A stretch of DNA of 63,372 nt, the filler included, from an uncultured bacterium (GTDB lineage: Bacteria > CAYUVA01), in NCBI GenBank assembly GCA_964448115.1. It is 3 parts of 3 records of this genome, joined end to end, with 100 filler letters (N's around TTAATTAATTAA, not from the genome) between each part and the next. Parts side by side here need not be neighbours in the genome. Positions count along the whole stretch, not along the records: positions 1 to 27,663 come from CAYUVA010000051.1; 2 more parts are not named here. The stretch is one strand, 5' to 3'. Positions 1 to 63,372 of the stretch are shown here, in pieces; position 1 is the first letter of the stretch, and each line of letters opens with the position of its first letter. Both the position numbers and the translations under genes were made by a program. The notes beneath the pieces are model-generated. The model was not told the DNA's origin, made no database searches, and was given only the letters and a program-made list of their open reading frames with translations.

Positions 1-682
1 GGAATTTGCAGGTCTCAATCGTATTCAAAGGACTGCGCAGGCATATATCCTGTATAGAACGATCTGAGTTGACCAGATCCATGATCTTTCGATCATAGGG
101 GCTAAGGAAGCTGAGCTTCTTGAAATCATCGAACTTGGGTGTCGGCTTCAAGGGGCGTGAATCTGATACCAGAGTATTTTTAATGTTCTGGGAAGTAAAG
201 TAGATCTTGACTCCCTTGTAGATGAGCTTTGGAGTGTTGATATCCTTGAGCACTGATATGGAGGACTTGTCATAGGGACCGGGTCTGAATCGAATCTTGC
301 CTTGATCCCAGGGAAACGCATTAAGAACGATATCCTCGACTTGTCTGCGGATCTCCGCATAGAGTCTATCAGCGCTTATGTACTTTAGCTCCAGCAGTAT
401 CTGTCCGTGTCGCTTAAGACTCTTGGATTTTTCTAATTCAATAAGTGAAGTACGATACTGCTCCTCTGTGATAATCTGGTCATGAAGCAATCTCTCCCCA
501 AGTCGCTCTTCGACAACATTGCTAAGCGCGAAGACAAGCTCACCGTTCTCAAAGAAGATAGTCTTCACCGAGTCAAGATGATGAACACTTAGCACACCGG
601 GCACCTTATAGTGGTTGATGGTAGCAAAAGCCTCTGCTAGCGAAGTTTCCTGCAAGGTGCCGTTGTATTCGAATTCGGGCAT
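1..682 (-). CDS. DUF4388 (PATAN-like) domain protein, 3' end runs off the window
   Basis: Not in ORF track. Manual translation from ATG at 682 (GGAGG RBS ~7 nt upstream): MPEFEYNGTLQETSLAEAFATINHYKVPGVLSV...KTIFFENGELVFALSN...RLGERLL...FPWDQGKIRF, which matches the DUF4388 pattern. Confidence 0.8.
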   Translation of the reverse strand, partial: MPEFEYNGTLQETSLAEAFATINHYKVPGVLSVHHLDSVKTIFFENGELVFALSNVVEERLGERLLHDQIITEEQYRTSLIELEKSKSLKRHGQILLELKYISADRLYAEIRRQVEDIVLNAFPWDQGKIRFRPGPYDKSSISVLKDINTPKLIYKGVKIYFTSQNIKNTLVSDSRPLKPTPKFDDFKKLSFLSPYDRKIMDLVNSDRSIQDICLRSPLNTIETCKF

Positions 683-921
683 AATATTCCTCCCTAAAGA
701 TTATCCTAAGTTATATGCTGGCGTCAAATGTTAATAGGCATGAGGGCTTGGGGCTTTAGGGCTATTTAATCCCGACAGAGTCAGGATATGAAGAAATGGT
801 CTCACCCAAAGACGCAAAGAAGAAAGCAAAAAAATACAAAACACCCGGAATCACTGTTATACTTTTGATCCTTTGCAAATATAGTCTATAATCATAAACA
901 ATTGGCAATGATATAGTAAAT

Positions 922-3900
922 ATGAGGTTGTATATAAATAAAAGCCTTGATACAAAGGCGTTTTTCCTGGTGGGTTGTCTTGTTTGCTTGTGCTTATCTG
1001 CCAATATAAGCCTGGCTGCAAAGAGCGATCAAGCAGCGCCTTTAGCTACCCCGACACCACCAGCAGAGAACCAGGTTATCATCTCGCCGACGCCGACACA
1101 TGTCTCCGGCTCAATCGATACAGACACCTACTGGTCTGCGATGACCAGCCCGGTCTATATCGACGGCGATACCTTCCTGGAGAACGGGGTTACGCTGACC
1201 ATCTTCGGCGGGGCAGAGATCCGCTTCACCGGCAACTATCGGCTTGAGATCCACGGCAAGCTGGTCGCCAGGGGATCTTATGGTGCTTACATCACCTTCA
1301 CCTCGAATTGCCCCTCCCCGCAGCCTGGGGACTGGAAGTTCATCCGCTTTGCCAACGACTCCATGCCAGCAAGCTACGATGAGTCTGGGGAATACCAAGA
1401 TGGCTGTATAATCGAGAACGCCATAATCGAGTATGCACGCCAGGGTGTGGTCTGCGATGGGGCTATGCCTTACATCCACCTCAATACCTTCAGGCACTGC
1501 GGTACTGAAATGGACAAGGGAGCTGGGATCGGATGCTATTACGATGCAGCTCCAAGGATAGAAGGGAACATCTTCAGGGATCTGTTCGCCATCGAGGGTG
1601 CGGGGATCTTCGCCAATGACTCGCACCCGCAGATCATCGACAATATATTCATAAGAAACGAGGCGGATCAGGGAGCGGCGATATTCCTCAATCTCGATTG
1701 TAATCCGCTGATATCGGGCAATACACTGGCTAATAATACAGCCAGCGGCTACAAGGGGGACCAGGTGGCACTGTACAGCAGCTACAGCTCATCTCCGAGC
1801 GTAAGCGGGCTGGTGGCGGTGCACAACGATTGCGGGGGAGTTTATGTAGAGTCCGGCTCCATGATCCACTGCACAATTGTGAACAATCAAGGGGATGGCA
1901 TTATAGGCACCCCGCTGAACATAAATCGATGCAATATATACGCAAATGAGGGCTATCAACTGCGCCTGAATTACGATGAGGATGTCAATGCGACCTATAA
2001 CTACTGGGGCACAACTGACGGCGAAGAGATCAACGGCTACATTTTCGACCGCAACGATTCCGCCTCGGTGGGCAGGGCGCATTTCGTGCCATATTTATCC
2101 TCCTGTGCTTATGATGCACCGATCCCGCCACCGCTTGAATTGCAGATAACCGAGCTGCCCGACCAGTTCATCCTGCAATGGATACCGGTAAACCATGCCG
2201 GTCTTATGGGCTACCAGATATACTATGATACCGACGGCAGCGGAGAGCCTTATGACGGCAAGAACCTCGACCAGGGGGATTCGCCGATCGGACTGGTGCC
2301 GAGGGAGGATTACACGCTCACCGGCATCGATCCCTCCAAGCGTTACTGGATAGCGATGAAGGCGATAAAATCCGGGTTCAAGGCGAGTTATTACTCCAAC
2401 GAGGTGAGCGGCACGCTGAGCACACTGACACCAACCCCGACCAACACGCCGACCATAACCCAAACTCCCACAGTAACGCCGACCATGACCAACACTCCCT
2501 CGATAACCGCCTCGCCGACAGCCACGCCGACCGTAACCCCCACCGGCATGTCAACCTTCACACCATCAGCAACCGGCACCCCAACGGTAACCAACACTCA
2601 GACTCCGACCAGCACGTCAACCGGCACCCCGACCAGTACCAATACGCCGACCTGCACTCCCACCCATACGCCGGTGCCGGAGACCTGGATCGAGCACGAT
2701 ACCACCTGGCACCTGGAGGGAAGCCCCTATTATCTTTTAGGCAACCTTTATATCGGCAATGGAGCGACTTTAGTGATCGAAGCCGGCTGCGAGATATATT
2801 TCCTGGTTCCAGGGCGGATAAGCGTCGAGGAAGGGACGCTGGTAGCTCGCGGCTTTGAGGATCAGCGCATCCTGTTCACCGGCTATGGCTCCACCAATTG
2901 GCAAGGGATCGCCTTCAAGGACGATGCAGTGGATGCTCAATACGATCCCAGCGGTGGTTGGGTCAGCGGGTGTATCCTGCAGAACTGCGATATCTACAAG
3001 TCATCGCTGGCAATTTATATACAGAAATCCTCGCCGTTCATAGATAGCTGCAATATCCGATACAACATCGGCAGCGGCGCCTTGAGCGGCGCTATCCAGG
3101 TGGTCAACCAGGCATCTGCGCGCATCGAGGGTAATACGATAAGAAACAACGCCGGCGGGGTAGGGGGCTTGTTTATATATAATGCCTCGCCCCAGGTTCG
3201 GAATAACATAATCATCGACAACATAGCCGACGGCTCAGGGGGACAGGCTGCCGGCGGAGTGAGCGTCTTTTTCACAGACAGCGGTCCGGCTCCATTCATC
3301 GAGCATAATATAATAGCCAGGAACTGGAGCCAGGATGGCGCCGGGGGAATCTATGTCGATTACCGCTCCAATAACGCCGAGATCAATAACAACCTGATCT
3401 ATTACAACGATGGCGATGGGGTGTGGGCTGGAGGAGGTCAATATCACTATAACGCTATCGTACTGAACAATGGTATCGGCATTACTGGAACCACCGCAGG
3501 CTCACCTGATTATGTAACCTACAACGCCATCTATGGTAATGTCAGCTACCAGGCTGCGCTCGCTTGCGGAATCGGAGTCGATGGCACCTATACATACTGG
3601 GGAACGACCGATGATGAGCTAATAGCTGAGATGATCTATGATCAAAGCGATGATGCTTCCCTGGGTATATATTATTATGACCCGATCCTCGAAGAGATGC
3701 ACCAAGACAACATGATACCTCCTCCCATCGGCATCGAGCACACGCATAACGGCTTAGTGCTTTATCTCAGTTGGCTGCCGGTAAACCATCCCGATGTAGC
3801 CGGCTACAATATCCACTATGACTTCGATGAGCCGGGCTTTCCCTTCGAGGGGACTGGTGCGCCCCAGGGGGATTCCCCCATTACAGTAGGCGATGTTACC

Positions 3901-4554
3901 GAGTGCCAGGTAACCGGCTCCGAGGCAGGTCAGGTCATCTTCGCTGCAATAACCACGCTCACCTCCACTGGCGAGAGCTGGTATTCCAAGGATATCATCC
4001 ATCAGATCGGGATGGAGACCGCCACGCCAACAGCCACGCCGACCCACTCCGCAACCGCCCAGCCGACCAGGACGCCGACCGTAACCAACACGCCGAGTGT
4101 AACCCCCACTCAGACGCCGACGATCACATCAACGCCGACCGAGACGCCGACCATAACCAAGACGCCTACTAGTACGCCCACTTTCACCAATACGCCGACC
4201 AAGACGCCGTTTTTCACCGTCTCGCCGACTGGTGGAGCATACAATCCTCCCAAGATACTGCTCGGCGGATACATGGCTGCCAACATCACGAAGGAGCTAG
4301 GGGGCTTGTTCGAGATGCTCGCTATGGTCTCGGACCCTGATGGACACAAGATATTGAAGGTCGAGATCCACTACAACAACATGCCAACCGGCGTGCAGTT
4401 GCCAGCCTTCAACCTGGAGGACGGCGTTTACTGGATGACCGGACCTCGTATAGAACCGGGCATCGAGCCGGCTGAGTTACTGCTTCAACTGCGCGCCACT
4501 GATATCACTTTCTCGATGAGTTCATTCTGGCCTTACCTTTCGGTGGGAGGTTGA
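922..4554 (+). CDS. Large exported protein: 2x [right-handed beta-helix + FN3-like + Thr/Pro linker] + shared C-terminal WPxLxV domain
   Basis: Signal peptide; Asn-ladder repeats (I.GN.I..N.A..GAGI); FN3-like W...GY.I.YD segments; TPTxTPT linkers; internal duplication. Confidence 0.85.
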
Positions 4555-4665
4555 CATCATTTTAATGGGTGATTGGATTACATCTGAAACACGGCCGGAC
4601 GATTGTAATACCTGCCATACCGGGGTGACGGTGGATTGAACAACACTGAAAGGTGAATTGTTGCT

Positions 4666-5811
4666 ATGAGTAAACCAATTATTTTCTTTATATGTATAAT
4701 CCTCTCATTGCCAGCAACTTTAAAAGCTAGCAACTCCATCATTGATAACATCGATATTTCCGGCTACTTCCAGCTATGGTGCATACCCTATGAGGGTGCT
4801 GAGAACGGCTTGCAGCAGCCCTTTAGCGAACAGGAGGCTGCTCAATCAGCCGCCGGGTTTATCTTTCGCCGAGCCAGGCTGAAACTACACAGTCAGAGCG
4901 ATGATGCCTTCCTAAAGATCAATTTCCAGGCGAGACTGGAGGGAGGCTTCGAGCTATATGACTATTCTGCCACAATGAATTTCAGCCGGCACTTAAATTT
5001 ACTTGTCGGGCAGATGAAAATCCCCATTGAGTACGAGAGTCTTATATCAGCGCAAAATCTGGACTTCATCGTCCGCTCCCAGTTGGCTCGAAAGCTCCCA
5101 GATTACACTCTTTCACGGCATCCATTCAAGGTATCTCCATTTTATGGCAACAAACCAAGAAGGCGCGATCTTGGCATCGGCGCTAAGGGAACGATTCTGG
5201 GAAATCACCTCAAGTATTTCGTTATGCTAGGTAACGGTTTAGGTGCTAACCTATGGGTGGGATGTGATACTCAAAAAGGATTTATTACATCAAATGAACC
5301 TGGCGATCTTCTCTATAGCGGCAGGATCGAGCTTATTCCAATGAGCGGGATCTCAATAGGAGGTCATTATACATATAACTACCATGAGAATGTTATCTAC
5401 AACGAGGATAATGTACTCGATATAAAGAGAAAAAGCTGGTCAACCGACCTGCAATTAAAAACGCTGCAAAGGATTAAATGTGTCTTTATGTATGCAGGTG
5501 GATTGGTCGATGATGACATCGATTATAATGGCAAGACTGACTATGAATACTGGGGCTGGGAGGGAAGGCTAATCGCTGAGCTTATCAAGGATAAACTGGA
5601 GCTGGGGCTTAGATTTGATAGCTACAGTTATCGCAATAACAATTTAGCACCGACAGTTATTCAGGATATCTGGACTTATGGGATCAACTATTACCTTGAA
5701 CCTTGTGGCAAGCTACAACTTAATTACATGCACAAGGTAAAGGATAACAAGGTCGATGAGGATCTTGATGATGATATAATCTTCATCAATTTGCATCTAG
5801 GATTCCACTAA
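4666..5811 (+). CDS. Outer-membrane porin, OprO/OprP-like
   Basis: Signal peptide; FRRARL, GQMKIP..E.L.S...LDFI.RS and RDLGI motifs; amphipathic C-terminal strand ending LGFH. Confidence 0.75.
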   Translation: MSKPIIFFICIILSLPATLKASNSIIDNIDISGYFQLWCIPYEGAENGLQQPFSEQEAAQSAAGFIFRRARLKLHSQSDDAFLKINFQARLEGGFELYDYSATMNFSRHLNLLVGQMKIPIEYESLISAQNLDFIVRSQLARKLPDYTLSRHPFKVSPFYGNKPRRRDLGIGAKGTILGNHLKYFVMLGNGLGANLWVGCDTQKGFITSNEPGDLLYSGRIELIPMSGISIGGHYTYNYHENVIYNEDNVLDIKRKSWSTDLQLKTLQRIKCVFMYAGGLVDDDIDYNGKTDYEYWGWEGRLIAELIKDKLELGLRFDSYSYRNNNLAPTVIQDIWTYGINYYLEPCGKLQLNYMHKVKDNKVDEDLDDDIIFINLHLGFH

Positions 5812-5838
5812 CGGTAAAGTATTCTTCGCCTGCCATAT

Positions 5839-7395
5839 TTGAATATCATTCCTATTTTGATTATAAAAGATTCTGTGTTCAGGAGAGATCGTATTTTATT
5901 TCTTTATGTATTAGGGGCTTTATTTTTAGGGGTTTACCTCTGTTTTGCTTTCCCTGGTTCTCCATGCTGGGAATCAGAGGACACCTGCGTGGGTCGCAAT
6001 CTCATTGTCGCCGATATGGATAAGAATGGCTTCAATGACCTTGTAGTGCTGGATGGCGGACTTCCTATCTTCCAGTCGGATCACCAGGTGATACGAATTT
6101 TTTATAATCAATATGGCACACTAAACAAGAATATTGGATATAGTTCAGCAGAGTATTCTTTTTATACAAGATATCTAAACACCATATCCCTCGGCCATCT
6201 GGATGATGATGGCTATTTGGACCTTGCGGTGGATCTCGGACAACGAGGGGTAATGATCTACTACAATAACCAGCAGGGAGCCTTCGAGGATGAGCCAATA
6301 GTGCTGGAATATACCGAGCAGGCAGATTATTATTATACCTTCGGCGCTGACTTTGCACAGATCGAGGATCTTACTGGCGATGGATATGGTGAGGTGATAG
6401 CACTGTGGTTCCATAGCCTGCGTATTTATCCTAATATTCAGGGAGTTGTTAGCTCTGATCCACAAGTAATAACCTGGTCGCCACCACCGACCAACCAAAA
6501 TACCCATTTCAAGAGCCTGGCTATCGGCGATGTCAACAATGATAACTTCAAGGATATCGTGGTTAGCTACCAGCCTACCATGCTAGGTGGCAGGGAAGGG
6601 GTGGCTCTTTTCATAAATAACATTGGCAAATTTAGCAATACACCCGATTGGTGGTGCAAGCAGACCGGAAGAGCGAACCTCGTTGATGTAAATCAGGATG
6701 GATATTTAGACCTGGTTCTTAACTCCCGGATCTTTCTAAATGATCATGGAACATTTAATCAAGAGCCTGATATAACCAATCAATTATACGCTGGAATATG
6801 GAGGGACCTGGATAACGATAGCTATCCTGATCTCGCCCTGGAGTACATGGACAAGAACCTATGGCTTGTGTTGAACAAACAAGGCTCGATAGCCCCCTCT
6901 CCTGCATGGAGATATATTTCCGAGCATCGCTTCGGAGACCATGCGATCGGCGATCTGAACAATGATGGCATAAATGACCTTATTATCTCTCTAATGGAAG
7001 GACACATAGTTTACCAACCCCAAGAAATAGTCGTTTTTTATAATGATGGCGTATTCCCAGAGCCTGGGGCACCTAGATGTTATTTCGCTGGTTACCTGAA
7101 CTCTGCCCTGAGCAGTAGCGGCGGTGGATTGATATGGATGCTCGCTTATATCCAGGATCCAGTGAGTGCCTATGATATCAAGGCTGTGGAGCTATATTAT
7201 GGCACCATGTCAACCGGCATTTATCTTACCGATGAGGGGGATTGGTGGGACCTGGAGAGGATGGATGGTTGGTATGGGCTTTATATGCAAGTGTCGCCCG
7301 GGATGCCAACAGGAGCATATCTAATGACCATTTATTTGAGCGACTATGATGGTTTTAGCAACCTTAGCTGGCCTTATCTAAATGTTGACTATTGA
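5839..7395 (+). CDS. FG-GAP/VCBS-repeat exported protein with shared C-terminal WPxLxV domain (start codon uncertain)
   Basis: About 7 DxNxDGxxDL-type repeats (DMDKNGFNDL, LDDDGYLDL, DVNNDNFKDI, DVNQDGYLDL, DLNNDGINDL); hydrophobic N-terminal segment. Confidence 0.85.
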   Translation: MNIIPILIIKDSVFRRDRILFLYVLGALFLGVYLCFAFPGSPCWESEDTCVGRNLIVADMDKNGFNDLVVLDGGLPIFQSDHQVIRIFYNQYGTLNKNIGYSSAEYSFYTRYLNTISLGHLDDDGYLDLAVDLGQRGVMIYYNNQQGAFEDEPIVLEYTEQADYYYTFGADFAQIEDLTGDGYGEVIALWFHSLRIYPNIQGVVSSDPQVITWSPPPTNQNTHFKSLAIGDVNNDNFKDIVVSYQPTMLGGREGVALFINNIGKFSNTPDWWCKQTGRANLVDVNQDGYLDLVLNSRIFLNDHGTFNQEPDITNQLYAGIWRDLDNDSYPDLALEYMDKNLWLVLNKQGSIAPSPAWRYISEHRFGDHAIGDLNNDGINDLIISLMEGHIVYQPQEIVVFYNDGVFPEPGAPRCYFAGYLNSALSSSGGGLIWMLAYIQDPVSAYDIKAVELYYGTMSTGIYLTDEGDWWDLERMDGWYGLYMQVSPGMPTGAYLMTIYLSDYDGFSNLSWPYLNVDY

Positions 7396-7396
7396 G

Positions 7397-7885
7397 CTAT
7401 TGGGTGGTTCTGGTCAACGGATAATTGGGTAGCAACCGGTTCCAGGTTTTTACATTAAGCACATTACAGCCGTTGAAGATGGTATTTTTCCATTGGTCTG
7501 CAATCCCGAAAAGGGGGAGCTTTCTCCTGAGCATCTCTGATAAACCAAGCATAGCAGGCTCGGAGAGATTATCGATATCTATCAGGACTATACAAACAAT
7601 CGGTTTATTAGTGCGACCAGATGCCCATTCATACAGAAAACTATCCCTGAAGGTATAGGTCAGGTCGGTGATGAAATCATAAGCTCCTAGTTCCTGCTTC
7701 CTATATGCTTCCTTTATCTGCTGCGGATCCGCGACCAGGAGATACAGGATTTTATCCTGTAACTCGACAATAAAATCTACTGCCTTCATACAATGCAACA
7801 TTCCGTGTTCCTGACCGGCGAATCTCCTGGCTTCGATAGCCTCAGAGAAGTCGAATCTCAACCCGTTTATCCTGAATGCCTTCAT
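7397..7885 (-). CDS. Hypothetical protein, PD-(D/E)xK-like partner of the adjacent ATPase
   Basis: ATGA overlap with upstream ATPase; KAVDFIVE...LYLLVADP resembles a D...ExK nuclease core with E/K substituted. Confidence 0.6.
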   Translation of the reverse strand: MKAFRINGLRFDFSEAIEARRFAGQEHGMLHCMKAVDFIVELQDKILYLLVADPQQIKEAYRKQELGAYDFITDLTYTFRDSFLYEWASGRTNKPIVCIVLIDIDNLSEPAMLGLSEMLRRKLPLFGIADQWKNTIFNGCNVLNVKTWNRLLPNYPLTRTTQ

Positions 7886-8919
7886 TGGTTCGACTCCTTC
7901 TTCTCTTTATCCATTAGCAGTTTCTTGATCTCGCGGTCATAAACATCCATGTAGGCATCTGCGATCGGATTGATCGGTAATTGAAAACATGAGGGTGCGC
8001 TTCGCACCTTGATCTCATCCTCATAACGATAAAGAACATGATACATAAGGTCGTCTTCTTCCTCTCTTTGCAGCTCCAGCTCCTTGAGCAGCAAGTAGCT
8101 ATGGGTGGCCATAAATACCTGGACTCCCATCTGTTGTAAATGCAGCAATATCCTTGCCAGCAGTTTTATTGTTTTAGGGTTAAGATCCGCTTCAGGCACA
8201 TCCCAAAACAGGACTGAGCCATCGTGAAGGGTTCCATTGCGAATAAGATGCCCGAGCAGAGCCAGCTTGCGAAGCCCCTCGCCGAGAAGGCTGAATTCGA
8301 GGTTGCCATGGCTGGAGCGCAGGAAGAATTCCTCGTGTTTGGACATGACCTTACCCCCACTTAACTCCTCAATTATATCAATAGATTCCTTTTTTCTGTG
8401 TTCGGTTGGACCCCTCAGCGCGGGGATCAGTGCATAGCCGATTAAATCTACCTCTATCTCCTCGAAGCTCATATCGCTTGAATCGTACAAATCACGGTAA
8501 TTGGGAGCATTTATCAAAACCTCGCTGGATGGTATATAAGCGCAGGCTAGAATCTGCGCTTTCCAATCAGGAAGCCCGTGAATATTTATATCATTGGACT
8601 TAGAGTTATCGGTATGGCTGGTGAAGGATACATACAACCTGGTTTTATCGCTGAAGATCTCAATAACCGTGCTGGCTATCCCCCGTTGTCTTTGTACTAA
8701 CCGACCGACCTTTTTCCCGGTGGGCAGAAAGTCTCTTATTAGCTTATCGATAAAATTATCCTCTGATATGGTGATATCGCAGCCAGCATAAAGCACCTTC
8801 AGTAAGTGAGTTTTGCCAATTCCATTTTCTCCAATAAGTATGTTAATACCCGGAGAAAAGAAAAGATCCAGATTTTTGAAGGCTGTAAACTGTTCGATTC
8901 GAAGCCGTTTTATTCCCAT
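7882..8919 (-). CDS. ABC-type ATPase (AAA_15/AAA_21-like)
   Basis: Walker A GENGIGKT, signature-like LGEGLRKL, Walker B VLFWDVPE, H-loop ATHS; AAGGAG RBS upstream. Confidence 0.85.
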   Translation of the reverse strand: MGIKRLRIEQFTAFKNLDLFFSPGINILIGENGIGKTHLLKVLYAGCDITISEDNFIDKLIRDFLPTGKKVGRLVQRQRGIASTVIEIFSDKTRLYVSFTSHTDNSKSNDINIHGLPDWKAQILACAYIPSSEVLINAPNYRDLYDSSDMSFEEIEVDLIGYALIPALRGPTEHRKKESIDIIEELSGGKVMSKHEEFFLRSSHGNLEFSLLGEGLRKLALLGHLIRNGTLHDGSVLFWDVPEADLNPKTIKLLARILLHLQQMGVQVFMATHSYLLLKELELQREEEDDLMYHVLYRYEDEIKVRSAPSCFQLPINPIADAYMDVYDREIKKLLMDKEKKESNQ

Positions 8920-9193
8920 TAATGAAACTCCTTTTTATGATTCGTCAAGTTCACGCTAAAACATAGCATACTTTTTAACTCTGTGAAAGAGCTTTTTAAC
9001 GAAACGCATACTTGAAATTTATAACAAGATCACCTTCAGGTTTGTTCCATTTATTTTCAATAGTAAAGACTTAAGGCTTGAAAGTTTTTCATTTTGTCAA
9101 GGGTTTTGAGACAGAATCTTCGGGATAGGACAAAATTATTGTCTGCATATAAGCAGTGCGAAAGTTAGTGAAAATCTCGGAATAAATAGGTTC

Positions 9194-9685
9194 CTAATCC
9201 TCTGAGATACTAATAATACGGTAGTTTTCACCTCGCGGGGGGTATTTGGTTATATGTATGGTTCCCCGGTTATCTTGCCAGATATAGGTTTTCTTGGAAG
9301 CTTGTACTGCCTCTTTAGCCTCCAGTTTCGACTCAGCCACCTTTTGGAGCTGCTGCAAAGATTTTTTGAGGCTCTGATTTTTCTGTTCTAGGTCGGCAAT
9401 CAGCTTCTCATTTATCGCATTTTGTTGCTTCAGATCGTTCAACTGCTTGTTGTACTGGCTCGTCTTATCGGTCATCTCCCTTTCCATCCCCCCGATAATA
9501 GGCTCGTAGCGGCTGCGGGAAAACTTGTTCTCCAGGAGCATGCCGATAAAAAGACCGATGATAAGAGAATTTATGATGGAGAAGATGACTGACCGCAGCG
9601 GGAAGCTAATCGGCTTCTTCTCGTAGTCTCCCTGCTTTTGCATGGCAGCTTGTTCTTTCAGTATCCTGTCGGTAAGCTCTCCCAT
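9194..9685 (-). CDS. Membrane-anchored coiled-coil protein with C-terminal DUF4124-like motif
   Basis: One TM helix, Q/K/E-rich coiled coil, TYIWQDNRGTIHITKYPP at the C-terminus. Confidence 0.6.
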   Translation of the reverse strand: MGELTDRILKEQAAMQKQGDYEKKPISFPLRSVIFSIINSLIIGLFIGMLLENKFSRSRYEPIIGGMEREMTDKTSQYNKQLNDLKQQNAINEKLIADLEQKNQSLKKSLQQLQKVAESKLEAKEAVQASKKTYIWQDNRGTIHITKYPPRGENYRIISISED

Positions 9686-9874
9686 GGGAGCATAGTAAAA
9701 AAAAAAGTCGAACTAATAAGGGAACTATAGATACTTTACACCCAACCGTCAAGGTGTAAAAAAACAAAGGCAGGAAAATAATCGTTACTTCTCTCACATC
9801 GTATATTCCATCCTTTCATTTGTGCCTAAAATCTGCTACAAAGATAAGCGAGTTAACAGATAACAGGCAGGGCT

Positions 9875-11026
9875 ATGATGATCAAACAAGTTAACATACT
9901 CCCAGTACTGGCGATCATATTATTATTGATGCAAGGCAGTGATTCGTTTGGCTACCTGCAGGTGGGTGATACAGCCACCGATTTCATGCTCCAGGACAGC
10001 TATGGCAACTCGGTGAGCCTGTCCGATTTTTCTGGTGAGATCATCCTTCTAGCCTTCTGGCGCCGTGGCTGAAGTGCCTGTGCGCAGGAGGCTTCTGCGC
10101 TTGAAGGCAGCGTATGGCAGGTCTATGCCAACCAGGGCGTGCAGGTGCTTGCCATTGGCTGGAACGCATCCATAGAAGAGGCGGCTCAGTGGGTAAAGGA
10201 TCATGGGCTTTCCTATCCGGTACTCGCAGATCCAGATGGATCGGTAACTTTCCAATACACACCCCTTGCGGTACCATGGATCGTAATCATCGACCATTAC
10301 ATGGAGATTAGGCTCACCGATGCCGGGGCTGCTAAAAACAAGGATGTAAGCATGGCTGACATCATCAACATGATTGAAGAAATCCTCGATGAGCCACCAT
10401 TGGCACCCACCCTACAGGAGCCTATAATCGACGGGAGCGACCTGCTCCTCGCCTGGAGTCGAGGTATAGAGTCTGATCTGGCAGGATATACTGTACACTG
10501 GGGTGGTGAGTCAGGGAGCTATGTATCGTGTCTGGAGATAACCGATCCCAATGTTACCGATGCAAGATTGGAAGATTTAGATCCTGGATTATATTACCTT
10601 GCGGTTACCGCCTTCGATGGCAGAGACAACATCAGCGACTATTCCAACGAAAAAAGCGCCACTGTGCCGTCCCCGACACCGACTCCCACGCCGACGCAGG
10701 CTTATTCACCTCCCAGGATACATATCGGCGGATACTATGATACGCGACTTGTCGCCGGGCAAAGCGGGGATCTTTTTCTTTTTGCCAAGATAACCGATGA
10801 GGACAACGATATAGATAGTGTGGAGATCTATTTCCAGGAAGCGGCGACTGGAATTTACTTAAACGATAGCGGCGAAGATGGCGACTGGGCAGTGGAGGAT
10901 GACCTTTACTCCTGGAAGATAGAAGGAGTAACCATAGATTACCCATTGCAGGCGCTGCTGGAGATACGATGCAGCGATTGGCAGAGCCTTTGGGCTGATA
11001 GCTGGCCCTGGCTTACCGTGAAGTAG
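9875..11026 (+). CDS. Exported selenoprotein: redoxin (TlpA/AhpC-TSA-like, U-S-A-C) + FN3 + Thr/Pro linker + WPxLxV domain; UGA 10070-10072 read as Sec
   Basis: ORFs 9875..10072 and 10139..11026 are in the same frame with 22 sense codons between them. Joined sequence VGDTATDFMLQD...VSLSDFSGEIILLAFWRRG-U-SACAQEASAL...YPVLADPDG...AVPWIVIID forms a complete thioredoxin-fold redoxin; hairpin directly 3' of the UGA. Confidence 0.88.
10075..10109 (+). promoter_or_regulatory. Putative bacterial SECIS element
   Basis: Lower stem TGCCT(10075-79)/AGGCA(10105-09); upper stem GCGCAGGA(10082-89)/TTCTGCGC(10093-10100); G-containing apical loop ~17 nt after the UGA. Confidence 0.75.
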
Positions 11027-11041
11027 GAACGCAAAATCGAT

Positions 11042-11413
11042 ATGGGGACTGTAACCCTAGTAACTACAGGCTTATCGGTCATCTTATGGCTGGCAGCGGC
11101 ATTCTTTGCCGGCTATGAGATCAAGCTACACCTATCCAGGAAACAGGTCTATTCCACTAAGCGACTCCATCGACGACTACTCGGCTCAGCAATACTTTTC
11201 ATCATCGGAGCCATGATATTCCTGGGAGTAAATATCATAGATCTCACGGCCGATCCCTGGCTTTTTACCATCTACTGGAGTATCTGTCTCCTGCTGACGC
11301 TAAGCCTCGTGGTCATAGCCATCATCGATGTCCGCGATATCCTGCAAGGTTATGTTTACAGTCAAAAGTTACTCAACGATTACCTGCGACAGAAGGACGA
11401 CAAGCCAAGCTGA
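11042..11413 (+). CDS. Small membrane protein (3 TM)
   Basis: Three hydrophobic segments; starts 15 nt after the upstream stop. Confidence 0.7.
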   Translation: MGTVTLVTTGLSVILWLAAAFFAGYEIKLHLSRKQVYSTKRLHRRLLGSAILFIIGAMIFLGVNIIDLTADPWLFTIYWSICLLLTLSLVVIAIIDVRDILQGYVYSQKLLNDYLRQKDDKPS

Positions 11414-11436
11414 TAAAGTGCGAGAGAAAGCGCATC

Positions 11437-11504
11437 ACGCAAAGACGCAAAGACGCAAAGGGGAAGAAGGAAGAAAAAAGACACAAGGACATAAAGACGC
11501 AGAG
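11437..11504 (+). repeat. 8-nt periodic repeat (ACGCAAAG)n and variants
   Basis: ACGCAAAG x3 at 11437-11460; ACACAAGG ACATAAAG ACGCAGAG at 11481-11504. Confidence 0.8.
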
Positions 11505-11534
11505 AAGGAAGTGAGAGGTGAGAAATAGGAGAAA

Positions 11535-12455
11535 TTGGATTCTATGGACAAGGATGCTTTCAAGCCGACATATCTACAGATCGATGATGACGAATTCAGG
11601 GAACGGATAAAGACTGCCAACGACATCCTGGAGGACTGCGTGCTCTGTCCACGGCGGTGCAGGGTGAACCGCCTTGCTGGCGATCTGGGGGAATGCCAGG
11701 GGGGAGCTTTAGTAAAGATAGCTAGTGCCCATCCGCACTTCGGAGAGGAGCCGGTGCTAGTTGGACGATACGGCTCCGGCACCATATTTTTCTCCAACTG
11801 CAACCTAAGATGCATATTCTGCCAGAACTATGATATCAGCCATTATGGCAGCGGGGAGGAGATAAGCGCTCAGCAACTCGCCAATGTGATGCTCGCCTTA
11901 CAAGGACAGGGCTGCCATAACATAAATATCGTAACTCCCACCCATTATGCACCGCAGCTCATGGAGGCTATGCACATCGCATCCAAAAGCGGATTGCGCA
12001 TCCCCTTGGTTTATAATTGCGGCGGATACGAGTCGCTGCAAGTGCTGAAGCTGCTCGATGGCATTGTCGATATCTATATGCCTGATTTCAAGTTCGCTGA
12101 TAATGATGTCTCCAGGCGTTTCTGCGGGGTGGATGACTACTTCGAGGCGGCAAAGGCTGCCCTGGGCGAGATGCACAGACAAGTGGGGGATCTGAAGGTG
12201 AATACAAGCGGCATCGCTGAGCGGGGGCTGTTGATCCGACACCTGGTCATGCCTGATGATCTGGCAGGAAGCGAAAAGGTGCTCGCTTTCATCGCTGAAG
12301 AGATCTCCAAGGACTCTTATGTGAACATAATGGCACAATATCGTCCCTGCTACAAAGCTTATGATGATCCAGGCATCAATCGGCATCTCGCCTGGCACGA
12401 ACATGAAAAGGCAATGGAGATTGCTAGAAAACTGGGACTACATAGGGGATTTTAG
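11535..12455 (+). CDS. Radical SAM protein, PflX-like
   Basis: CVLCPRRC, HFGEEP, GSGTIFF, CNLRCIFCQN, DIYMPDFK, GLLIRHLVMP, MAQYRP. Confidence 0.9.
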   Translation: MDSMDKDAFKPTYLQIDDDEFRERIKTANDILEDCVLCPRRCRVNRLAGDLGECQGGALVKIASAHPHFGEEPVLVGRYGSGTIFFSNCNLRCIFCQNYDISHYGSGEEISAQQLANVMLALQGQGCHNINIVTPTHYAPQLMEAMHIASKSGLRIPLVYNCGGYESLQVLKLLDGIVDIYMPDFKFADNDVSRRFCGVDDYFEAAKAALGEMHRQVGDLKVNTSGIAERGLLIRHLVMPDDLAGSEKVLAFIAEEISKDSYVNIMAQYRPCYKAYDDPGINRHLAWHEHEKAMEIARKLGLHRGF

Positions 12456-12522
12456 GTAATAATTGAGGACAAACCTGAAGAATTGATTTTCATTACAAGG
12501 TCAGTGTCCGATCTTGTAAAAA

Positions 12523-12583
12523 CCGAGCCGTGAGCCTTAGCGAGCAGTCAGCGCTTGACCGCTCCCTAACGGTCGTGGCTTGG
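12523..12583. repeat. REP-like imperfect inverted repeat
   Basis: CCGAGCCGTGAGCCTTAGCGAGCAGTCA-gcgct-TGACCGCTCCCTAACGGTCGTGGCTTGG. Confidence 0.6.
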
Positions 12584-12854
12584 ATATTATATCGCCGAAC
12601 CTAGTTGAGCTTCTTAAAAGATACCAGGTGGATACGGTGGTTTACCTTGCATCGGTAGTTACGCCTCCAAAGGGTGCGACAAGAAAGTTTCTTCATTCTT
12701 TCAATCATAGCCACCAGGTTGAAAAACAAGGTTTTATATGAACAACTGGATCACCGGTGATCTAGTTACCAATCCCGATAAGGATTAACACGCTCGGTTA
12801 ATAATTGCCTTAGCCTTGGATTTCGACCCGAAATTATGGTCTATTTCCTAAAAA

Positions 12855-12884
12855 TTGACAAAGAGGGGTAAAAAACCTTATTAT
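12855..12884 (+). promoter_or_regulatory. Sigma70-type promoter for 12984 gene
   Basis: TTGACA-18nt-TATTAT. Confidence 0.55.
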
Positions 12885-12983
12885 AGATTTAGGAAGCAAA
12901 TAGTGTGCTCTTGGGGATGCAAGAGTTGATCTGAAGAGTGGAGAATCCAAGGGCGTTTTTGATTTAGTGGAAAAGGTCATCTG

Positions 12984-15548
12984 ATGAGAAACCTATCGTT
13001 GCTTTTACCATTGGTGGCTGTCTTTATTTATCATGCAGCCACAGTGCCCTTTAGCGATAACTATCCGCCATATACGCTGGAGCATACGCCAGCCAAGTGG
13101 TCGAGCAATGTCTCTCGCAGCACTAATATTCAGGTCAGGATCGAAGATACCAGCTCCGCGATAGATGTTGATAGCATTGAGCTTTTCATCCGCGGTGTCC
13201 AGGTAACCCCTACTGCCACGCATCCTTTCCCTGGCAACTACAAGATCGCGCTCGTATTTTATGATCCTCCCACTGATTTCGATTATGGCGAGCGGGTGCA
13301 TGTGGAGCTGAATGCCTGCGATATAGTGCCTAACTGCATGAACGAGGCGTACTACTTCACCATAGAAGAGGCACCCTGGACGGCTACGCCGACCATCTCT
13401 CCGACCCCGACCGATACCGGCGCACCGACCTGGACGCCGAGCTATACTCCGACCATGACTGCCACCCCGACCAAGACTCCAACCTTTGGTCCCTCACCCA
13501 CGCCGACTAATACAGGCACCTATACCTGGACACCGTCTGTAACCCCGACCGCATCCCCCTTTTTCGATAACACGGCTCCGCGCACCTTCAATCACACACC
13601 GGCGCGGTTCTCCAGTCATAATGACAACTACACCCAGGTATCCTTTGACATTACCGATGATGGCATAGGATTGAATCCTACGACGGTCAGGCTTCTGGTC
13701 AATTTTAATGCGGTGGATCTGAACATGAACGAGACCGAGCCGGGAGTATATCATTGCAGGTATCAGACCACGGAGCCGTATCCCTATTCCAGTCGGGTCG
13801 ATATAAAAATAGAGGGCTGCGACCTACAGACGACTCCAGAGCCGAATTGCATGTTGGATAATACCTATTTTTTCTACATCGAGGATGCTCCCACGCCAAC
13901 AGCTACCCCGACCCCCTTCTTGTCTGCCACACCTACCTGCACTCCTACTGGTACGCCGACTTCAACCCCACTAGGAGGTGTTATATACCAGGATACGACC
14001 TGGTATGCTCACGATAGTCCCTTCTTTATAATAAACGACCTCACCGTTGCACCTAATGCGACTCTGACCATAGAGCCGGGTTGCGAGATCAGGTTTAAGG
14101 GGATGTACACGCTAAAAATAGACGGCACTCTGATCGCCAGGGGAGAGAGGGCAGCCCCGATAATCTTCACCTTCGATAGTCCATATCCATCGCCTGGCTC
14201 CTGGGAGTGCATCAAGTTTACCAACCAGTCGCTCTGGGCGGTGTTGGATGAGGAATATAACTGGCTTGCCGGATGCGTAATGGAGTGGTGCCATGTTTTC
14301 TATAGCAAGGAGGGGATCTCCATCCAGGGGGCATCCCCGCTGATCAAGAAATGCAAGGTTATGTACACTAATAACCGTCTCGATCTCGGCGGTGCGATCA
14401 ACATCATCGACGGCGCATCTCCTTATATCATAAACACCCAGGTATCCTTGACCCTGGCTAGAAGCGGCGGTGGAATTTACATAAATAACTCTACGCCTTT
14501 GCTCATGGGATGCCAGGTGGTGGGAAATGTGGCTCAGACCGAGGGTGGGGGAATATATGCCACCTACCTTGCCTATCCCAAGATCCATGATTGCAGCATC
14601 ATCGGCAACGACCAGGATGGCATATTCCTGGGAGACGGCGTGGATGCGGAGATATTACGATGCAATATAACCCGAAACAGCGATTGCGGGATAAGAGGCA
14701 ACTCTACCGCATTTCATGACAGCAATATCATGAACAATGGCGAATACGATGTACGAAATACATCTGAGCAGACCTTCGAGGCGCAGGAAAACTACTGGGG
14801 CACCACCGATGAGGGGCAGATCGAGGAGAATATCTACGATGACGATGATGATCAGTTCGTCGGTGCGATCAATTTCCAGCCGTTTTTAGAGGAATTTTCA
14901 CTGCAACCCCCGCCCTTGCCCCCGCAGAATGTAAACATCGTAGCCGGCGATGGCAAGGTTACTCTATCTTGGGACGAGGGGGATCTGGAGAGGATCGAGC
15001 ATTATCGGGTTTACTACGACACCGACTCCGGGGTTCCCTACAACGGCACCGGCTCCGCGCAAGGCTCCTCGCCGATAGATATAGGCGGTTTCCCCGAATT
15101 CACGGTCAGCGGCCTGACCAATGGTGTAAAATACTACTTTGCGGTAACCGCGCTGCTCAAGGACGGCACAGAGACCTGGTATTCCGAGGAGGTGAGTCGC
15201 ATCCCCTTCAAGGACATATACAAGGATGCACCGGTGGTGCTTGCTGCCGGCTATTGGGATACCTACCTGGATTACAACTCGACCCATCTATCAATGATTG
15301 CACTGCTGACCGAACCACAAGGCTTGGATAATATTGCCTCGGTTGCCATTTTTTATCAGGGCGCGCCCAGCGGCATCCTCTTGTTCGATGATGGCGCATC
15401 CGGCGACTTCGGCGCTGGAGATGGAGTATTCGGTTTTAGCACCGACCTTCCCGTTGGATTAGATCCCTTGTGGCTGCTTCTCGAACTGAATAGCGTTGAC
15501 AAGACTGGCAATAAAGGGCGGCGCTGGCCGTTCCTGGTCGTGCAATAA
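12984..15548 (+). CDS. Exported protein: 2x Ig-like repeat + Thr/Pro linkers + beta-helix + FN3 + shared C-terminal WPxLxV domain
   Basis: Signal peptide; duplicated HTPA..SS...T...I.D....ID..S...ACD...NCM...YYF.IE module; beta-helix/FN3 similar to the 922..4554 modules. Confidence 0.85.
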   Translation: MRNLSLLLPLVAVFIYHAATVPFSDNYPPYTLEHTPAKWSSNVSRSTNIQVRIEDTSSAIDVDSIELFIRGVQVTPTATHPFPGNYKIALVFYDPPTDFDYGERVHVELNACDIVPNCMNEAYYFTIEEAPWTATPTISPTPTDTGAPTWTPSYTPTMTATPTKTPTFGPSPTPTNTGTYTWTPSVTPTASPFFDNTAPRTFNHTPARFSSHNDNYTQVSFDITDDGIGLNPTTVRLLVNFNAVDLNMNETEPGVYHCRYQTTEPYPYSSRVDIKIEGCDLQTTPEPNCMLDNTYFFYIEDAPTPTATPTPFLSATPTCTPTGTPTSTPLGGVIYQDTTWYAHDSPFFIINDLTVAPNATLTIEPGCEIRFKGMYTLKIDGTLIARGERAAPIIFTFDSPYPSPGSWECIKFTNQSLWAVLDEEYNWLAGCVMEWCHVFYSKEGISIQGASPLIKKCKVMYTNNRLDLGGAINIIDGASPYIINTQVSLTLARSGGGIYINNSTPLLMGCQVVGNVAQTEGGGIYATYLAYPKIHDCSIIGNDQDGIFLGDGVDAEILRCNITRNSDCGIRGNSTAFHDSNIMNNGEYDVRNTSEQTFEAQENYWGTTDEGQIEENIYDDDDDQFVGAINFQPFLEEFSLQPPPLPPQNVNIVAGDGKVTLSWDEGDLERIEHYRVYYDTDSGVPYNGTGSAQGSSPIDIGGFPEFTVSGLTNGVKYYFAVTALLKDGTETWYSEEVSRIPFKDIYKDAPVVLAAGYWDTYLDYNSTHLSMIALLTEPQGLDNIASVAIFYQGAPSGILLFDDGASGDFGAGDGVFGFSTDLPVGLDPLWLLLELNSVDKTGNKGRRWPFLVVQ

Positions 15549-15550
15549 TA

Positions 15551-16717
15551 ATGCCATCTGAGTCAATTATACAAGGAACGCGCATAAGGAAGAAGTTCAA
15601 GATAGCAGCAACTCGCAGTACCCTGTATGCCATGCTGCTTGCCATGCTTATCTTCTTGGCTGCGGTGAATTCAGGGATCAACCTGTTGTTCATGGTCAGC
15701 TCTTTCCTTATCGCCACCCTGGTCTTCAATGCTATAACTGCCTGGTTGGCTTTGCCACCTGCTGGCTTGAGACTCAACATGGCGGATAATATCCATGCTG
15801 GCACCCCGTTGGAGGTGCAACTTATTTATACCACTCGGATGGGACCGCTGCCCAAAGCATTCGAGGCGACTGTGCTTTTGAGTGGAAAGTCAGGATCGAC
15901 ATCATGGAGCTTATCAAGCGCCCCTGCTAATTATGTAATATTCGGAAAAAGCAGATCGAGAGATATTATTCTTAGGATAGATTCTCCGTCGCGGGGTAGA
16001 TATGACATTGCCCAAGTTAGGCTGCGCTCCAGCTTTCCCTTTGGCTTACTCGAAGCAAGACGCACAATTTCAATGGATATCGAGCTTTATATTTATCCCC
16101 GTCTGATCGAGGTCGCTCGTCATCAACTCATGCCGGCAAGCGCCAAGAACGAGGTTTCCAAGCCGACTAGAAGGCGCTCCAATATGGGGTCGGTGCCGCT
16201 TAGCATCAGGGAACACCGCCCCGGCGACCCACTAAGGCATATCCACTGGAAGGCGAGTGCCCATAAAGGCTCGATAATGGTAAAGGAACTGGAGAGGGAA
16301 GAGTTCCTCGTCGCCGCTATTCTATTATGTCTGAAGCTGAGCGATCGACAAGACAAACAACTATTCGATGCAGAACTGGAGAAAAGCCTTGAATTGGCAG
16401 CATCATATACAAGGTTGCTTCTTAATCGCGGCTTTACAGTTCAACTTATTGGCTATATCCCCCAACGGATCCAAATCCCCCCCGGTAGGGGAGCCAAATA
16501 TGAAAGCGAGGTATTGAGGATCCTTGCCGAGGCGCAAAGACCGGCTGAGGATTACACCGATGCTATAATCGCCGACCTGAAACACAAGGCGCTATCTACC
16601 TCAACGGTGATAATGATCAGCGACCATGACGATAAGCGCTGCCGTGAGCTTATCAGCCAGTTGCAACTGGCTGGATATCGCGTTATCCAGGGTAGGGAAG
16701 AGGTCAAAACAGGATAA
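15551..16717 (+). CDS. DUF58 family protein
   Basis: AAVNSGINLLF, RGRY...SSFPFGL, LYIYP, IREHRPGDPLRHIHWKASA...MVKELE. Confidence 0.9.
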   Translation: MPSESIIQGTRIRKKFKIAATRSTLYAMLLAMLIFLAAVNSGINLLFMVSSFLIATLVFNAITAWLALPPAGLRLNMADNIHAGTPLEVQLIYTTRMGPLPKAFEATVLLSGKSGSTSWSLSSAPANYVIFGKSRSRDIILRIDSPSRGRYDIAQVRLRSSFPFGLLEARRTISMDIELYIYPRLIEVARHQLMPASAKNEVSKPTRRRSNMGSVPLSIREHRPGDPLRHIHWKASAHKGSIMVKELEREEFLVAAILLCLKLSDRQDKQLFDAELEKSLELAASYTRLLLNRGFTVQLIGYIPQRIQIPPGRGAKYESEVLRILAEAQRPAEDYTDAIIADLKHKALSTSTVIMISDHDDKRCRELISQLQLAGYRVIQGREEVKTG

Positions 16718-16762
16718 AGCATAGTCATAGCGGAGCGTAGGAATATCTGCATTTTCTTTCCT

Positions 16763-16905
16763 CTTTGCTTTCTTTGCGCCTTTGCGTGATCCTCTTTTTC
16801 CTCGCACCTCTTCCTCTTTGCGATCTTTGTCCCGGCTCTATAGAGCAAGAGTCGGGATAAACTTCTTCTTTGCGTGAGTCCTCTTTCTTAGCCTCTTTGC
16901 GTGCA
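16763..16905 (-). repeat. Degenerate (CTTTGCGT)n repeats, reverse complement of the 11437 repeat
   Basis: CTTTGCTTTCTTTGCGCCTTTGCGTGA plus further CTTTGCG copies between convergent genes. Confidence 0.7.
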
Positions 16906-16906
16906 A

Positions 16907-19681
16907 TTATTCTATGCGCAGTTGGCGTATTGCCATGATATATAGGGCGCTGGGATTCTCTGTGGGGTATCGCTGCCTTAGTTTGATGGTATGAATGCCG
17001 CTCGCTTTTAGAGGCACGCTAAATCTTGCAGCCTCCCATGCAGATGAACGCGGTACATATTCGCCGATCTTCCTATTATCCACCTTCAGGGTAAGCGCGG
17101 TCTCCCCGAAGCTCTTTGGTGTTGCCATGATGACCGCAGTCAGGTTGTAATCGCCGGGCATACACTCCACCTGGCAGCCAACCGTTGCATTATTGCTGAA
17201 TGCGATTCCCCCTGGCCATGGTACCGCATAGCCGTTGATCACATCCAACTTATCACCGGGGATCCAAGACCCCGGTCTATAGATGATATTGGAATCGACG
17301 GTTGGCATTACGCTCAGGTTAGGCTCATCCTCAAATATTCCGATCTTGTCTATGTAGATATCGCATTTACTCATCTTGGGATTTAATAGATACAACGGCT
17401 TACAATCGTGAGTGTAAATCGAAAAATAATTCAGTGCGCGGTCATCTATCATTACCTTATGAACGATATTGTTTTCCTGGCATCTTACTTCCAGTGATGG
17501 ATGGTCGATCCCATAGCAGCCCCAGTCCTTGCGCGCCTTGATTACCAGGTAACTCCCCGGACTAATGCTTAGATCCTCGAGGGAAAATCTATCCCTCGGT
17601 CTTAGCCTTGCGGTCATCTCCCTCAGTCCGTGGCTAATGCGGTCGGTCTGCGATAGAAAGAAATAAAGCTCCAACAGGTTTTCTTGGTACATCTCTTCCA
17701 TGCTTAGTTCATCAATTCTCTCATCGCTCCAATCGCTCCAGAAGAGATCCAGCTTTCCCTGTTTATAAGCCCTTATCACCAATGGCATCTTTTGCCAGTC
17801 GTGCAGCGATTGGCGGAGACGGTCATCGTAGTCCTCCAGGTAATGGTCCGATATGTTTCGCGAGGAGATGACCAAGATCTCAGCCTCGATCCAACGATTT
17901 AATGAAACCAGGGAGCCGACTGCGATGGCTATGCAGATGGTCAATGTGGCTGCATACGATAAGATAGTCATCATCGCAGGCTTAAGGTCTCTTTGGACAA
18001 AGAATAAGCCGATAATGCCCAGGCTGCTGATGATGACAAATAGATATGACCAGGTATCGCCTCTGATCATGCTGGGAAAGGCTTGCAGCAGCGGTTCATT
18101 GAGTAATCGATCGAGTAGCTCATCGATCCTGGTGATGCCGATAGCTGCATTAAGACGAAACCTGGGGATGCAGGTTAACCAAGTCAGCTTGAGCGCACTT
18201 ATAACCACCAAGAGGTTGAATACGATGCCTGCCTTGTAGCGGCGAAGCTCTAAGTATCCGAAGGCAGCGATGATGACCAACATGGGAGTAAGCGCTACGA
18301 TAAATCTCCCCGGCGGGTTCAAGCCACCGTACCAGAAGTAACCGCGCAGCTTCAGCAATATAAACAGGTAAAATGCTGCTGGCAACAGGATTGCTGCTCG
18401 ATATTCCTTTCCCTTTATCAAGAGTGCAGGTAATCCCAGCAGCGCAATCCAAAATAAAGGGAAATGCATGAACAGACCGAACTCCGCATCAAAGAGGATA
18501 CCCAATAATCCCCTTAAAAAGTAACCATCGAAGTGCAGCAGTGAATACCAGACATGGTGTGCGCCCAAGTATCGCCAGATATATGCCCCGCTTAAAAGAA
18601 AATAATCGATGGCAACTATCGATAGCATTATTACCATCAGGATGGCTGATATCTTGATTGCTAGCTTACTAACCTTTGCGCGTATTAGCACAATAACAAC
18701 GGCAAAGCCCACCAACATCGGTACGAAACGCACCTTTAAGCCCATCAACGCCAGGGCGGATATGAGCAACAAAGCTAGCCCTTTCATACTGCTGAAAGAG
18801 CGAGGATCAATAATTATAATCAACAAAATGGCGGTCAGGAGCGCAGCCGGCAATTCCACAAAGACCGCCTGGCTGTAGTAGTATGCCGGGCTGAGGAAGG
18901 TGCATAATGCCCAGCTAAATGCGCAGGCATGGTTATCTTGTGTAATAGTTCGTGTCAGCCAGGCACAAAGGATTCCCAGGATGGATAAAAGTGCTGCCAG
19001 TAAAAATAAGACTCCCAGCCTGCCACCTAAGAAATAAAATGGCGCAATGAGCAACGGAAAGCCGATCCTTCTTGACCACGAACCCGCCCAATCCTCGGTC
19101 TTGAGATCATCGGAGACGAAGTCCTTATACTGCTTTTCTTCTAGGTTATTTCTAAGGTTTAGATCCGCATCTTTTGCTAAGCTCAGCGCATTGAGCAAAT
19201 AAACTACCTCGTCGCCGCAAGATACAAGGCTACTATTTATAAAAGCAGCTAGCGGTATAAGCAGGCAAAGGGAAGCACCCAAGGCGCACAAGACAGTTCT
19301 TTTGACTATTCCGATATCCTTTAATAGCAGATAGACGAAGTTGATGATGTTGATTCCCTTTACAGCAACAATAAGGACGAAACTGTAATGTACCTGGAAT
19401 ATGACCTCCTCGTAAGCGAAAATTAGAGCCAGCAGGCTTATTATGAAATTGACTACTACCCTGGTGGAAAACCCTTTTATTTCAGCAAAACGCTGATGTG
19501 TAAAATAAAACCAGGCGGCAAACAAGATCTCGGCAACTCCAACCCAGAACAGCGGCTTGAACGGCTTGAAGAAGCTGGGGATAAGGAACACACTATCTCG
19601 GATTTCACCGATCAGGATGATGGCGATGCCGATAATAAACGATGCGAAGATTAGATACGTTTGCCACCCAATCTTTTTCAT
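16907..19681 (-). CDS. Polytopic membrane protein, GT-C-like glycosyltransferase with C-terminal soluble domain
   Basis: GDEVVYLLNALSLAKDADL motif, many TM helices, GILFDAEFGLF...P, WYGGLNPPGRF. Confidence 0.65.
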   Translation of the reverse strand: MKKIGWQTYLIFASFIIGIAIILIGEIRDSVFLIPSFFKPFKPLFWVGVAEILFAAWFYFTHQRFAEIKGFSTRVVVNFIISLLALIFAYEEVIFQVHYSFVLIVAVKGINIINFVYLLLKDIGIVKRTVLCALGASLCLLIPLAAFINSSLVSCGDEVVYLLNALSLAKDADLNLRNNLEEKQYKDFVSDDLKTEDWAGSWSRRIGFPLLIAPFYFLGGRLGVLFLLAALLSILGILCAWLTRTITQDNHACAFSWALCTFLSPAYYYSQAVFVELPAALLTAILLIIIIDPRSFSSMKGLALLLISALALMGLKVRFVPMLVGFAVVIVLIRAKVSKLAIKISAILMVIMLSIVAIDYFLLSGAYIWRYLGAHHVWYSLLHFDGYFLRGLLGILFDAEFGLFMHFPLFWIALLGLPALLIKGKEYRAAILLPAAFYLFILLKLRGYFWYGGLNPPGRFIVALTPMLVIIAAFGYLELRRYKAGIVFNLLVVISALKLTWLTCIPRFRLNAAIGITRIDELLDRLLNEPLLQAFPSMIRGDTWSYLFVIISSLGIIGLFFVQRDLKPAMMTILSYAATLTICIAIAVGSLVSLNRWIEAEILVISSRNISDHYLEDYDDRLRQSLHDWQKMPLVIRAYKQGKLDLFWSDWSDERIDELSMEEMYQENLLELYFFLSQTDRISHGLREMTARLRPRDRFSLEDLSISPGSYLVIKARKDWGCYGIDHPSLEVRCQENNIVHKVMIDDRALNYFSIYTHDCKPLYLLNPKMSKCDIYIDKIGIFEDEPNLSVMPTVDSNIIYRPGSWIPGDKLDVINGYAVPWPGGIAFSNNATVGCQVECMPGDYNLTAVIMATPKSFGETALTLKVDNRKIGEYVPRSSAWEAARFSVPLKASGIHTIKLRQRYPTENPSALYIMAIRQLRIE

Positions 19682-20901
19682 CTTCTTGCTGGAGAGATCT
19701 CACCTAGGTTCAGGTAGAGATAGATGCTCCAGATAATGATACTCAGGATCATTACCGTAATCCAAAGGGTCCTTTTAGAGAAAGTGGTTATATAGAGATC
19801 TTTTTTTATGCTACAGACATACCTGTCTTTGCAATTCTTCAATGAAGGTGCCAGTTTCTTAGCGATCTCCCTCTCCTTTTGTTGGCTCCACAGGTGCCCA
19901 TGATATAGCATATAGGGGTGATAATATTCCTTAAGGAACATATACTCCAGGTACATCTTCAGCTCATCGCCTTGCTTTGCATATTTATTCAGATGCCCCA
20001 TGTGCAGGTTAGCTTCGTCGATATAGACCAGTGGCGCTCGATATACACTGTTTCCTTCCAGGCTTCTTTGTCTTATCTTCATAGCGGTCTGTTCCGCATC
20101 GACCGAGTTGCAGTAGTCTAGGAATACCTTGAAGTCCTCGACAGTTAGTTCCTTTAGATCTTGAGGTTTAAAGGAGATCACGAAACACCCGCAGCCTTGT
20201 ATGATCACCCTATGACCAAATGGATGCACTAGTGTTATAAATGAGGCTAACAGGATCACGGTTATCAATGAGAAGATCAGCACCGTGTTTATTGATTTCA
20301 GGGGGATCTTTTCTTGGGATATGACCTTTGGGCGAAGTATAAAAGCTACCACAAGCTGTCCTAGGATCACAGACTTAATATTAAGTATAACATCCCTGAT
20401 TTCTCCTACCCGATTGGGAAGCTGCCACTGCACAAGCTCCTCGCCAGCTCCGATCCAAGTTCCCACCATGCAAGCGATGATATGCGCTGTCTTGTCTTTT
20501 ATATCGTAAGAGACTGCGCGGAAGATTAGATAACTTAGAAATCCATACTTGATAAGGTGCTCCCTCTCCACGAGAATTCGCAGGGTGGCGAAAAAATAAA
20601 TATAAATGCCACTTAGGATTAAAAACCAGATCAATCTTGGCTTCCTTAGAGCGATCTCCCCCTTGATGATCCATACCAAGAAAGCGGCGGCAATACCGAC
20701 TGCGATCAGGCTGAAGATGGCATATATCGCATCTCCAAATATGTTTTCCAACATCTTTTGTATTATACGTAGGTAACTGGGGGTGGCAAAGATAAACAGC
20801 GTGAAAGCAAAGATAAGCGACCATTCAAGCGGCTTGCTGGGGCGTATATTTAGTATCTTCATGATGGTGGTGATTTTATGATAATCTTTGCTCAAAGACA
20901 A
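19678..20901 (-). CDS. VanZ-like domain membrane protein
   Basis: EREHLIKYGFL...GAGEELVQWQLPNRVGEIRDVILN; ATGA overlap with downstream gene. Confidence 0.75.
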   Translation of the reverse strand: MSLSKDYHKITTIMKILNIRPSKPLEWSLIFAFTLFIFATPSYLRIIQKMLENIFGDAIYAIFSLIAVGIAAAFLVWIIKGEIALRKPRLIWFLILSGIYIYFFATLRILVEREHLIKYGFLSYLIFRAVSYDIKDKTAHIIACMVGTWIGAGEELVQWQLPNRVGEIRDVILNIKSVILGQLVVAFILRPKVISQEKIPLKSINTVLIFSLITVILLASFITLVHPFGHRVIIQGCGCFVISFKPQDLKELTVEDFKVFLDYCNSVDAEQTAMKIRQRSLEGNSVYRAPLVYIDEANLHMGHLNKYAKQGDELKMYLEYMFLKEYYHPYMLYHGHLWSQQKEREIAKKLAPSLKNCKDRYVCSIKKDLYITTFSKRTLWITVMILSIIIWSIYLYLNLGEISPARR

Positions 20902-20946
20902 AGAGATTGCTTTTTGGGTTACTTTGAGGCATATTAGATCTAAGTC

Positions 20947-20975
20947 TTGACACTAAAAAATAAATAAGATAACCT
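20947..20975 (+). promoter_or_regulatory. Sigma70-type promoter
   Basis: TTGACA-17nt-TAACCT upstream of 21043. Confidence 0.5.
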
Positions 20976-21042
20976 TTATTTTAGGTTGTTGTTAACCTTA
21001 GTTTGTATAGTAGGGTTACTCGGCATGGCAAGAGGTTGATAA

Positions 21043-22215
21043 ATGATTGAACCGACCACATTGATAGCTATCATAGTATTTGTAGTACTCATGGTATTTT
21101 TGTTCATCGGCTTGCGTAAATCCGAGCAAGAGGAACAGAAGCCAGCCAAAGAAGGAGCGGAGAAAAAAAGAGCTAAGAAAGATACCGCAGAGCTGGAAAG
21201 AGAACCAAAGCCGATCACCGAGACCGAGCAAAAGGACATGCAGCCAGTAGAAGAGGTCGCAGAGCCTGAAATAAAAAAGGAAGCGGAGATCATCGATTTC
21301 GGAGAGAGCAACCTCGATTCCTTGATCGAGGACATCCAGGAGACCGAGAAGGAAAAGGATAGCAAGGAGGAGGTGTCGGTCGAAGACCTCGACCTGGATG
21401 AGATGATGGCTGAACAGAGAGCTGATAAGGCGATGAAGCAGGAGAGAGAGGCGGCTGAGTCAGATGAGCTGGAGTTCGACCTCCAAGATCTCGAATCAAC
21501 CAAGGATGACCTGGAGAGGGAACTGGAGCAGTATCCCAGTGAGTTTGAGGATCTCGAGGATGACTTTGCCAAAATGGAAGACCTGGAAGACTCCAAGGCG
21601 GAGATGGATCTCGAAGACCTCGAAGACTTCGAGCCTGGAGAAGACGACCTGGAAAAAATGATGCAGGAAAAGGCTGAGGATCTAGAAGACCAGCAGCTTA
21701 AAGCAGAGGATTTCGAGGAACTGGAGATCGACCAAGAGCCAAAACCTGAAGAGGAACCCTCGTATGAAGAAAAATCATCGGAAAGCAAAGAAGAGGAAGC
21801 CGAGCTTACGCAAGAACCTATCAGTGAGACCTTTGACAAGGATGCCTGGATATCGGAACTGGTCGATGAGGTAGAGAAGACTCCCTCCCAGGAGATCGAG
21901 ACACAACCATCCCAAAAGCCAACCGAGAAACCACCACCAAAGCCGAAAGATGAGAAAACAAGGCTAATCGACAAGACAAAAAGAAAAGCGCGGGTCATAG
22001 TAAGAGACCTGTACAACTACAATACGGAGCTTGTAAAAAAGGGCGTGGAACAGGGAAGTATCAGCGCGGTCATGAAAGACCATATCCTGCGCGGTAAGGA
22101 ACAATTCCTGGATACAATCCCTGAAGGCATCGAAGACCCACTGCAATATTACTATGAAGCCCTGGTGGAGATCCTCGCCGGCGGTCAGAAGAAACTCATA
22201 GACCCTGTGGAGTAG
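21043..22215 (+). CDS. Membrane-anchored, highly acidic low-complexity protein with small C-terminal helical domain
   Basis: N-terminal TM helix, long D/E-rich region, C-terminal KARVIVRDLYNYN...EALVEILAGG. Confidence 0.75.
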   Translation: MIEPTTLIAIIVFVVLMVFLFIGLRKSEQEEQKPAKEGAEKKRAKKDTAELEREPKPITETEQKDMQPVEEVAEPEIKKEAEIIDFGESNLDSLIEDIQETEKEKDSKEEVSVEDLDLDEMMAEQRADKAMKQEREAAESDELEFDLQDLESTKDDLERELEQYPSEFEDLEDDFAKMEDLEDSKAEMDLEDLEDFEPGEDDLEKMMQEKAEDLEDQQLKAEDFEELEIDQEPKPEEEPSYEEKSSESKEEEAELTQEPISETFDKDAWISELVDEVEKTPSQEIETQPSQKPTEKPPPKPKDEKTRLIDKTKRKARVIVRDLYNYNTELVKKGVEQGSISAVMKDHILRGKEQFLDTIPEGIEDPLQYYYEALVEILAGGQKKLIDPVE

Positions 22216-22314
22216 TTATATACCTGGTCGCTTTAACCCAATCGATAATTGCAGTTCCCACTATTTTGCTTATATGGCGCCTGCGTCCTTGATAAATAGG
22301 CATTTGCCGGGCTT

Positions 22315-23121
22315 ATGGGACTAAAGGACAAGGTCAAAGGATTATATTCCAGCTTCAAATACCATACTATTCTTCGTATCCAAGATGTCATGGATGCGAT
22401 GGATATTCGCCGCCAGCGCAGGTTGTTTCTTCCCGATTTATGGCAGATCGACTCGCCGATGAGGACGCTCTCCTTGGCTGCGCATCCCGATGATGATGTG
22501 CTTGGCGCCGGAGGGACGCTCGCTCTGCTATGCAAAGTAGGCTCCGAGGTGAAGACGGTCTGTCTTACTGACGGAGCTATCGGCTGCGATGGAAAACGAG
22601 ACCATGAGTTAGCCAATAAAAGGAAAGCCGAAGCCCTGGATGCTGCCAGCCTGCTTGGTATATCTGCCGTAGAATTCCTCGAGCAACCGGATCAAAAGCT
22701 AGAGCCATCTGGTGATCTCTGCGAGAAATTAGCCGGAATATTAAAAGCTCTAAAGCCTCAGCTTATATTTTTGCCTTTCTTCGTTGATTACCACCATGAT
22801 CACCTGGCGGTAACTAAGATATTGCTAAATGCGATGAGCTTAACCAGGGTGGATGCCAACCTGGTAAACTACGAGTGCGTGGCTCCGATTTTCCCCAACC
22901 GTTTAGTCGATATCACCAGCACGATCGAGCTAAAAGCTAATGCAATCAAATCATTCGCCAGTCAGCTTCAAAGTAATGATTACATAAATACTATCCCCTA
23001 TGGTTTGAATCGCTTTCGCAGCTATGGGCTTTTGCAGGGTAAAGGCTTTGCGGAGGCTTTTTTCATTACCGATGCTTCGTGTCTTGAGGAACTATTCAAA
23101 GCCTGCTCACGCGGGATGTAG
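22315..23121 (+). CDS. PIG-L/LmbE family deacetylase
   Basis: AAHPDDD.LGAGG, LTDG, RKAEA, HHDH, VDIT...K...F.SQ. Confidence 0.9.
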   Translation: MGLKDKVKGLYSSFKYHTILRIQDVMDAMDIRRQRRLFLPDLWQIDSPMRTLSLAAHPDDDVLGAGGTLALLCKVGSEVKTVCLTDGAIGCDGKRDHELANKRKAEALDAASLLGISAVEFLEQPDQKLEPSGDLCEKLAGILKALKPQLIFLPFFVDYHHDHLAVTKILLNAMSLTRVDANLVNYECVAPIFPNRLVDITSTIELKANAIKSFASQLQSNDYINTIPYGLNRFRSYGLLQGKGFAEAFFITDASCLEELFKACSRGM

Positions 23122-23160
23122 GAAAGCTGTCAATAATAATAGAAATTCTTGAAGCAATAA

Positions 23161-24258
23161 TTATTTCACAGTCCCGATAGCTGAGCTTTTCTCATTGAGC
23201 AGTTTTTTTTGATTCTCCAGCACAAGCGCGTCTATAATCTCATCCAGGTCTCCGTCCAGGATCTCCTCAATGCGATAAAGTGTCAGGTTTATTCTATGGT
23301 CGGTTACTCTTCCCTGTGGGAAGTTATAGGTTCTTATTTTTTCAGATCGGTCGCCAGTTCCAATCTGTGCTTTCCTTTCCATGGCTCGTTTCTTATCCTC
23401 CTCCTGAACCTTCAGGTCATAAAGCCTTGAGCGAAGCACCCTCATCGCCTTTGCCCGGTTTTTATGTTGCGATTTTTCATCCTGGCAGGTAACCACTATT
23501 CCGGTCGGTATATGGGTTAGCCTGACTGCACTATCGGTGGTGTTTACGCTTTGTCCTCCCGGACCTGTTGAGCGAAAGACATCCAGCCTGATATCTTTCT
23601 CATCGAGATCTACCTCGATCTCTTCGGCTTCAGGAAGCACGGCAACGGTAACCGCCGAGGTATGTATCCTGCCTCCGGATTCTGTAACCGGTATTCTTTG
23701 CACGCGATGGGTTCCGCTCTCGAACTTGAGCCGGCTGTAAACATCCTTGCCCTCTATGATGGCGATGATCTCCTTGTAGCCACCTACCTCGCCGGGGTGG
23801 CTTTCTGCGGTTGTCAACTGCCAGCCGTTATTTTCTGCATATCTACTGTACATTCTAAACAGCTCGGCGGCGAAAAGGCAGGACTCATGCCCGCCGGTTC
23901 CAGCTCTTATCTCAAGAACGATATTTTTCTCATCATTGGGATCCGGTGGCATAAGCAGGCTTCTGAGCTTGAATTCGAGTTTTTCCTTTTTTTGTTGCAG
24001 CTTATCCAATTCATCCTGTGCCATTGATTGAAATTCGGGATCATCATCCTCGTTGAGCAAAGCCTCTGTATCCCAGTATTCGGACTTGAGCTTATGCAGT
24101 GCTTCAAGGGTCTCCTTGAGCTTGTTGATCTTTGCGAATTCCTTATTTAGCTTGCGAAATTCAACCTGATCGTTGATTATTTTCGGATCGCTAAGTTTTT
24201 GAACCAGTCTTTCGTAGGCTTGATTAACCTCTTTGATGTCGGGATAGTTGAATTTCAT
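23161..24258 (-). CDS. prfA: Peptide chain release factor 1
   Basis: GGQ motif, PVT specificity tripeptide (RIPVTES), [15 protein letters not shown]. Confidence 0.97.
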
Positions 24259-24269
24259 GTCTTCAGGGG

Positions 24270-25196
24270 TTATGCTTCTGCCGTCTGTTGCCTCTTTAAA
24301 TCCAGCGCTTCGGTCAGCGCCTTTATTGCCACCTCCAGCATATCATCGGTCGGCTGCCGGGTGGTGAGCCTTTGCAGCGCCAATCCCGGAGCCATAAGCA
24401 TCCTGATAAGCCTTTTGTTTGAATGCTTGGAGGTAAATCGTATGAACTCATAAGAAAGCCCGGCGATAAGAGGTAAGAAGAGGATGCGGGCGCCAAACTT
24501 GATGGCAAAATGTGATTCCTTTGGTACCATGCTAAATACCAGGATAGCAAGCACCATGACGATTAGCAAAAAGCTGGTGCCGCAGCGGGGATGAAGGGTG
24601 CTTTTACTTCTGGCATTTTCGATGGAGAGGGTCTCATTTGCCTCGTAGGTATAAACCGCCTTGTGTTCCGCGCCGTGATACATAAAGACGCGCCGGATAT
24701 CCTTCATCGAAGAGATAACCAGAACATAGCCTAAGAATATGATGATGCGAAGAACTCCATCTACCAGGTTGAACATCCAGTTTTGGCTTTCCACGATGGG
24801 GATGTAACCCTTCAGGACATTGGTCAACCAAAGCGGCGCTAATAGAAAAAGCCCGATACCGAGAGCAAATGATATGGCTATTGTGATGGTTAGGTAAAGC
24901 TGATTTGCCAGCTTAGAGCGTTCCTTCTGTTGGGCAGACTGTTCCTCGCTCATCAGTTGATTTGCAGAAAAATTAAGCGCTTTGATGCCGAGCACCAGGG
25001 AATCAAGCAGGATAAAGAAGCCTCTTATGACGGGAAGTTTCAGCAGCTTATGTCTTTGGTGCATCGGTTGGTTTTGGACCTTTTGGACCGATATTGAGCC
25101 ATCTGCCAGGCGAACCGCGATGCTATAGCCCTGTGGTGCTCGCATCATCACGCCTTCGAGCACAGCTTGTCCACCAACGGTAGTCTCTGGTTTCAT
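24270..25196 (-). CDS. DUF1385 family membrane protein
   Basis: [28 protein letters not shown]; usual position between rpmE and prfA. Confidence 0.93.
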
Positions 25197-25225
25197 CTGA
25201 AGGGATCGCTAAATTGAAAAATCAA

Positions 25226-25429
25226 TTACTTTTTATCGCCATATCTTCTCTTGAATTTCTCGACCTGTCCAGCGGTTTCGACTATCTTTTGTTTACCGGT
25301 GAAGAATGGATGGCAGGCAGAGCAGATCTCGATATTGATCTCTTTTTTGGTTGACCTTACCGGTATTGTGTTGCCGCAATAGCACTTTATGGTAACCTCG
25401 TGAAGCTCGGGATGTATATCCTTTTTCAT
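25226..25429 (-). CDS. rpmE: 50S ribosomal protein L31 (Cys-containing type)
   Basis: MKKDIHP...CYCG...[22 protein letters not shown] supports ATG at 25429. Confidence 0.97.
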
Positions 25430-25479
25430 AGTTATCACTCCTTATATCATTTTCTTCATTGCAACCTGACTAGTTTAGT

Positions 25480-27663
25480 CTATGACCATATCCTTGTCAA
25501 TAGGTGGGAATAAGCTGCTGTATGTATGACAGCAGCCGAAATCATCATTGTGCATATAAGGGAGATGTACACCCCAAGCTGAAATAGCCAAGGATGAAAG
25601 ATAAACTCGACTCGATGTTGTCCTTTTGCCACCTTGACAGCCATGAATACGCCATCGGCGGTCATGGTGCGAACCGGCTTTTGGTCAATATAGGCATTCC
25701 ATCCGCTATAGCCAACCTCGCTCAATAGAAGGTATCCGTCGCTAGGGGCATCGAACTCGATGATATAACGATTCTGTCCTCTTTTAACATTATATAATGG
25801 TAGGCATTGCTGAATATCAGTGTGATAATCTATCTCTTTATCTTGATCGCTTAGTATATATAAGCTCTTTGTGGGATCGAAATCATCCTTTCCAATCGCG
25901 GCAAGTATATCTTCATTGGAGTTAATGAATGTGGCTCTAGCAGAGGGATAAAATATTGCCCTAGGTAGCGCTTTTTTATTCTCAAATACATAGCTTCGAT
26001 CATCAATGAGAACAGGTCTATACTTATCTGAGGGCAATCTTGGACCCTCGCTGGGATAATATTCGAGGTAAAACGAGTGTATATGAAAATGAGCAGTATG
26101 GCAGCTATTTTCAAGCTCCAAGCGTACTGGCATGAAATCGCCCAACTCATGCTCGGTGAAGTAATAATGCGCCGGATAGGTAACACCGTTTTGGGAAACT
26201 TCCTGATCGAGAACATCAACGACATTTGCCTTCTCATGTAAGGCAATCCCCTTCAGATATGGGTTATCCAGGTACATATCTGCGGTATCAATCCCTGCCT
26301 TAAGCTCAAAGACTTTCTCATTGCTTGAATCATCAAATGCCCTCAATATCGCCACTGTCTCCCCTTGTTTGATGTTCATCGCCTGGCTCAATCCAGAGAA
26401 AATAGAGAAATTAAGTACACTCCGTGCACTGATAAATGGAGTGAACTCGTAACTCTCGCCGGGCATTAGCGTCTTTTGTTGCAGGATTAGCTTGTCGGTC
26501 GTCATCTCCGCTCTTGGCTGATAGACGGTTATATAGCGAACGCCGGCAAGATCAAGCAGGCTGCTTTGCAGATTATCTATGATCACGAAATGAAACGGGC
26601 TTCGTCCAGGTCGATTACTCCCCTTTTTCGCCTCGTTAAAATCGATAAATCCTCTTATGATAAGAGGATCATATCCCTGGTAATCGTCCAATCCATACAT
26701 GGTGGCGATGTTTGGCATTAAAAGCTCAATGCATAGTCGATCCCGCCGTGCGCGATCTGAATAGAAGGCGAAAAAGGTATCCGGCTCAAAGAAGGCTAAT
26801 CGGTAAAGATGTCTATCTGAGCTGATCAATTTAACCGGCTTGGGTATCCCGGTGAACTCACCCTTGTAGGCGGTAAACGGAGTGCGCTCAAAGAAGCTAT
26901 CCTTTGCCTTGAAAAGCTCAATGGATGCCTCGTAGATCAATAGCAATCCCAAGATAACTCCCAGTATGCGGGGTAGTGTCTTCTTGGCGTGATAAAGCCA
27001 CCCCAGTAATCCCTCGAAGCCGATTGCGAGCAATAGGGCAAACATCGAGCTGGCGATGAACATGAAGCGCTTTGGCGCATGAAACATGCCAGCGCCGGGG
27101 ATCAACTCGTATATAACCCTGTAAAAAGGTAAAAATTCGCCGCTCATGAAGATGAAGCAAAAGAAGAATATTACAGTCATCGCATAAGCCGGCTTGAACC
27201 TCGTTTTGAAAAACAAGCCGATAAGCATGAGCAATGGAAACCATCCGAAATGGCTTGCTCCCTCCATCCAGTTGGTGCCATCGAAGAATGTCTCGAAATC
27301 CCAGTATGGAAAGCTCCCTTCAACAGCCACCTTATATGGCAGTTTGCCCTGATACCCACAGATTAGCTTGAATTGATAGATCGGTAGAAGCGAGAATGAA
27401 AAAAGTCCAGCACCAAAAAGGACTCCAGCCATAAATACCAAAAGCTTGATTAGAAATCTTTTGATATAAGCAAGGTTTGCTTGAAGATCCAGTAATATCC
27501 GTACAAAGAGATACAAAAAGCCGCCTAAGAAGGTGTAATAAACAATCTGCATGAACCCGCCGAGAAAGCTGAGTAAGGAAAGTATAGCAAGGCTTATCGT
27601 GCCCCAAAGCCACCATCTACCTTTGCCGCAATGGATATACTCGGCGACCATCAGGTAGAATGG
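25480..27663 (-). CDS. YfhO-family membrane protein, 5' end truncated by assembly gap
   Basis: TM-rich N-terminus; GYDPL, VFENKKALPRA, GYLLLSE..YSGWNAYID, AVKVAKGQHRVEF; frame is open up to the N run. Confidence 0.8.
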   Translation of the reverse strand, partial: PFYLMVAEYIHCGKGRWWLWGTISLAILSLLSFLGGFMQIVYYTFLGGFLYLFVRILLDLQANLAYIKRFLIKLLVFMAGVLFGAGLFSFSLLPIYQFKLICGYQGKLPYKVAVEGSFPYWDFETFFDGTNWMEGASHFGWFPLLMLIGLFFKTRFKPAYAMTVIFFFCFIFMSGEFLPFYRVIYELIPGAGMFHAPKRFMFIASSMFALLLAIGFEGLLGWLYHAKKTLPRILGVILGLLLIYEASIELFKAKDSFFERTPFTAYKGEFTGIPKPVKLISSDRHLYRLAFFEPDTFFAFYSDRARRDRLCIELLMPNIATMYGLDDYQGYDPLIIRGFIDFNEAKKGSNRPGRSPFHFVIIDNLQSSLLDLAGVRYITVYQPRAEMTTDKLILQQKTLMPGESYEFTPFISARSVLNFSIFSGLSQAMNIKQGETVAILRAFDDSSNEKVFELKAGIDTADMYLDNPYLKGIALHEKANVVDVLDQEVSQNGVTYPAHYYFTEHELGDFMPVRLELENSCHTAHFHIHSFYLEYYPSEGPRLPSDKYRPVLIDDRSYVFENKKALPRAIFYPSARATFINSNEDILAAIGKDDFDPTKSLYILSDQDKEIDYHTDIQQCLPLYNVKRGQNRYIIEFDAPSDGYLLLSEVGYSGWNAYIDQKPVRTMTADGVFMAVKVAKGQHRVEFIFHPWLFQLGVYISLICTMMISAAVIHTAAYSHLLTRIWS

Positions 27664-27763
27664 NNNNNNNNNNNNNNNNNNNNNNNNNNNNNNNNNNNNN
27701 NNNNNNNTTAATTAATTAANNNNNNNNNNNNNNNNNNNNNNNNNNNNNNNNNNNNNNNNNNNN
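27664..27763. other. Artificial contig-joining linker
   Basis: N run flanking TTAATTAATTAA (stops in all six frames). Confidence 0.98.
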
Positions 27764-27833
27764 CTTCATCATCCTATGGATTCGCTATTTCAATTCAGAT
27801 CAATTCTTCAGAGCTGGAGCTAAGCTGAACCTA

Positions 27834-27861
27834 TTGAAATTAAATCCAAAGGAGATATAAT
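27834..27861 (+). promoter_or_regulatory. Sigma70-type promoter
   Basis: TTGAAA-16nt-TATAAT, followed by GGGAG RBS. Confidence 0.5.
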
Positions 27862-27886
27862 GAATAACTGAGGGAGATGCATATAA

Positions 27887-29344
27887 ATGAGCATTGAAAA
27901 GCTGCCATCTATCATACTATGCCTTGTCGTAGCCCTTGCAGGCGCAGCTTATGGCGCTACTTATGACCACACATTCTTCGCCCTGAGCAGCGGATATACC
28001 TCGGAGGATAACTTTACACTGGAGTATGATCTATATACCGGCCAACCGAGAGCCGGAGGCATCATGGATGATATCAACGGCTGGTACTTTGTCTATCATG
28101 GATATTATTACTTTGACATCGGTTCTCTTCCCACCGATGCTAATGTCCAGACCGCTATATTGACCCTGCGCACTTTTTTCGTGCCCGATCATGGCGCATG
28201 GAATGAGAGGATGCTCGACTTCAGGGACTTGATCCTGGCTGATATCCCGGAGAATGAAACTCCTTATGCAGTGTTCACTCGCGCTTCATCGGGACAGTAT
28301 TACGGAGAGCATTATCTAGTCTCATCGGATGCACAGATACTAAATATCAACATGAGCTCAACCTGCCTTGACCATATTGAGCAAAGACATAATACGCAAG
28401 GCTACGATTGGTTTGGGGTCAGCTTCAGGGTACTGCCTCCCTTTGAGCTTGGCTATCCGTACTCCAGCTTCAATGCCTTTAATGACCCAACATTGGGATA
28501 CCGTGGAACGCTGCGTTTAGTCTTTGACAGCGAGACGCCCTTCCCGACTGCCACTAATACGCCCACAGCAACAGGTGCAGCCGAAGCCACCCCCACGGCA
28601 ACTCCCTCAATGACGCCAACATCTACGCCAAGCTCCACACCGTCAAGTACACCAAGTGCTACTTTTACCCAAACACCAACCGCGACTGCAACCGATACGC
28701 CTACAAGTACGCCGAGTCCGACTCCCACCAGCACTCCAACCCAGACGGCAACCATGACTCCAAGCGCAACCTTCACCCAACTTCCGACCTCAACGCCGAC
28801 CAGCACTCCTGATGCTCAATATTGGTGCGTCAAGCCGATAGTCCCAGATGTTCCGATTACATTCTGCGACCCTACAGCCGAGCACAAGGTGGTGATAACC
28901 TTCCGCAATGTCATTGGCTCAGGTAACGCCCTGGTGATCATTAAAGATTATGCTCCACCTGATTTGGCTTCCAGTGATGTGCTTCGACTGCAATTCGAGA
29001 TCATAGTCGATGAAACGGTAACCTTTTATATCGCTGATGCAGTGTTCTATTATACTGAGGCAGATCTCCCCAGCGGCATGAGCGAGGGGCAGATAACAGG
29101 TATGGCAAAGTATAATAGTTATTTGCAGAAGTGGGATTACATCGGAGGTACGATAGATATCACCTCAAATAGCGTATCTGTAGAAAACATAAACCAATTC
29201 TCATTATGGACTATTGGAGCACAGGATGCTTATATCCTACAGGTTCCAAGTTTGAATTTTGTCAACCTGATAGCATTAGTTGTTTTATTGTCCACTGCTA
29301 TAGTCGCTTTGAGTAGAAGATCCTTTGAGCCAAGGCTTAGATAA
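27887..29344 (+). CDS. Surface protein: DNRLRE-like N-domain, Thr/Pro/Ser linker, beta domain, IPTL-CTERM-like anchor
   Basis: Signal peptide; [20 protein letters not shown]; long TPT linker; ends [16 protein letters not shown]...RR. Confidence 0.75.
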
Positions 29345-30791
29345 TGCGGGGCATTGGTGGAGAGCTGCCGCCACCTTTTGCTCGCCGCGCTTTCTTGAAG
29401 GTGGTATTCACCTGGCGCAGCGGGGGCATCTCTATCCGCTTACCGGATAGAAGCTCCTCGATGGTAAGTATTTGCAGCCTAGGATACTTTTTATTCCCCC
29501 ACGGCGATATGTAGAATCCAGCGCCGGCAGCCTCGGAGCGCATCGACTGGGTTGGTTTCTGCATGGTTATCAGGACGCCGATTTCTGCATTTTCGCGCTC
29601 CAGAACGCCAAGCAGATCGCGAATATGCGAGACAGCAACTTTGCCCGATTTAACTGATATGATGACCTGGCTAGTCTTGTCTTTTTCCGAGCCATCGTGG
29701 AAATAGAGCCTTCCATCGATCCCCTGGTCAGCGCCCCTTCTTTTCTCCACTGGTCTTGCCCCGACCAGCCCTAGCGCCCACCACTGGAACTGAAAGCGAT
29801 CTTCGGCTGCCAATGCCTTTGCATCAGGGAGCGAGGTCGGCTCGCCGAGAGTCTGGTATCTCTCCAGGATCTCCTCGCCAAAGGTGCTCAGCTGACGGTT
29901 CTTCATAAGGTTGATCGCAATATGTGTGATATCGATCCCTATCCATCGGCGCTTAAGGCGCTCGGCGACCACAATCGTTGTCCCGCAGCCACAAAACGGA
30001 TCAAGCACCAGATCCCCCTCATCGCTGCTCGCCAGGATTATCCGCTCCAGGAGCGCTTCCGGCTTCTGGGTCGGATAGCCAAGGCGCTCTGATGAAGTTC
30101 GCCCGACCATGTCGATCTGCCAAACATCCTTCATATTCACCAGCGTGTACCAGCCGATCTCGTCCTGATACTCCTCAACCCCCTTGAATCTATATGGCTT
30201 TAATCCTCTATTATATGACTTCTCTTTCAGGATATTAAACTTGTATCTTTTACTATCCTTAGAATAAAAAAATATTGTCTGGTGCTTTCTGGCAAATCGT
30301 TTCTTGGTAGCTCCTCCGCTCTTGAAAGACCATATTATCTCGTTTTGAAAGTTCTTAGCCCCAAATACTGCATCCATAAGCAGTTTAAGAAAGTGGCTCG
30401 CTGTGGGGTCACAATGCAGGTAGATGGAGCCGGTCGGCTTGAGCACCCTGCGCAGCTCGACCAGACGTAGCGCCATCATCGACAGGTATGCGAGCATGTT
30501 GTTATGTCCCAGAAACTGGCGAAATGCTTGCATGATCTGCGATACTACACCACCTGCTTCGACAATCTCTTGATAAGCCTCTGCTGCAGCCTGATCCCAT
30601 CGCCAGGTGTCATCGAATGCCTTGATCTGCGAGGCTGACCGAGAGCCGTTCTGCTCGGCGAATAGCACATTGTAGGTCGCCTTGCTGTTAAACGGGGGAT
30701 CGAGGTAGATCAGGTCAACGCTTTCATCAGCGACATATCGCCTCAGGACATCGAGATTATCGCCATAATACAAGGTATTAGCTACAGTCAT
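29337..30791 (-). CDS. N6/N4 DNA methyltransferase fused to Mrr-like nuclease domain
   Basis: [28 protein letters not shown]-terminal GADQGIDG...IISVKSG. Confidence 0.9.
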
Positions 30792-30876
30792 CCCCTTTTC
30801 CCTTAGCCTTTATTGTTGTCTAGTCTTTAGTTTTTTCTCTATTATAGTATCCGGCTGCTCGGACTGCAAATCAGCA

Positions 30877-32157
30877 TCATCCCAGCCGTATAGCTCTCAG
30901 GTAGTTATTAACCCAGGCATAGACATCGTTATTGGCTATCTGTTTGCGCATTATTTCCAGGCGTTGTCTCTGCTCCTCTTGGCTCATGTAAAACGCCCGA
31001 TGTATCGCCTCTGCGGTGCCCTCAACATCGTTGGGATTTATCAACAATGCACCACCGGATAACTGGGTTGCTGCACCTGCGAATTCGCTGAGTATGAGCA
31101 CACCCCTTTCCTGAGAACATGCGCAGTATTCCTTTGCCACCAGGTTCATTCCATCCCGCTCGGGAGTTATAAGAGCTATCTCTGCGGTGCGATACATACT
31201 GGCAAGCTCCACCATATCGAGCTTGCGGAAGAAGTAGTGGATCGGTGTCCAGCCCGGCATAGTAAATTCGCCCGCTATCTCGCCTACAAGCTCATCGAGT
31301 AGGCTTTTTATCTCCTGGTATTCAGTTACCCTTTGTCTGCTGGGGACCACCACCTGAATAAGTACTACCTTGCCGTGAAGCTCTGGATACATGCGAAGAC
31401 ACTGGCGGTAAGCCTTGAATCGTAGCGAGATACCCTTAGTATAATCGAGTCGATCCAAGCCCAAGATAATCTTCATCTGGGGATAGTTCTCGTGGAAAAG
31501 CCATGCACCTTTTGTAACCTTCGGCGACCTAGCCAGTTTATCCCAGGCTTTGAAGTCGATGCTTATGGGAAAGGCTTGCACGCGCAGGCTATGTCCTGAA
31601 GATGTTTGTATCCTGCTAAAGGCAGCAGTAGAGCTAATCTTAAACCCCCTGAATAATCCTTTAGCACACTGGATGAAATTGTTGAAATCGCGCCGGGTCT
31701 GAGATCCAGCTAGATCATAGGCTAAAAAAGATCTCAGAAGCAGGGCTATCCCGGCTGATTTATCTTCCATATACTTACTCAAACCTTTTCCTTTCAGCAG
31801 TTGGCGTGCCTTATACAGACCTTCCTTTACTTTGTCGGTTAATCGGACAAGGGTTGATCCACCATCAGGCGATATCCGCTCCCAGCCATGGCAGCCCCAT
31901 ATCTCAGGCATAGGATCGAGTTTCAACAAGTCCAGCAAATCCTTTGCCGACCTTCCGCTGATAATGACTATTCGAGTATGGTTAGCTTTCAACATAGTTT
32001 GCAGGATTTGCTTGACTTCAGGATAAGGTGTAGCCTGCATCGGATTCGCCTTGAATGGCGCTATCGTGCCATCGTAGTCAAGCATTAATAATCTGTAAGG
32101 CGCTGAGGATAGCTGGACAAAAAATTGCTCAGTCGGTTTGCCAAGCTGTTGGTTCAT
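30877..32157 (-). pseudogene. otsB/otsA: In-frame chimera: N-terminal part of trehalose-6-P phosphatase joined to C-terminal part of trehalose-6-P synthase
   Basis: LMLDYDGT, IISGR, GCHGWE, EDK (HAD/TPP), then an abrupt switch near 31740 to LAYDLAGSQT, LGLDRLDYTKG, DGMNLVAKEY, LSEFAGAA (GT20). HAD motifs III/IV and the GT20 N-lobe are absent. Confidence 0.75.
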
Positions 32158-32159
32158 CT

Positions 32160-32908
32160 TTAACCGACCACCATCTGGCGACTCATGCCGATACGCAGCC
32201 CGTGCATCAGGGTCAGGTATTCCCGCAGGTGTCTGGTAAGCAGAAAGTGTTCCCTGACCATCTCCCTGCCCTTTTTACCCATAATCTTCATCTTATGGGG
32301 ATTATGCAACAGATACCTGATATGATGCGCCGCGCCCTGTGGGGTATGCACCAAGAAGCCGGTGTGATAATCGTAAACCTGCAGCCTGATTCCACTGACA
32401 TCCCCGCCTATTACTGGCTTTGCCTTCCAGTGCCCCTCGGTAACGGTCAGCCCAAAGCCCTCTTTGGTCGATTTCTGAATTATTATATCAGCTAACCTTT
32501 GCAGAGCATTCACGGTAAGATGAGCATCGCCAGGAAGGTCGAGAACATGGATATCCGGGTCATCACCGGCTTGCTCCAAGACATCCTTTAAGACCTCTTG
32601 GCTCTCCGGATCGTCAGTTGCACTTCCACCGGCAAGCACCAACTGGACAGGGAAATACTTTTTTACTATGCGGTATGCCTCTATCACTCCTATTGGGTCT
32701 TAGAACTTGTCGAAGCGTGAGATCTGCACCAGTAACGGTCTATCTGCATCATTGGTATCATCCATGCTAGTATCTCTGCTACTCCGCCGCCGACCTTGGT
32801 TGAATTTATATGCAGCACAGTAGCGCCCTTCAGGAATCCAGCGAGCTGGCGCAGTTTCCTTATTACACCATCGCCAACGATCGGCTCGTATTTACCTAGT
32901 ATCGACAT
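32160..32908 (-). pseudogene. treT: Trehalose synthase TreT-like glycosyltransferase, disrupted
   Basis: N-terminal HINSTKVGGGVAEIL; frameshifting deletion near 32743; then RPLLVQISRFDKF*DPIGVIEAY (TAA at 32700-32702) and QKSTKEGFGLTVTE. Confidence 0.85.
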
Positions 32909-33593
32909 TGCAAAAGCGCCTTGACCGCTTCCTTTCTCAGCTCGTTAAGTGATAAATATGACATATCAATTGCAGCCAGCGCTTTGATATAAGGCTCGCC
33001 AACCTTGCCCCAGCCTTTGAGCCAGGCGGTGAAGTCATCCTTTTTCTCCGGCACCCGCCACCTGGCTTCAACCAGGTGAAAGTAGATACTTCCTTGGTTC
33101 ATTTCAGGGATGGCATGAATCAAATCCCAAGGACTGGTAATATCGATACCAGTATCGAATACAACCGAGATAGCTTTAAGAAAAATAAACTCGTGTTCCC
33201 GCTTCGCCCAGGGTATCATCTGCACCTCGCTGAGCCTTTCCTCCAGGATATCGATCAAATCGACTCGAAGATCATTCATAGTATCGTACTCATAGGGATT
33301 GATGATACCGAGCCTCTCTGCAAGCACCGGATCGGCAAGCTCCTTGTCAGCCCATAGCGCGAAATCATTTCTGTACTCCGGGTCATCAAAAGTCGGGCTT
33401 AGCAGGGTCTCGCAGAAGTGATGGAACAGCACCGCCTCTTCGCATGCCCTAACCCCTTGCAGCAGTTACCTGAGATTCAGTGCTCGAATGCCTGTTGTCT
33501 GTACTACCAAGGAGCAATCCTTAATCCTGAAGCTAGGGTAAGAACCTTCATTGATTTTCTTGGTGATTTTTTTCTTGATTTCCTTTGTGCCAT
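32896..33593 (-). pseudogene. DUF5752 family protein (TreT-associated), disrupted
   Basis: Upstream of the ORF-track start the frame reads FRIKDCSLVVQTTGIRALNLR*LLQGV (TAA at 33466-33468), then HHF...EYRNDFALW...SIYFH.VEAR...DDFTAW. Confidence 0.75.
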
Positions 33594-34031
33594 AAAATGT
33601 ATCTTGAAAATAACGGCAATACAGCGTTTTGGCAAACCGACCTCATGGATAAGGGATTAAAATCTTTGATGATCTTTGATGATCTTTGTTCCCAAATCTT
33701 CAGTTTGATCGGATTTATGATGCAAGAAAAGCTCTTTCGAGAGCCATAAATCTGAATGCCAATACACCTACAAGAAGTTCCGTGGTTACGCACCAATGGT
33801 AGCTACATGTTGACAGTACCTGGTATCAGGATGGGGTCATGGATTACTGTTTAGTGGTGAAGGATATTTATTTTCACAAAAGGTTTCCATTGCCAAATCC
33901 AAGTCGGGGATTTGGGGGATAATACTTGCCTTGAAGGCTGAAAGATTATATACTAGTACTGTTCGATCATAGTTATCGTTGATATACCTGATAAATTCAG
34001 GCGAGAATACTAAGAATAAAGGAGCTTTGCG

Positions 34032-34790
34032 ATGCATTGCATAGCTTGCGGTACTAAGATAGATGAAAGCGACAAATTCTGTCGCCAATGCGGCTTAAAC
34101 CTCGACCTCAACAATCTAGTTTATATGAATATGAGAGCCCTGCGCGCTGAGGAGGAAGGCAGGGAAGAATATGCTCTCGAACTGTATAAGAAAATCGTTG
34201 AAGCAGATCCTGAAAGGGCATTGTTTCACCGCAATCTAGGGGTCTTTTATTACCGCGAGTCGAGACTACAAGAAGCTGAGGAGGAGTTTAAGAAGGCAAT
34301 TGAGTTGGAACCAGAATATGCCAATGCTCACTATGAACTCGGTTTATGCCACTTCAGAATGGTCGCCTTCAGAAAGGCGATCGACTGCTTTGAGCGAACC
34401 CTACAATGCAACCCGAACTTTACTATGGCGCATTATTGGTTGGGGAGGACATACTATCATATAGGCGATCTGGCAAAAGCTGAGCAGGAACTTAAAAGAG
34501 TGATTGATAAGAATCCTGACTTTACCATCGCCTACTATCACCTCGGCATCATATATTCCCGCACCGGCGAGAGACAAAAAAGGGTTGAGATGTTCAAGAA
34601 GGTAGTCGAAAAGAATCCTGAGTCGGTATCTGCCTGGTTCCACCTGGCAAATGCCTACTACATGATCAACAATATGCACGGTGCAGCCGAGTGCTACCAG
34701 AGGGTTCTACAGATGGATCCTAATAACAAACAAGCACGGGATCATCTGGAGGCTATTACTAAGGTACCTTATGATTCTTTTAACCTATAA
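34032..34790 (+). CDS. Zinc-ribbon + TPR repeat protein
   Basis: CIACG...FCRQCG, then about 6 TPR units (AHYELG, AHYWLG, AYYHLG, AWFHLA). Confidence 0.9.
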   Translation: MHCIACGTKIDESDKFCRQCGLNLDLNNLVYMNMRALRAEEEGREEYALELYKKIVEADPERALFHRNLGVFYYRESRLQEAEEEFKKAIELEPEYANAHYELGLCHFRMVAFRKAIDCFERTLQCNPNFTMAHYWLGRTYYHIGDLAKAEQELKRVIDKNPDFTIAYYHLGIIYSRTGERQKRVEMFKKVVEKNPESVSAWFHLANAYYMINNMHGAAECYQRVLQMDPNNKQARDHLEAITKVPYDSFNL

Positions 34791-34817
34791 ATCCCAATTA
34801 GACTAAGGAGCTTGCTG

Positions 34818-36068
34818 ATGGTTCAATTCGAGAAATTGCACTACCCCACAACGGGAACGAAGATCCAAGTAAAGGATGGAAAACTGGTTGTTCCTGATGA
34901 TCCCATTATCCCATTTATCGAGGGAGACGGGATCGGTAGAGATATCTGGAAGGCTTCCAACAGGGTCTTCGATGCAGCGGTCGAGAAGGCTTATAATGGC
35001 AAGAAGAAGATCCACTGGTTCGAGATCTACGCTGGAGAAAAAGCCACCAAGTTTTATGGAAGCGATACCTGGCTCCCCAACGATACCTTTGAGGCAATCA
35101 AGGAGTTCATTGTTGCCATCAAGGGTCCGCTCACCACCCCTGTCGGCGGTGGCTTCAGAAGCCTGAATGTAACCCTGCGACAGGTGCTCAATCTGTATGC
35201 CTGCGTGCGACCGGTGAAGTGGATTCCAGGCGTTCCCAGCCCTTCCAAGCACCCCCACAAGGTCGATATGATTATCTTCAGGGAGAACACAGAGGATGTC
35301 TATGCCGGCATCGAATGGATACAGGGCAGCGATGAAGCCAACAAGGTGATCAGCTTCCTGAACGAACAGATGGGCACCAAGATAAGACCCGACTCCGGCA
35401 TCGGGATCAAGCCTGTTAGCGTTACCGGAAGTAAGCGACTGGTTCGCAAGGCGATCAACTACGCTATTGCCAGAGGCAGAAAAAGCGTTACCCTGATGCA
35501 TAAGGGCAACATCATGAAATACACCGAGGGTGCATTCAGGGACTGGGGCTACCAGGTAGCAAAGGAAGAATTCGGTGATAAGACCATCTCCGAGGATGAG
35601 CTGTGGGATAAGTTCGATGGCAAGATGCCCGAAGGTAAGATCCTGATAAAGGATCGCATCGCAGACAGCATGTTCCAGCAGATCCAGACCCGAACCGATG
35701 AGTACGATATAATCGCCACTACCAACCTTAATGGCGACTTCATCTCCGATGCAGCGGCTGCTATGGTCGGTGGTCTGGGAATGGCTCCCGGCGCCAACAT
35801 GGGAGACTATATTGCGCTATTCGAGGCTACTCATGGCACCGCACCCAAGTATGCTGACAAGGATGTGATCAATCCAAGCTCGGTGATCCTCTCTGGAGTG
35901 GAGATGCTGCGCTATATGGGATGGAACCAAGCTGCTGACCTGATCGTGGAGGCTATCACCAAGACCATTGCCCAGAAGTTTGTAACCTACGACCTGCATC
36001 GCCAGATCGAGGGAGCGACAAAAGCCAAGTGTTCTGAGTATGCTACTCGAATCATAGAGAATATGTAG
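34818..36068 (+). CDS. icd: Isocitrate dehydrogenase (NADP, E. coli-type)
   Basis: [64 protein letters not shown] before ATG 34818. Confidence 0.97.
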
Positions 36069-36098
36069 CCTAAAAATTGCCTGAAAACGAACTATATG

Positions 36099-36133
36099 AG
36101 GGGGGATGAGCAAATAGTCCATCCCCCCTTTTA
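36099..36133. terminator. Intrinsic terminator between convergent genes
   Basis: AGGGGGGATG...CATCCCCCCT hairpin followed by TTT. Confidence 0.75.
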
Positions 36134-37033
36134 TTGTCCATATATCCAATCTGGCGCCAGAAACTGAGGGTATTTGTCCTTCAGCTTCTTTCTTATGTCA
36201 TAGCAAAGATGACAGGCATCGGCATATCCCTTATCGATGATTATGCGGTTTCTTCGAGCCAGTTCCAGGGGACCGCCCTTGAGAATCGGAGCGGTTATGG
36301 GATGTGAATATGGATCATAGCTCTCAATCATCTGCTTTAAGGGCACCTGGAAGAGATTGCCCATAAGTAATCCCTGACAGAGATGAACATTACCAAAGGG
36401 ATCTATATGCACCCTGCTGGGATTGATGAAGTCCTCCTGGGTGCATTCATTGAAGTTGCATGCTGGTTGTAGTTTGACTCCTTGGAGTAGTTTTTCGACA
36501 GCTCTTCCCCTGAAGACTACATCTCCATCGACAATCTTCTCTCCCCTTCTGCCGTTCTCCTCGGTTATACAGATACTCGGTTTGGCAATGGTGATTGTAC
36601 TGACCTTAAGATTAAGCTCTTGAGCAGCCTTAAGCGCATTTTTAGCAAAGTTTTCGCTTGGATTTGCGTAGTGCAGCTCATCATCGGAGATAGAGAGATC
36701 ACTTATCGGGAATCCTTTTAAATATTGAAGCCATATCTTTGCATCAGGCACAGAGGTCGCCCAGTAGCCGTTAGTTACGATGCCGACTTTGAATCCCATT
36801 TCTAATGAGCACCGGATCCCCTCGACCATCAACGGGAAGTATAAAAATGGCTCGCCTCCCTCGAAGTATATATTTTTCACGGTTGCAAGCTGTTTTGTCT
36901 GATAAAGAACCTTATGCAAATTCTCTATGGTAAAAACGCCAGGAGCAAAGGGGCTTCCGAATAAAAAGCAGTGATCGCATTCAAAGGTGCATTGATAGGT
37001 CAGAAGAAAATGAATGCCTTGTAACTCGATCAT
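36131..37033 (-). CDS. Radical SAM protein with Cys-rich C-terminal extension
   Basis: CTFECDHC, FEGGEPFL, IVTNG; C-terminal DACHLC. Confidence 0.88.
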   Translation of the reverse strand: MIELQGIHFLLTYQCTFECDHCFLFGSPFAPGVFTIENLHKVLYQTKQLATVKNIYFEGGEPFLYFPLMVEGIRCSLEMGFKVGIVTNGYWATSVPDAKIWLQYLKGFPISDLSISDDELHYANPSENFAKNALKAAQELNLKVSTITIAKPSICITEENGRRGEKIVDGDVVFRGRAVEKLLQGVKLQPACNFNECTQEDFINPSRVHIDPFGNVHLCQGLLMGNLFQVPLKQMIESYDPYSHPITAPILKGGPLELARRNRIIIDKGYADACHLCYDIRKKLKDKYPQFLAPDWIYGQ

Positions 37034-37090
37034 TTATCGAAGAATACTACTATAATCACCCTAAAAAACCAAAGTAAAAAACTCTGAAGT

Positions 37091-37996
37091 TTAATTATCC
37101 TTGTAGCCTATGTTAGAGCCGAGCCAGAAGGCGAACTTGAAACAGAGCCATAAGGGGGTAAAGGCACGGCTTATCAAGTGGTCTGCCCTGGGATTGATCT
37201 CGGACTGGGGGACGATCTCTTTATATTCAAGTATATCGTCAGGTTCAATATTTCTTGGTTGGGCAGGGATGCGATCAACCATTCCCTTTTCTTTCAAGAG
37301 TTCATCGATTAGGGCGATCGCATAAGGGGTCTTATCACGCACGTATCTCTCCATATCCTCCTGTTGGTAGGGAGCGCTGAAGTGCCACACGGTGGAGAAA
37401 GGTCCCACCCAGCACATCGGTTGCACCGACTTGGACGCCTGTCCTACCATCATGCCGATAGTATAACCGCGCTCGCGTAGATACTTTATCTTATCATCGG
37501 TAAAGCCGAAGTCGTAAATGGGATTGAAGTACCTTATGCCGTAGTGTGCATAAAGCTCGCGCAGGGCATTTAGCACCCCCACCATCATCTCAGGATGGGA
37601 TGATTGAGCCCTCTGCGCCCCGTCGCAACTCTGGGTGATGCCATGCTCAAGGCAATAAATTATGGTGCGAATGTGCATAGCTATCTTGCAACTGAGACAC
37701 ATTATCCCCGGCGCTGCCCCTTTACAGTATTCCCAGTAATCATCGAAGAAGCCCTTGAGCATTCTTCGATGGATCGGTCTAATGTCATCCCTGAAGTGGA
37801 TGACTCGGTCCTTCCCATGGCGCTCAGCTAGCTCGGTTGCATGTATGCTACTGCGCCAAACTCCTGTTAAGCCGTGGTTTTTATAGGTTACAAGGTGGAT
37901 ACAGTCATATACTTGGGCTAGGTGTATGGCGGTAATTGTGGAGTCGAATCCCCCTGAGAACATCAGGACGACCTTCTTATTAATCTTGTCAACCAC
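37091..37996 (-). CDS. PP-loop (QueC-like) ATP pyrophosphatase family protein
   Basis: MFSGGFDST PP-loop, CLSCK motif. Confidence 0.7.
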   Translation of the reverse strand: MVDKINKKVVLMFSGGFDSTITAIHLAQVYDCIHLVTYKNHGLTGVWRSSIHATELAERHGKDRVIHFRDDIRPIHRRMLKGFFDDYWEYCKGAAPGIMCLSCKIAMHIRTIIYCLEHGITQSCDGAQRAQSSHPEMMVGVLNALRELYAHYGIRYFNPIYDFGFTDDKIKYLRERGYTIGMMVGQASKSVQPMCWVGPFSTVWHFSAPYQQEDMERYVRDKTPYAIALIDELLKEKGMVDRIPAQPRNIEPDDILEYKEIVPQSEINPRADHLISRAFTPLWLCFKFAFWLGSNIGYKDN

Positions 37997-38145
37997 GCCT
38001 TACAGTTTCTCTGTTGAAAAAGTATAGACTAATAATATCTTATCCGAATATTAAAACAAACCGAATATGATGAATCATTCCATGATGGGATGGCTGCCAG
38101 AAAGGCAGACCTGATCTGTTTCAGAGGTGAGGAAAGAAAGAGAAT

Positions 38146-38545
38146 CACGCAAAGACGCAAAGCCTGCCCCAAGCGAAGCCGAGGGGACGCAAAGACGCAA
38201 ATTACGAACTAGAGAACTAGAAACTAGCCACGCAAAGATGCATGGGAGAGGGGGCAAGAAGCCCCATCCCTAGACCCCTTCCCCAAGTTTGGGGAAGGGG
38301 AGTCTTGAGTCCCCTACCCCCAATAGCTCCCACTTGCTGCTGAGAGCCTTCCGACTCCTAGCTCCCTCTCGCTGGGAGAGGGCGGGGGGTGAGGGTCTTT
38401 TCCTCTCTTCTATCACTTTATCACGGTAGCACGGTATCACTTCTTTCTCTGTGCCTTTGTGCCCTTGTGGTTAAATATGCCTTTATTACTTTATCACTCT
38501 ATCACTTCCCGTGGTTACTGGATTCCCGCCTGCGCGGGAATGACA
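38146..38545. repeat. Mosaic of REP-like hairpins and 8-nt periodic repeats
   Basis: ACGCAAAG repeats; CCCCTTCCCCAAGTTTGGGGAAGGGG; CTCCCTCTCGCTGGGAGAGGG; (CTATCACT)-type repeats; GGATTCCCGCCTGCGCGGGAATGAC. Confidence 0.8.
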
Positions 38546-38824
38546 GAGAAGGGGGGCGGGAATCTTACACACCCCGTCTGCACTCCCGCCAAAGTCCGGA
38601 GGACTCACAGCCACCCCTCTTTACATAGGAGCTTAACAAGCTATGTAAAGCTAAATGTCATAAGGAGATTTCTCCACTTTTTCACCAGGTGTTTTTCAGG
38701 TATAGAACTCATTTCTCAGATATGATATAGTCATTGCAAAAGTAGTTCTACACACCTGTTAACCAAAAGGCAGATTACTTTGAGAAAGGGGGAGTCATCG
38801 GCACAAGGCGCCGATGAGAGAGCT

Positions 38825-40429
38825 ATGAGACTATCGATTGTTCTTACATGTCTAGTTGTTATGTTGGTTTATGCGCCCTGTTTTGGGGGCGCCTGGGACA
38901 TGGTAGTTACCACTACCAATGGTGATGTGGTTGAATTCTGCGAACCTGGCAAGATCCTGGTCAAGTTCAAGGCTAGCGCAGAAGATCACGCTATGATGCA
39001 ACAGGAGATCGCTCGCTTTAATGCGGTCAATGGCGTGGAGGTAATTAAGGTCAATCGAAGCCTTAAAATCCACAGCCTAAGGTTCGCTTTTGACATCCCG
39101 GTTGCCCAGATGCTTGACATCTATCGGAGCAGTCCCTTAGTCGAATGGGCGGAACCTAATACCAGGACTCGGATCGCTGCCTCTTATCCTAATGATACGA
39201 TGTGGACTGAGCAGAGCTGGTATCAGGAGCTTATTAATACACCCGAGGCATGGGATACTGAGGTGGGAGACGGCACTAAGGTCTGCGTGGCGGTATTGGA
39301 TTCCGGCATCGATCTGGATCACCCGGACCTGAATGATTCGCTATGGCATAATCCATACGAGATCCCTGACAATAGCATCGATGATGATGGCAATGGCTAT
39401 GTGGATGATTATTATGGATATGACTTTGTCGGGCAAGCCAAGGGCAGCGAGCTAAGCAACCAGCCAGCAGATAGCAACCCGGATGTATTTTGGGATGGCG
39501 GCAGCGAGCAGTCCGCGGGCGATGGCTTGGATAACGAGTTCCCGGAAGCGGATGGATATCCAGACGACGGGGTAACGCATGGAACCTTTGTCGCTGGCAT
39601 CATCGCTGCCCGGACGAGCAACGGCAAAGGTGTAGCCGGCGTTGCCGGCGGATGGGGACCGGCTGACGGAGTTAGACTCATGGCAGTACGCATCTTTGAT
39701 CCAGAGGGCGGCGGTTGGCTCGATGATATGCTTGATGGCATTACATACGCGGTGGATCAGAATGTAACCATCATTAATCTTAGTGGAGGCACCTACTACA
39801 ATAGTTCAGCGCTCGAAGACGCGGTTGACTATGCCTGGAGCAATGATGTACCGATAATAGCCGCAACTGGAAATGATAATAATTTAATAGCCCCTATGCT
39901 TTATCCTGCCTATTATAACAGGACTATAGCAGTAGGAGCATCGGATAGAAGCGATCCCGATGGCAGGGCTTCCTTTAGCAACTATGGAGATGCAACCCGA
40001 AGACCCGATGTGGTGGCTCCCGGGGTGGATATCGCATCTACCAGGGTTTACAGCAAGTATGATGCAGATATCAATACTAGCCTTAGTCCTGGACAAGCCA
40101 CCTATCATGTCGGATATGATGGCACATCCTTCTCTACTCCACTGGCTTGCGGCGTGGCTGCGCTGATGTACTCTCAGAATCCGAATATGACCGTTGAGGA
40201 ATTGCGCGTCAAACTACATCTATCTGCCCTGAATCTACCAGATGATCCTGATGATGGTCCCGATGGCGGTCCCGACTGGGATGGATACGGCATGGTGCAG
40301 GCAGATCAAGGAATCATTGCTGCAAATTGGTTCCTGCCAACGCTTGGAGAATGGGCTATCATCTTGACCATTGCGTTATTCAGCCTTCTGATGATTCGTC
40401 GCAGGATGAAAGTAATGAAAAAGGTGTGA
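38825..40429 (+). CDS. S8 subtilisin-family serine peptidase with IPTL-CTERM-like anchor
   Basis: Catalytic triad VAVLDSG / THGTFVAG / GTSFSTP; prodomain ILVKFK...VEWAEPN; ends LPTLGEWAIILTIALFSLLMIRRR. ATG 38825 gives a clean signal peptide. Confidence 0.93.
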   Translation: MRLSIVLTCLVVMLVYAPCFGGAWDMVVTTTNGDVVEFCEPGKILVKFKASAEDHAMMQQEIARFNAVNGVEVIKVNRSLKIHSLRFAFDIPVAQMLDIYRSSPLVEWAEPNTRTRIAASYPNDTMWTEQSWYQELINTPEAWDTEVGDGTKVCVAVLDSGIDLDHPDLNDSLWHNPYEIPDNSIDDDGNGYVDDYYGYDFVGQAKGSELSNQPADSNPDVFWDGGSEQSAGDGLDNEFPEADGYPDDGVTHGTFVAGIIAARTSNGKGVAGVAGGWGPADGVRLMAVRIFDPEGGGWLDDMLDGITYAVDQNVTIINLSGGTYYNSSALEDAVDYAWSNDVPIIAATGNDNNLIAPMLYPAYYNRTIAVGASDRSDPDGRASFSNYGDATRRPDVVAPGVDIASTRVYSKYDADINTSLSPGQATYHVGYDGTSFSTPLACGVAALMYSQNPNMTVEELRVKLHLSALNLPDDPDDGPDGGPDWDGYGMVQADQGIIAANWFLPTLGEWAIILTIALFSLLMIRRRMKVMKKV

Positions 40430-40482
40430 GGTTCTTCAGGAACAAAGACATCCAATAATTGTACTAAACTAGTGAAAACAAC

Positions 40483-40511
40483 TTGACAATCAATATCTTG
40501 GACACTATATT
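40483..40511 (+). promoter_or_regulatory. Sigma70-type promoter for yceD-rpmF-fabD
   Basis: TTGACA-17nt-TATATT. Confidence 0.7.
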
Positions 40512-40540
40512 ACTCTGCCGCTAAGAAAGAAGGAATTTTT

Positions 40541-41059
40541 ATGCGCAACGAAATTATTAAGGTCTCTGATGTTCCCGAAGGCGGAATGAGCCTCAAGATC
40601 GAGTTTTCTCGACAGCTTCTCGATCTCAATAAGGAGGATGTCAAGCTCACCGAGGATGGCATCTTCTACTTGGATATCAAGAAGACAGGCGAGAATATAA
40701 TCATCTCCGGCAGGTTTCATGGTAAACTGGCAATGCCGTGCTCTAGGTGCCTGAAATCTTTTACCACTGACCTGAATATACCGATCTATGGGATATTCCT
40801 CCCCGCCTGGAGAGCCTCTGGAGACGAGGAAATAGAGCTTAACCAGGAGGACCTGGATATCTATTACTACTACGGAGATGAGATCGACCTAAGCGCCATG
40901 CTTCGCGAGCAGATCATCCTATTGATCCCCATAGCCCCGCTATGTGCCCCTGATTGCCAGGGGATCGAAGGCATTACTGATAAGTACATCTCTGACGATG
41001 ATGATTATGAAACAATAGATCCCAGACTGGCAAAATTAAAGGAATTCAAGAAACAATAG
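40541..41059 (+). CDS. yceD: YceD/DUF177 family protein
   Basis: CSRCL, IDL...REQI.L..P..PLC..DCQG, DPRLAKL; located upstream of rpmF. Confidence 0.9.
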   Translation: MRNEIIKVSDVPEGGMSLKIEFSRQLLDLNKEDVKLTEDGIFYLDIKKTGENIIISGRFHGKLAMPCSRCLKSFTTDLNIPIYGIFLPAWRASGDEEIELNQEDLDIYYYYGDEIDLSAMLREQIILLIPIAPLCAPDCQGIEGITDKYISDDDDYETIDPRLAKLKEFKKQ

Positions 41060-41078
41060 AAAAAAGAGGTATCATTTA

Positions 41079-41276
41079 ATGGCTGTCCCCAAAAGAAAGA
41101 CATCAAAGGCGCGCAGAGATAAAAGAAGGGCACACCATGCGCTGCCGGATATCAATCTGGTCGAGTGCCCGCAGTGCCTGGAGATGATAACATCACACAC
41201 AGTATGCCCTCACTGTGGATACTACAAGGGCAGGCTACTGCTCCCTCCCAGAGAGAAGAAAAAGGTCAAGACTTGA
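41079..41276 (+). CDS. rpmF: 50S ribosomal protein L32
   Basis: MAVPKRKTSKARRDKRR, CPQC...CPHCGYYKG. Confidence 0.97.
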   Translation: MAVPKRKTSKARRDKRRAHHALPDINLVECPQCLEMITSHTVCPHCGYYKGRLLLPPREKKKVKT

Positions 41277-41323
41277 TCCTGGGGAATGGTTCAAGTTTGT
41301 AGAAATCGGATCATGAGCTATCC

Positions 41324-42268
41324 ATGAAGGTCGCTGCTTTATTCCCCGGACAAGGCTCACAATTCGTCGGCATGGGAGCTGACTTGTTTGAGAGCTACCC
41401 TGAAGCAAGGCAGCTTTACCAACAGGCTGATCAAGCGCTTGGATTTGAGCTAACCAGGATCAGTTTCCAGGGACCTGAGGAGGAGCTAAGGCTAACCTAT
41501 AATGCGCAGCCAGCCATACTCTGCCTGAGCTATATCCTCTATCGCCTTTTGGAGATCCCCCAGGAATCGATAGTATGCTCCGCCGGACACAGCCTCGGCG
41601 AATACACCGCCGTGCTTTGCGCAGGTGGCTTCGATTTCGAGGATGCGCTTAAAATAGTGCGTTTGCGTGGGGAACTAATGCAACAAGCAGTGCCTGCTGG
41701 CAGCGGTGCAATGGCTGCAATCATCGGCGTAGATGAAATGACTGTCGAGGATGCCTGTAATCGGGCATCAGACCGTTGCAGACAGGTGGTAGTTCCTGCC
41801 AACTTCAATGCACCAAATCATGTGGTGATATCAGGAAATGTAATGGCTGTCGATGCAGCGTCCGATGAGCTGAAAGGCAAGGGAGCCAGGGTGATACCCC
41901 TAAAAGTCAGCGCTCCCTTTCATTCACCACTGATGGCCCCGATGGTTGATCGATTCAGCGAGGCGCTCGATGGGCTCAACATCAACAACCTTTCGTATCC
42001 GGTTATCAACAATGTTGCTGTGCACAAGGTCTGCGAGGCTTGGGATGTAAGAAGCTCCCTTATCGCACAACTCGATTCGCCGGTGCAGTGGAAGAAATGC
42101 ATGGAGTATATGCTAAAGTTGGAGCCGGATATCTTCATAGAGATTGGTCCGGGGCAGACCTTGGCAGGACTACTTAAGCGCCTAAATCGCCGAGCCAATG
42201 TGCTTTGCGTAAGCGATGTAGGAACCCTGGAAAAGGCGAGACAGGTTCTTAGCCAGGATAGGCTATAA
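41324..42268 (+). CDS. fabD: Malonyl-CoA:ACP transacylase
   Basis: FPGQGSQ, GHSLGEY, VSAPFHS, EIGPG. Confidence 0.96.
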   Translation: MKVAALFPGQGSQFVGMGADLFESYPEARQLYQQADQALGFELTRISFQGPEEELRLTYNAQPAILCLSYILYRLLEIPQESIVCSAGHSLGEYTAVLCAGGFDFEDALKIVRLRGELMQQAVPAGSGAMAAIIGVDEMTVEDACNRASDRCRQVVVPANFNAPNHVVISGNVMAVDAASDELKGKGARVIPLKVSAPFHSPLMAPMVDRFSEALDGLNINNLSYPVINNVAVHKVCEAWDVRSSLIAQLDSPVQWKKCMEYMLKLEPDIFIEIGPGQTLAGLLKRLNRRANVLCVSDVGTLEKARQVLSQDRL

Positions 42269-42351
42269 ATTATATCGCTCTTATCTCTTCCAGCAGTACC
42301 AATGTTCTGGCATATTTATTGCTAATTATGTTATTTCTAGGAGACCATACG

Positions 42352-43548
42352 ATGCACATTGCCATTCGAATGAAGCGGGTGCGGCCATCGGCGACCCTTG
42401 AGATCGTCAATAAGGTCAAGGCTATGGAGCGACAGGGCATACCTGTTATACGCTTCGATGTAGGTGAGCCTGACTTCCAGACCCCTGAGAACATCAGGCT
42501 GGCAGCGAAAAAGGCGATTGATGAGAACTTCTCCTACTACACGCCGGTATTGGGCATAAACCAACTCAAGGAGGCGATCGTTGCCAAGTTTCAAAGAGAC
42601 AACGGTCTGCATTACTCGGTGGATGAGATAGCGGTATGCAATGGCGCCAAACATGCGCTTTACAATATATTCCATGTTGCCTTTAACGAGGATGACGAGG
42701 TGCTGGTCTTCTCACCATACTGGGTCTCCTTTGTCCAGCAGCTCAATATACTTGGCATAAAGAGTCGCATCGTACCTCTCTCTATGGAGCAAGGCTATCA
42801 ACTCACCCCGCAGATTGTTAAGCCGAACATCATCCCCGGCAAGACAAGGGGTATGATCATCAATTCTCCAGGCAATCCGACTGGAGCGGTATTCTCCAGG
42901 GAGAACCTTGATGCCATAGCCGAACTGGCTATCAGGCACGACCTTTTGGTCATATCTGATGAGACCTACGAGAAGATCATCTATGGCAATAAGCAGCACT
43001 ACAGCATAGCGCAGCACTCCGAGGAGATGAAGAAAAGAACAGTGGTGGTCAATGCGCTTTCCAAGACCTACTCCATGACCGGCTGGCGTGTGGGATACCT
43101 GGCTGCCTCAAGCGAGTTTATCAAGAGCATCAATAAGATACAGGGTCATGTCACCTCAAATGTGTGCTCGATTGCCCAAAAGGCTGCTGTCGAGGCGCTA
43201 AACGGACCCCAGGATTTTCTAACCGATAGGGTTGCACAATTTTACGAGCGACAACAATACCTTCTACAAAGACTCGATGAGCTGCCAGGGATAAGTACCC
43301 CAAGAGCTGACGGATCTTTTTACTTATTCCCCAGTATATCCAAATTGCTAGGGCGAAGCCATCAAGGACGAAAAATAAACGATGCCAGCGATCTCGCCGA
43401 TATGTTGCTCGATTCAAAAAAGGTCTCGATTACGCCAGGGAATGCATTCGGTACCGCGCAGAACATTCGTATCTCCTATGCTACCTCCCTAGAAAACCTC
43501 GAAGAGGGGATGAATCGAATATCATCGTTTATATCAGAGCTGGACTGA
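42352..43548 (+). CDS. aspC: Class I PLP aminotransferase (aspartate aminotransferase-like)
   Basis: GEPDFQTP, NSPGNPTG, SDETY, SKTYSMTGWRVG, IRISYA; AGGAG RBS before ATG 42352. Confidence 0.9.
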   Translation: MHIAIRMKRVRPSATLEIVNKVKAMERQGIPVIRFDVGEPDFQTPENIRLAAKKAIDENFSYYTPVLGINQLKEAIVAKFQRDNGLHYSVDEIAVCNGAKHALYNIFHVAFNEDDEVLVFSPYWVSFVQQLNILGIKSRIVPLSMEQGYQLTPQIVKPNIIPGKTRGMIINSPGNPTGAVFSRENLDAIAELAIRHDLLVISDETYEKIIYGNKQHYSIAQHSEEMKKRTVVVNALSKTYSMTGWRVGYLAASSEFIKSINKIQGHVTSNVCSIAQKAAVEALNGPQDFLTDRVAQFYERQQYLLQRLDELPGISTPRADGSFYLFPSISKLLGRSHQGRKINDASDLADMLLDSKKVSITPGNAFGTAQNIRISYATSLENLEEGMNRISSFISELD

Positions 43549-43689
43549 TAGCTTTAGTTTCTCATTACTATATGCCAACCGGCAGCCTTTAGTATTTGCA
43601 TCTACCTGGTAACTTGAAATGTTCCATCAGCGATGATATATATTGCTATCCTAAATTTAGGATAAATTAGAATAGTAAGGAGAGTAGAT

Positions 43690-44052
43690 ATGGCACTTGA
43701 TGACGATACGCTCAAGAAGTTCAAGAAGCTTCTTATCGATATGAAGAGGGAGCTTATTGAGAACGCGAAAAAGACGATCGATTCCAGCATTGCATCCCAA
43801 GTATCGAGCGGCAAGGACTTCGCTGACCTTGCACTTAAGGAGATGGATCGCAACTTCGTGCTCAGGATAAGAGATCGAGAAAGAAAGCTGATCAGCAAGA
43901 TCGACCAAGCTCTAGAGCGTATTGAGAATAAATCCTTCGGCATCTGCGAGGAATGTGGGCAAGAGATCGGAATCAAGAGACTGGAAGCTCGTCCGGTTAC
44001 CACCTTGTGCATCGAGTGCAAGACCAAGCAGGAAGAAGAAGAGGTCGATTAG
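43690..44052 (+). CDS. dksA: RNA polymerase-binding factor DksA
   Basis: DxxDxA coiled-coil tip (DFADLA); 4-Cys finger CEECG...RLEARP...CIECK. Confidence 0.9.
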   Translation: MALDDDTLKKFKKLLIDMKRELIENAKKTIDSSIASQVSSGKDFADLALKEMDRNFVLRIRDRERKLISKIDQALERIENKSFGICEECGQEIGIKRLEARPVTTLCIECKTKQEEEEVD

Positions 44053-44111
44053 GTATCCTTCAACCTTCCCCAGATTTTCTCGGTAGGTCTTAAAATTGAG
44101 GCATTAATATC

Positions 44112-45407
44112 ATGCAGTTGCCTCATCATAAGCAGCCCTTAGCGCACCGGCTGCGCCCCAGAAACCTGCAAGAGCTGAAGGGACAAGAGAAGATCCTTCA
44201 CCCAGGCTCACCCTTGTATCAGGCTATTGAGAGCGGACACCTATTCAGCATGATACTATTTGGTCCTCCGGGGTGTGGCAAGACTACCCTTGCAAGGATC
44301 ATGGAAAAGAATCCCGAAATGCCGATCTATAGCATCTCCGCTGTCGAAGCCGGGGTAGCACAGATAAAAAAGATTATTGATAGTGCCAAGGATACCCCGC
44401 TGCAAAAGGGGCAAGTTGTGCTTTTTATCGACGAAATACACCGCCTGAACAAGGGACAACAGGATATACTCCTCCCCCCTGTCGAGTCTGGACAGGTGAT
44501 CCTCATCGGGCTTACAACCGAGAACCCGGCTTACGAGGTCAACTATCCACTATTGTCTCGCCTTCATGTATTCAAGCTGCAACCACTGGGCACCAAGGTG
44601 ATCAGCGAGCTGATAGATCTAGCGCTAGGCGACCAGGAACGCGGCTTTGGCAATTATTCGATTTCCCTTTCCGATGATGCCAGGGAGCATATCGTCTATC
44701 TAAGTGGTGGCGATGCACGCAAGGCGCTGAATATACTGGAGCAGGCTGTTTATATAAAGGCACCCAAGGCCAAAGATACAATCGATATCGATAAACAAAC
44801 GGTAATAAAGGCTGCCGGGCATGTAACCATTGGCTATGACAAGGCAGGAGACAAGCATTATGATACCATCTCCGCATTCATCAAGAGTATGCGGGGGAGC
44901 GATCCCGATGCCACCTTATATTACCTGGCACGCATGCTTGAAGGCGGCGAGGATGCTCGCTTTATAATGCGCAGGATACTGATCTTTGCTTCCGAAGATA
45001 TTGGACTGGCAGATCCCACAGCACTCATATTAGCTAGTAGCGCTGCTTACGCGCTGGACTGGGTGGGAATGCCCGAAGGAAAGCTGATCCTATCTCACGC
45101 CGCGGTCTATTGTGCATGCGCACCAAAGAGTAACTCTACCACCGTCGGCATAATGGATGCGATGAAGTATGTGAAGCACAAGGGCAAGGATCAGCCGATA
45201 CCGCCTCATATCGCTCATACTGTTGAATTCGATCCCCAACTCAAGGGAACATACCGGTATCCACACGACTTTCCCGGTGCCTTTATCGTCGAGGAATATC
45301 TTCCCGAGGCAGCCAGAGGTGTGCAATTCTTCAAGCCAAAATCCGAGGGTAGAGAAGCAAGTATAAAGGAAAGACTGAAATATTGGTGGAAAAGGAGAAA
45401 TTATTAG
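44112..45407 (+). CDS. rarA: Replication-associated recombination protein A
   Basis: PLAHRLRP, GPPGCGKTT, DEIHR, TTENP, HYDTISAFIKSMRGSD, ASEDIG. Confidence 0.95.
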   Translation: MQLPHHKQPLAHRLRPRNLQELKGQEKILHPGSPLYQAIESGHLFSMILFGPPGCGKTTLARIMEKNPEMPIYSISAVEAGVAQIKKIIDSAKDTPLQKGQVVLFIDEIHRLNKGQQDILLPPVESGQVILIGLTTENPAYEVNYPLLSRLHVFKLQPLGTKVISELIDLALGDQERGFGNYSISLSDDAREHIVYLSGGDARKALNILEQAVYIKAPKAKDTIDIDKQTVIKAAGHVTIGYDKAGDKHYDTISAFIKSMRGSDPDATLYYLARMLEGGEDARFIMRRILIFASEDIGLADPTALILASSAAYALDWVGMPEGKLILSHAAVYCACAPKSNSTTVGIMDAMKYVKHKGKDQPIPPHIAHTVEFDPQLKGTYRYPHDFPGAFIVEEYLPEAARGVQFFKPKSEGREASIKERLKYWWKRRNY

Positions 45408-45425
45408 CAACCAGGAGATGCGAAA

Positions 45426-46724
45426 TTGTTTAAAAATGAAAAATCAAGCAAACTACTCAACCAGGCGCTCAAGGTCATTCCAGGTGGAGTTAATTCCCCG
45501 GTCAGGGCATTCAACGCAGTAGGAGGCGAACCGCCTTTCATTCAAAGAGGCTCTGGCTGCAGAATATACGATGTCGATGGCAACGAGTATATTGACTATG
45601 TCTGCTCCTGGGGACCGCTGATACTAGGTCATGCACATCCGCTGGTGCTCGAGGCGGTCAAGGAAGCTGCTGTAAAAGGAACCAGCTTCGGCGCCCCGAC
45701 CGAGGCAGAGGTTCGCCTTGCTGAGCTTATCGTTGAGCTTGTTCCATCAATCGATAAGGTTCGGCTGGTAAATTCGGGCACCGAAGCCACTGCCAGCGCC
45801 ATCCGGCTTGCCCGTGGCTACACCAAGCGCAAGCTGATCATCAAGTTCGATGGTCATTATCATGGCTGCGCGGACTCGTTGCTTATAAAAGCCGGCTCCG
45901 GAGCTGCCACCTTCGGGCTGCCGGATAGCCCTGGCGTACCGGATGAGTTGGCAAAATTAACCATAACGCTTCCCTTTAATGATGTGGATGCGCTCAAGGA
46001 AGCTATGGAGCGCTACGGCAATGAAGTCGCAGCCCTTATCATGGAACCGGTTGCAGGGAACATGGGCGTTGTGCCTGCTGAAGAGCCTTTCTTACAAGTA
46101 GCTAGAGAACTGACCAATACCTATGGTACTTTACTCATCTTCGATGAGGTGATGTGCGGCTTCAGGATCGGCTTGAACGGAGCGCAGGGGTTATATGGCA
46201 TCATGCCTGATCTCACCTGCCTGGGCAAGGTGATCGGCGGCGGTTTGCCGGTGGGAGCTTACGGGGGCAGGGGTAGGATAATGGACTTGGTCGCCCCTCT
46301 TGGAGCTGTATATCAAGCCGGAACCCTGTCAGGGAATCCGCTAGCTACCGCCGCGGGCTTAGCGACCTTGACATACCTGAAGGAGCATGATCCCTTTGAG
46401 CTACTAGCGCAGAGGGTGGAAAAACTGGCAAAGGGGCTTGAGGCTGCCGGCAAAGAGAAAGGTATCCCGCTTAGGGTCAACAGGCTTGGCTCAATGTTCA
46501 CCGTCTATTTCAATGATCAGCCGATAAGGAATTTCGCAGATGCGAAAAAAAGCGACACGAAAGCCTTTAGTCGATTCTTCTGGAATTGCCTTCGTAATGG
46601 CGTTTACCTTCCTCCGTCGCAGTTCGAGGCTGCATTTTTAAGCATAGCGCATACCGATGCGGATATAGACAAGACACTGGAAGTGATGGCTAAAGCCCTC
46701 CAACATTTTACCCTAACCCTCTAG
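45426..46724 (+). CDS. hemL: Glutamate-1-semialdehyde 2,1-aminomutase
   Basis: [53 protein letters not shown]. Confidence 0.97.
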
Positions 46725-46748
46725 TTTATCGTTGGCAGTTTCACTTCG

Positions 46749-46910
46749 CTAAAAAATGGTATAGAAGAAGGGCAGAAGCGCCGAGTTCTCGAACAGAACG
46801 ATAAACACGCTCATCAGGATGATGATGATTAGGATTGGAGCAAGCCAGTAGCGCTTGCGGTATCGCATGAAATGGAGGGTCTCTCTCAGTATCTCTAAAA
46901 GGCTCTTCAA
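46749..46910 (-). CDS. DUF5989-like small membrane protein (53 aa), below ORF-track cutoff
   Basis: TTG start with AGGAG RBS: MKSLLEILRETLHFMRYRKRYWLAPILIIIILMSVFIVLFENSALLPFFYTIF. Confidence 0.75.
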   Translation of the reverse strand: MKSLLEILRETLHFMRYRKRYWLAPILIIIILMSVFIVLFENSALLPFFYTIF

Positions 46911-47016
46911 TCTAAGCTCCTTTGATATCTATTTCGGGGTTTTATAACACAACCTTGATTGTAAAACAATTATGCCATATCTGCTATAATGATGCCAATT
47001 TGTCCAGGACCAAGCT

Positions 47017-47643
47017 ATGGGAATTATCAAGGCAACATTGCACGGCAAGATAAGCTTCGAGCTGGATGAAGCGGCTCTTGAAACCGCCCGCAATTGCGAG
47101 GGGATAAAGCTGGACATCCCCGGCTATGGAATAATCGCCATAAAAGCAGTGCTTAGCGATATGACCGGAACAGCCTTTCACTCCCAGGTGGGGATCGATC
47201 CTTATGGAAAGCCTGCCGTTGAGTGGATCATGCCCCAAAGGTCTCTGGTTAGAAAGCTGCTTGCTTGCCTGCGCGAGAAAGGGATCTTGTATCATATCGT
47301 AACCGGCGATACTACTGGAAAAGTGCCTGAGATAGCTGCTTTTTTGGATGCTCGCTACTGGATGACACTGATGGAGAGCGATTGCGGAATCCCTGAGATG
47401 GAACAAAAGCGCCTGGCAGTGGACTGGTTCAAAAAAAATCTCGGAGAGGTGGTTTTTATTGGCAATGGCTGGAACGATATGCTCGCCGTGCAGGAGGCAG
47501 ACCTGGGGATCTGCATAACCGGGTACAATGATGGTTATCATCCAGGTACTGCCACAGCCGCTAGGATTTGCTTTCCGAGTTACTGGGCTGCCTTACAGGC
47601 ATTGGTGCATCCTATAATACTGCGAGCAGGGTTGCGACACTGA
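47017..47643 (+). CDS. HAD-like hydrolase (soluble P-type ATPase-like), divergent
   Basis: LDIPGYG, DMTGT, VTGDTTG, FIGNGWND...ADLGI. Confidence 0.7.
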   Translation: MGIIKATLHGKISFELDEAALETARNCEGIKLDIPGYGIIAIKAVLSDMTGTAFHSQVGIDPYGKPAVEWIMPQRSLVRKLLACLREKGILYHIVTGDTTGKVPEIAAFLDARYWMTLMESDCGIPEMEQKRLAVDWFKKNLGEVVFIGNGWNDMLAVQEADLGICITGYNDGYHPGTATAARICFPSYWAALQALVHPIILRAGLRH

Positions 47644-47651
47644 TCAGACTC

Positions 47652-48158
47652 CTAATCCCCATCCTTCTTTTTTGATGATGGGGCAGGAAGCGAAGGTATC
47701 GATAATAGCCTTCTCTGCTCCGAGATCGGGTCCCCGGATCTTCCCAACAAGCTATCGGTCAAGGTATCGACCTTTTCGAGAGTGGACTCAAGCTCATGGA
47801 TAAAAGCATCATCAACCAAGCCTTGGCGGTAAAAGAAGTTGAAGGTGCGCTTTATATTCACGATGTTGCGCTGGAACTCCTCATGATTTCTCAACCTCTC
47901 TCTATTGACCAGGTACTCAGCCAGGAATTCCATTATATGGCTTGGTTCTATATCCTGAACCTGCATCTGTTTTTTTTCGAGGAAGTAGTTGACCAGCATA
48001 TAGAATGTCCTGGAGCACTCCTCACCGGCGAATCGATGCTCCTTTTCGAGATCCTCCACCATATAATCAAAGTACCCGTGGAGTATGGTGTCTATGCGCT
48101 CAAGGTAAGCCTCTTGGGAGATATTATCATCATCGATGTTTTTCGCCTGGTCTTTCAT
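47652..48158 (-). CDS. Hypothetical protein
   Basis: 168-aa helical-looking ORF co-oriented with the upstream kinase gene; no motif recognised. Confidence 0.55.
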   Translation of the reverse strand: MKDQAKNIDDDNISQEAYLERIDTILHGYFDYMVEDLEKEHRFAGEECSRTFYMLVNYFLEKKQMQVQDIEPSHIMEFLAEYLVNRERLRNHEEFQRNIVNIKRTFNFFYRQGLVDDAFIHELESTLEKVDTLTDSLLGRSGDPISEQRRLLSIPSLPAPSSKKKDGD

Positions 48159-48193
48159 AATTATTGACTAGCCTGTTGTTTATAAAAACGCAA

Positions 48194-49105
48194 CTAAATG
48201 ATTATCTTCAGCGCCTGGGGTAAGATATCGAAAATAGCCGGGGTGTGCCAGAAGACCTCGCCATCTGCCAGCAATGCCAGCTTCTTATCAGAGTCGATCT
48301 TTACCCTCTTGGCTCTAAAATGGCTTATTAGTGGGCTTTCTAAATGTCGGCGCTTGGTCATGGCAACATAAAGCCCGGCGAACTTTAGGCGATTTGTCTT
48401 ATGAGCAAGCACGACATCGAGCAGCCCGTCCCTGTAGTCAGCGGTGGGCGCGAACTCCATGCCCCCACCGGCAAAGGGAGTATTGGCAATTGCGACCATA
48501 GAGAACGGCTCTCTCAGGGGTGGTCTATCATCGATGGTGATCTCCATGTAGGTGTGGGGTCCGATGATAAATGAAGCCACTCCGCCTCCGAGATAGCAGT
48601 GCCTGCCCAGGAACTTGAAATATTTGTTTGCCAGGTCGGTTGCATCAGCCGCATATCCAGCGCCGGCAATGCTCAAGAAATACCTGGTCTTCCGGGTGCC
48701 ATTATCATCATAGACCATCCTTCCTACATCCATGGGCGTGATTCGGTCTCGCTCCAGGAATTCTTTTATCTTCCCTGGCTCTTTGGGGATATCGAAGATC
48801 CTCGCCAGGTCATTGCCGCTACCGGTGGGAATGAATGCCAGGCGAGCGTTCTCGTCCCTTGATTCAGCAAGAAGCACGCCATTGACCATCTCGTGTATGC
48901 TCCCGTCGCCCCCCACCGAGACTATGCGCTGATAGCCCTGCTGTGCAGCCTCCTTGGCAAGTGGAATGCCGTGTCCATAGTGCTCAGTCAGCTTATAATC
49001 ATACTCGAAGCCCTCGTCATCGAGGCATTTCTTCAGATGTTTCCAGTAATGCTCGCTTCTTCCGGCGCCGGCTATCGGATTGACCAGGAATATCGTTTTC
49101 ATCAC
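48194..49105 (-). CDS. Diacylglycerol kinase/YegS family lipid kinase
   Basis: VNPIAG, GGDGS, PTGSGND, GGGM, DGLLD, DGE. Confidence 0.93.
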   Translation of the reverse strand: MMKTIFLVNPIAGAGRSEHYWKHLKKCLDDEGFEYDYKLTEHYGHGIPLAKEAAQQGYQRIVSVGGDGSIHEMVNGVLLAESRDENARLAFIPTGSGNDLARIFDIPKEPGKIKEFLERDRITPMDVGRMVYDDNGTRKTRYFLSIAGAGYAADATDLANKYFKFLGRHCYLGGGVASFIIGPHTYMEITIDDRPPLREPFSMVAIANTPFAGGGMEFAPTADYRDGLLDVVLAHKTNRLKFAGLYVAMTKRRHLESPLISHFRAKRVKIDSDKKLALLADGEVFWHTPAIFDILPQALKIII

Positions 49106-49227
49106 TGACCTCTAATTAAAGATAGTTATATCTCCACTGGCAAAGTCAATTCTACACCATCGATTCGATTTTGCATATTGATTTTTTAGGCGGGAATGAT
49201 TAACTTAAAATCGTTATCCTAAGGATC

Positions 49228-50205
49228 GTGCATACCAATCATTCAACCATGAGCGATAAACACCCTAACCATAAAGGCATTGTCGAATCTTACAGCCTTG
49301 AGGATGCTATTAGACTCTTTTCGGCAGGAAAGACCATCGAGCTTGAGGGTCAGAGGATGGTCCATTACTTCGAGCATATTAGCGGTGAAGCCTGTGATAC
49401 CCTTTTGCTTCTGCACGGTTTTTTCTATCATACGATGACCTGGAATCGCCTTTTGCCTTTCCTTATGGATAGCCTTAATATCTATGCGCTCGATATGTTC
49501 CAGTTCGGCTATTCCAGCCGCCTTGAGGAAATCAGTCTCGATGACTATCTGTATCAACTCGATCAATTCATCGAGGCAAAAGGATTGCAGCAGGTCGATC
49601 TTTGTGGTCATTGCTTTGGCGGCGCTATCGCTGCCTGTTTCGCAGCTCGCTATCCTGAAAAGGTCAAGCGCCTGATCCTTATTGATAGCGCTGGTATGGA
49701 GGCGAAAAAGGGCATTATTCACCTGATGAAGAATCGCATTATAGGCAAGGCATTCCTCGCCTATCACTTCAGCAAGGAGTTCCTTAAGGAGGCATTGCTT
49801 AAAGAGGTGTTCTGGAATCGCTTTGCTCAGGAATTCATCGATCAGAACTATATAGATCAGCTATATCAGCCGTTATCCATAAATGGAAGCATAAACGGCT
49901 TGATTAGTGCTGCCAAGCTGCATAAGACGCTCAATGATGGTTTGATCATCGATGATATAAAAAATATCCCACAACAGACCTTGCTCATCTGGGGGATGCA
50001 TGACAATATATGGACTCCACAGATAGGGCGGCGACTTGGTGGATTGATCTCCAATAGCTTTATTGAGCTCATCGAGGGCTCGGGACACCACCCTCATGAG
50101 GAGGAGCCAGAGATCGTCTCTAAGCATATCAGACGCTTTCTTCAAACTCCTGCAAAGTCACCATCGCTGGGCGAAGCACAACAAGGCGATCGATTGCTCA
50201 TGTAG
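49228..50205 (+). CDS. Alpha/beta hydrolase with Cys at the nucleophile elbow
   Basis: LLHGF, GHCFGG, WGMHD, GSGHHPHEE. Confidence 0.85.
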   Translation: MHTNHSTMSDKHPNHKGIVESYSLEDAIRLFSAGKTIELEGQRMVHYFEHISGEACDTLLLLHGFFYHTMTWNRLLPFLMDSLNIYALDMFQFGYSSRLEEISLDDYLYQLDQFIEAKGLQQVDLCGHCFGGAIAACFAARYPEKVKRLILIDSAGMEAKKGIIHLMKNRIIGKAFLAYHFSKEFLKEALLKEVFWNRFAQEFIDQNYIDQLYQPLSINGSINGLISAAKLHKTLNDGLIIDDIKNIPQQTLLIWGMHDNIWTPQIGRRLGGLISNSFIELIEGSGHHPHEEEPEIVSKHIRRFLQTPAKSPSLGEAQQGDRLLM

Positions 50206-50227
50206 CATATAAAATTGCCCTTCAATT

Positions 50228-51142
50228 ATGAGTCGCATGCTTGATATATCCTGTTGTCAACTCTGTCCAAACCTTTGTGGCGTTAATCGAACAAGCGGTG
50301 AGCTTGGGCTTTGCAGGATGGATGGTAGGTTGAAGGTCGCTCACTATTTACCTCACCATGGCGAGGAGCCACCACTGAGTGGAAACAATGGAGCAGGGAC
50401 AATATTTTTCACTGGCTGTTCATTAGGCTGCTTGTGGTGCCAGAATTATCAGGCGAGCCAGCAGCTTTTCGGCGAGGTACTCAGCATCGAAGAGCTAGCC
50501 AATAGAATGCTCAGCCTGCAACATGCCGGCTGCCATAATATCGACCTGGTCTCCCCAGCTCATTACCTTCCCCATATTCTAAGTGCATTGACGATCGCCA
50601 AGGAAACTGGGCTTAGCATCCCTATAGTCTATAATACCAGTGGTTATGAGCGAGAGGAGGCTCTTGAACTGCTCAATGGCATGGTCGATATCTACCTGCC
50701 TGATCTGAAATATGCTGATGATAAGAACGCCTTTTGGCTCAGCAAGGCGAAAAGCTATGTCCAAACAGCTCGCAGAGCAATTATTATGATGCATCGACAG
50801 GTGGGAGATCTCATAATTGATAGTGAGGGCATAGCTCAAAGAGGTCTGATAATCAGGATGCTAGTGCTACCTGATGATCTTGCCGGATGCAAACAGAGCC
50901 TGCAATGGATAGCTGAAAATATAGGCACACAGGTCCATATAAGCATAATGGCGCAGTATAATCCGCTCTATTTAGCCAAGAATAATCCTCAGTTAAATCG
51001 GCGCATCACCGATGACGAATACATGGATATCATTGATTACGCTGAGCATCTCGGATTCGAGAATGCCTGGATCCAAGATCCTTCGAGCAGTGAGTACTAT
51101 AATCCCGATTTTACTGCCGATGAGCCGTTTGAAAAAGGATGA
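50228..51142 (+). CDS. Radical SAM protein, PflX-like (second paralog)
   Basis: CQLCPNLC, HHGEEP, GAGTIFF, CSLGCLWCQN, DIYLPDLKY, MAQYNP. Confidence 0.9.
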   Translation: MSRMLDISCCQLCPNLCGVNRTSGELGLCRMDGRLKVAHYLPHHGEEPPLSGNNGAGTIFFTGCSLGCLWCQNYQASQQLFGEVLSIEELANRMLSLQHAGCHNIDLVSPAHYLPHILSALTIAKETGLSIPIVYNTSGYEREEALELLNGMVDIYLPDLKYADDKNAFWLSKAKSYVQTARRAIIMMHRQVGDLIIDSEGIAQRGLIIRMLVLPDDLAGCKQSLQWIAENIGTQVHISIMAQYNPLYLAKNNPQLNRRITDDEYMDIIDYAEHLGFENAWIQDPSSSEYYNPDFTADEPFEKG

Positions 51143-53082
51143 ATGAACCGGTTCAAAGCAGTCGCCTCGTATAGACCAGCCTGAAGGTAAAGCTCTGCCA
51201 ATGCCTCAAGAGAGGGACTAAAGGAAGAATCGCTGTATAGCGCAGAGGTCAGCAGATGTCGTGCAGTTGCCCAATCTTTATGCTTCATTGCTAGCAGTCC
51301 CAGTTGATAAAGAGCCTGTGTATCGCATGGCGATTCCAGCAATACGCGCTGGAAGATCCGTTGTGCAACCTTTTCTTTTCCCTGGCGAGCGATTATTATC
51401 CCCAGCCCGTTTAGGGTGCGCGACATATCCTCGCACAGATCCGCTGCCTTTAGATAGTGTTGCAAGGATTTCTCCTTATCGCCCATATCGCTACATCTCT
51501 CGCCAAGAGCTACATGGTAGTTCACATAAAGGTCGCGCAGTGTAAAATCGAGGTATCCCGGGGGATTTCCTATACCCCGCCAGGAAAAAAGCTCCCATGT
51601 ACTATCATCGCATGAAGCCGGCACAAGATTGCTCCTTTTCAATCGATAAATAATTCCGCAATGTTCATAGCTCTCCCTTTGCTCGATCATTGCCATTGTT
51701 GTTGTATAGACATCAGCCGGCGAATGCAAAACGGCGTATAGTTGCAGATCTCTCCAGGGCAGCGATGGCAACAGGCGATCCCGTGATGGCCAGAAGCTGC
51801 GCTGGCGCTCGATTGCCAGTATGTCTGGACGCATCTTTTCGCACTCGACCAGATAAAATACCGCATAAACGATGTTGTCTCCCTGAAGGAATACGATACC
51901 ACCTTGATCCATGCTCTTCAGAATGTTGTGCCCGAAGTCGAATGGAAGCCAAGTATCGCTGCGATCTACCTTGATCATATTTGCGATGACAAGGAACGTT
52001 GAAAAGGCAAAAGCGCTCGATTTGAAAGCAAAAGATCCAAACCTGCCACGAAACATGCCAACATCAAGCATCCTGTGGAGTCCGTATCCACTAACCAGCA
52101 CCATGACCAGCAAGGATGGTAATAGATAGCGCTCGATAAACCCGATGTCCCCCTGGTAGCCATAAATATACATCCAATAGATATTTAGCAAAGGGATGAG
52201 CAATAAAACGATAATTCGTCTTTCTGGCTTGAGGATCAGAGATAACAAGCCGAGGAGAAAAACTACGAATCCGATACATGTATATTCCCTTTGAGCCAAG
52301 ATACTAAGAATCCGGTCAATGAAAATAAGGGCTTGTTCATAGCTGCGGCTGAACATCTTGAATGAGTAACCTTCCTGGGTCATGTAGCTTACCAAACGGG
52401 TAAAATTCCGGGGATAAACATAGTTTATGTCAACCTCGGTGTTGGCTCTTATGGGAACATACAATGTTACCGAAGCCCCGAGTATCAGCATTAAAAGACA
52501 GATAGCCATCATCAAAGCAACTGTTCGATGCCTGATGCGAACCACGAAGAAAGTAGCCACAGGCAGAAGGATCAGGCTATGAAGATGCACTCCACTTCCG
52601 AGTCCGATAATGAAAAACGCTAGATAAATCAGTCTCTTATCGCCATTTTTCAACCATAACAAAGACAGGTATATCACCACGGAGAAGATCAATGCCAGCA
52701 AGGAATACACCCTGGCGATGCTGCCTTGCAACCAGAAGCTCCTGCCACTTATCACAATAACCGCACACCAAAAGGCAATCCATCTTTTCCAACCAAGCAA
52801 TCCAGCGATTAGATAAACAAAAAAAGCTGCCAGTGCAGCGCAAAGAGCGGATAACAGGTTCATCTTGTAGGCTATATTCCCCAAGGGAATCATAAATATC
52901 AGAGCCTTACCCAGACAAAGATATGCAGCAAAGCCGGTCGGGTGCGGAACACCAAGAATATAGGCAGCGCCTACAAGCTCGCCGCTGTCGCCGCTATAGA
53001 GCGCAGGCGCAAGGGTAAGCAATTGATGGAAAAGAAGCAATAAGAACAAGAGAAGCTCCTGTAACCGCAATCTTGACATCAT
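51097..53082 (-). CDS. DUF2723 (TMEM260-like) membrane glycosyltransferase-like protein with C-terminal TPRs
   Basis: GDSGEL...LGVPHPTGF, many TMs, YVPIRA, GDN, TPR tail. Confidence 0.85.
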   Translation of the reverse strand: MMSRLRLQELLLFLLLLFHQLLTLAPALYSGDSGELVGAAYILGVPHPTGFAAYLCLGKALIFMIPLGNIAYKMNLLSALCAALAAFFVYLIAGLLGWKRWIAFWCAVIVISGRSFWLQGSIARVYSLLALIFSVVIYLSLLWLKNGDKRLIYLAFFIIGLGSGVHLHSLILLPVATFFVVRIRHRTVALMMAICLLMLILGASVTLYVPIRANTEVDINYVYPRNFTRLVSYMTQEGYSFKMFSRSYEQALIFIDRILSILAQREYTCIGFVVFLLGLLSLILKPERRIIVLLLIPLLNIYWMYIYGYQGDIGFIERYLLPSLLVMVLVSGYGLHRMLDVGMFRGRFGSFAFKSSAFAFSTFLVIANMIKVDRSDTWLPFDFGHNILKSMDQGGIVFLQGDNIVYAVFYLVECEKMRPDILAIERQRSFWPSRDRLLPSLPWRDLQLYAVLHSPADVYTTTMAMIEQRESYEHCGIIYRLKRSNLVPASCDDSTWELFSWRGIGNPPGYLDFTLRDLYVNYHVALGERCSDMGDKEKSLQHYLKAADLCEDMSRTLNGLGIIIARQGKEKVAQRIFQRVLLESPCDTQALYQLGLLAMKHKDWATARHLLTSALYSDSSFSPSLEALAELYLQAGLYEATALNRFIHPFSNGSSAVKSGL

Positions 53083-53209
53083 GTTGTATATTTATACTCC
53101 AAGGCAATGCCCAAGGGCAATTTATCTTTTCGTTGACACAAGACAGAAAATTAACTACCTTTAGGCTTTAGGATGACATAGATATTGAGATACTTTTTCT
53201 ACCAACAGG

Positions 53210-53440
53210 TTGGTGAGGGAAACAGACTTGGCAAAAACGAAACAAGACGATAAAAACAAGCCAAACCTAGGGCAAGCAGGAGCCGGAGGGGCATTAGGAA
53301 AGCATGAGCTTCTGGTTAGGGATGATCCGGTAGCCAACAAGATCATCGTTATTTTTTTGATTATCCTGCTTTTAGCTCTGATTTTCATCCCCTCGGAGTG
53401 GTTCCTAAAAGCCTCCATGTGGTGGAATGGGATCAAGTGA
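53210..53440 (+). CDS. Small membrane protein
   Basis: Single TM; TTGACA-17-TACCTT promoter-like site at 53133-53161; start codon uncertain. Confidence 0.5.
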   Translation: MVRETDLAKTKQDDKNKPNLGQAGAGGALGKHELLVRDDPVANKIIVIFLIILLLALIFIPSEWFLKASMWWNGIK

Positions 53441-53491
53441 TATTATATGATAATGCAAGTCTAACCATCGGCTACTATTGGGAGATATAAA

Positions 53492-53683
53492 ATGCAGGAA
53501 GTCTCGACCTTCTGGGCAATAGTCCTTGAGATTGGATTTATCGGCTGGATTGCCAGCACCATAGCCTTCATATTCAAAGCCTGGGACAAGGAAGACAGGT
53601 TCAAGCCCAAGATAGCGCTCAGGTGGGGGATTACCATCGTTATCTTCTATGCTGTCTGGGTTGTGGGCATGATGAAGGCTTAA
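53492..53683 (+). CDS. Small 2-TM membrane protein
   Basis: GGAG RBS; two hydrophobic helices. Confidence 0.6.
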   Translation: MQEVSTFWAIVLEIGFIGWIASTIAFIFKAWDKEDRFKPKIALRWGITIVIFYAVWVVGMMKA

Positions 53684-53693
53684 AAGGATCGGC

Positions 53694-54737
53694 ATGCGCA
53701 GGGAATTCTGGATCGGCATCGCCATAAGCATCGTCTTTTTCGGGCTTTTTATATACTACCTGTACCCGCACCTGGACAGTCTTGCTAATGCACTTTCCGA
53801 TGCCCAGTACTACTGGTTGCTCCCCGCCATAAGCGCCAATATTCTTGCATTTTATTTCCGTGCTGAGCGATGGAAGATCCTGCTTAAGCATATCAAGAAG
53901 ATCCGTATTCCTCCATTGTTCCGCTCCATACTTATCGGCTTCATGGCGAGCAATATACTTCCGGTTCGTATCGGCGAATTCGTGCGCGCTTACATCATCG
54001 GTCGTCGTGAGCGGATCAGCAAAAGCGCTGCCTTTTCAACCATCGTGGTTGAAAGGGTATTTGATATATTTTGTGTGCTTTTGATGCTTGTTTTTGTCTC
54101 TATCATCTATTTTCCGAAGATCACTGGTCAGAACGCCATAGAGACCAAGAATAAGCTGGTTATCGTAGGCTTCATCGGATTAGCGCTAAGTTTAGCTATC
54201 ATAATATTTCTGATCCTCATAAGAGAAAAAAGGGATCTAGCCCTGAAGGTGGTGAACATCTTCCTATCACCATTGCCGTCCAGGTGGGCGACCAAAATCC
54301 TTGATATTTTCGATAACTTTGCCTCCAGTATAAGATTTTTCAATAGTGCATGGGATCTTGCTCGGATAATGTTCTGGTCGATCATTATGTGGAGTATCTT
54401 TGGCTTCAATATTTACTTTGTCTTCATAGCTTTTCATCGGTACGAGATCTCGTTTGTTGCCGCGCTTTTCATGGTGGTGATCCTGGCTTTGGCGGTCGCT
54501 ATTCCGGCTGCACCTGGATTTGTAGGCACCTTCCATGCAGCCGCGCTAATGGGTATAATGGCAGTGGATCCTGGCATAGATCCTGGTACGGCGGGCGGTA
54601 TTTCGTTGATCCTTCATCTTAATGGCTTTATCCCGGTAACAGTCATCGGGTTGATTTTTCTTCCTATTGAGCAGCTCACCTTGCGTGATATACAGATGCA
54701 ATCCGACTCGATGGACGATGATAATTCGGCAGCATAA
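53694..54737 (+). CDS. Lysylphosphatidylglycerol synthase TM/UPF0104 flippase-like protein
   Basis: RAERW, NILPVRIGEFVRA, VVERVFD, PAAPGFVGTFH. Confidence 0.9.
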   Translation: MRREFWIGIAISIVFFGLFIYYLYPHLDSLANALSDAQYYWLLPAISANILAFYFRAERWKILLKHIKKIRIPPLFRSILIGFMASNILPVRIGEFVRAYIIGRRERISKSAAFSTIVVERVFDIFCVLLMLVFVSIIYFPKITGQNAIETKNKLVIVGFIGLALSLAIIIFLILIREKRDLALKVVNIFLSPLPSRWATKILDIFDNFASSIRFFNSAWDLARIMFWSIIMWSIFGFNIYFVFIAFHRYEISFVAALFMVVILALAVAIPAAPGFVGTFHAAALMGIMAVDPGIDPGTAGGISLILHLNGFIPVTVIGLIFLPIEQLTLRDIQMQSDSMDDDNSAA

Positions 54738-54753
54738 GGCTATTTGAGGCTTC

Positions 54754-54782
54754 TTGACTTCTGGGGAGGAGACTCTTATATT
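54754..54782 (+). promoter_or_regulatory. Sigma70-type promoter for tRNA-Ser
   Basis: TTGACT-17nt-TATATT. Confidence 0.65.
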
Positions 54783-54794
54783 GTATAGGCGATC

Positions 54795-54848
54795 GGAGGG
54801 ATGGCCGAGTGGTCGAAGGCGGCGGTCTTGAAAACCGTTGACCGAAAG
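54795..54848 (+). tRNA. tRNA-Ser (anticodon TGA), 3' part truncated by gap
   Basis: GGAGGGA acceptor strand, D-arm GCCGAGTGGTCGAAGGC, anticodon arm GCGGT-CTTGAAA-ACCGT, start of long variable arm. Confidence 0.9.
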
Positions 54849-54948
54849 NNNNNNNNNNNNNNNNNNNNNNNNNNNNNNNNNNNNNNNNNNNNTTAATTAA
54901 TTAANNNNNNNNNNNNNNNNNNNNNNNNNNNNNNNNNNNNNNNNNNNN
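54849..54948. other. Artificial contig-joining linker
   Basis: N run flanking TTAATTAATTAA. Confidence 0.98.
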
Positions 54949-55180
54949 ATCTACCTGAGAGCGCATACCTTTCGGCGCTTAGCATTTTCTCTATCCTGAT
55001 GAGCTGATCCTGGTAGTCTGGGGATCCCTGGATCAATCCAGCTACTCTATCCAGCCAACGGATGAAGCTGTTCTGGTTCGGCACCGGCGCCTGTTCGAAT
55101 CCACGAGCACAGATATTGCAGCTACGGCAGACAAAGGCTTGGTGTATAGAGTTGCCTATCTCGAAGATGTAATTCTCCAT
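54949..55180 (-). CDS. Hypothetical protein, N-terminal fragment truncated by gap
   Basis: Open frame from ATG 55180 into the N run; CRSCNIC motif; divergent from clpC. Confidence 0.5.
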
Positions 55181-55356
55181 ACATGTGATACTGGTTTGTT
55201 TTGAATATTCTTGGTAGGATAATATCTGAAATCGTATTTTGTGTCAATAGCTTGACAAGCTCCATATAATTTTATTTGATCTTAGTTTATTTTTTAACCT
55301 ATAATCCCGATGTCGAGAGATATAGCGGAAAGTTTGCGACACATTTATAAAATCGC

Positions 55357-55385
55357 TTGACAAAAAGACACTCAGGTGTTATATT
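55357..55385 (+). promoter_or_regulatory. Sigma70-type promoter for clpC
   Basis: TTGACA-17nt-TATATT. Confidence 0.7.
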
Positions 55386-55407
55386 ATAACCAGTTTAACT
55401 CAACAAG

Positions 55408-57861
55408 GTGGAAGCGATGATAAACTGGGGCAAATTTACCGACAAAGCAAAAGAAGCGGTTGCACTAGGGCAACAATACGCATCCAGGATGGGGCAACAC
55501 CATCTCAATACAGACCATATCCTTCTTGGAATGGTCGATCAAGATAATAGCATCGTACTCAAACTCTTCGAAGAGATGGGATTCGATCCCCAAAAAGCAA
55601 AGGATGTTATAAGGGACCGGGTCATCCGCTCTCAGGTGCTATCCTCGAGGGTGCCGCGCGGTTCGGAGCTGCAAATATACCTCACCGAGGAGACGGACAG
55701 GCTGCTCAATAACGCAATCGAGGAGTCTAATCGTCTCAACGACCAGTTTGCTGGCTGCGAGCATCTCTTCATCGCCATGGTCAAGGATAGTTCATCGACC
55801 GCTGGTGCCATTTTACAGAACCTCGATGTAAACCTTGAGAGGCTCTACCAATCATTGCAAAAGGTTCGTGGTTCCCAGAGGAGCATGGATGAGTCCGCTG
55901 AGGAGAAATACGATATGCTCAAGCGCTTCACCGTTGACCTGACCGACCTTGCTAGGCAAGGAAAGCTTGATCCGGTTATCGGGCGCGAAGACCTCATAAA
56001 AAGGGTTATCCAGATACTCTCGCGGCGAACCAAGAACAATCCGGTACTTATCGGCGATGCCGGAGTGGGAAAGACTGCAATAGTCGAGGGACTGGCTCAG
56101 AAAATAGTCAGCAACGAGATACCTGAGATGCTCAAGGATAAAAATGTGATATCGCTTGATTTATCGAGTGTCGTTGCTGGTTCAAAGTACCGCGGGGAGT
56201 TCGAGGAGAGACTCAAGACCATCATTGACCAGATAAAGGAAGCTTCTGGAAAGATTATCCTTTTCATAGACGAGCTGCATAATGTTGTCGGAGCCGGCGC
56301 TGCCGAGGGGAGCATCGATGCCTCGAATATGCTCAAGCCGGCGCTGGCACGCGGGGAGTTGCAATGCGTTGGTGCTACCACCATCGATGAATATCGCAAA
56401 CATATCGAAAAAGATGTTGCTCTGCAGCGCAGGTTTCAGCCAGTGTTGGTCGAAGAACCTTCCATCGAGGACACCATAAAAATCCTGCATGGATTGAAGG
56501 ATAAATATGAGAAGCACCATGATGTCTGCATCACTGAGGATGCTATCATAGCAGCCGCTAAGCTCTCTGCACGGTACATCAGCGATCGCTTCCTTCCGGA
56601 CAAGGCTATTGACCTCATTGATGAGGCTGCCTCAAAGGTGCACCTGGAGGCGACCTATATACCACCAGAGATAATCAGGCTGCAAAAGGAGCTTGAAGAG
56701 CTTAACCAAAAGGAGCAGGAGGCGGCATCAATAGGAGATTACGAGGAGGCAGCTAGAATAAAACAGCAGAAGATTAAACTCAACGAAGAGCTTGCTGAGC
56801 AGAAAGATAGGCATGAGAGAGAGCGTGTAACCTGTGATTTGACCGTGGATGCAGAACAGATAGCACAGGTTATCTCAAGATGGACAGGAATACCGGTAAG
56901 CAAGGTGATGGAGACCGAGAAGGACAAGCTGGTCAACATGGAGGATAACCTCCACAAACGAGTGATCGGGCAGGACGCAGCTATCAAGGCGATCTCTGAG
57001 GCAGTCAGGCGCTCTCGGGCAGGGCTGTCTGATCCCAACCGACCTATCGGCTCCTTCATCTTCCTTGGACCAACTGGAGTCGGAAAAACCGAGCTGGCAA
57101 AGGCGCTGGCTGAATTCCTCTTCGATGATGAGAGTGCACTGGTCCGCATCGATATGTCAGAATACATGGAGAAATTCTCCGTTTCACGCCTCATCGGCGC
57201 ACCACCAGGCTATGTCGGTTACGAGGAGGGAGGGCAACTCACCGAGGCAGTCAGGCGCAAGCCTTACTCTGTTGTGCTTTTCGATGAGATCGAAAAAGCA
57301 CACCCGGAGGTATTTCACCTCTTGCTGCAACTGATCGATGATGGAAGATTGACCGACTCAAAGGGCAAGGTAGTGGACTTCAGAAACACTATTGTAATAA
57401 TGACCTCCAACCTCGGCTCCAGGTATATACACTCCTTGACACCAGATCTCAGCCCAGAACAGCTTAAACAGGAGTTAGAGCGGATGCGTAAGGCGGTAAC
57501 CGAGCAGCTACATTCCTTCTTCAAGCCTGAATTTCTTAACCGCATTGATGATATAATCATCTTCGAGCCGCTCACCAGGGAGCAGGTGAAGCAGATAGTG
57601 CATCTACTGATCGAGCGTGTCCATAAGCGCCTGGCAGACAAAAACATCAGGCTCGAATTAACATCTCAGGTCTTTGATCATCTGTCTGAGATCGGCTTCG
57701 ATCCCAACTATGGCGCTCGTCCACTGAAGCGAGCTATCCAGCGTATGATAGAGAACAAGATCGCTTCGGAGATGATCAAGCAAGGCATATCCCAGGATGC
57801 AACCATTAAAGCCTATCTCAAGGACAGCCAAATTGCCATAGAGGTACAGAAGAGAGACTAA
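55408..57861 (+). CDS. clpC: Clp ATPase, ClpC-type
   Basis: Clp-N repeats; two AAA+ modules ([16 protein letters not shown]); short UVR-type middle domain (DYEEAARIK); start may be ATG 55417. Confidence 0.88.
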
Positions 57862-58110
57862 TGGACTGACAACTAAATACTAAGGCAGCGTAGGCGCAAC
57901 CAGATCTTGAAGGCTCTTATAGATAATCCCGACACGGTCGAGATGACACAGATAGGAGAGCGGGATCGGCAACCGGTTCATGGTTGGGTCAGTTAAACGA
58001 TGCTCAAAGGGCGTAAAAATCGTTATGCGCAACTGTTTCAGCGCTGAAACAGTTCCAATTGAATGTAATGCAAGCATGATGCTTGGGTTACATTCCGGTT
58101 TCCTTTCCTT

Positions 58111-58134
58111 GTCATTCCCGCGCCGGCGGGAATC
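58111..58134. repeat. dRS3/REP-like palindrome
   Basis: GTCATTCCCGCGCCGGCGGGAATC, same ATTCCC-N8-GGGAAT family as the copy at ~38520. Confidence 0.75.
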
Positions 58135-58253
58135 GAGTAATTTTGATCAAAAATACCTTGAGTGAATGGTATTAGCCTTAAGACTAGAGTATTGCATAAT
58201 TTTTTAATGCTGTTACAATGTCTTGTTAGAATGTGATAAAAGGGGGATGAAAA

Positions 58254-59228
58254 ATGGATTCTGATGTATTATCCAGGATCTTCCTGAAGGTTACAGAGGC
58301 TGCTGCCATCGCTTCTGCACAAACGATGGGACAAGGGGATCGCAAGAAGTCAGACCAGGTTGCGGTTACCGCGATGCGCGATGCCCTCAATAAAGAGCCT
58401 ATCCTCGGACGAGTGGTGATCGGAGAGGGCGAAAGAGACAAGGCTCCGATGCTCTATGTTGGCGAAGAAGTAGGCGGTGGAGATGAGGGTGCTCCTGAGA
58501 TCGATATCGCGGTAGATCCCTTAGAGGGCACTAACCTGTGTGCTAATGGAATGCCCAATGCGATTGCGGTCATAGCAGCCTCCTCCAAAGGAGGCTTATT
58601 TTATGCACCTGATGTTTATTTGGATAAATTGATAGTGGGACCCAGTGCCAAGGGACATGTCGATATCAATGCCCCGGTCAAGCATAACCTGATCCAGATA
58701 GCCAAAGCATTGAATTATTCAGTTACCGACCTGGTCATCACCGTGTTGGATCGGGAGAGACACTATCCCCTGATGTCCGAGATAAGGAAAACCGGTGCCA
58801 GGATCAAGCTGATCGGGGATGGCGATGTTATCGCCAGTATCGAGGCGGCGATCAGAGGCACCGGCGTACATGCGGTAATGGGCGCCGGCGGCGCTCCAGA
58901 GGGAGTGCTTACTGCCGCTGCCATGAAGTGCCTCGGCGGTGAGATACAAGCCAAGTTCTGTGTATATACTGCTGAACACAAGAACCGCCTTGAGGAACTG
59001 GGAATAACTGACCTGGACAAGGTTTATACCACCGATGACCTCGCTCCGGGGGATGATATCGTGATGGCAGCGACTGGAGTTACCAGCGGTTGGCTCCTAA
59101 AGGGAGTCAACTTCTTCGGAGACGCCTGCCGAACCCATTCCATAGTAATGTCCTACAATCCGAGGGAGATCCGCTTCGTTGATACAATCCATATCGGCAA
59201 GGAATTCACCGGCGCAGTAAAACTCTAG
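58254..59228 (+). CDS. glpX: Class II fructose-1,6-bisphosphatase
   Basis: VIGEGERD.APMLY, DIAVDPLEGT, DGDV, GGAPEGV, ATGVT. Confidence 0.96.
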   Translation: MDSDVLSRIFLKVTEAAAIASAQTMGQGDRKKSDQVAVTAMRDALNKEPILGRVVIGEGERDKAPMLYVGEEVGGGDEGAPEIDIAVDPLEGTNLCANGMPNAIAVIAASSKGGLFYAPDVYLDKLIVGPSAKGHVDINAPVKHNLIQIAKALNYSVTDLVITVLDRERHYPLMSEIRKTGARIKLIGDGDVIASIEAAIRGTGVHAVMGAGGAPEGVLTAAAMKCLGGEIQAKFCVYTAEHKNRLEELGITDLDKVYTTDDLAPGDDIVMAATGVTSGWLLKGVNFFGDACRTHSIVMSYNPREIRFVDTIHIGKEFTGAVKL

Positions 59229-59269
59229 GAGAATAGCCAAACTCGGAACCATCGAAATATAATTTCTCG

Positions 59270-60661
59270 CTATTCTTGCGTAATCTGGTAGTTTTTTATC
59301 TTGTAAATTAGTGTCCTTCTGCCGATGCCGAGGCGTCTTGCCGTCTCGGTCTTGTTCCATCCGGTCTCCTTGAGCGTCTTTATGATAAGCTCCCGCTCCA
59401 TCTCCTTGACGGTTGTGCCTTCGGGTGGTTTCATTGAATTATTTATTCCTTTTACTTTCTCATGTCTTTGGATTGCCAGGGGTAGGTTATCCGGGAGTAT
59501 TTTCTCGAATCTAGCCATTATAACAGCGCGTTCTATCGCGTTTTCCAATTCCCTGATATTGCCCGGCCAGTGGTAATGCAATAGCAGATCGAGCGCTTCC
59601 TTGGTGAAGTCCTTTATCTGCTTGTGGTTCTTATGCGCAAAGATCCCCAGAAAATGGTAGGCAAGCAGCCTGATATCATCACCCCTCTCCCGCAGCGAAG
59701 GCAGCGTTATTGGAACCACATGGAGTCGATAAAAGAGATCTTCCCTGAAGTTACCTTTTTTTACCTCTGCTTCTAGGTCTTTATTTGTTGCAGCGAGAAT
59801 GCGCGTATCGACCTTCTGGGTTATGGTGGAGCCGACCTTCTCGAACTCCTTGTCCTGTAGAACGCGCAGCACCTTTGCTTGCAGGCTGGTTGACATGTCG
59901 CCGACCTCATCGAGAAAAATGGTGCCACCGTGGGCGATCTCGAACTTACCGATCCGTTTGTCAACGCCGGTGGCGACTCTCTTTTCGATGCCGAACAGCT
60001 CGCTCTCCAGCAGGGTATCAACCAGCGCTGCGCAGTTCACCTTGACAAAGGGTCCCTCCTTGCGTTTGCTCAGGCGGTGGATTGCTTGGGCGATGAGTCC
60101 CTTGCCGGTGCCACTTTCACCATAGATGAGCACGGTTGCGTTGGTCGGCGCCACCAGTTGCACGGTCTCATATACCTCGTGCATAACCTCGCTTTGCCCA
60201 ATGACGCCGGGGAGAAGGTACTTTTCGGAGAGAGCCTCCTTGAGTTGGAGATTCTGATCCAGCAAAGCGCCGTGTCTGAGCGCCTTGTCAACAACAACGC
60301 TCAGCTCTTCTATGTCGATAGGCTTGTTCAGATAATCAAAGGCACCCAGTTTCATCGCCTCCACAGCGGTCTTTACCGTGGCGTAGGCGGTGAGGACTAT
60401 TATCATCTGCTGCGGCTTCAGGCTTTTTATCTCCTTGATCGCCTCGATGCCGTCCATTCGTTTCATCTTAAGATCCATAATCACCAGATCAAAGGACTCC
60501 GAGGCGCATTTATGGACACCGACATCGCCATCATCAGCTTCCTCGACAGCGTGTCCCGCATCGCCAAGCACGGTGCAGAGCAGCTTTCGACTCGAGTGCT
60601 CATCGTCAACCACCAGGATTCTTCCCATGCCGGTGCATTCACCTCCTTTATTCTCAGCCAA
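59270..60661 (-). CDS. NtrC/AtoC/ZraR-family response regulator
   Basis: REC domain (VVDDE, MDLKM, KP); AAA+ GESGTGK, FLDEVGD, RLHVV, WPGNIREL; Fis-type HTH. Confidence 0.95.
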   Translation of the reverse strand: MAENKGGECTGMGRILVVDDEHSSRKLLCTVLGDAGHAVEEADDGDVGVHKCASESFDLVIMDLKMKRMDGIEAIKEIKSLKPQQMIIVLTAYATVKTAVEAMKLGAFDYLNKPIDIEELSVVVDKALRHGALLDQNLQLKEALSEKYLLPGVIGQSEVMHEVYETVQLVAPTNATVLIYGESGTGKGLIAQAIHRLSKRKEGPFVKVNCAALVDTLLESELFGIEKRVATGVDKRIGKFEIAHGGTIFLDEVGDMSTSLQAKVLRVLQDKEFEKVGSTITQKVDTRILAATNKDLEAEVKKGNFREDLFYRLHVVPITLPSLRERGDDIRLLAYHFLGIFAHKNHKQIKDFTKEALDLLLHYHWPGNIRELENAIERAVIMARFEKILPDNLPLAIQRHEKVKGINNSMKPPEGTTVKEMERELIIKTLKETGWNKTETARRLGIGRRTLIYKIKNYQITQE

Positions 60662-62363
60662 CCGGCAGCCCTAAGATGAATCTAGTGCCGGCACCAGGCT
60701 CGCTGATAAAGTCTATCTTCCCGCCTAAGCTTTCCATTATATTATGGACAATGGTCAATCCCAAGCCGACTCCATCCTTGCGGGTGGTGAAAAAGGGGTC
60801 AAAGATGCGGTTGAATACATCCCTGGGGATGCCCTTGCCGGTGTCCTCGATCTCGATCACCACCATCTCCTGTTCCTGGTTGAGCTTCTCATACCTGGTA
60901 TTCACGGTCAGGGTTCCGCCGTTGGGCATAGCATTCATCGCATTCGTATAGATATTGATAAGCACCTGGCTCAGCTTTTCCGGGTCCGATTGAATGATGG
61001 GTACTTGAGGCGACAAGCCTTGTTCAATTGAGATCTTCTGCATCGATGCGTCCTGTTTTATGAACTGCAGTGAGCGCTTCACCACCTCATTTACATCGAT
61101 TTTCTGTGGTAAAAGCTCCACTGGCTTTGAGAACTGGATAAGCTCCTCGACCACCCGGTTCAGGCGATCCACCTCGGTTATTATTATATCTGTGTATTCG
61201 CTCTCCTTATCATCTTTTACTGGGATCTTCTGCTTGAGCACCTGCGCGAAGCCCTTGATGGCGTTAAGTGGATTGCGAATCTCGTGCGCTACCGCAGCGG
61301 ACAACTGCCCAAGTGCTGCCAGTCGCTCGGTGCGGTTTACCTGCTCCTTGAGAGCCTTTATCTCGCGCTGATCATTGATGATGAGCAAGCTGCCGATCTT
61401 CTCCTGCTTTTCATTTACGATATCCGACTTGGCGACCGCGACCGGTATCTCGCTGCCGATGGGATCCACGAAGTCCAACTCGCGTTCGGGGATGCGACCA
61501 TGCACCTGCACTAGCTTCTTAAGCTCCTCATTCTTGGGATCATCGGCGAGGATCTCCTTCATGTTTTTACCTCTAGCCTTGTCTGGACTTACCTTGAGCA
61601 GGTTTGAGGCAGCGCTGTTCATGGTTATTATGCGCATGCTGTTATCGAAGGCGATGACGCCGCTCTCCATGCTATTTATTATGTTGTTAGTATAGTATCG
61701 CATCCTCTGTAAAGCGAGGTTCACCGCCGAGTAGTTCTGCGAGATTATAATAAAATAGATCGAAGCCACTCCAACTCCCATAAGAAGCAACGTAACCAGG
61801 TAGCTATAATCCCGATCTGCTGATTCAGCCTCCTCGAATTCGTTCATCTTGATCCCGACCGAGATCGCCTTTCTGGATAGCGCGGAGGCTTCCTTGACCT
61901 TTTTTTGGTCAATATAAGGGCTGAAGAGCTTAGTTACCTCGAAGACGCTGGTGCCATCCTGTTTTTTAACCCGGTTGGTCAGGATCTGGTTGGCGTGGAG
62001 CACCTTTTCCGCATCGAAAATGCCGAGAAACTTAGTGTATAGCTTGATGCGGCTGGTGTGAGCCTGGATCATGCCGTGATAGTCGATGATGGCGATGTAG
62101 TATATGTTGCTTTTTTGGCCGTACTCCTCGAGGAAGTTCTGCAGCGAGCCGTAGGTGCCCGAAGTCTCGGTCTCCTGCATAGCAGCCAGTATCTCTATCG
62201 TATTCATTATGCGCAGCGCCTGTTCGGTGAGCAGCCTTTCGACCATGCGTTTCTCTCGGTCTAAGTTCTGCCTTAGCGAGATGGTCAATATGGAGCCAAT
62301 GACCACGGTTACGCCGATAATGACCAGAAATGGTAGATATGCCTTTCGCTTCACCGCTTTCAT
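60654..62363 (-). CDS. Membrane sensor histidine kinase with PAS domain
   Basis: 2 TMs, PAS, H-box AHEIRNPL, N box, DTGKGI, FDPFFTT, GVGLGL. Confidence 0.95.
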   Translation of the reverse strand: MKAVKRKAYLPFLVIIGVTVVIGSILTISLRQNLDREKRMVERLLTEQALRIMNTIEILAAMQETETSGTYGSLQNFLEEYGQKSNIYYIAIIDYHGMIQAHTSRIKLYTKFLGIFDAEKVLHANQILTNRVKKQDGTSVFEVTKLFSPYIDQKKVKEASALSRKAISVGIKMNEFEEAESADRDYSYLVTLLLMGVGVASIYFIIISQNYSAVNLALQRMRYYTNNIINSMESGVIAFDNSMRIITMNSAASNLLKVSPDKARGKNMKEILADDPKNEELKKLVQVHGRIPERELDFVDPIGSEIPVAVAKSDIVNEKQEKIGSLLIINDQREIKALKEQVNRTERLAALGQLSAAVAHEIRNPLNAIKGFAQVLKQKIPVKDDKESEYTDIIITEVDRLNRVVEELIQFSKPVELLPQKIDVNEVVKRSLQFIKQDASMQKISIEQGLSPQVPIIQSDPEKLSQVLINIYTNAMNAMPNGGTLTVNTRYEKLNQEQEMVVIEIEDTGKGIPRDVFNRIFDPFFTTRKDGVGLGLTIVHNIMESLGGKIDFISEPGAGTRFILGLPVG

Positions 62364-62544
62364 AGCTGCCCATGTTGTTTGAATTAGCTGTTAGGTATCT
62401 TGATTATTATCAAGAGCATACTTCTCGAGCTTGTCAATAAAGTAATTAAATGACCGATTATTTTGCTAATAATATTTTTAAAAAATCTTTTATCGTTTTT
62501 GCCTTCAACAAAAATGGTTAATTCCTTATAACTCATGTTTCTGT

Positions 62545-62799
62545 TTAAAGCCAATCTTGAACATATAAATCTTCGATGCCAACTTCATTTTGTAAAAAGG
62601 TTTTCACTTCATCATTATTAGCCGGTCTTGAAATTCTAGAGAACCCTTTTTCATCACGATAAACAAGTAAAATATTCTGTAACTTATTAAAATGATGGTA
62701 TGGGAAGAAAAATGGGGTTTGAATAAGAGGAATATCTGAAGAAATTTTTATTCCTTGAAAAAACGGTGGGAAAAATTCCTTTATTTCTATAAGAAGCAT
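62545..62799 (-). CDS. Hypothetical protein (AT-rich)
   Basis: 84-aa ORF downstream of 5S rRNA; no motif. Confidence 0.35.
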   Translation of the reverse strand: MLLIEIKEFFPPFFQGIKISSDIPLIQTPFFFPYHHFNKLQNILLVYRDEKGFSRISRPANNDEVKTFLQNEVGIEDLYVQDWL

Positions 62800-62840
62800 C
62801 CCAAATACCCCTTAGTTACAATAAGTATAATAAACAAATA

Positions 62841-62958
62841 ACCCGGCAGCAACCTACTCTCCCACATCCTCTCGGATGCAGTACCATCGGCGATGGAGGG
62901 CTTAACTTCCGTATTCGGAATGGGAACGGGTGTTTCCCCTCCTCTATAGCCACCGGGC
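62841..62958 (-). rRNA. rrf: 5S ribosomal RNA
   Basis: Reverse complement contains CACCCGTTCCCATTCCGAATACGGAAGTTAAG and GATGGTACT...GGGAGAGTAGGT; ends approximate. Confidence 0.96.
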
Positions 62959-63055
62959 GATCTTGATTAAGATTTTATATAAAATTTCATCTGGCGACCG
63001 GAAGAATTCACGGTTCCTTTGTATGCGGAGAAAGCCTTTAAATTTCTCCATAATA

Positions 63056-63372
63056 AGGGATCAAGCCGAACGACCTATTAGTACCGGTCGGCTTTGACAT
63101 TACTGCCTTTACACCTCCGGCCTATCAACCTTGTGTTCTACAAGGGGTCTTGTTAGAGGCATTACCCTCTTGGGATATCTAATCTTGGGGTGTGCTTCAC
63201 GCTTAGATGCTTTCAGCGTTTATCACATCCGGACATAGCTACTCTGCAATGCTCCTGGCGGAACAACAGAAACACCAGAGGTCCGTCCACCCGGGTCCTC
63301 TCGTACTACGGGCAGCTCCCCTCAGATATCCTGCGCCCACAGCAGATAGGGACCGAACTGTCTCACGACGTT
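63056..63372 (-). rRNA. rrl: 23S ribosomal RNA, 3' end (partial)
   Basis: Sarcin-ricin loop AGTACGAGAGGAC, GATAAACGCTGAAAGCATCTAAG and AACGTCGTGAGACAGTTCGGTCCCTATC on the minus strand. Confidence 0.97.

Follow-up and report, generated by a model that had tools for sequence, protein, structure and literature searches.

Four open reading frames in a stretch of DNA from an uncultured bacterium close with the same domain, and the question raised by this locus is what such a shared ending does for proteins that otherwise differ. The stretch, referred to below as the window, comprises the whole 63,372 nucleotides analysed, and a sequence-only reading of it had proposed that the ending marks an undescribed sorting or anchoring system. 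The features concerned are as follows.

922..4554, + strand: exported protein of 1210 aa, with a signal peptide, two beta-helix and FN3-like modules, PT-rich linkers and one C-terminal domain copy
5839..7395, + strand: FG-GAP repeat protein, start uncertain (TTG 5839, GTG 5875 or GTG 5989), with one C-terminal domain copy
9875..11026, + strand: exported AhpC/TSA-redoxin protein, with an FN3-like module, a PT linker and one C-terminal domain copy; TGA 10070-10072 must be read through for the frame to be continuous
10070..10072, + strand: in-frame TGA in the place of the first Cys of a redox motif, FWRRG-U-SAC
12984..15548, + strand: exported protein of 854 aa, with a signal peptide, two N-terminal Ig-like modules with PT linkers, a beta-helix, fn3 and one C-terminal domain copy

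A homologous domain of about 105 residues, in one copy each, ends all four frames. A profile built from the four copies, which is circular for those members themselves, picked out these four and no others from the window's 721 six-frame reading frames (E 2.7e-40 to 1.2e-49), and since the next-best frame reached only E 0.51, the window holds no fifth copy. Non-circular support was obtained from pairwise BLASTP of the copies, significant in all six comparisons (E 2e-14 to 4.9e-6) with 28-34% identity across 106-111 columns, and from HMMs made from 51 outside tandem-pair proteins alone, which scored the four copies at 76.0-107.4 bits. Together with the 443 outside proteins matched at E<=1e-10, these results refute the notion that the similarity reflects chance or composition rather than homology, and practically no credence is left to it. 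The envelopes given by the profile search are listed here.

4243..4548, + strand: domain copy 1, residues 1108-1209 of 922..4554; acidic loop shortened; 95.9 and 76.0 bits with the outside HMMs
7066..7389, + strand: domain copy 2, residues 410-517 of the 518-aa reading of 5839..7395; from alignment and HMM
10706..11023, + strand: domain copy 3, in 9875..11026; from alignment and HMM
15225..15545, + strand: domain copy 4, residues 748-854 of 12984..15548; DDGxxGDxxAGDG loop intact

The shared domain thus lies where the sequence-only reading had placed it, and the D-x8-W spacing in all four copies and the endings ([23 protein letters not shown] and WPFLVVQ) are seen in the translations as it described them. 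The L.D.G..GD....DG.[YF] loop, which it had claimed for three copies, is intact in 12984..15548 only, being degenerate in two copies and shortened by a 6-column gap in 922..4554. Its description of the cargo as different holds for three classes (beta-helix, FG-GAP and redoxin), not for four unrelated kinds: with the shared domain removed, 922..4554 and 12984..15548, both carrying a beta-helix and an FN3-like module, still match each other by BLASTP at E 5e-53 and are, by this sequence comparison, paralogues. The former is internally duplicated (BLASTP) and has a Pfam Beta_helix match of 2.8e-22; the latter matches Beta_helix, NosD and fn3 in Pfam, and 9875..11026 gives NCBIfam ResA-like matches. 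As for the N-terminal export signals ascribed to all four, that of 5839..7395 hinges on the choice of start codon, because translation from GTG 5875 yields MFRRDR and then some 20 hydrophobic residues, a stretch lacking from the 5989 start at which the public gene call (P0040) begins, without a signal peptide.

The treatment of 9875..11026 as one frame likewise stands only with readthrough of its TGA, which is probably a selenocysteine codon, as judged by alignment. Two related paralogues have FWATWCVPC and FWATWCYPC where the TGA falls, so that it aligns with the first Cys of CxxC, and the Pfam AhpC-TSA match (1.8e-21) runs across it. A hairpin 3' of the codon (10075-10109, -20.8 kcal/mol, z -0.53) is no more stable than shuffled sequences, and no Rfam match to a SECIS element was found for this TGA. 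SelA was detected in all seven genomes of the nearest phylum, which is Coatesbacteria-like, a set that does not include the window's own genome.

The novelty of the domain is only partial. It cannot be called undescribed, because NCBIfam already models its core motif: NF041940, "choice-of-anchor X", is a 37-position model that corresponds to the central acidic loop, spans about a third of the full domain and carries no function. The likeness to choice-of-anchor X noticed at the outset is borne out by matches to the loop in 49 of 67 relatives at E<=1e-3, some of which pass the 25-bit cut-off (P0007 at 51.3 bits and P0005 at 47.2 bits, for example), and by 3-30 matches per genome in five of five genomes, all within domain matches. 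Among the window proteins, 12984..15548 (P0003) alone is matched, at 20.4 bits over residues 799-819, and the other three have no match at E<=0.1. Pfam does not cover the full length: a Pfam-A scan of the C-terminal 105 residues matched nothing in the four window proteins, no family was common to more than six of the 67 relatives at E<=1e-5, and the domain-only protein P0134 matched no family. No PDB sequence matched the domain, and a search of one paper collection returned no paper with the phrase "choice-of-anchor X", the "choice-of-anchor" papers among the matches listed being on other subjects. That the four window domains are copies of an Ig-like beta-sandwich of about 105 residues, the full-length form of the NF041940 domain (loop DDGxxGDxxAGDGxY), is well supported.

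The fold was modelled with AlphaFold2 for copy 1 (4240-4551) using an alignment of all four copies, giving an Ig-like sandwich at pLDDT 83.6. Structure comparison of this single-domain model gave VIA Z scores of at most 8.8, the alignments to titin, twitchin, the CelAly B1 domain and a xanthanase domain covering 87-95 residues. As many as 31 chains reach Z>=8 in a flat list, from which the T9SS-related structures (PPAD 5ak7 at Z 8.2, PorU 6za2 at Z 7.9) do not stand out. The predicted fold is hence described as a generic Ig sandwich of the E-set type, uninformative on function. A model of two tandem copies, the layout usual among relatives, reached pLDDT 86.1 and pTM 0.82, and this high pTM despite a disordered 26-residue linker suggests a fixed two-domain unit. 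In Foldseek its top match was the calcium-binding adhesin SiiE (PDB 2yn5; E 2.5e-5, TM-score 0.23), and matches to NF033510, a Ca2+-stabilised adhesin repeat, lay at 16.6-24.5 bits, under the 50-bit cut-off. The domain is probably stabilised by calcium; with the loop degenerate or shortened in three of four window copies, calcium binding cannot be essential in the window organism. A generic fold is also what would be expected of a passive structural module that acts in spacing, in folding or solubility, or in substrate binding, with no part in targeting or attachment and a C-terminal bias stemming from domain addition. Weak leads to the bacterial Ig families Big_13, Big_7 and DUF4625 (Atlas scores <=0.83) and a DUF4625 match in relative P0005 at 24.6 bits, under the cut-off, point the same way, as does the presence of PKD, fn3 and Big domains alongside the domain in relatives.

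The layout of the wider family bears on this proposal. At E<=1e-3 the family numbers 826 representative clusters, of which 443 remain at <=1e-10 and 116 at <=1e-30. The layout statistics refer to the 146 non-window proteins among the best 150 of the 826 hits; as domain scores add up, this best-150 list favours two-copy proteins. The usual order is a signal peptide, variable cargo, two tandem copies and the C-terminus. Two tandem copies occur in 136 of the 146, one in seven, four in two and six in one, whereas the window proteins have one each. The last copy lies within 8 residues of the C-terminus in 118, and 0-1 residue follows the domain envelope in 106 of these. Such a fixed count of two and so tight an ending (106/146) are unusual for a spacer, and the invariant W-P and the surface-loop acidic residues conserved across distant lineages likewise argue against a passive role, which is considered rather unlikely.

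Strict C-terminal position had been set as a check on the sorting proposal, and what emerged is a strong bias with exceptions. In 28 of the 146 proteins a further 34-501 residues follow the last copy, without a TM-like stretch; the domains found there in four sampled proteins were PKD and choice-of-anchor D/Cep192_D4 matches, and none of nine extension-bearing proteins scanned had a recognised sorting domain. Terminal (122) and non-terminal (163) copies share one consensus, including the WPYLTI ending, and copies 1 and 2 of the tandem pair are only weakly distinct. The expectations of Ig size, no TM helix, varied exported cargo and many copies per genome were confirmed, with 29-41 copies in each of the seven genomes of the nearest phylum and about 15-20 module-bearing proteins per genome in that candidate phylum. 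The family is seen in uncultured diderm lineages, namely the Coatesbacteria-like phylum, CSSED10-310 and further MAGs. Cargo in relatives comprises S8, C25 and M14 peptidases, transglutaminase, BNR, PQQ and FG-GAP propellers, beta-helix and LTD, all extracytoplasmic in type, and a hydrophobic N-terminus was found in 97 of 118 assessable proteins by a crude Kyte-Doolittle test, with two gene calls from the window among those counted. A PT-rich linker stands ahead of the domain in 26 of the 148 proteins scanned, and two of the four window proteins also have one.

Several of these features would suit a true C-terminal secretion or sorting signal that is read, and perhaps cleaved, by dedicated outer-membrane machinery in the manner of the T9SS CTD. 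Besides the extreme C-terminal position, the varied cargo, the copy numbers throughout one phylum and the PT-rich linkers, the cargo weakly matches, below threshold, families that are T9SS- or myxosortase-dependent elsewhere, which suggests that the domain takes the place of the anchor, and the known transpeptidase sorting systems were not found, leaving the anchor slot otherwise empty. Related genomes also have 6-16 matches each to C25 peptidases, to which family the T9SS sortase PorU belongs. The terminal bias is stronger than would be expected of an ordinary binding module, a point against the retention reading given below, and fits a signal requiring a free C-terminus. Against such a signal stand the tandem pair as the norm, the internal copies that keep WPYLTI, the arrays of four to six copies and the proteins that continue past the domain.

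The search for machinery weighs on the same side. No non-CTD family occurred at more than two of 14 CTD-gene neighbourhoods, so that no co-located candidate emerged. TIGR04183 (the T9SS type A tail) was absent from the four window proteins at E<=0.1 and from the 25 families most often matched by the 67 relatives, type-A tails gave one match across 13 related genomes, and SprA (TIGR04189) was found in none of five related genomes, the control likewise being without a match. Sortase (PF04203) and exosortase (PF09721) were absent from all seven genomes of the nearest phylum, in which controls were detected. No TM-like stretch follows the domain in the window proteins or in 28 extended relatives, and a tripartite signal of the LPXTG or PEP-CTERM kind (short motif, TM helix, basic tail) is not supported. 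The sorting system proposed by the sequence-only reading was not found, and a dedicated secretion signal is regarded as doubtful. A fuller version, in which the terminal domain, usually a pair, would be the address tag of a surface-sorting pathway in Coatesbacteria-like and CSSED10-310 bacteria, with Sec export, an outer-membrane component that recognises the free WPYLTI-ended sandwich and is encoded away from the cargo genes, and a C25 (PorU-family) peptidase that processes or attaches the protein, would make it a functional counterpart of the T9SS where none was found, and is more speculative still.

The domain is probably a surface-holding module, not a proven sorting signal. The best explanation as a whole, with a probability put at about 0.45, is that this Ig-like NF041940-type domain is an uncleaved C-terminal module of Sec-exported proteins, both secreted enzymes and adhesin-like proteins, which would keep them on the cell surface, within a matrix or bound to a partner. 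It would act as dockerin, SLH, PPC/collagen-binding or BIg modules do, and not as a targeting label for a dedicated translocon. Secretins occur in seven of seven genomes of the nearest phylum, which is diderm, and Omp85 in six of seven; passage through the outer membrane may take a general route, for example one based on secretins. Surface retention, calcium binding and the outer-membrane export route are all three what we infer from the evidence above.

Public records name module-bearing proteins "hypothetical" or by their cargo only, although many are peptidases or further enzymes that are likely to be secreted or surface-located. With a full-length model, the exported surface proteome of these uncultured bacteria could be flagged during annotation. 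If its role proves to be that of a tag or anchor, the domain would reveal the means of protein display in diderm lineages where searches for T9SS, sortase and exosortase came up empty; as a plain Ig module it would bring an improvement in annotation only.

Comparison with known systems places the domain among several partial likenesses. According to a bioRxiv preprint (10.1101/2023.03.06.531300), choice-of-anchor A marks surface proteins without being the anchor itself; by that convention the naming puts the domain before an anchor, whereas here nothing follows it in 118 of 146 proteins. The T9SS CTD and the present domain are both Ig-like sandwiches of about 70-100 residues at the extreme C-terminus of many unrelated Sec-exported proteins of diderm bacteria, with many paralogues per genome, but there is no sequence match to TIGR04183, the T9SS CTD is a single terminal copy where this domain is usually doubled and also internal and arrayed, and the genomes concerned nearly lack type-A tails. 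Dockerins, the helical EF-hand-like modules of cellulosomal enzymes, are similarly C-terminal on many secreted enzymes, with a duplicated unit and acidic loops, and both would assemble or retain their hosts, yet the fold differs, no Pfam dockerin match was obtained and no cohesin-like partner was identified. PPC/collagen-binding domains, some of which bind calcium, are also C-terminal beta-sandwiches of secreted proteases, which often have one or two of them, but no scan gave a PF04151 match and the cargo here is far wider than peptidases. The BIg repeats of SiiE provide the top structural match, albeit at the low TM-score and sub-threshold NF033510 scores given above, and such adhesin repeats form long arrays, whereas in this family the terminal pair is the norm.

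Four open reading frames (ORFs) of the window close in an Ig-like C-terminal domain of about 105 residues, and a further pair of genes lies between domain genes:

922..4554, plus strand: domain ORF with beta-helix cargo, paralogue of 12984..15548
5839..7395, plus strand: domain ORF with FG-GAP cargo
7397-8919, minus strand: ATPase of 345 aa (AAA_21/AAA_15), overlapped by a small ORF of 162 aa
9875..11026, plus strand: domain ORF with AhpC/TSA redoxin cargo
12984..15548, plus strand: domain ORF with beta-helix cargo

Alignment of the last ~105 residues of the four domain ORFs gave 15 invariant columns and a mean column identity of 50%. A profile of the four copies retrieved these four alone from the 721 six-frame reading frames of the window (next best E 0.51), all six pairwise BLASTP comparisons of the copies were significant (E 2e-14 to 4.9e-6, 28-34% identity), and two HMMs built from outside proteins alone scored them at 76.0-107.4 bits. 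The homologous C-terminal domain claimed by the sequence-only reading is therefore real, far beyond chance. Other parts of that reading were narrowed. The cargo is varied, but falls into three classes and not four kinds, the two beta-helix ORFs being paralogues beyond the shared domain too (E 5e-53); of the export signals ascribed to all four proteins, that of the FG-GAP protein hinges on the start codon chosen; and the acidic loop, assigned to three copies, is intact in a single copy. When the domain of P0003, the gene call of 12984..15548, was searched for in a word index, only P0003 itself came back. ORF 922-4554 is internally duplicated: behind each of its two beta-helix plus FN3-like modules comes a long PT-rich linker, and both modules can be aligned with the one that 12984..15548 possesses. 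In type, the ATPase and its overlapping ORF resemble a defence or toxin-antitoxin pair.

When 1.84 billion representative proteins were searched with a profile, 826 passed E<=1e-3, of which 443 also passed 1e-10 and 116 passed 1e-30. Layout was counted in the best 150 of the 826, four of which are the window's own gene calls, leaving 146. Strict C-terminal placement, proposed as a check by the sequence-only reading, was borne out for the majority of these 146: the last domain envelope ends within 8 residues of the protein end in 118 (with 0 residues after it in 59 and 1 in 47), but the other 28 run on for 34-501 residues past the last copy. None of the 28 carries a TM-like stretch after the domain and none of the nine that were scanned carries a known sorting domain, while PKD and choice-of-anchor D/Cep192_D4-type domains were found in the extensions of four sampled proteins. 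Exactly two tandem copies occur in 136/146 proteins, one copy in 7, four in 2 and six in 1, the best-150 list being enriched in two-copy proteins because scores add up. The consensus is identical for terminal (122) and non-terminal (163) copies, final WPYLTI strand included; copies 1 and 2 are only weakly distinguishable, assignment by their own HMMs being right for 30/52 first and 45/52 second copies. Among the larger relatives, P0046 (4692 aa) has six contiguous copies and P0141 (2714 aa) four, each followed by about 500 more residues, and P0030 (1869 aa) has a domain pair, further cargo and a second pair, an arrangement suggestive of a fusion of two genes or of an overlooked stop codon. That tandem pairs predominate, that internal copies keep the consensus of terminal ones, that copies form arrays and that a fifth of the proteins carry further domains behind them all point to an uncleaved surface-retention or assembly module, a tentative reading to which a probability of about 0.45 is given.

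The domain is covered by no Pfam-A family: none of the four window proteins has a match in this region, the domain-only protein P0134 has none at all, and the most widespread Pfam-A family is common to at most 6 of 67 full-length relatives. The central loop, DDGxxGDxxAGDG, corresponds to the NCBIfam model NF041940 ("choice-of-anchor X", 37 positions), which matches 49/67 relatives at E<=1e-3 and has matches over its cut-off in each of five related genomes; within the window it matches P0003 only, at 20.4 bits, under the cut-off of 25. The resemblance of the loop to choice-of-anchor X, remarked upon from the window sequence, is therefore right. "Undescribed" does not hold, as NCBIfam already includes the core motif; what is described of the family is this short motif, to which no function is attached. 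Relatives are named in the databases as "hypothetical protein" or after their cargo, and the Atlas returned only unnamed clusters (scores 0.92-0.94, a few members being labelled Bacteroidota, Ignavibacteriota or Fidelibacterota) plus weak Ig-family leads. The phrase "choice-of-anchor X" turned up nowhere in the literature searched, and the papers mentioning "choice-of-anchor" among the matches listed concern, in the portions retrieved, other subjects throughout. According to the retrieved portion of one preprint, the type A choice-of-anchor domain marks surface proteins anchored via LPXTG, PEP-CTERM or T9SS and is not the anchor itself (bioRxiv 10.1101/2023.03.06.531300). Five envelope or secretion terms that were looked for are absent from the genome announcement of CSSED10-310, another lineage with the domain (PMC8248873).

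Three further features were assigned elsewhere in the window:

29337-30791, minus strand: DNA methylase (N6_N4_Mtase) fused to an Mrr-like restriction endonuclease domain
55408..57861: ClpC-type AAA+ chaperone, assigned by domain match
62841-63372, minus strand, at the window's end: 5S rRNA gene and 3' end of a 23S rRNA gene

The joins comprise four runs of 44 N, 176 N in total (27664-27707, 27720-27763, 54849-54892 and 54905-54948). The ClpC-type chaperone shares 57-61% identity with its counterparts in the Coatesbacteria-like phylum, compared with 47-50% with those in the other genomes tested. Domain loci in species-representative genomes belong to candidate division CSSED10-310, Candidatus Coatesbacteria and other MAGs. 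Genome-level counts, taken from related genomes in place of the window's own, gave 29-41 domain matches per genome in each of seven genomes of the Coatesbacteria-like phylum, and 4, 11, 33, 5 and 51 in five genomes of mixed origin. The cargo of the relatives includes S8, C25 and M14 peptidases, transglutaminase, BNR, PQQ and FG-GAP propellers, beta-helix and lamin-tail domains. On one related contig (G007:C53) a 925-aa open frame is reported to contain both a redoxin match and, downstream of it on the same strand, a domain match.

The window's own redoxin ORF, 9875..11026, is a single frame only with read-through of the TGA at 10070-10072; in the public annotation it is split, with P0048 beginning after the TGA. 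In alignment with two related paralogues this codon falls precisely on the first Cys of their CxxC motif (FWRRG-TGA-SAC vs FWATWCVPC and FWATWCYPC), and SelA is encoded in 7/7 genomes of the nearest (Coatesbacteria-like) phylum and also in CSSED10-310 loci. A hairpin at 10075-10109, reported as 5 nt downstream of the TGA, is no more stable than shuffles (z -0.53), and no Rfam SECIS match was obtained. The codon may be a sequencing error or mark a pseudogene; the likeliest reading is that the redoxin is probably an exported UxxC selenoprotein. The "1 TGA" flags raised in related genomes proved to be ordinary stop codons and were rejected as selenoprotein sites.

The genomes of the nearest phylum are those of diderms and encode components of general secretion: secretin in 7/7 (2-4 each) and Omp85 in 6/7. 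With positive controls, neither sortase nor exosortase/archaeosortase was found in these seven genomes; SprA was found in none of five related genomes, the control being silent too. A single T9SS type-A tail was matched in 13 related genomes (G006:C226:3233-3472, 41.9 bits); it may stem from a contaminating contig or be an isolated relic. Peptidases of the C25 family, to which PorU belongs, gave 6-16 matches per genome in G003 and G006-G011 (2.3-3.6 Mb), several sharing open frames with domain or domain-pair matches. When 13 domain-gene regions of one genome were compared with the first 21 kb of the window (184 ORFs, domain masked), no non-domain gene family recurred in more than 2 of the 14 regions. 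This failure to find a partner gene near the domain genes favours the retention or assembly module. The porin-like gene at 4666..5811, between the first two domain genes, was set aside as a possible partner, a search of seven related genomes with this one query having found no homologue. A conserved protein of only 183-222 aa, bearing one C-terminal copy, occurs at L001, L003, L006-L008, L010, L011 and L018, its match lying near 5700-6300 in most of these loci, and its aligned relatives have signal peptides. It stands in a fixed block, preceded in order by SelA, an HD-GAF protein, a FabF-like ketoacyl synthase, a protein of unknown type and a KH protein, and followed by an Mfd-like helicase; the CSSED10-310 block was rejected as a secretion locus, being housekeeping synteny. 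Of the sorting or anchoring system first proposed, the C-terminal bias and varied cargo stand, but neither a known sorting enzyme nor a recurrent neighbour was found. A true secretion or sorting signal is favoured by the sharpness of the bias, the cargo, the number of paralogues per genome and the failure to find other known anchoring systems, but appears less likely than the module.

The single-domain AlphaFold2 model (four-sequence alignment) is an all-beta sandwich (pLDDT 83.6, pTM 0.72). A sequence profile of the domain matched no PDB chain at E<=10, and Foldseek gave no PDB match to the single domain at E<=1e-3, the best being the B1 domain of CelAly (E 1.9e-3). The VIA-align list was flat, made up of Ig, FN3 and BIg domains none of which exceeded Z 8.8. 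That the domain is a passive structural Ig module appears about as likely as the sorting signal. The homodimer prediction for two window domains (alignment A5) scored 0.01 against a mark of 0.42, a value that carries no weight for binding or against it. The tandem-pair model (20 sequences) reached pLDDT 86.1 and pTM 0.82, residues 115-140 forming a disordered linker; from the pTM alone, we read the two domains as predicted to hold a fixed mutual position. As regards known systems, the T9SS-related structures PPAD (Z 8.2) and PorU (Z 7.9) lie within the crowd of VIA-align matches, and CTD-containing T9SS entries were set aside as a specific fold match, not being outstanding in that list. The best PDB match of the tandem-pair model is the calcium-binding adhesin SiiE (TM-score 0.23), which, taken with sub-threshold NF033510 hits and the acidic loop alone, suggests that the domain may bind calcium.

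Follow-up and report, generated by a model that had tools for sequence, protein, structure and literature searches.

Based on translation, homologue comparison and structure prediction we found that positions 9875 to 11026 on the forward strand of the window (the whole stretch of bacterial DNA that was analysed, 63,372 nucleotides) very probably form one intact, mis-split gene for an exported selenoprotein of 383 amino acids, and we put the probability of this reading at about 0.87. The initial annotation had proposed an exported UxxC selenoprotein hidden by an in-frame TGA, and this proposal was supported by the conserved TGA and Cys alternatives in homologues, a covarying hairpin, the selA and selB genes of relatives and a second sequencing run. 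The enzyme class itself is known, and it is the exported layout in three domains that is new.

Reading frame and redoxin domain

The frame that starts with the ATG at 9875 is closed by a TAG at 11024-11026 and contains a single in-frame TGA (10070-10072). When this codon is read as selenocysteine (U66), the gene has 383 codons before the stop and the translation around the site is LLAFWRRG-U-SAC-AQEAS. U66 occupies the first position of a UxxC motif and aligns with the first Cys of the CxxC motif of related proteins, and the TGT at 10079-10081 encodes Cys69 of U-S-A-C, the predicted resolving Cys, whose column is nearly invariant in an alignment of redoxin domains (A4). Translation with table 11 gives an ORF of 65 amino acids (9875-10072) and another of 295 amino acids (10139-11026), and the public gene call P0002 (293 amino acids) corresponds to the portion after the TGA only. 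The stop-free run on the 3' side of the TGA measures approximately 317 codons, for which we estimate a chance of about 2e-7 if 3 of every 64 codons were stops. Translation and structure alignment thus confirmed that the TGA lies on the first CxxC position and that the frame is open to 11026. Additionally, a check for pseudogene decay found no further stop or frameshift in the 317 downstream codons, and the downstream domains were conserved.

A Sec-type signal peptide of about 24 residues, MMIKQVNILPVLAIILLLMQGSDS, is predicted at 9875-9946 from reading the translation by eye. The AF2 model has a helix at residues 9-20 within this leader, and a similar hydrophobic leader is found at the start of all aligned homologues. 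The signal peptide is located solely in the part of the gene that precedes the TGA. A promoter and terminator scan was uninformative, with 7 promoter-like sites compared to 4.3 +/- 2.3 expected.

Pfam matches, PDB matches and the AF2 model all point to a ResA/TlpA-like redoxin domain of the thioredoxin fold at residues 30-146 (9962-10312). The Pfam family AhpC-TSA (PF00578) matched residues 30-146 with 76.8 bits (cut-off 26; E 1.8e-21) and Redoxin (PF08534) matched residues 29-159 with 56 bits (cut-off 26.6; E 5e-15). Since both matches run across residue 66, the 65-amino-acid ORF alone would cut the fold in half, as had been claimed initially. The best matches among solved structures were 2l5o and ResA of B. 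subtilis (1st9), with E values of 2e-12 to 3e-12, and in the alignment U66 lies opposite the first Cys of the CxxC motif in both of them. Model confidence was high in this domain (pLDDT 92-98 over residue blocks 31-150), and U66-S-A-C69 was placed directly N-terminal to a helix (67-87), in a way resembling the thioredoxin fold. P134 is invariant in alignment A4 and probably represents the cis-Pro of this fold. The NCBIfam model for the ResA subfamily (NF002854) scored 68.3 bits, below its cut-off of 170.

Selenocysteine and cysteine forms in homologues

Two pattern scans, one of genome contigs and one of metagenome contigs, revealed no close relative of the full-length protein, and a protein search with the full-length sequence gave 7 weak matches, among which a second copy of the exact architecture was absent. 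Two of these 7 matched proteins, P0006 (522 amino acids) and P0008 (524 amino acids), have their first residue precisely at the point past the CxxC motif from which the redoxin domain continues, and this pointed to truncated gene calls. We fetched 80 metagenome loci of related proteins and examined the 26 that include the redoxin part; the other 54 matched in the C-terminal domain alone and were left out. An in-frame TGA was present in the U66 column in 25 of the 26 loci, at 37-100% identity to the query P0008, and in the same 25 loci an upstream in-frame signal peptide is followed by the conserved FW...-U-xx-C motif. The remaining locus (L018) lacked upstream DNA. The redoxin domain of the window is 27-38% identical to these metagenome relatives over about 175 residues.

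A profile of the redoxin domains in A4 retrieved 42 loci in species-representative genomes, of which 35 have U and 7 have Cys in the motif column. The automatic calls comprised 29 U, 6 Cys and 7 unassigned loci, and these last 7 were settled by reading; L121 and L122 are apparent TxxC and TxxU outliers of the peroxiredoxin type. The host MAGs are labelled as CSSED10-310, Holophagae and other Acidobacteriota, Zixibacteria, Calditrichota, LCP-89 and others. Judged by sequence, a selenoprotein family is classically recognised by such a mixture of selenocysteine and cysteine forms, and the homologues thereby bear out the reading of U66 as selenocysteine.

In a tree of 52 redoxin domains, drawn from 61 sequences after exclusion of 3 without a profile match and of 6 short matches (L109, L110, L111, L112, L113 and L119), the window grouped with L105 (LCP-89 MAG), L090 (Zixibacteria MAG) and L102 (Calditrichota MAG) with support of 95/84, the deeper placement being unsure because of long branches. 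All three of these nearest relatives are U forms.

A putative SECIS-type hairpin within the coding sequence

Directly downstream of the TGA we identified a putative SECIS-type stem-loop within the coding sequence (10075-10109), based on the fold and on the same register and compensatory changes in relatives. The upper stem consists of 8 bp, with 10082-10089 paired to 10093-10100 (10082-10100, GCGCAGGA-GGC-UUCUGCGC), and the lower stem pairs 10075-10079 with 10105-10109. The apical loop is the 3-nt GGC at 10090-10092, and it begins 17 nt after the UGA. Bacterial SECIS elements lie at a spacing of 16-37 nt. As expected of such an element, the stem-loop of the window lies shortly 3' of the UGA and has a small apical loop that includes G; the corresponding loops in L090 and L102 are GAG and GAA.

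The fold energy of the 67-nt stretch was ordinary (z = -0.39), and it is the register and the covariation that argue for the hairpin. In the relatives the hairpin occurs at the identical register with different stem sequences. We scored a 12-pair helix in an alignment (A2) of the window and 19 distinct loci (20 sequences), in which 90.4% of the paired cells could pair, compared to 77.2 +/- 1.3% in shuffles, and 8 pairs were changed on both sides, compared to 3.3 +/- 1.1, although these figures overstate independence, as the structure was derived from the same, related sequences. None of 500 shuffles was as high as the observed values, and when the partners were slid by 1-3 columns as a control, 30-55% were paired.

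Among the genome loci, stems of 4-8 bp were present at the hairpin register in 23 of 29 U forms, whereas the stems of the 6 Cys forms that were scored measured 0, 0, 0, 0, 0 and 2 bp. Some of these Cys forms encode similar peptides, for example CPGCNEEAAHLE. The codons GAG-GCU (Glu72-Ala73) are invariant and supply both the upper end of the stem and the loop, so that the RNA structure constrains the protein sequence at this site.

Sequencing reads, genetic code and selenocysteine machinery

The TGA was checked in three runs (X1, X2 and X3) of one sample. Run X1, which is possibly the source of the window itself, spans the site with 0 differences. From run X2 a separately assembled contig of 477 nt, with a depth of 4.2, covers 9680-10156, also with TGA at the site and 0 differences. 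The coverage of run X3 lies outside 10070-10072. The TGA at 10070 is therefore reproducible within one sample, in agreement with the initial annotation.

Within the window TGA is the terminator of 16 of 60 long ORFs. We also scanned for in-frame TGA codons with at least 45 open codons on either side, and of the 21 candidates only the one at 10070 was credible when read in context. For these two reasons an alternative genetic code was rejected; reading TGA through as a sense codon rescued no other gene credibly.

No tRNA was found within the 63-kb window, and no selA, selB or selD was found among the ORFs scanned in it; the only Rfam families detected were the end of a 23S rRNA and a 5S rRNA. 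We turned to the genomes of relatives, where selA and selB were each above the cut-off in 5 of 5 genomes with U forms, and selA was above the curated cut-off in all 3 genomes of the nearest relatives of the window, so that in total selA was present in 8 of 8 genomes and selB in all 5 that were tested. Genomes with Cys forms had selA in 3 of 5 cases, and the contrast between U and Cys forms is therefore not clean. The organism of the window is without a close relative: its ClpC protein had a best non-self match of 61% identity in a large protein collection, with matches labelled as several phyla, and was 47-49% identical to that of the tested relatives' genomes. The selA and selB genes of the relatives are thus indirect evidence that the organism of the window may be able to insert selenocysteine, and the main residual doubt about the reading lies here.

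Middle and C-terminal domains

The middle region (approximately residues 192-269; 10448-10681) was assigned as a probable FN3-type domain by its identity to two other proteins, P0005 and P0004. It shares 44% identity (E 5e-15) with residues 30-105 of P0005, in which residues 23-96 match the Pfam fn3 family with 35.7 bits (cut-off 25), and 50% identity with P0004. A direct Pfam match for the middle region, including PF00041, was not found at E<=5, and the confidence of the AF2 model was low here (pLDDT below 50 for residues 179-275). The FN3 domain claimed by the initial annotation is thus supported transitively, through homology to the fn3-positive P0005, and not by a direct match. The region is followed by a Pro/Thr-rich linker, PSPTPTPTPTQ, which was read from the translation (10667-10699).

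The protein ends with an Ig-like beta-sandwich domain of 108 amino acids (10700-11023, ending in ...SWPWLTVK), which has no Pfam match and is shared by three other proteins of the window. Sequence matching placed the paralogous domains, all on the forward strand, at the C termini of an FG-GAP protein (domain 7060-7392; ORF 5839-7395), a beta-helix protein of 1210 amino acids (domain 4237-4551; ORF 922-4554) and a beta-helix/NosD/fn3 protein of 854 amino acids (domain 15219-15545; ORF 12984-15548). In the last of these the shared domain sits directly after an fn3 domain. The 104-amino-acid C terminus matched the C termini of the three ORFs with E values of 6e-11, 3e-8 and 1e-6.

A profile built from the four copies matched 838 representative proteins at E<=1e-3, and 121 of them had E values of 1e-30 or lower. 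Within the best 149 of the 838 proteins, two tandem copies of the domain were found in 136, the last copy ended at most 5 residues from the C terminus in 119, and more than 50 residues extended beyond the last copy in 27. Partners of this domain family are FG-GAP, Big and fn3 domains, and some small proteins consist of a signal peptide and a single copy of the domain. AF2 modelled the C-terminal domain as a beta-sandwich of 7 strands (pLDDT 86.6), and a Foldseek search against the PDB returned generic Ig folds only, with a best E value of 5e-3. The domain had no match in Pfam or NCBIfam, including the T9SS type A sorting domain (TIGR04183 / PF18962). That this C-terminal domain is common to the three neighbours, as the initial annotation stated, was upheld, but the sorting role given to it there is less certain, as it matches no sorting family and is not always terminal. 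We infer that the domain may act as a sorting domain, and this reading gains some weight because a T9SS sorting domain occupies the corresponding position in the nearest relatives.

The three nearest relatives measure 361 (L090), 363 (L102) and 365 (L105) amino acids, and are like the window protein in size, in the UxxC motif and in the register of the hairpin. Of the three, the domain scan covered L090 and L102, in both of which the signal peptide is followed by the UxxC redoxin, then by an Ig-like domain (choice-of-anchor D/HYDIN type) and lastly by a T9SS type A sorting domain, the latter identified with TIGR04183 at 27.8 bits (cut-off 23) in L090 and with the Pfam Por_Secre_tail at 32 bits in L102. 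This is also the order of the window protein, when described as signal peptide, UxxC redoxin, Ig-like domain and C-terminal beta-sandwich; the window protein differs in having FN3 instead of the choice-of-anchor D/HYDIN middle, and a different tail. L099 has a layout similar to that of L090 and L102, with a T9SS sorting domain, and other relatives have 600-860 amino acids with long C-terminal parts without Pfam matches. The C-terminal domain of the window was carried by none of the fetched relatives and was found in 0 of 5 relatives' genomes, in a search without a positive control. The architecture, which had not been recognised in the initial annotation, is therefore without a second copy in its exact layout, but relatives of the same size and layout do exist.

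Those three neighbours with the shared tail contain 1.0-1.8% Cys, which is not strikingly rich in spite of their earlier description as Cys-rich, and which gives little reason to regard them as the substrates. Among the window ORFs that were scanned we found no DsbD/CcdA or cytochrome-maturation genes.

Discussion

The main competitor to one recoded gene is a recent pseudogene, in which the Cys codon (TGC or TGT) of an ordinary CxxC redoxin was mutated to TGA and the downstream part has not yet decayed. One base change suffices for this, Cys forms of the redoxin family exist (7 of 42 genome loci), and the selenocysteine machinery is known from the genomes of relatives and not from that of the window organism itself. 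However, the window has an 8-bp hairpin at the register of the U forms that is absent from all 6 Cys forms, its nearest relatives are all U forms, and 317 codons without a stop or frameshift, encoding conserved domains, follow the TGA. We consider a pseudogene improbable.

It is very hard to sustain that the locus holds two real genes, namely one for a secreted peptide of 65 amino acids (9875-10072) and another for a separate protein of 293-295 amino acids that starts at 10139 or nearby. This is the outcome of table 11, and a database gene call (P0002) exists for the second piece, but such a split runs through one thioredoxin-fold domain that Pfam and the PDB match across the TGA, and it leaves the FN3 and C-terminal domains without a signal peptide. 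Moreover, dozens of diverged homologues show this 'split' in that very column, which is a recoding signature. An error in sequencing or assembly, or a genetic code that assigns TGA to Trp or Gly, would fit the low depth of approximately 4-10x and the fact that RF1 is the only release factor seen in the window, but with two runs reading TGA without differences, 16 of 60 long ORFs ending in TGA and 1 of 21 read-through candidates being credible, we give such an explanation hardly any credence.

In the preferred reading, a single gene with a recoded TGA, the structure and the homologues suggest that the hairpin at 10075-10109 would recruit SelB with the Sec-tRNA, by which the UGA at 10070 would be read as selenocysteine. 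If the enzyme works like ResA/TlpA, a disulfide of the substrate, or an oxidised sulfur or selenium group of another kind, would be attacked by the selenolate of U66, and C69 would then resolve the resulting selenenylsulfide. The FN3 and C-terminal beta-sandwich domains may serve to retain the enzyme in the cell envelope or at the surface, or to direct it there.

UxxC redoxins were described in the initial annotation as known bacterial selenoproteins, which is correct for a predicted class: UxxC selenoproteins of the redoxin type are listed in published sources (Table 1 of PMC13188914, PMC1088965, PMC9312934). As described there, they share with the window protein the AhpC-TSA/Redoxin family, Sec in place of the first Cys, a SECIS within the ORF and the existence of Cys homologues, a comparison that was made on the published descriptions. 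In the available text the class is described by its redoxin domain alone, whereas the window protein adds a signal peptide and FN3-type and Ig-like domains. ResA, TlpA and CcmG (DsbE) are like the window protein in having an N-terminal export or anchor signal, a CxxC-type site at the start of a helix and the conserved Pro134; in the window protein Sec replaces Cys and two domains are added. A curated model for ResA-like selenoproteins exists with NF041054 (ResA-like WAxxUGC, WAxxUGC_long), which has a similar length of 354 positions. The window protein is not a member of it, as its score of 24.2 bits is well under the cut-off of 300 and its motif is WRRGUSAC and not WAxxUGC, and the six relatives that were scanned were all below the cut-offs of the NCBIfam ResA and selenoprotein models. 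In the literature, selenocysteine and type IX secretion appeared together in one paper (PMC12016528), as an incidental co-mention with one and two occurrences of the terms, all outside its title and abstract. The combination of selenoprotein, TlpA and fibronectin type III was not found in a search of the full text of articles, though supplementary tables may list overlapping accessions. As the enzyme class is well known, the advance is incremental.

The combination of a Sec-redoxin with Ig-like or FN3 domains and secretion or sorting tails suggests redox chemistry that depends on selenium and takes place in the envelope or extracellularly, of which our literature searches returned no description. 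One may speculate, though we find it rather doubtful, that the window protein belongs with its nearest relatives to a clade of selenoenzymes that are brought to the cell surface or past the outer membrane, the relatives via the T9SS and the window protein via an undescribed Ig-like module that it shares with the adhesin-like proteins of its organism. If this were true, Sec-based thiol/disulfide (or chalcogen or metal) chemistry would take place where a DsbD-type reductant is absent, and the Pfam-less C-terminal family with its 838 representatives would be a new module for envelope sorting or anchoring.

Gene callers split or truncate the gene of the window and dozens of its homologues, with P0002, P0006 and P0008 each beginning immediately downstream of the TGA. 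Through this splitting, multi-domain exported selenoproteins of Acidobacteriota, CSSED10-310, Zixibacteria and Calditrichota MAGs are, as an entire group, hidden in protein databases.

Relatives of the window redoxin

In three of the relatives in species-representative genomes, the redoxin, which carries a predicted selenocysteine (U, an in-frame TGA) in a UxxC motif, was joined to a C-terminal sorting domain. In L090 (3001-4083), from a Zixibacteria MAG, and L102 (2929-4017), from a Calditrichota MAG, the redoxin was followed by an Ig-like domain and a T9SS type A sorting domain, matched by TIGR04183 in L090 (27.8 bits; cut-off 23) and by Pfam Por_Secre_tail in L102 (32 bits). In L099 (364-1812) the redoxin was followed by the sorting domain (TIGR04183, 44.7 bits; cut-off 23). 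These three proteins would be selenoproteins exported via the type IX system. The genomes of the nearest relatives in the redoxin tree, L090, L102 and L105 (an LCP-89 MAG), designated G011, G012 and G013, each gave two distinct selA-like matches, both above the curated cut-off. The resolving cysteine was absent in metagenome locus L029 and genome locus L107, because UxxC is replaced there by U-G-G-T and U-G-G-P, respectively; both retained the hairpin register after the TGA.

We also observed, among the metagenome loci L001-L030 and the genome loci L081-L108, a large group of exported proteins of 600-860 aa, with a UxxC ResA-like redoxin at the N terminus and a long Pfam-less C-terminal part containing a conserved 'MEGGDTW' region. 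The MAGs encoding them are labelled Acidobacteriota, CSSED10-310 and others. The selenoprotein form of this group has been hidden, because the public gene calls P0006 and P0008 (522 and 524 aa) start immediately 3' of the TGA. Relatives of P0008, used as query, were encoded in at least 474 metagenome stretches, and among those listed most matched only its C-terminal part.

Other features of the window

The Pfam-less Ig-like C-terminal domain was found at 4237-4551, 7060-7392, 10700-11023 and 15219-15545, as a single copy in each window protein. Its family, with the terminal motif ...WPYL.V, comprised 838 representative proteins at E<=1e-3, mostly with two tandem copies at the C-terminal end of FG-GAP, Big or fn3 proteins.

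On the minus strand, the region 30877-33432 contains two abutting ORFs in the same frame (32160-32687 and 30877-32157) whose family matches are all partial, covering a GT4 glycosyltransferase in its C-terminal part, trehalose-phosphatase over its first 77 positions and GT20 over positions 190-471. A nearby DUF5752 ORF lacks the first 37 profile positions. The genes of this region appear to be trehalose-synthesis genes that have been rearranged or have decayed. An AAA_21/AbiEii-type ATPase adjoining a small ORF that matched no known family (7397-8919, minus strand) and a fused N6/N4 DNA methylase and Mrr-type nuclease domain (29337-30791, minus strand) look like defence-type genes.

The top non-self match of ClpC (55408-57861) in a collection of 5.8 billion proteins was only 61% identical, and its matches carried labels from several phyla, suggesting that the lineage of the organism has been sampled poorly. 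The window ends with a 5S rRNA and the 3' end of a 23S rRNA (62841-63372).
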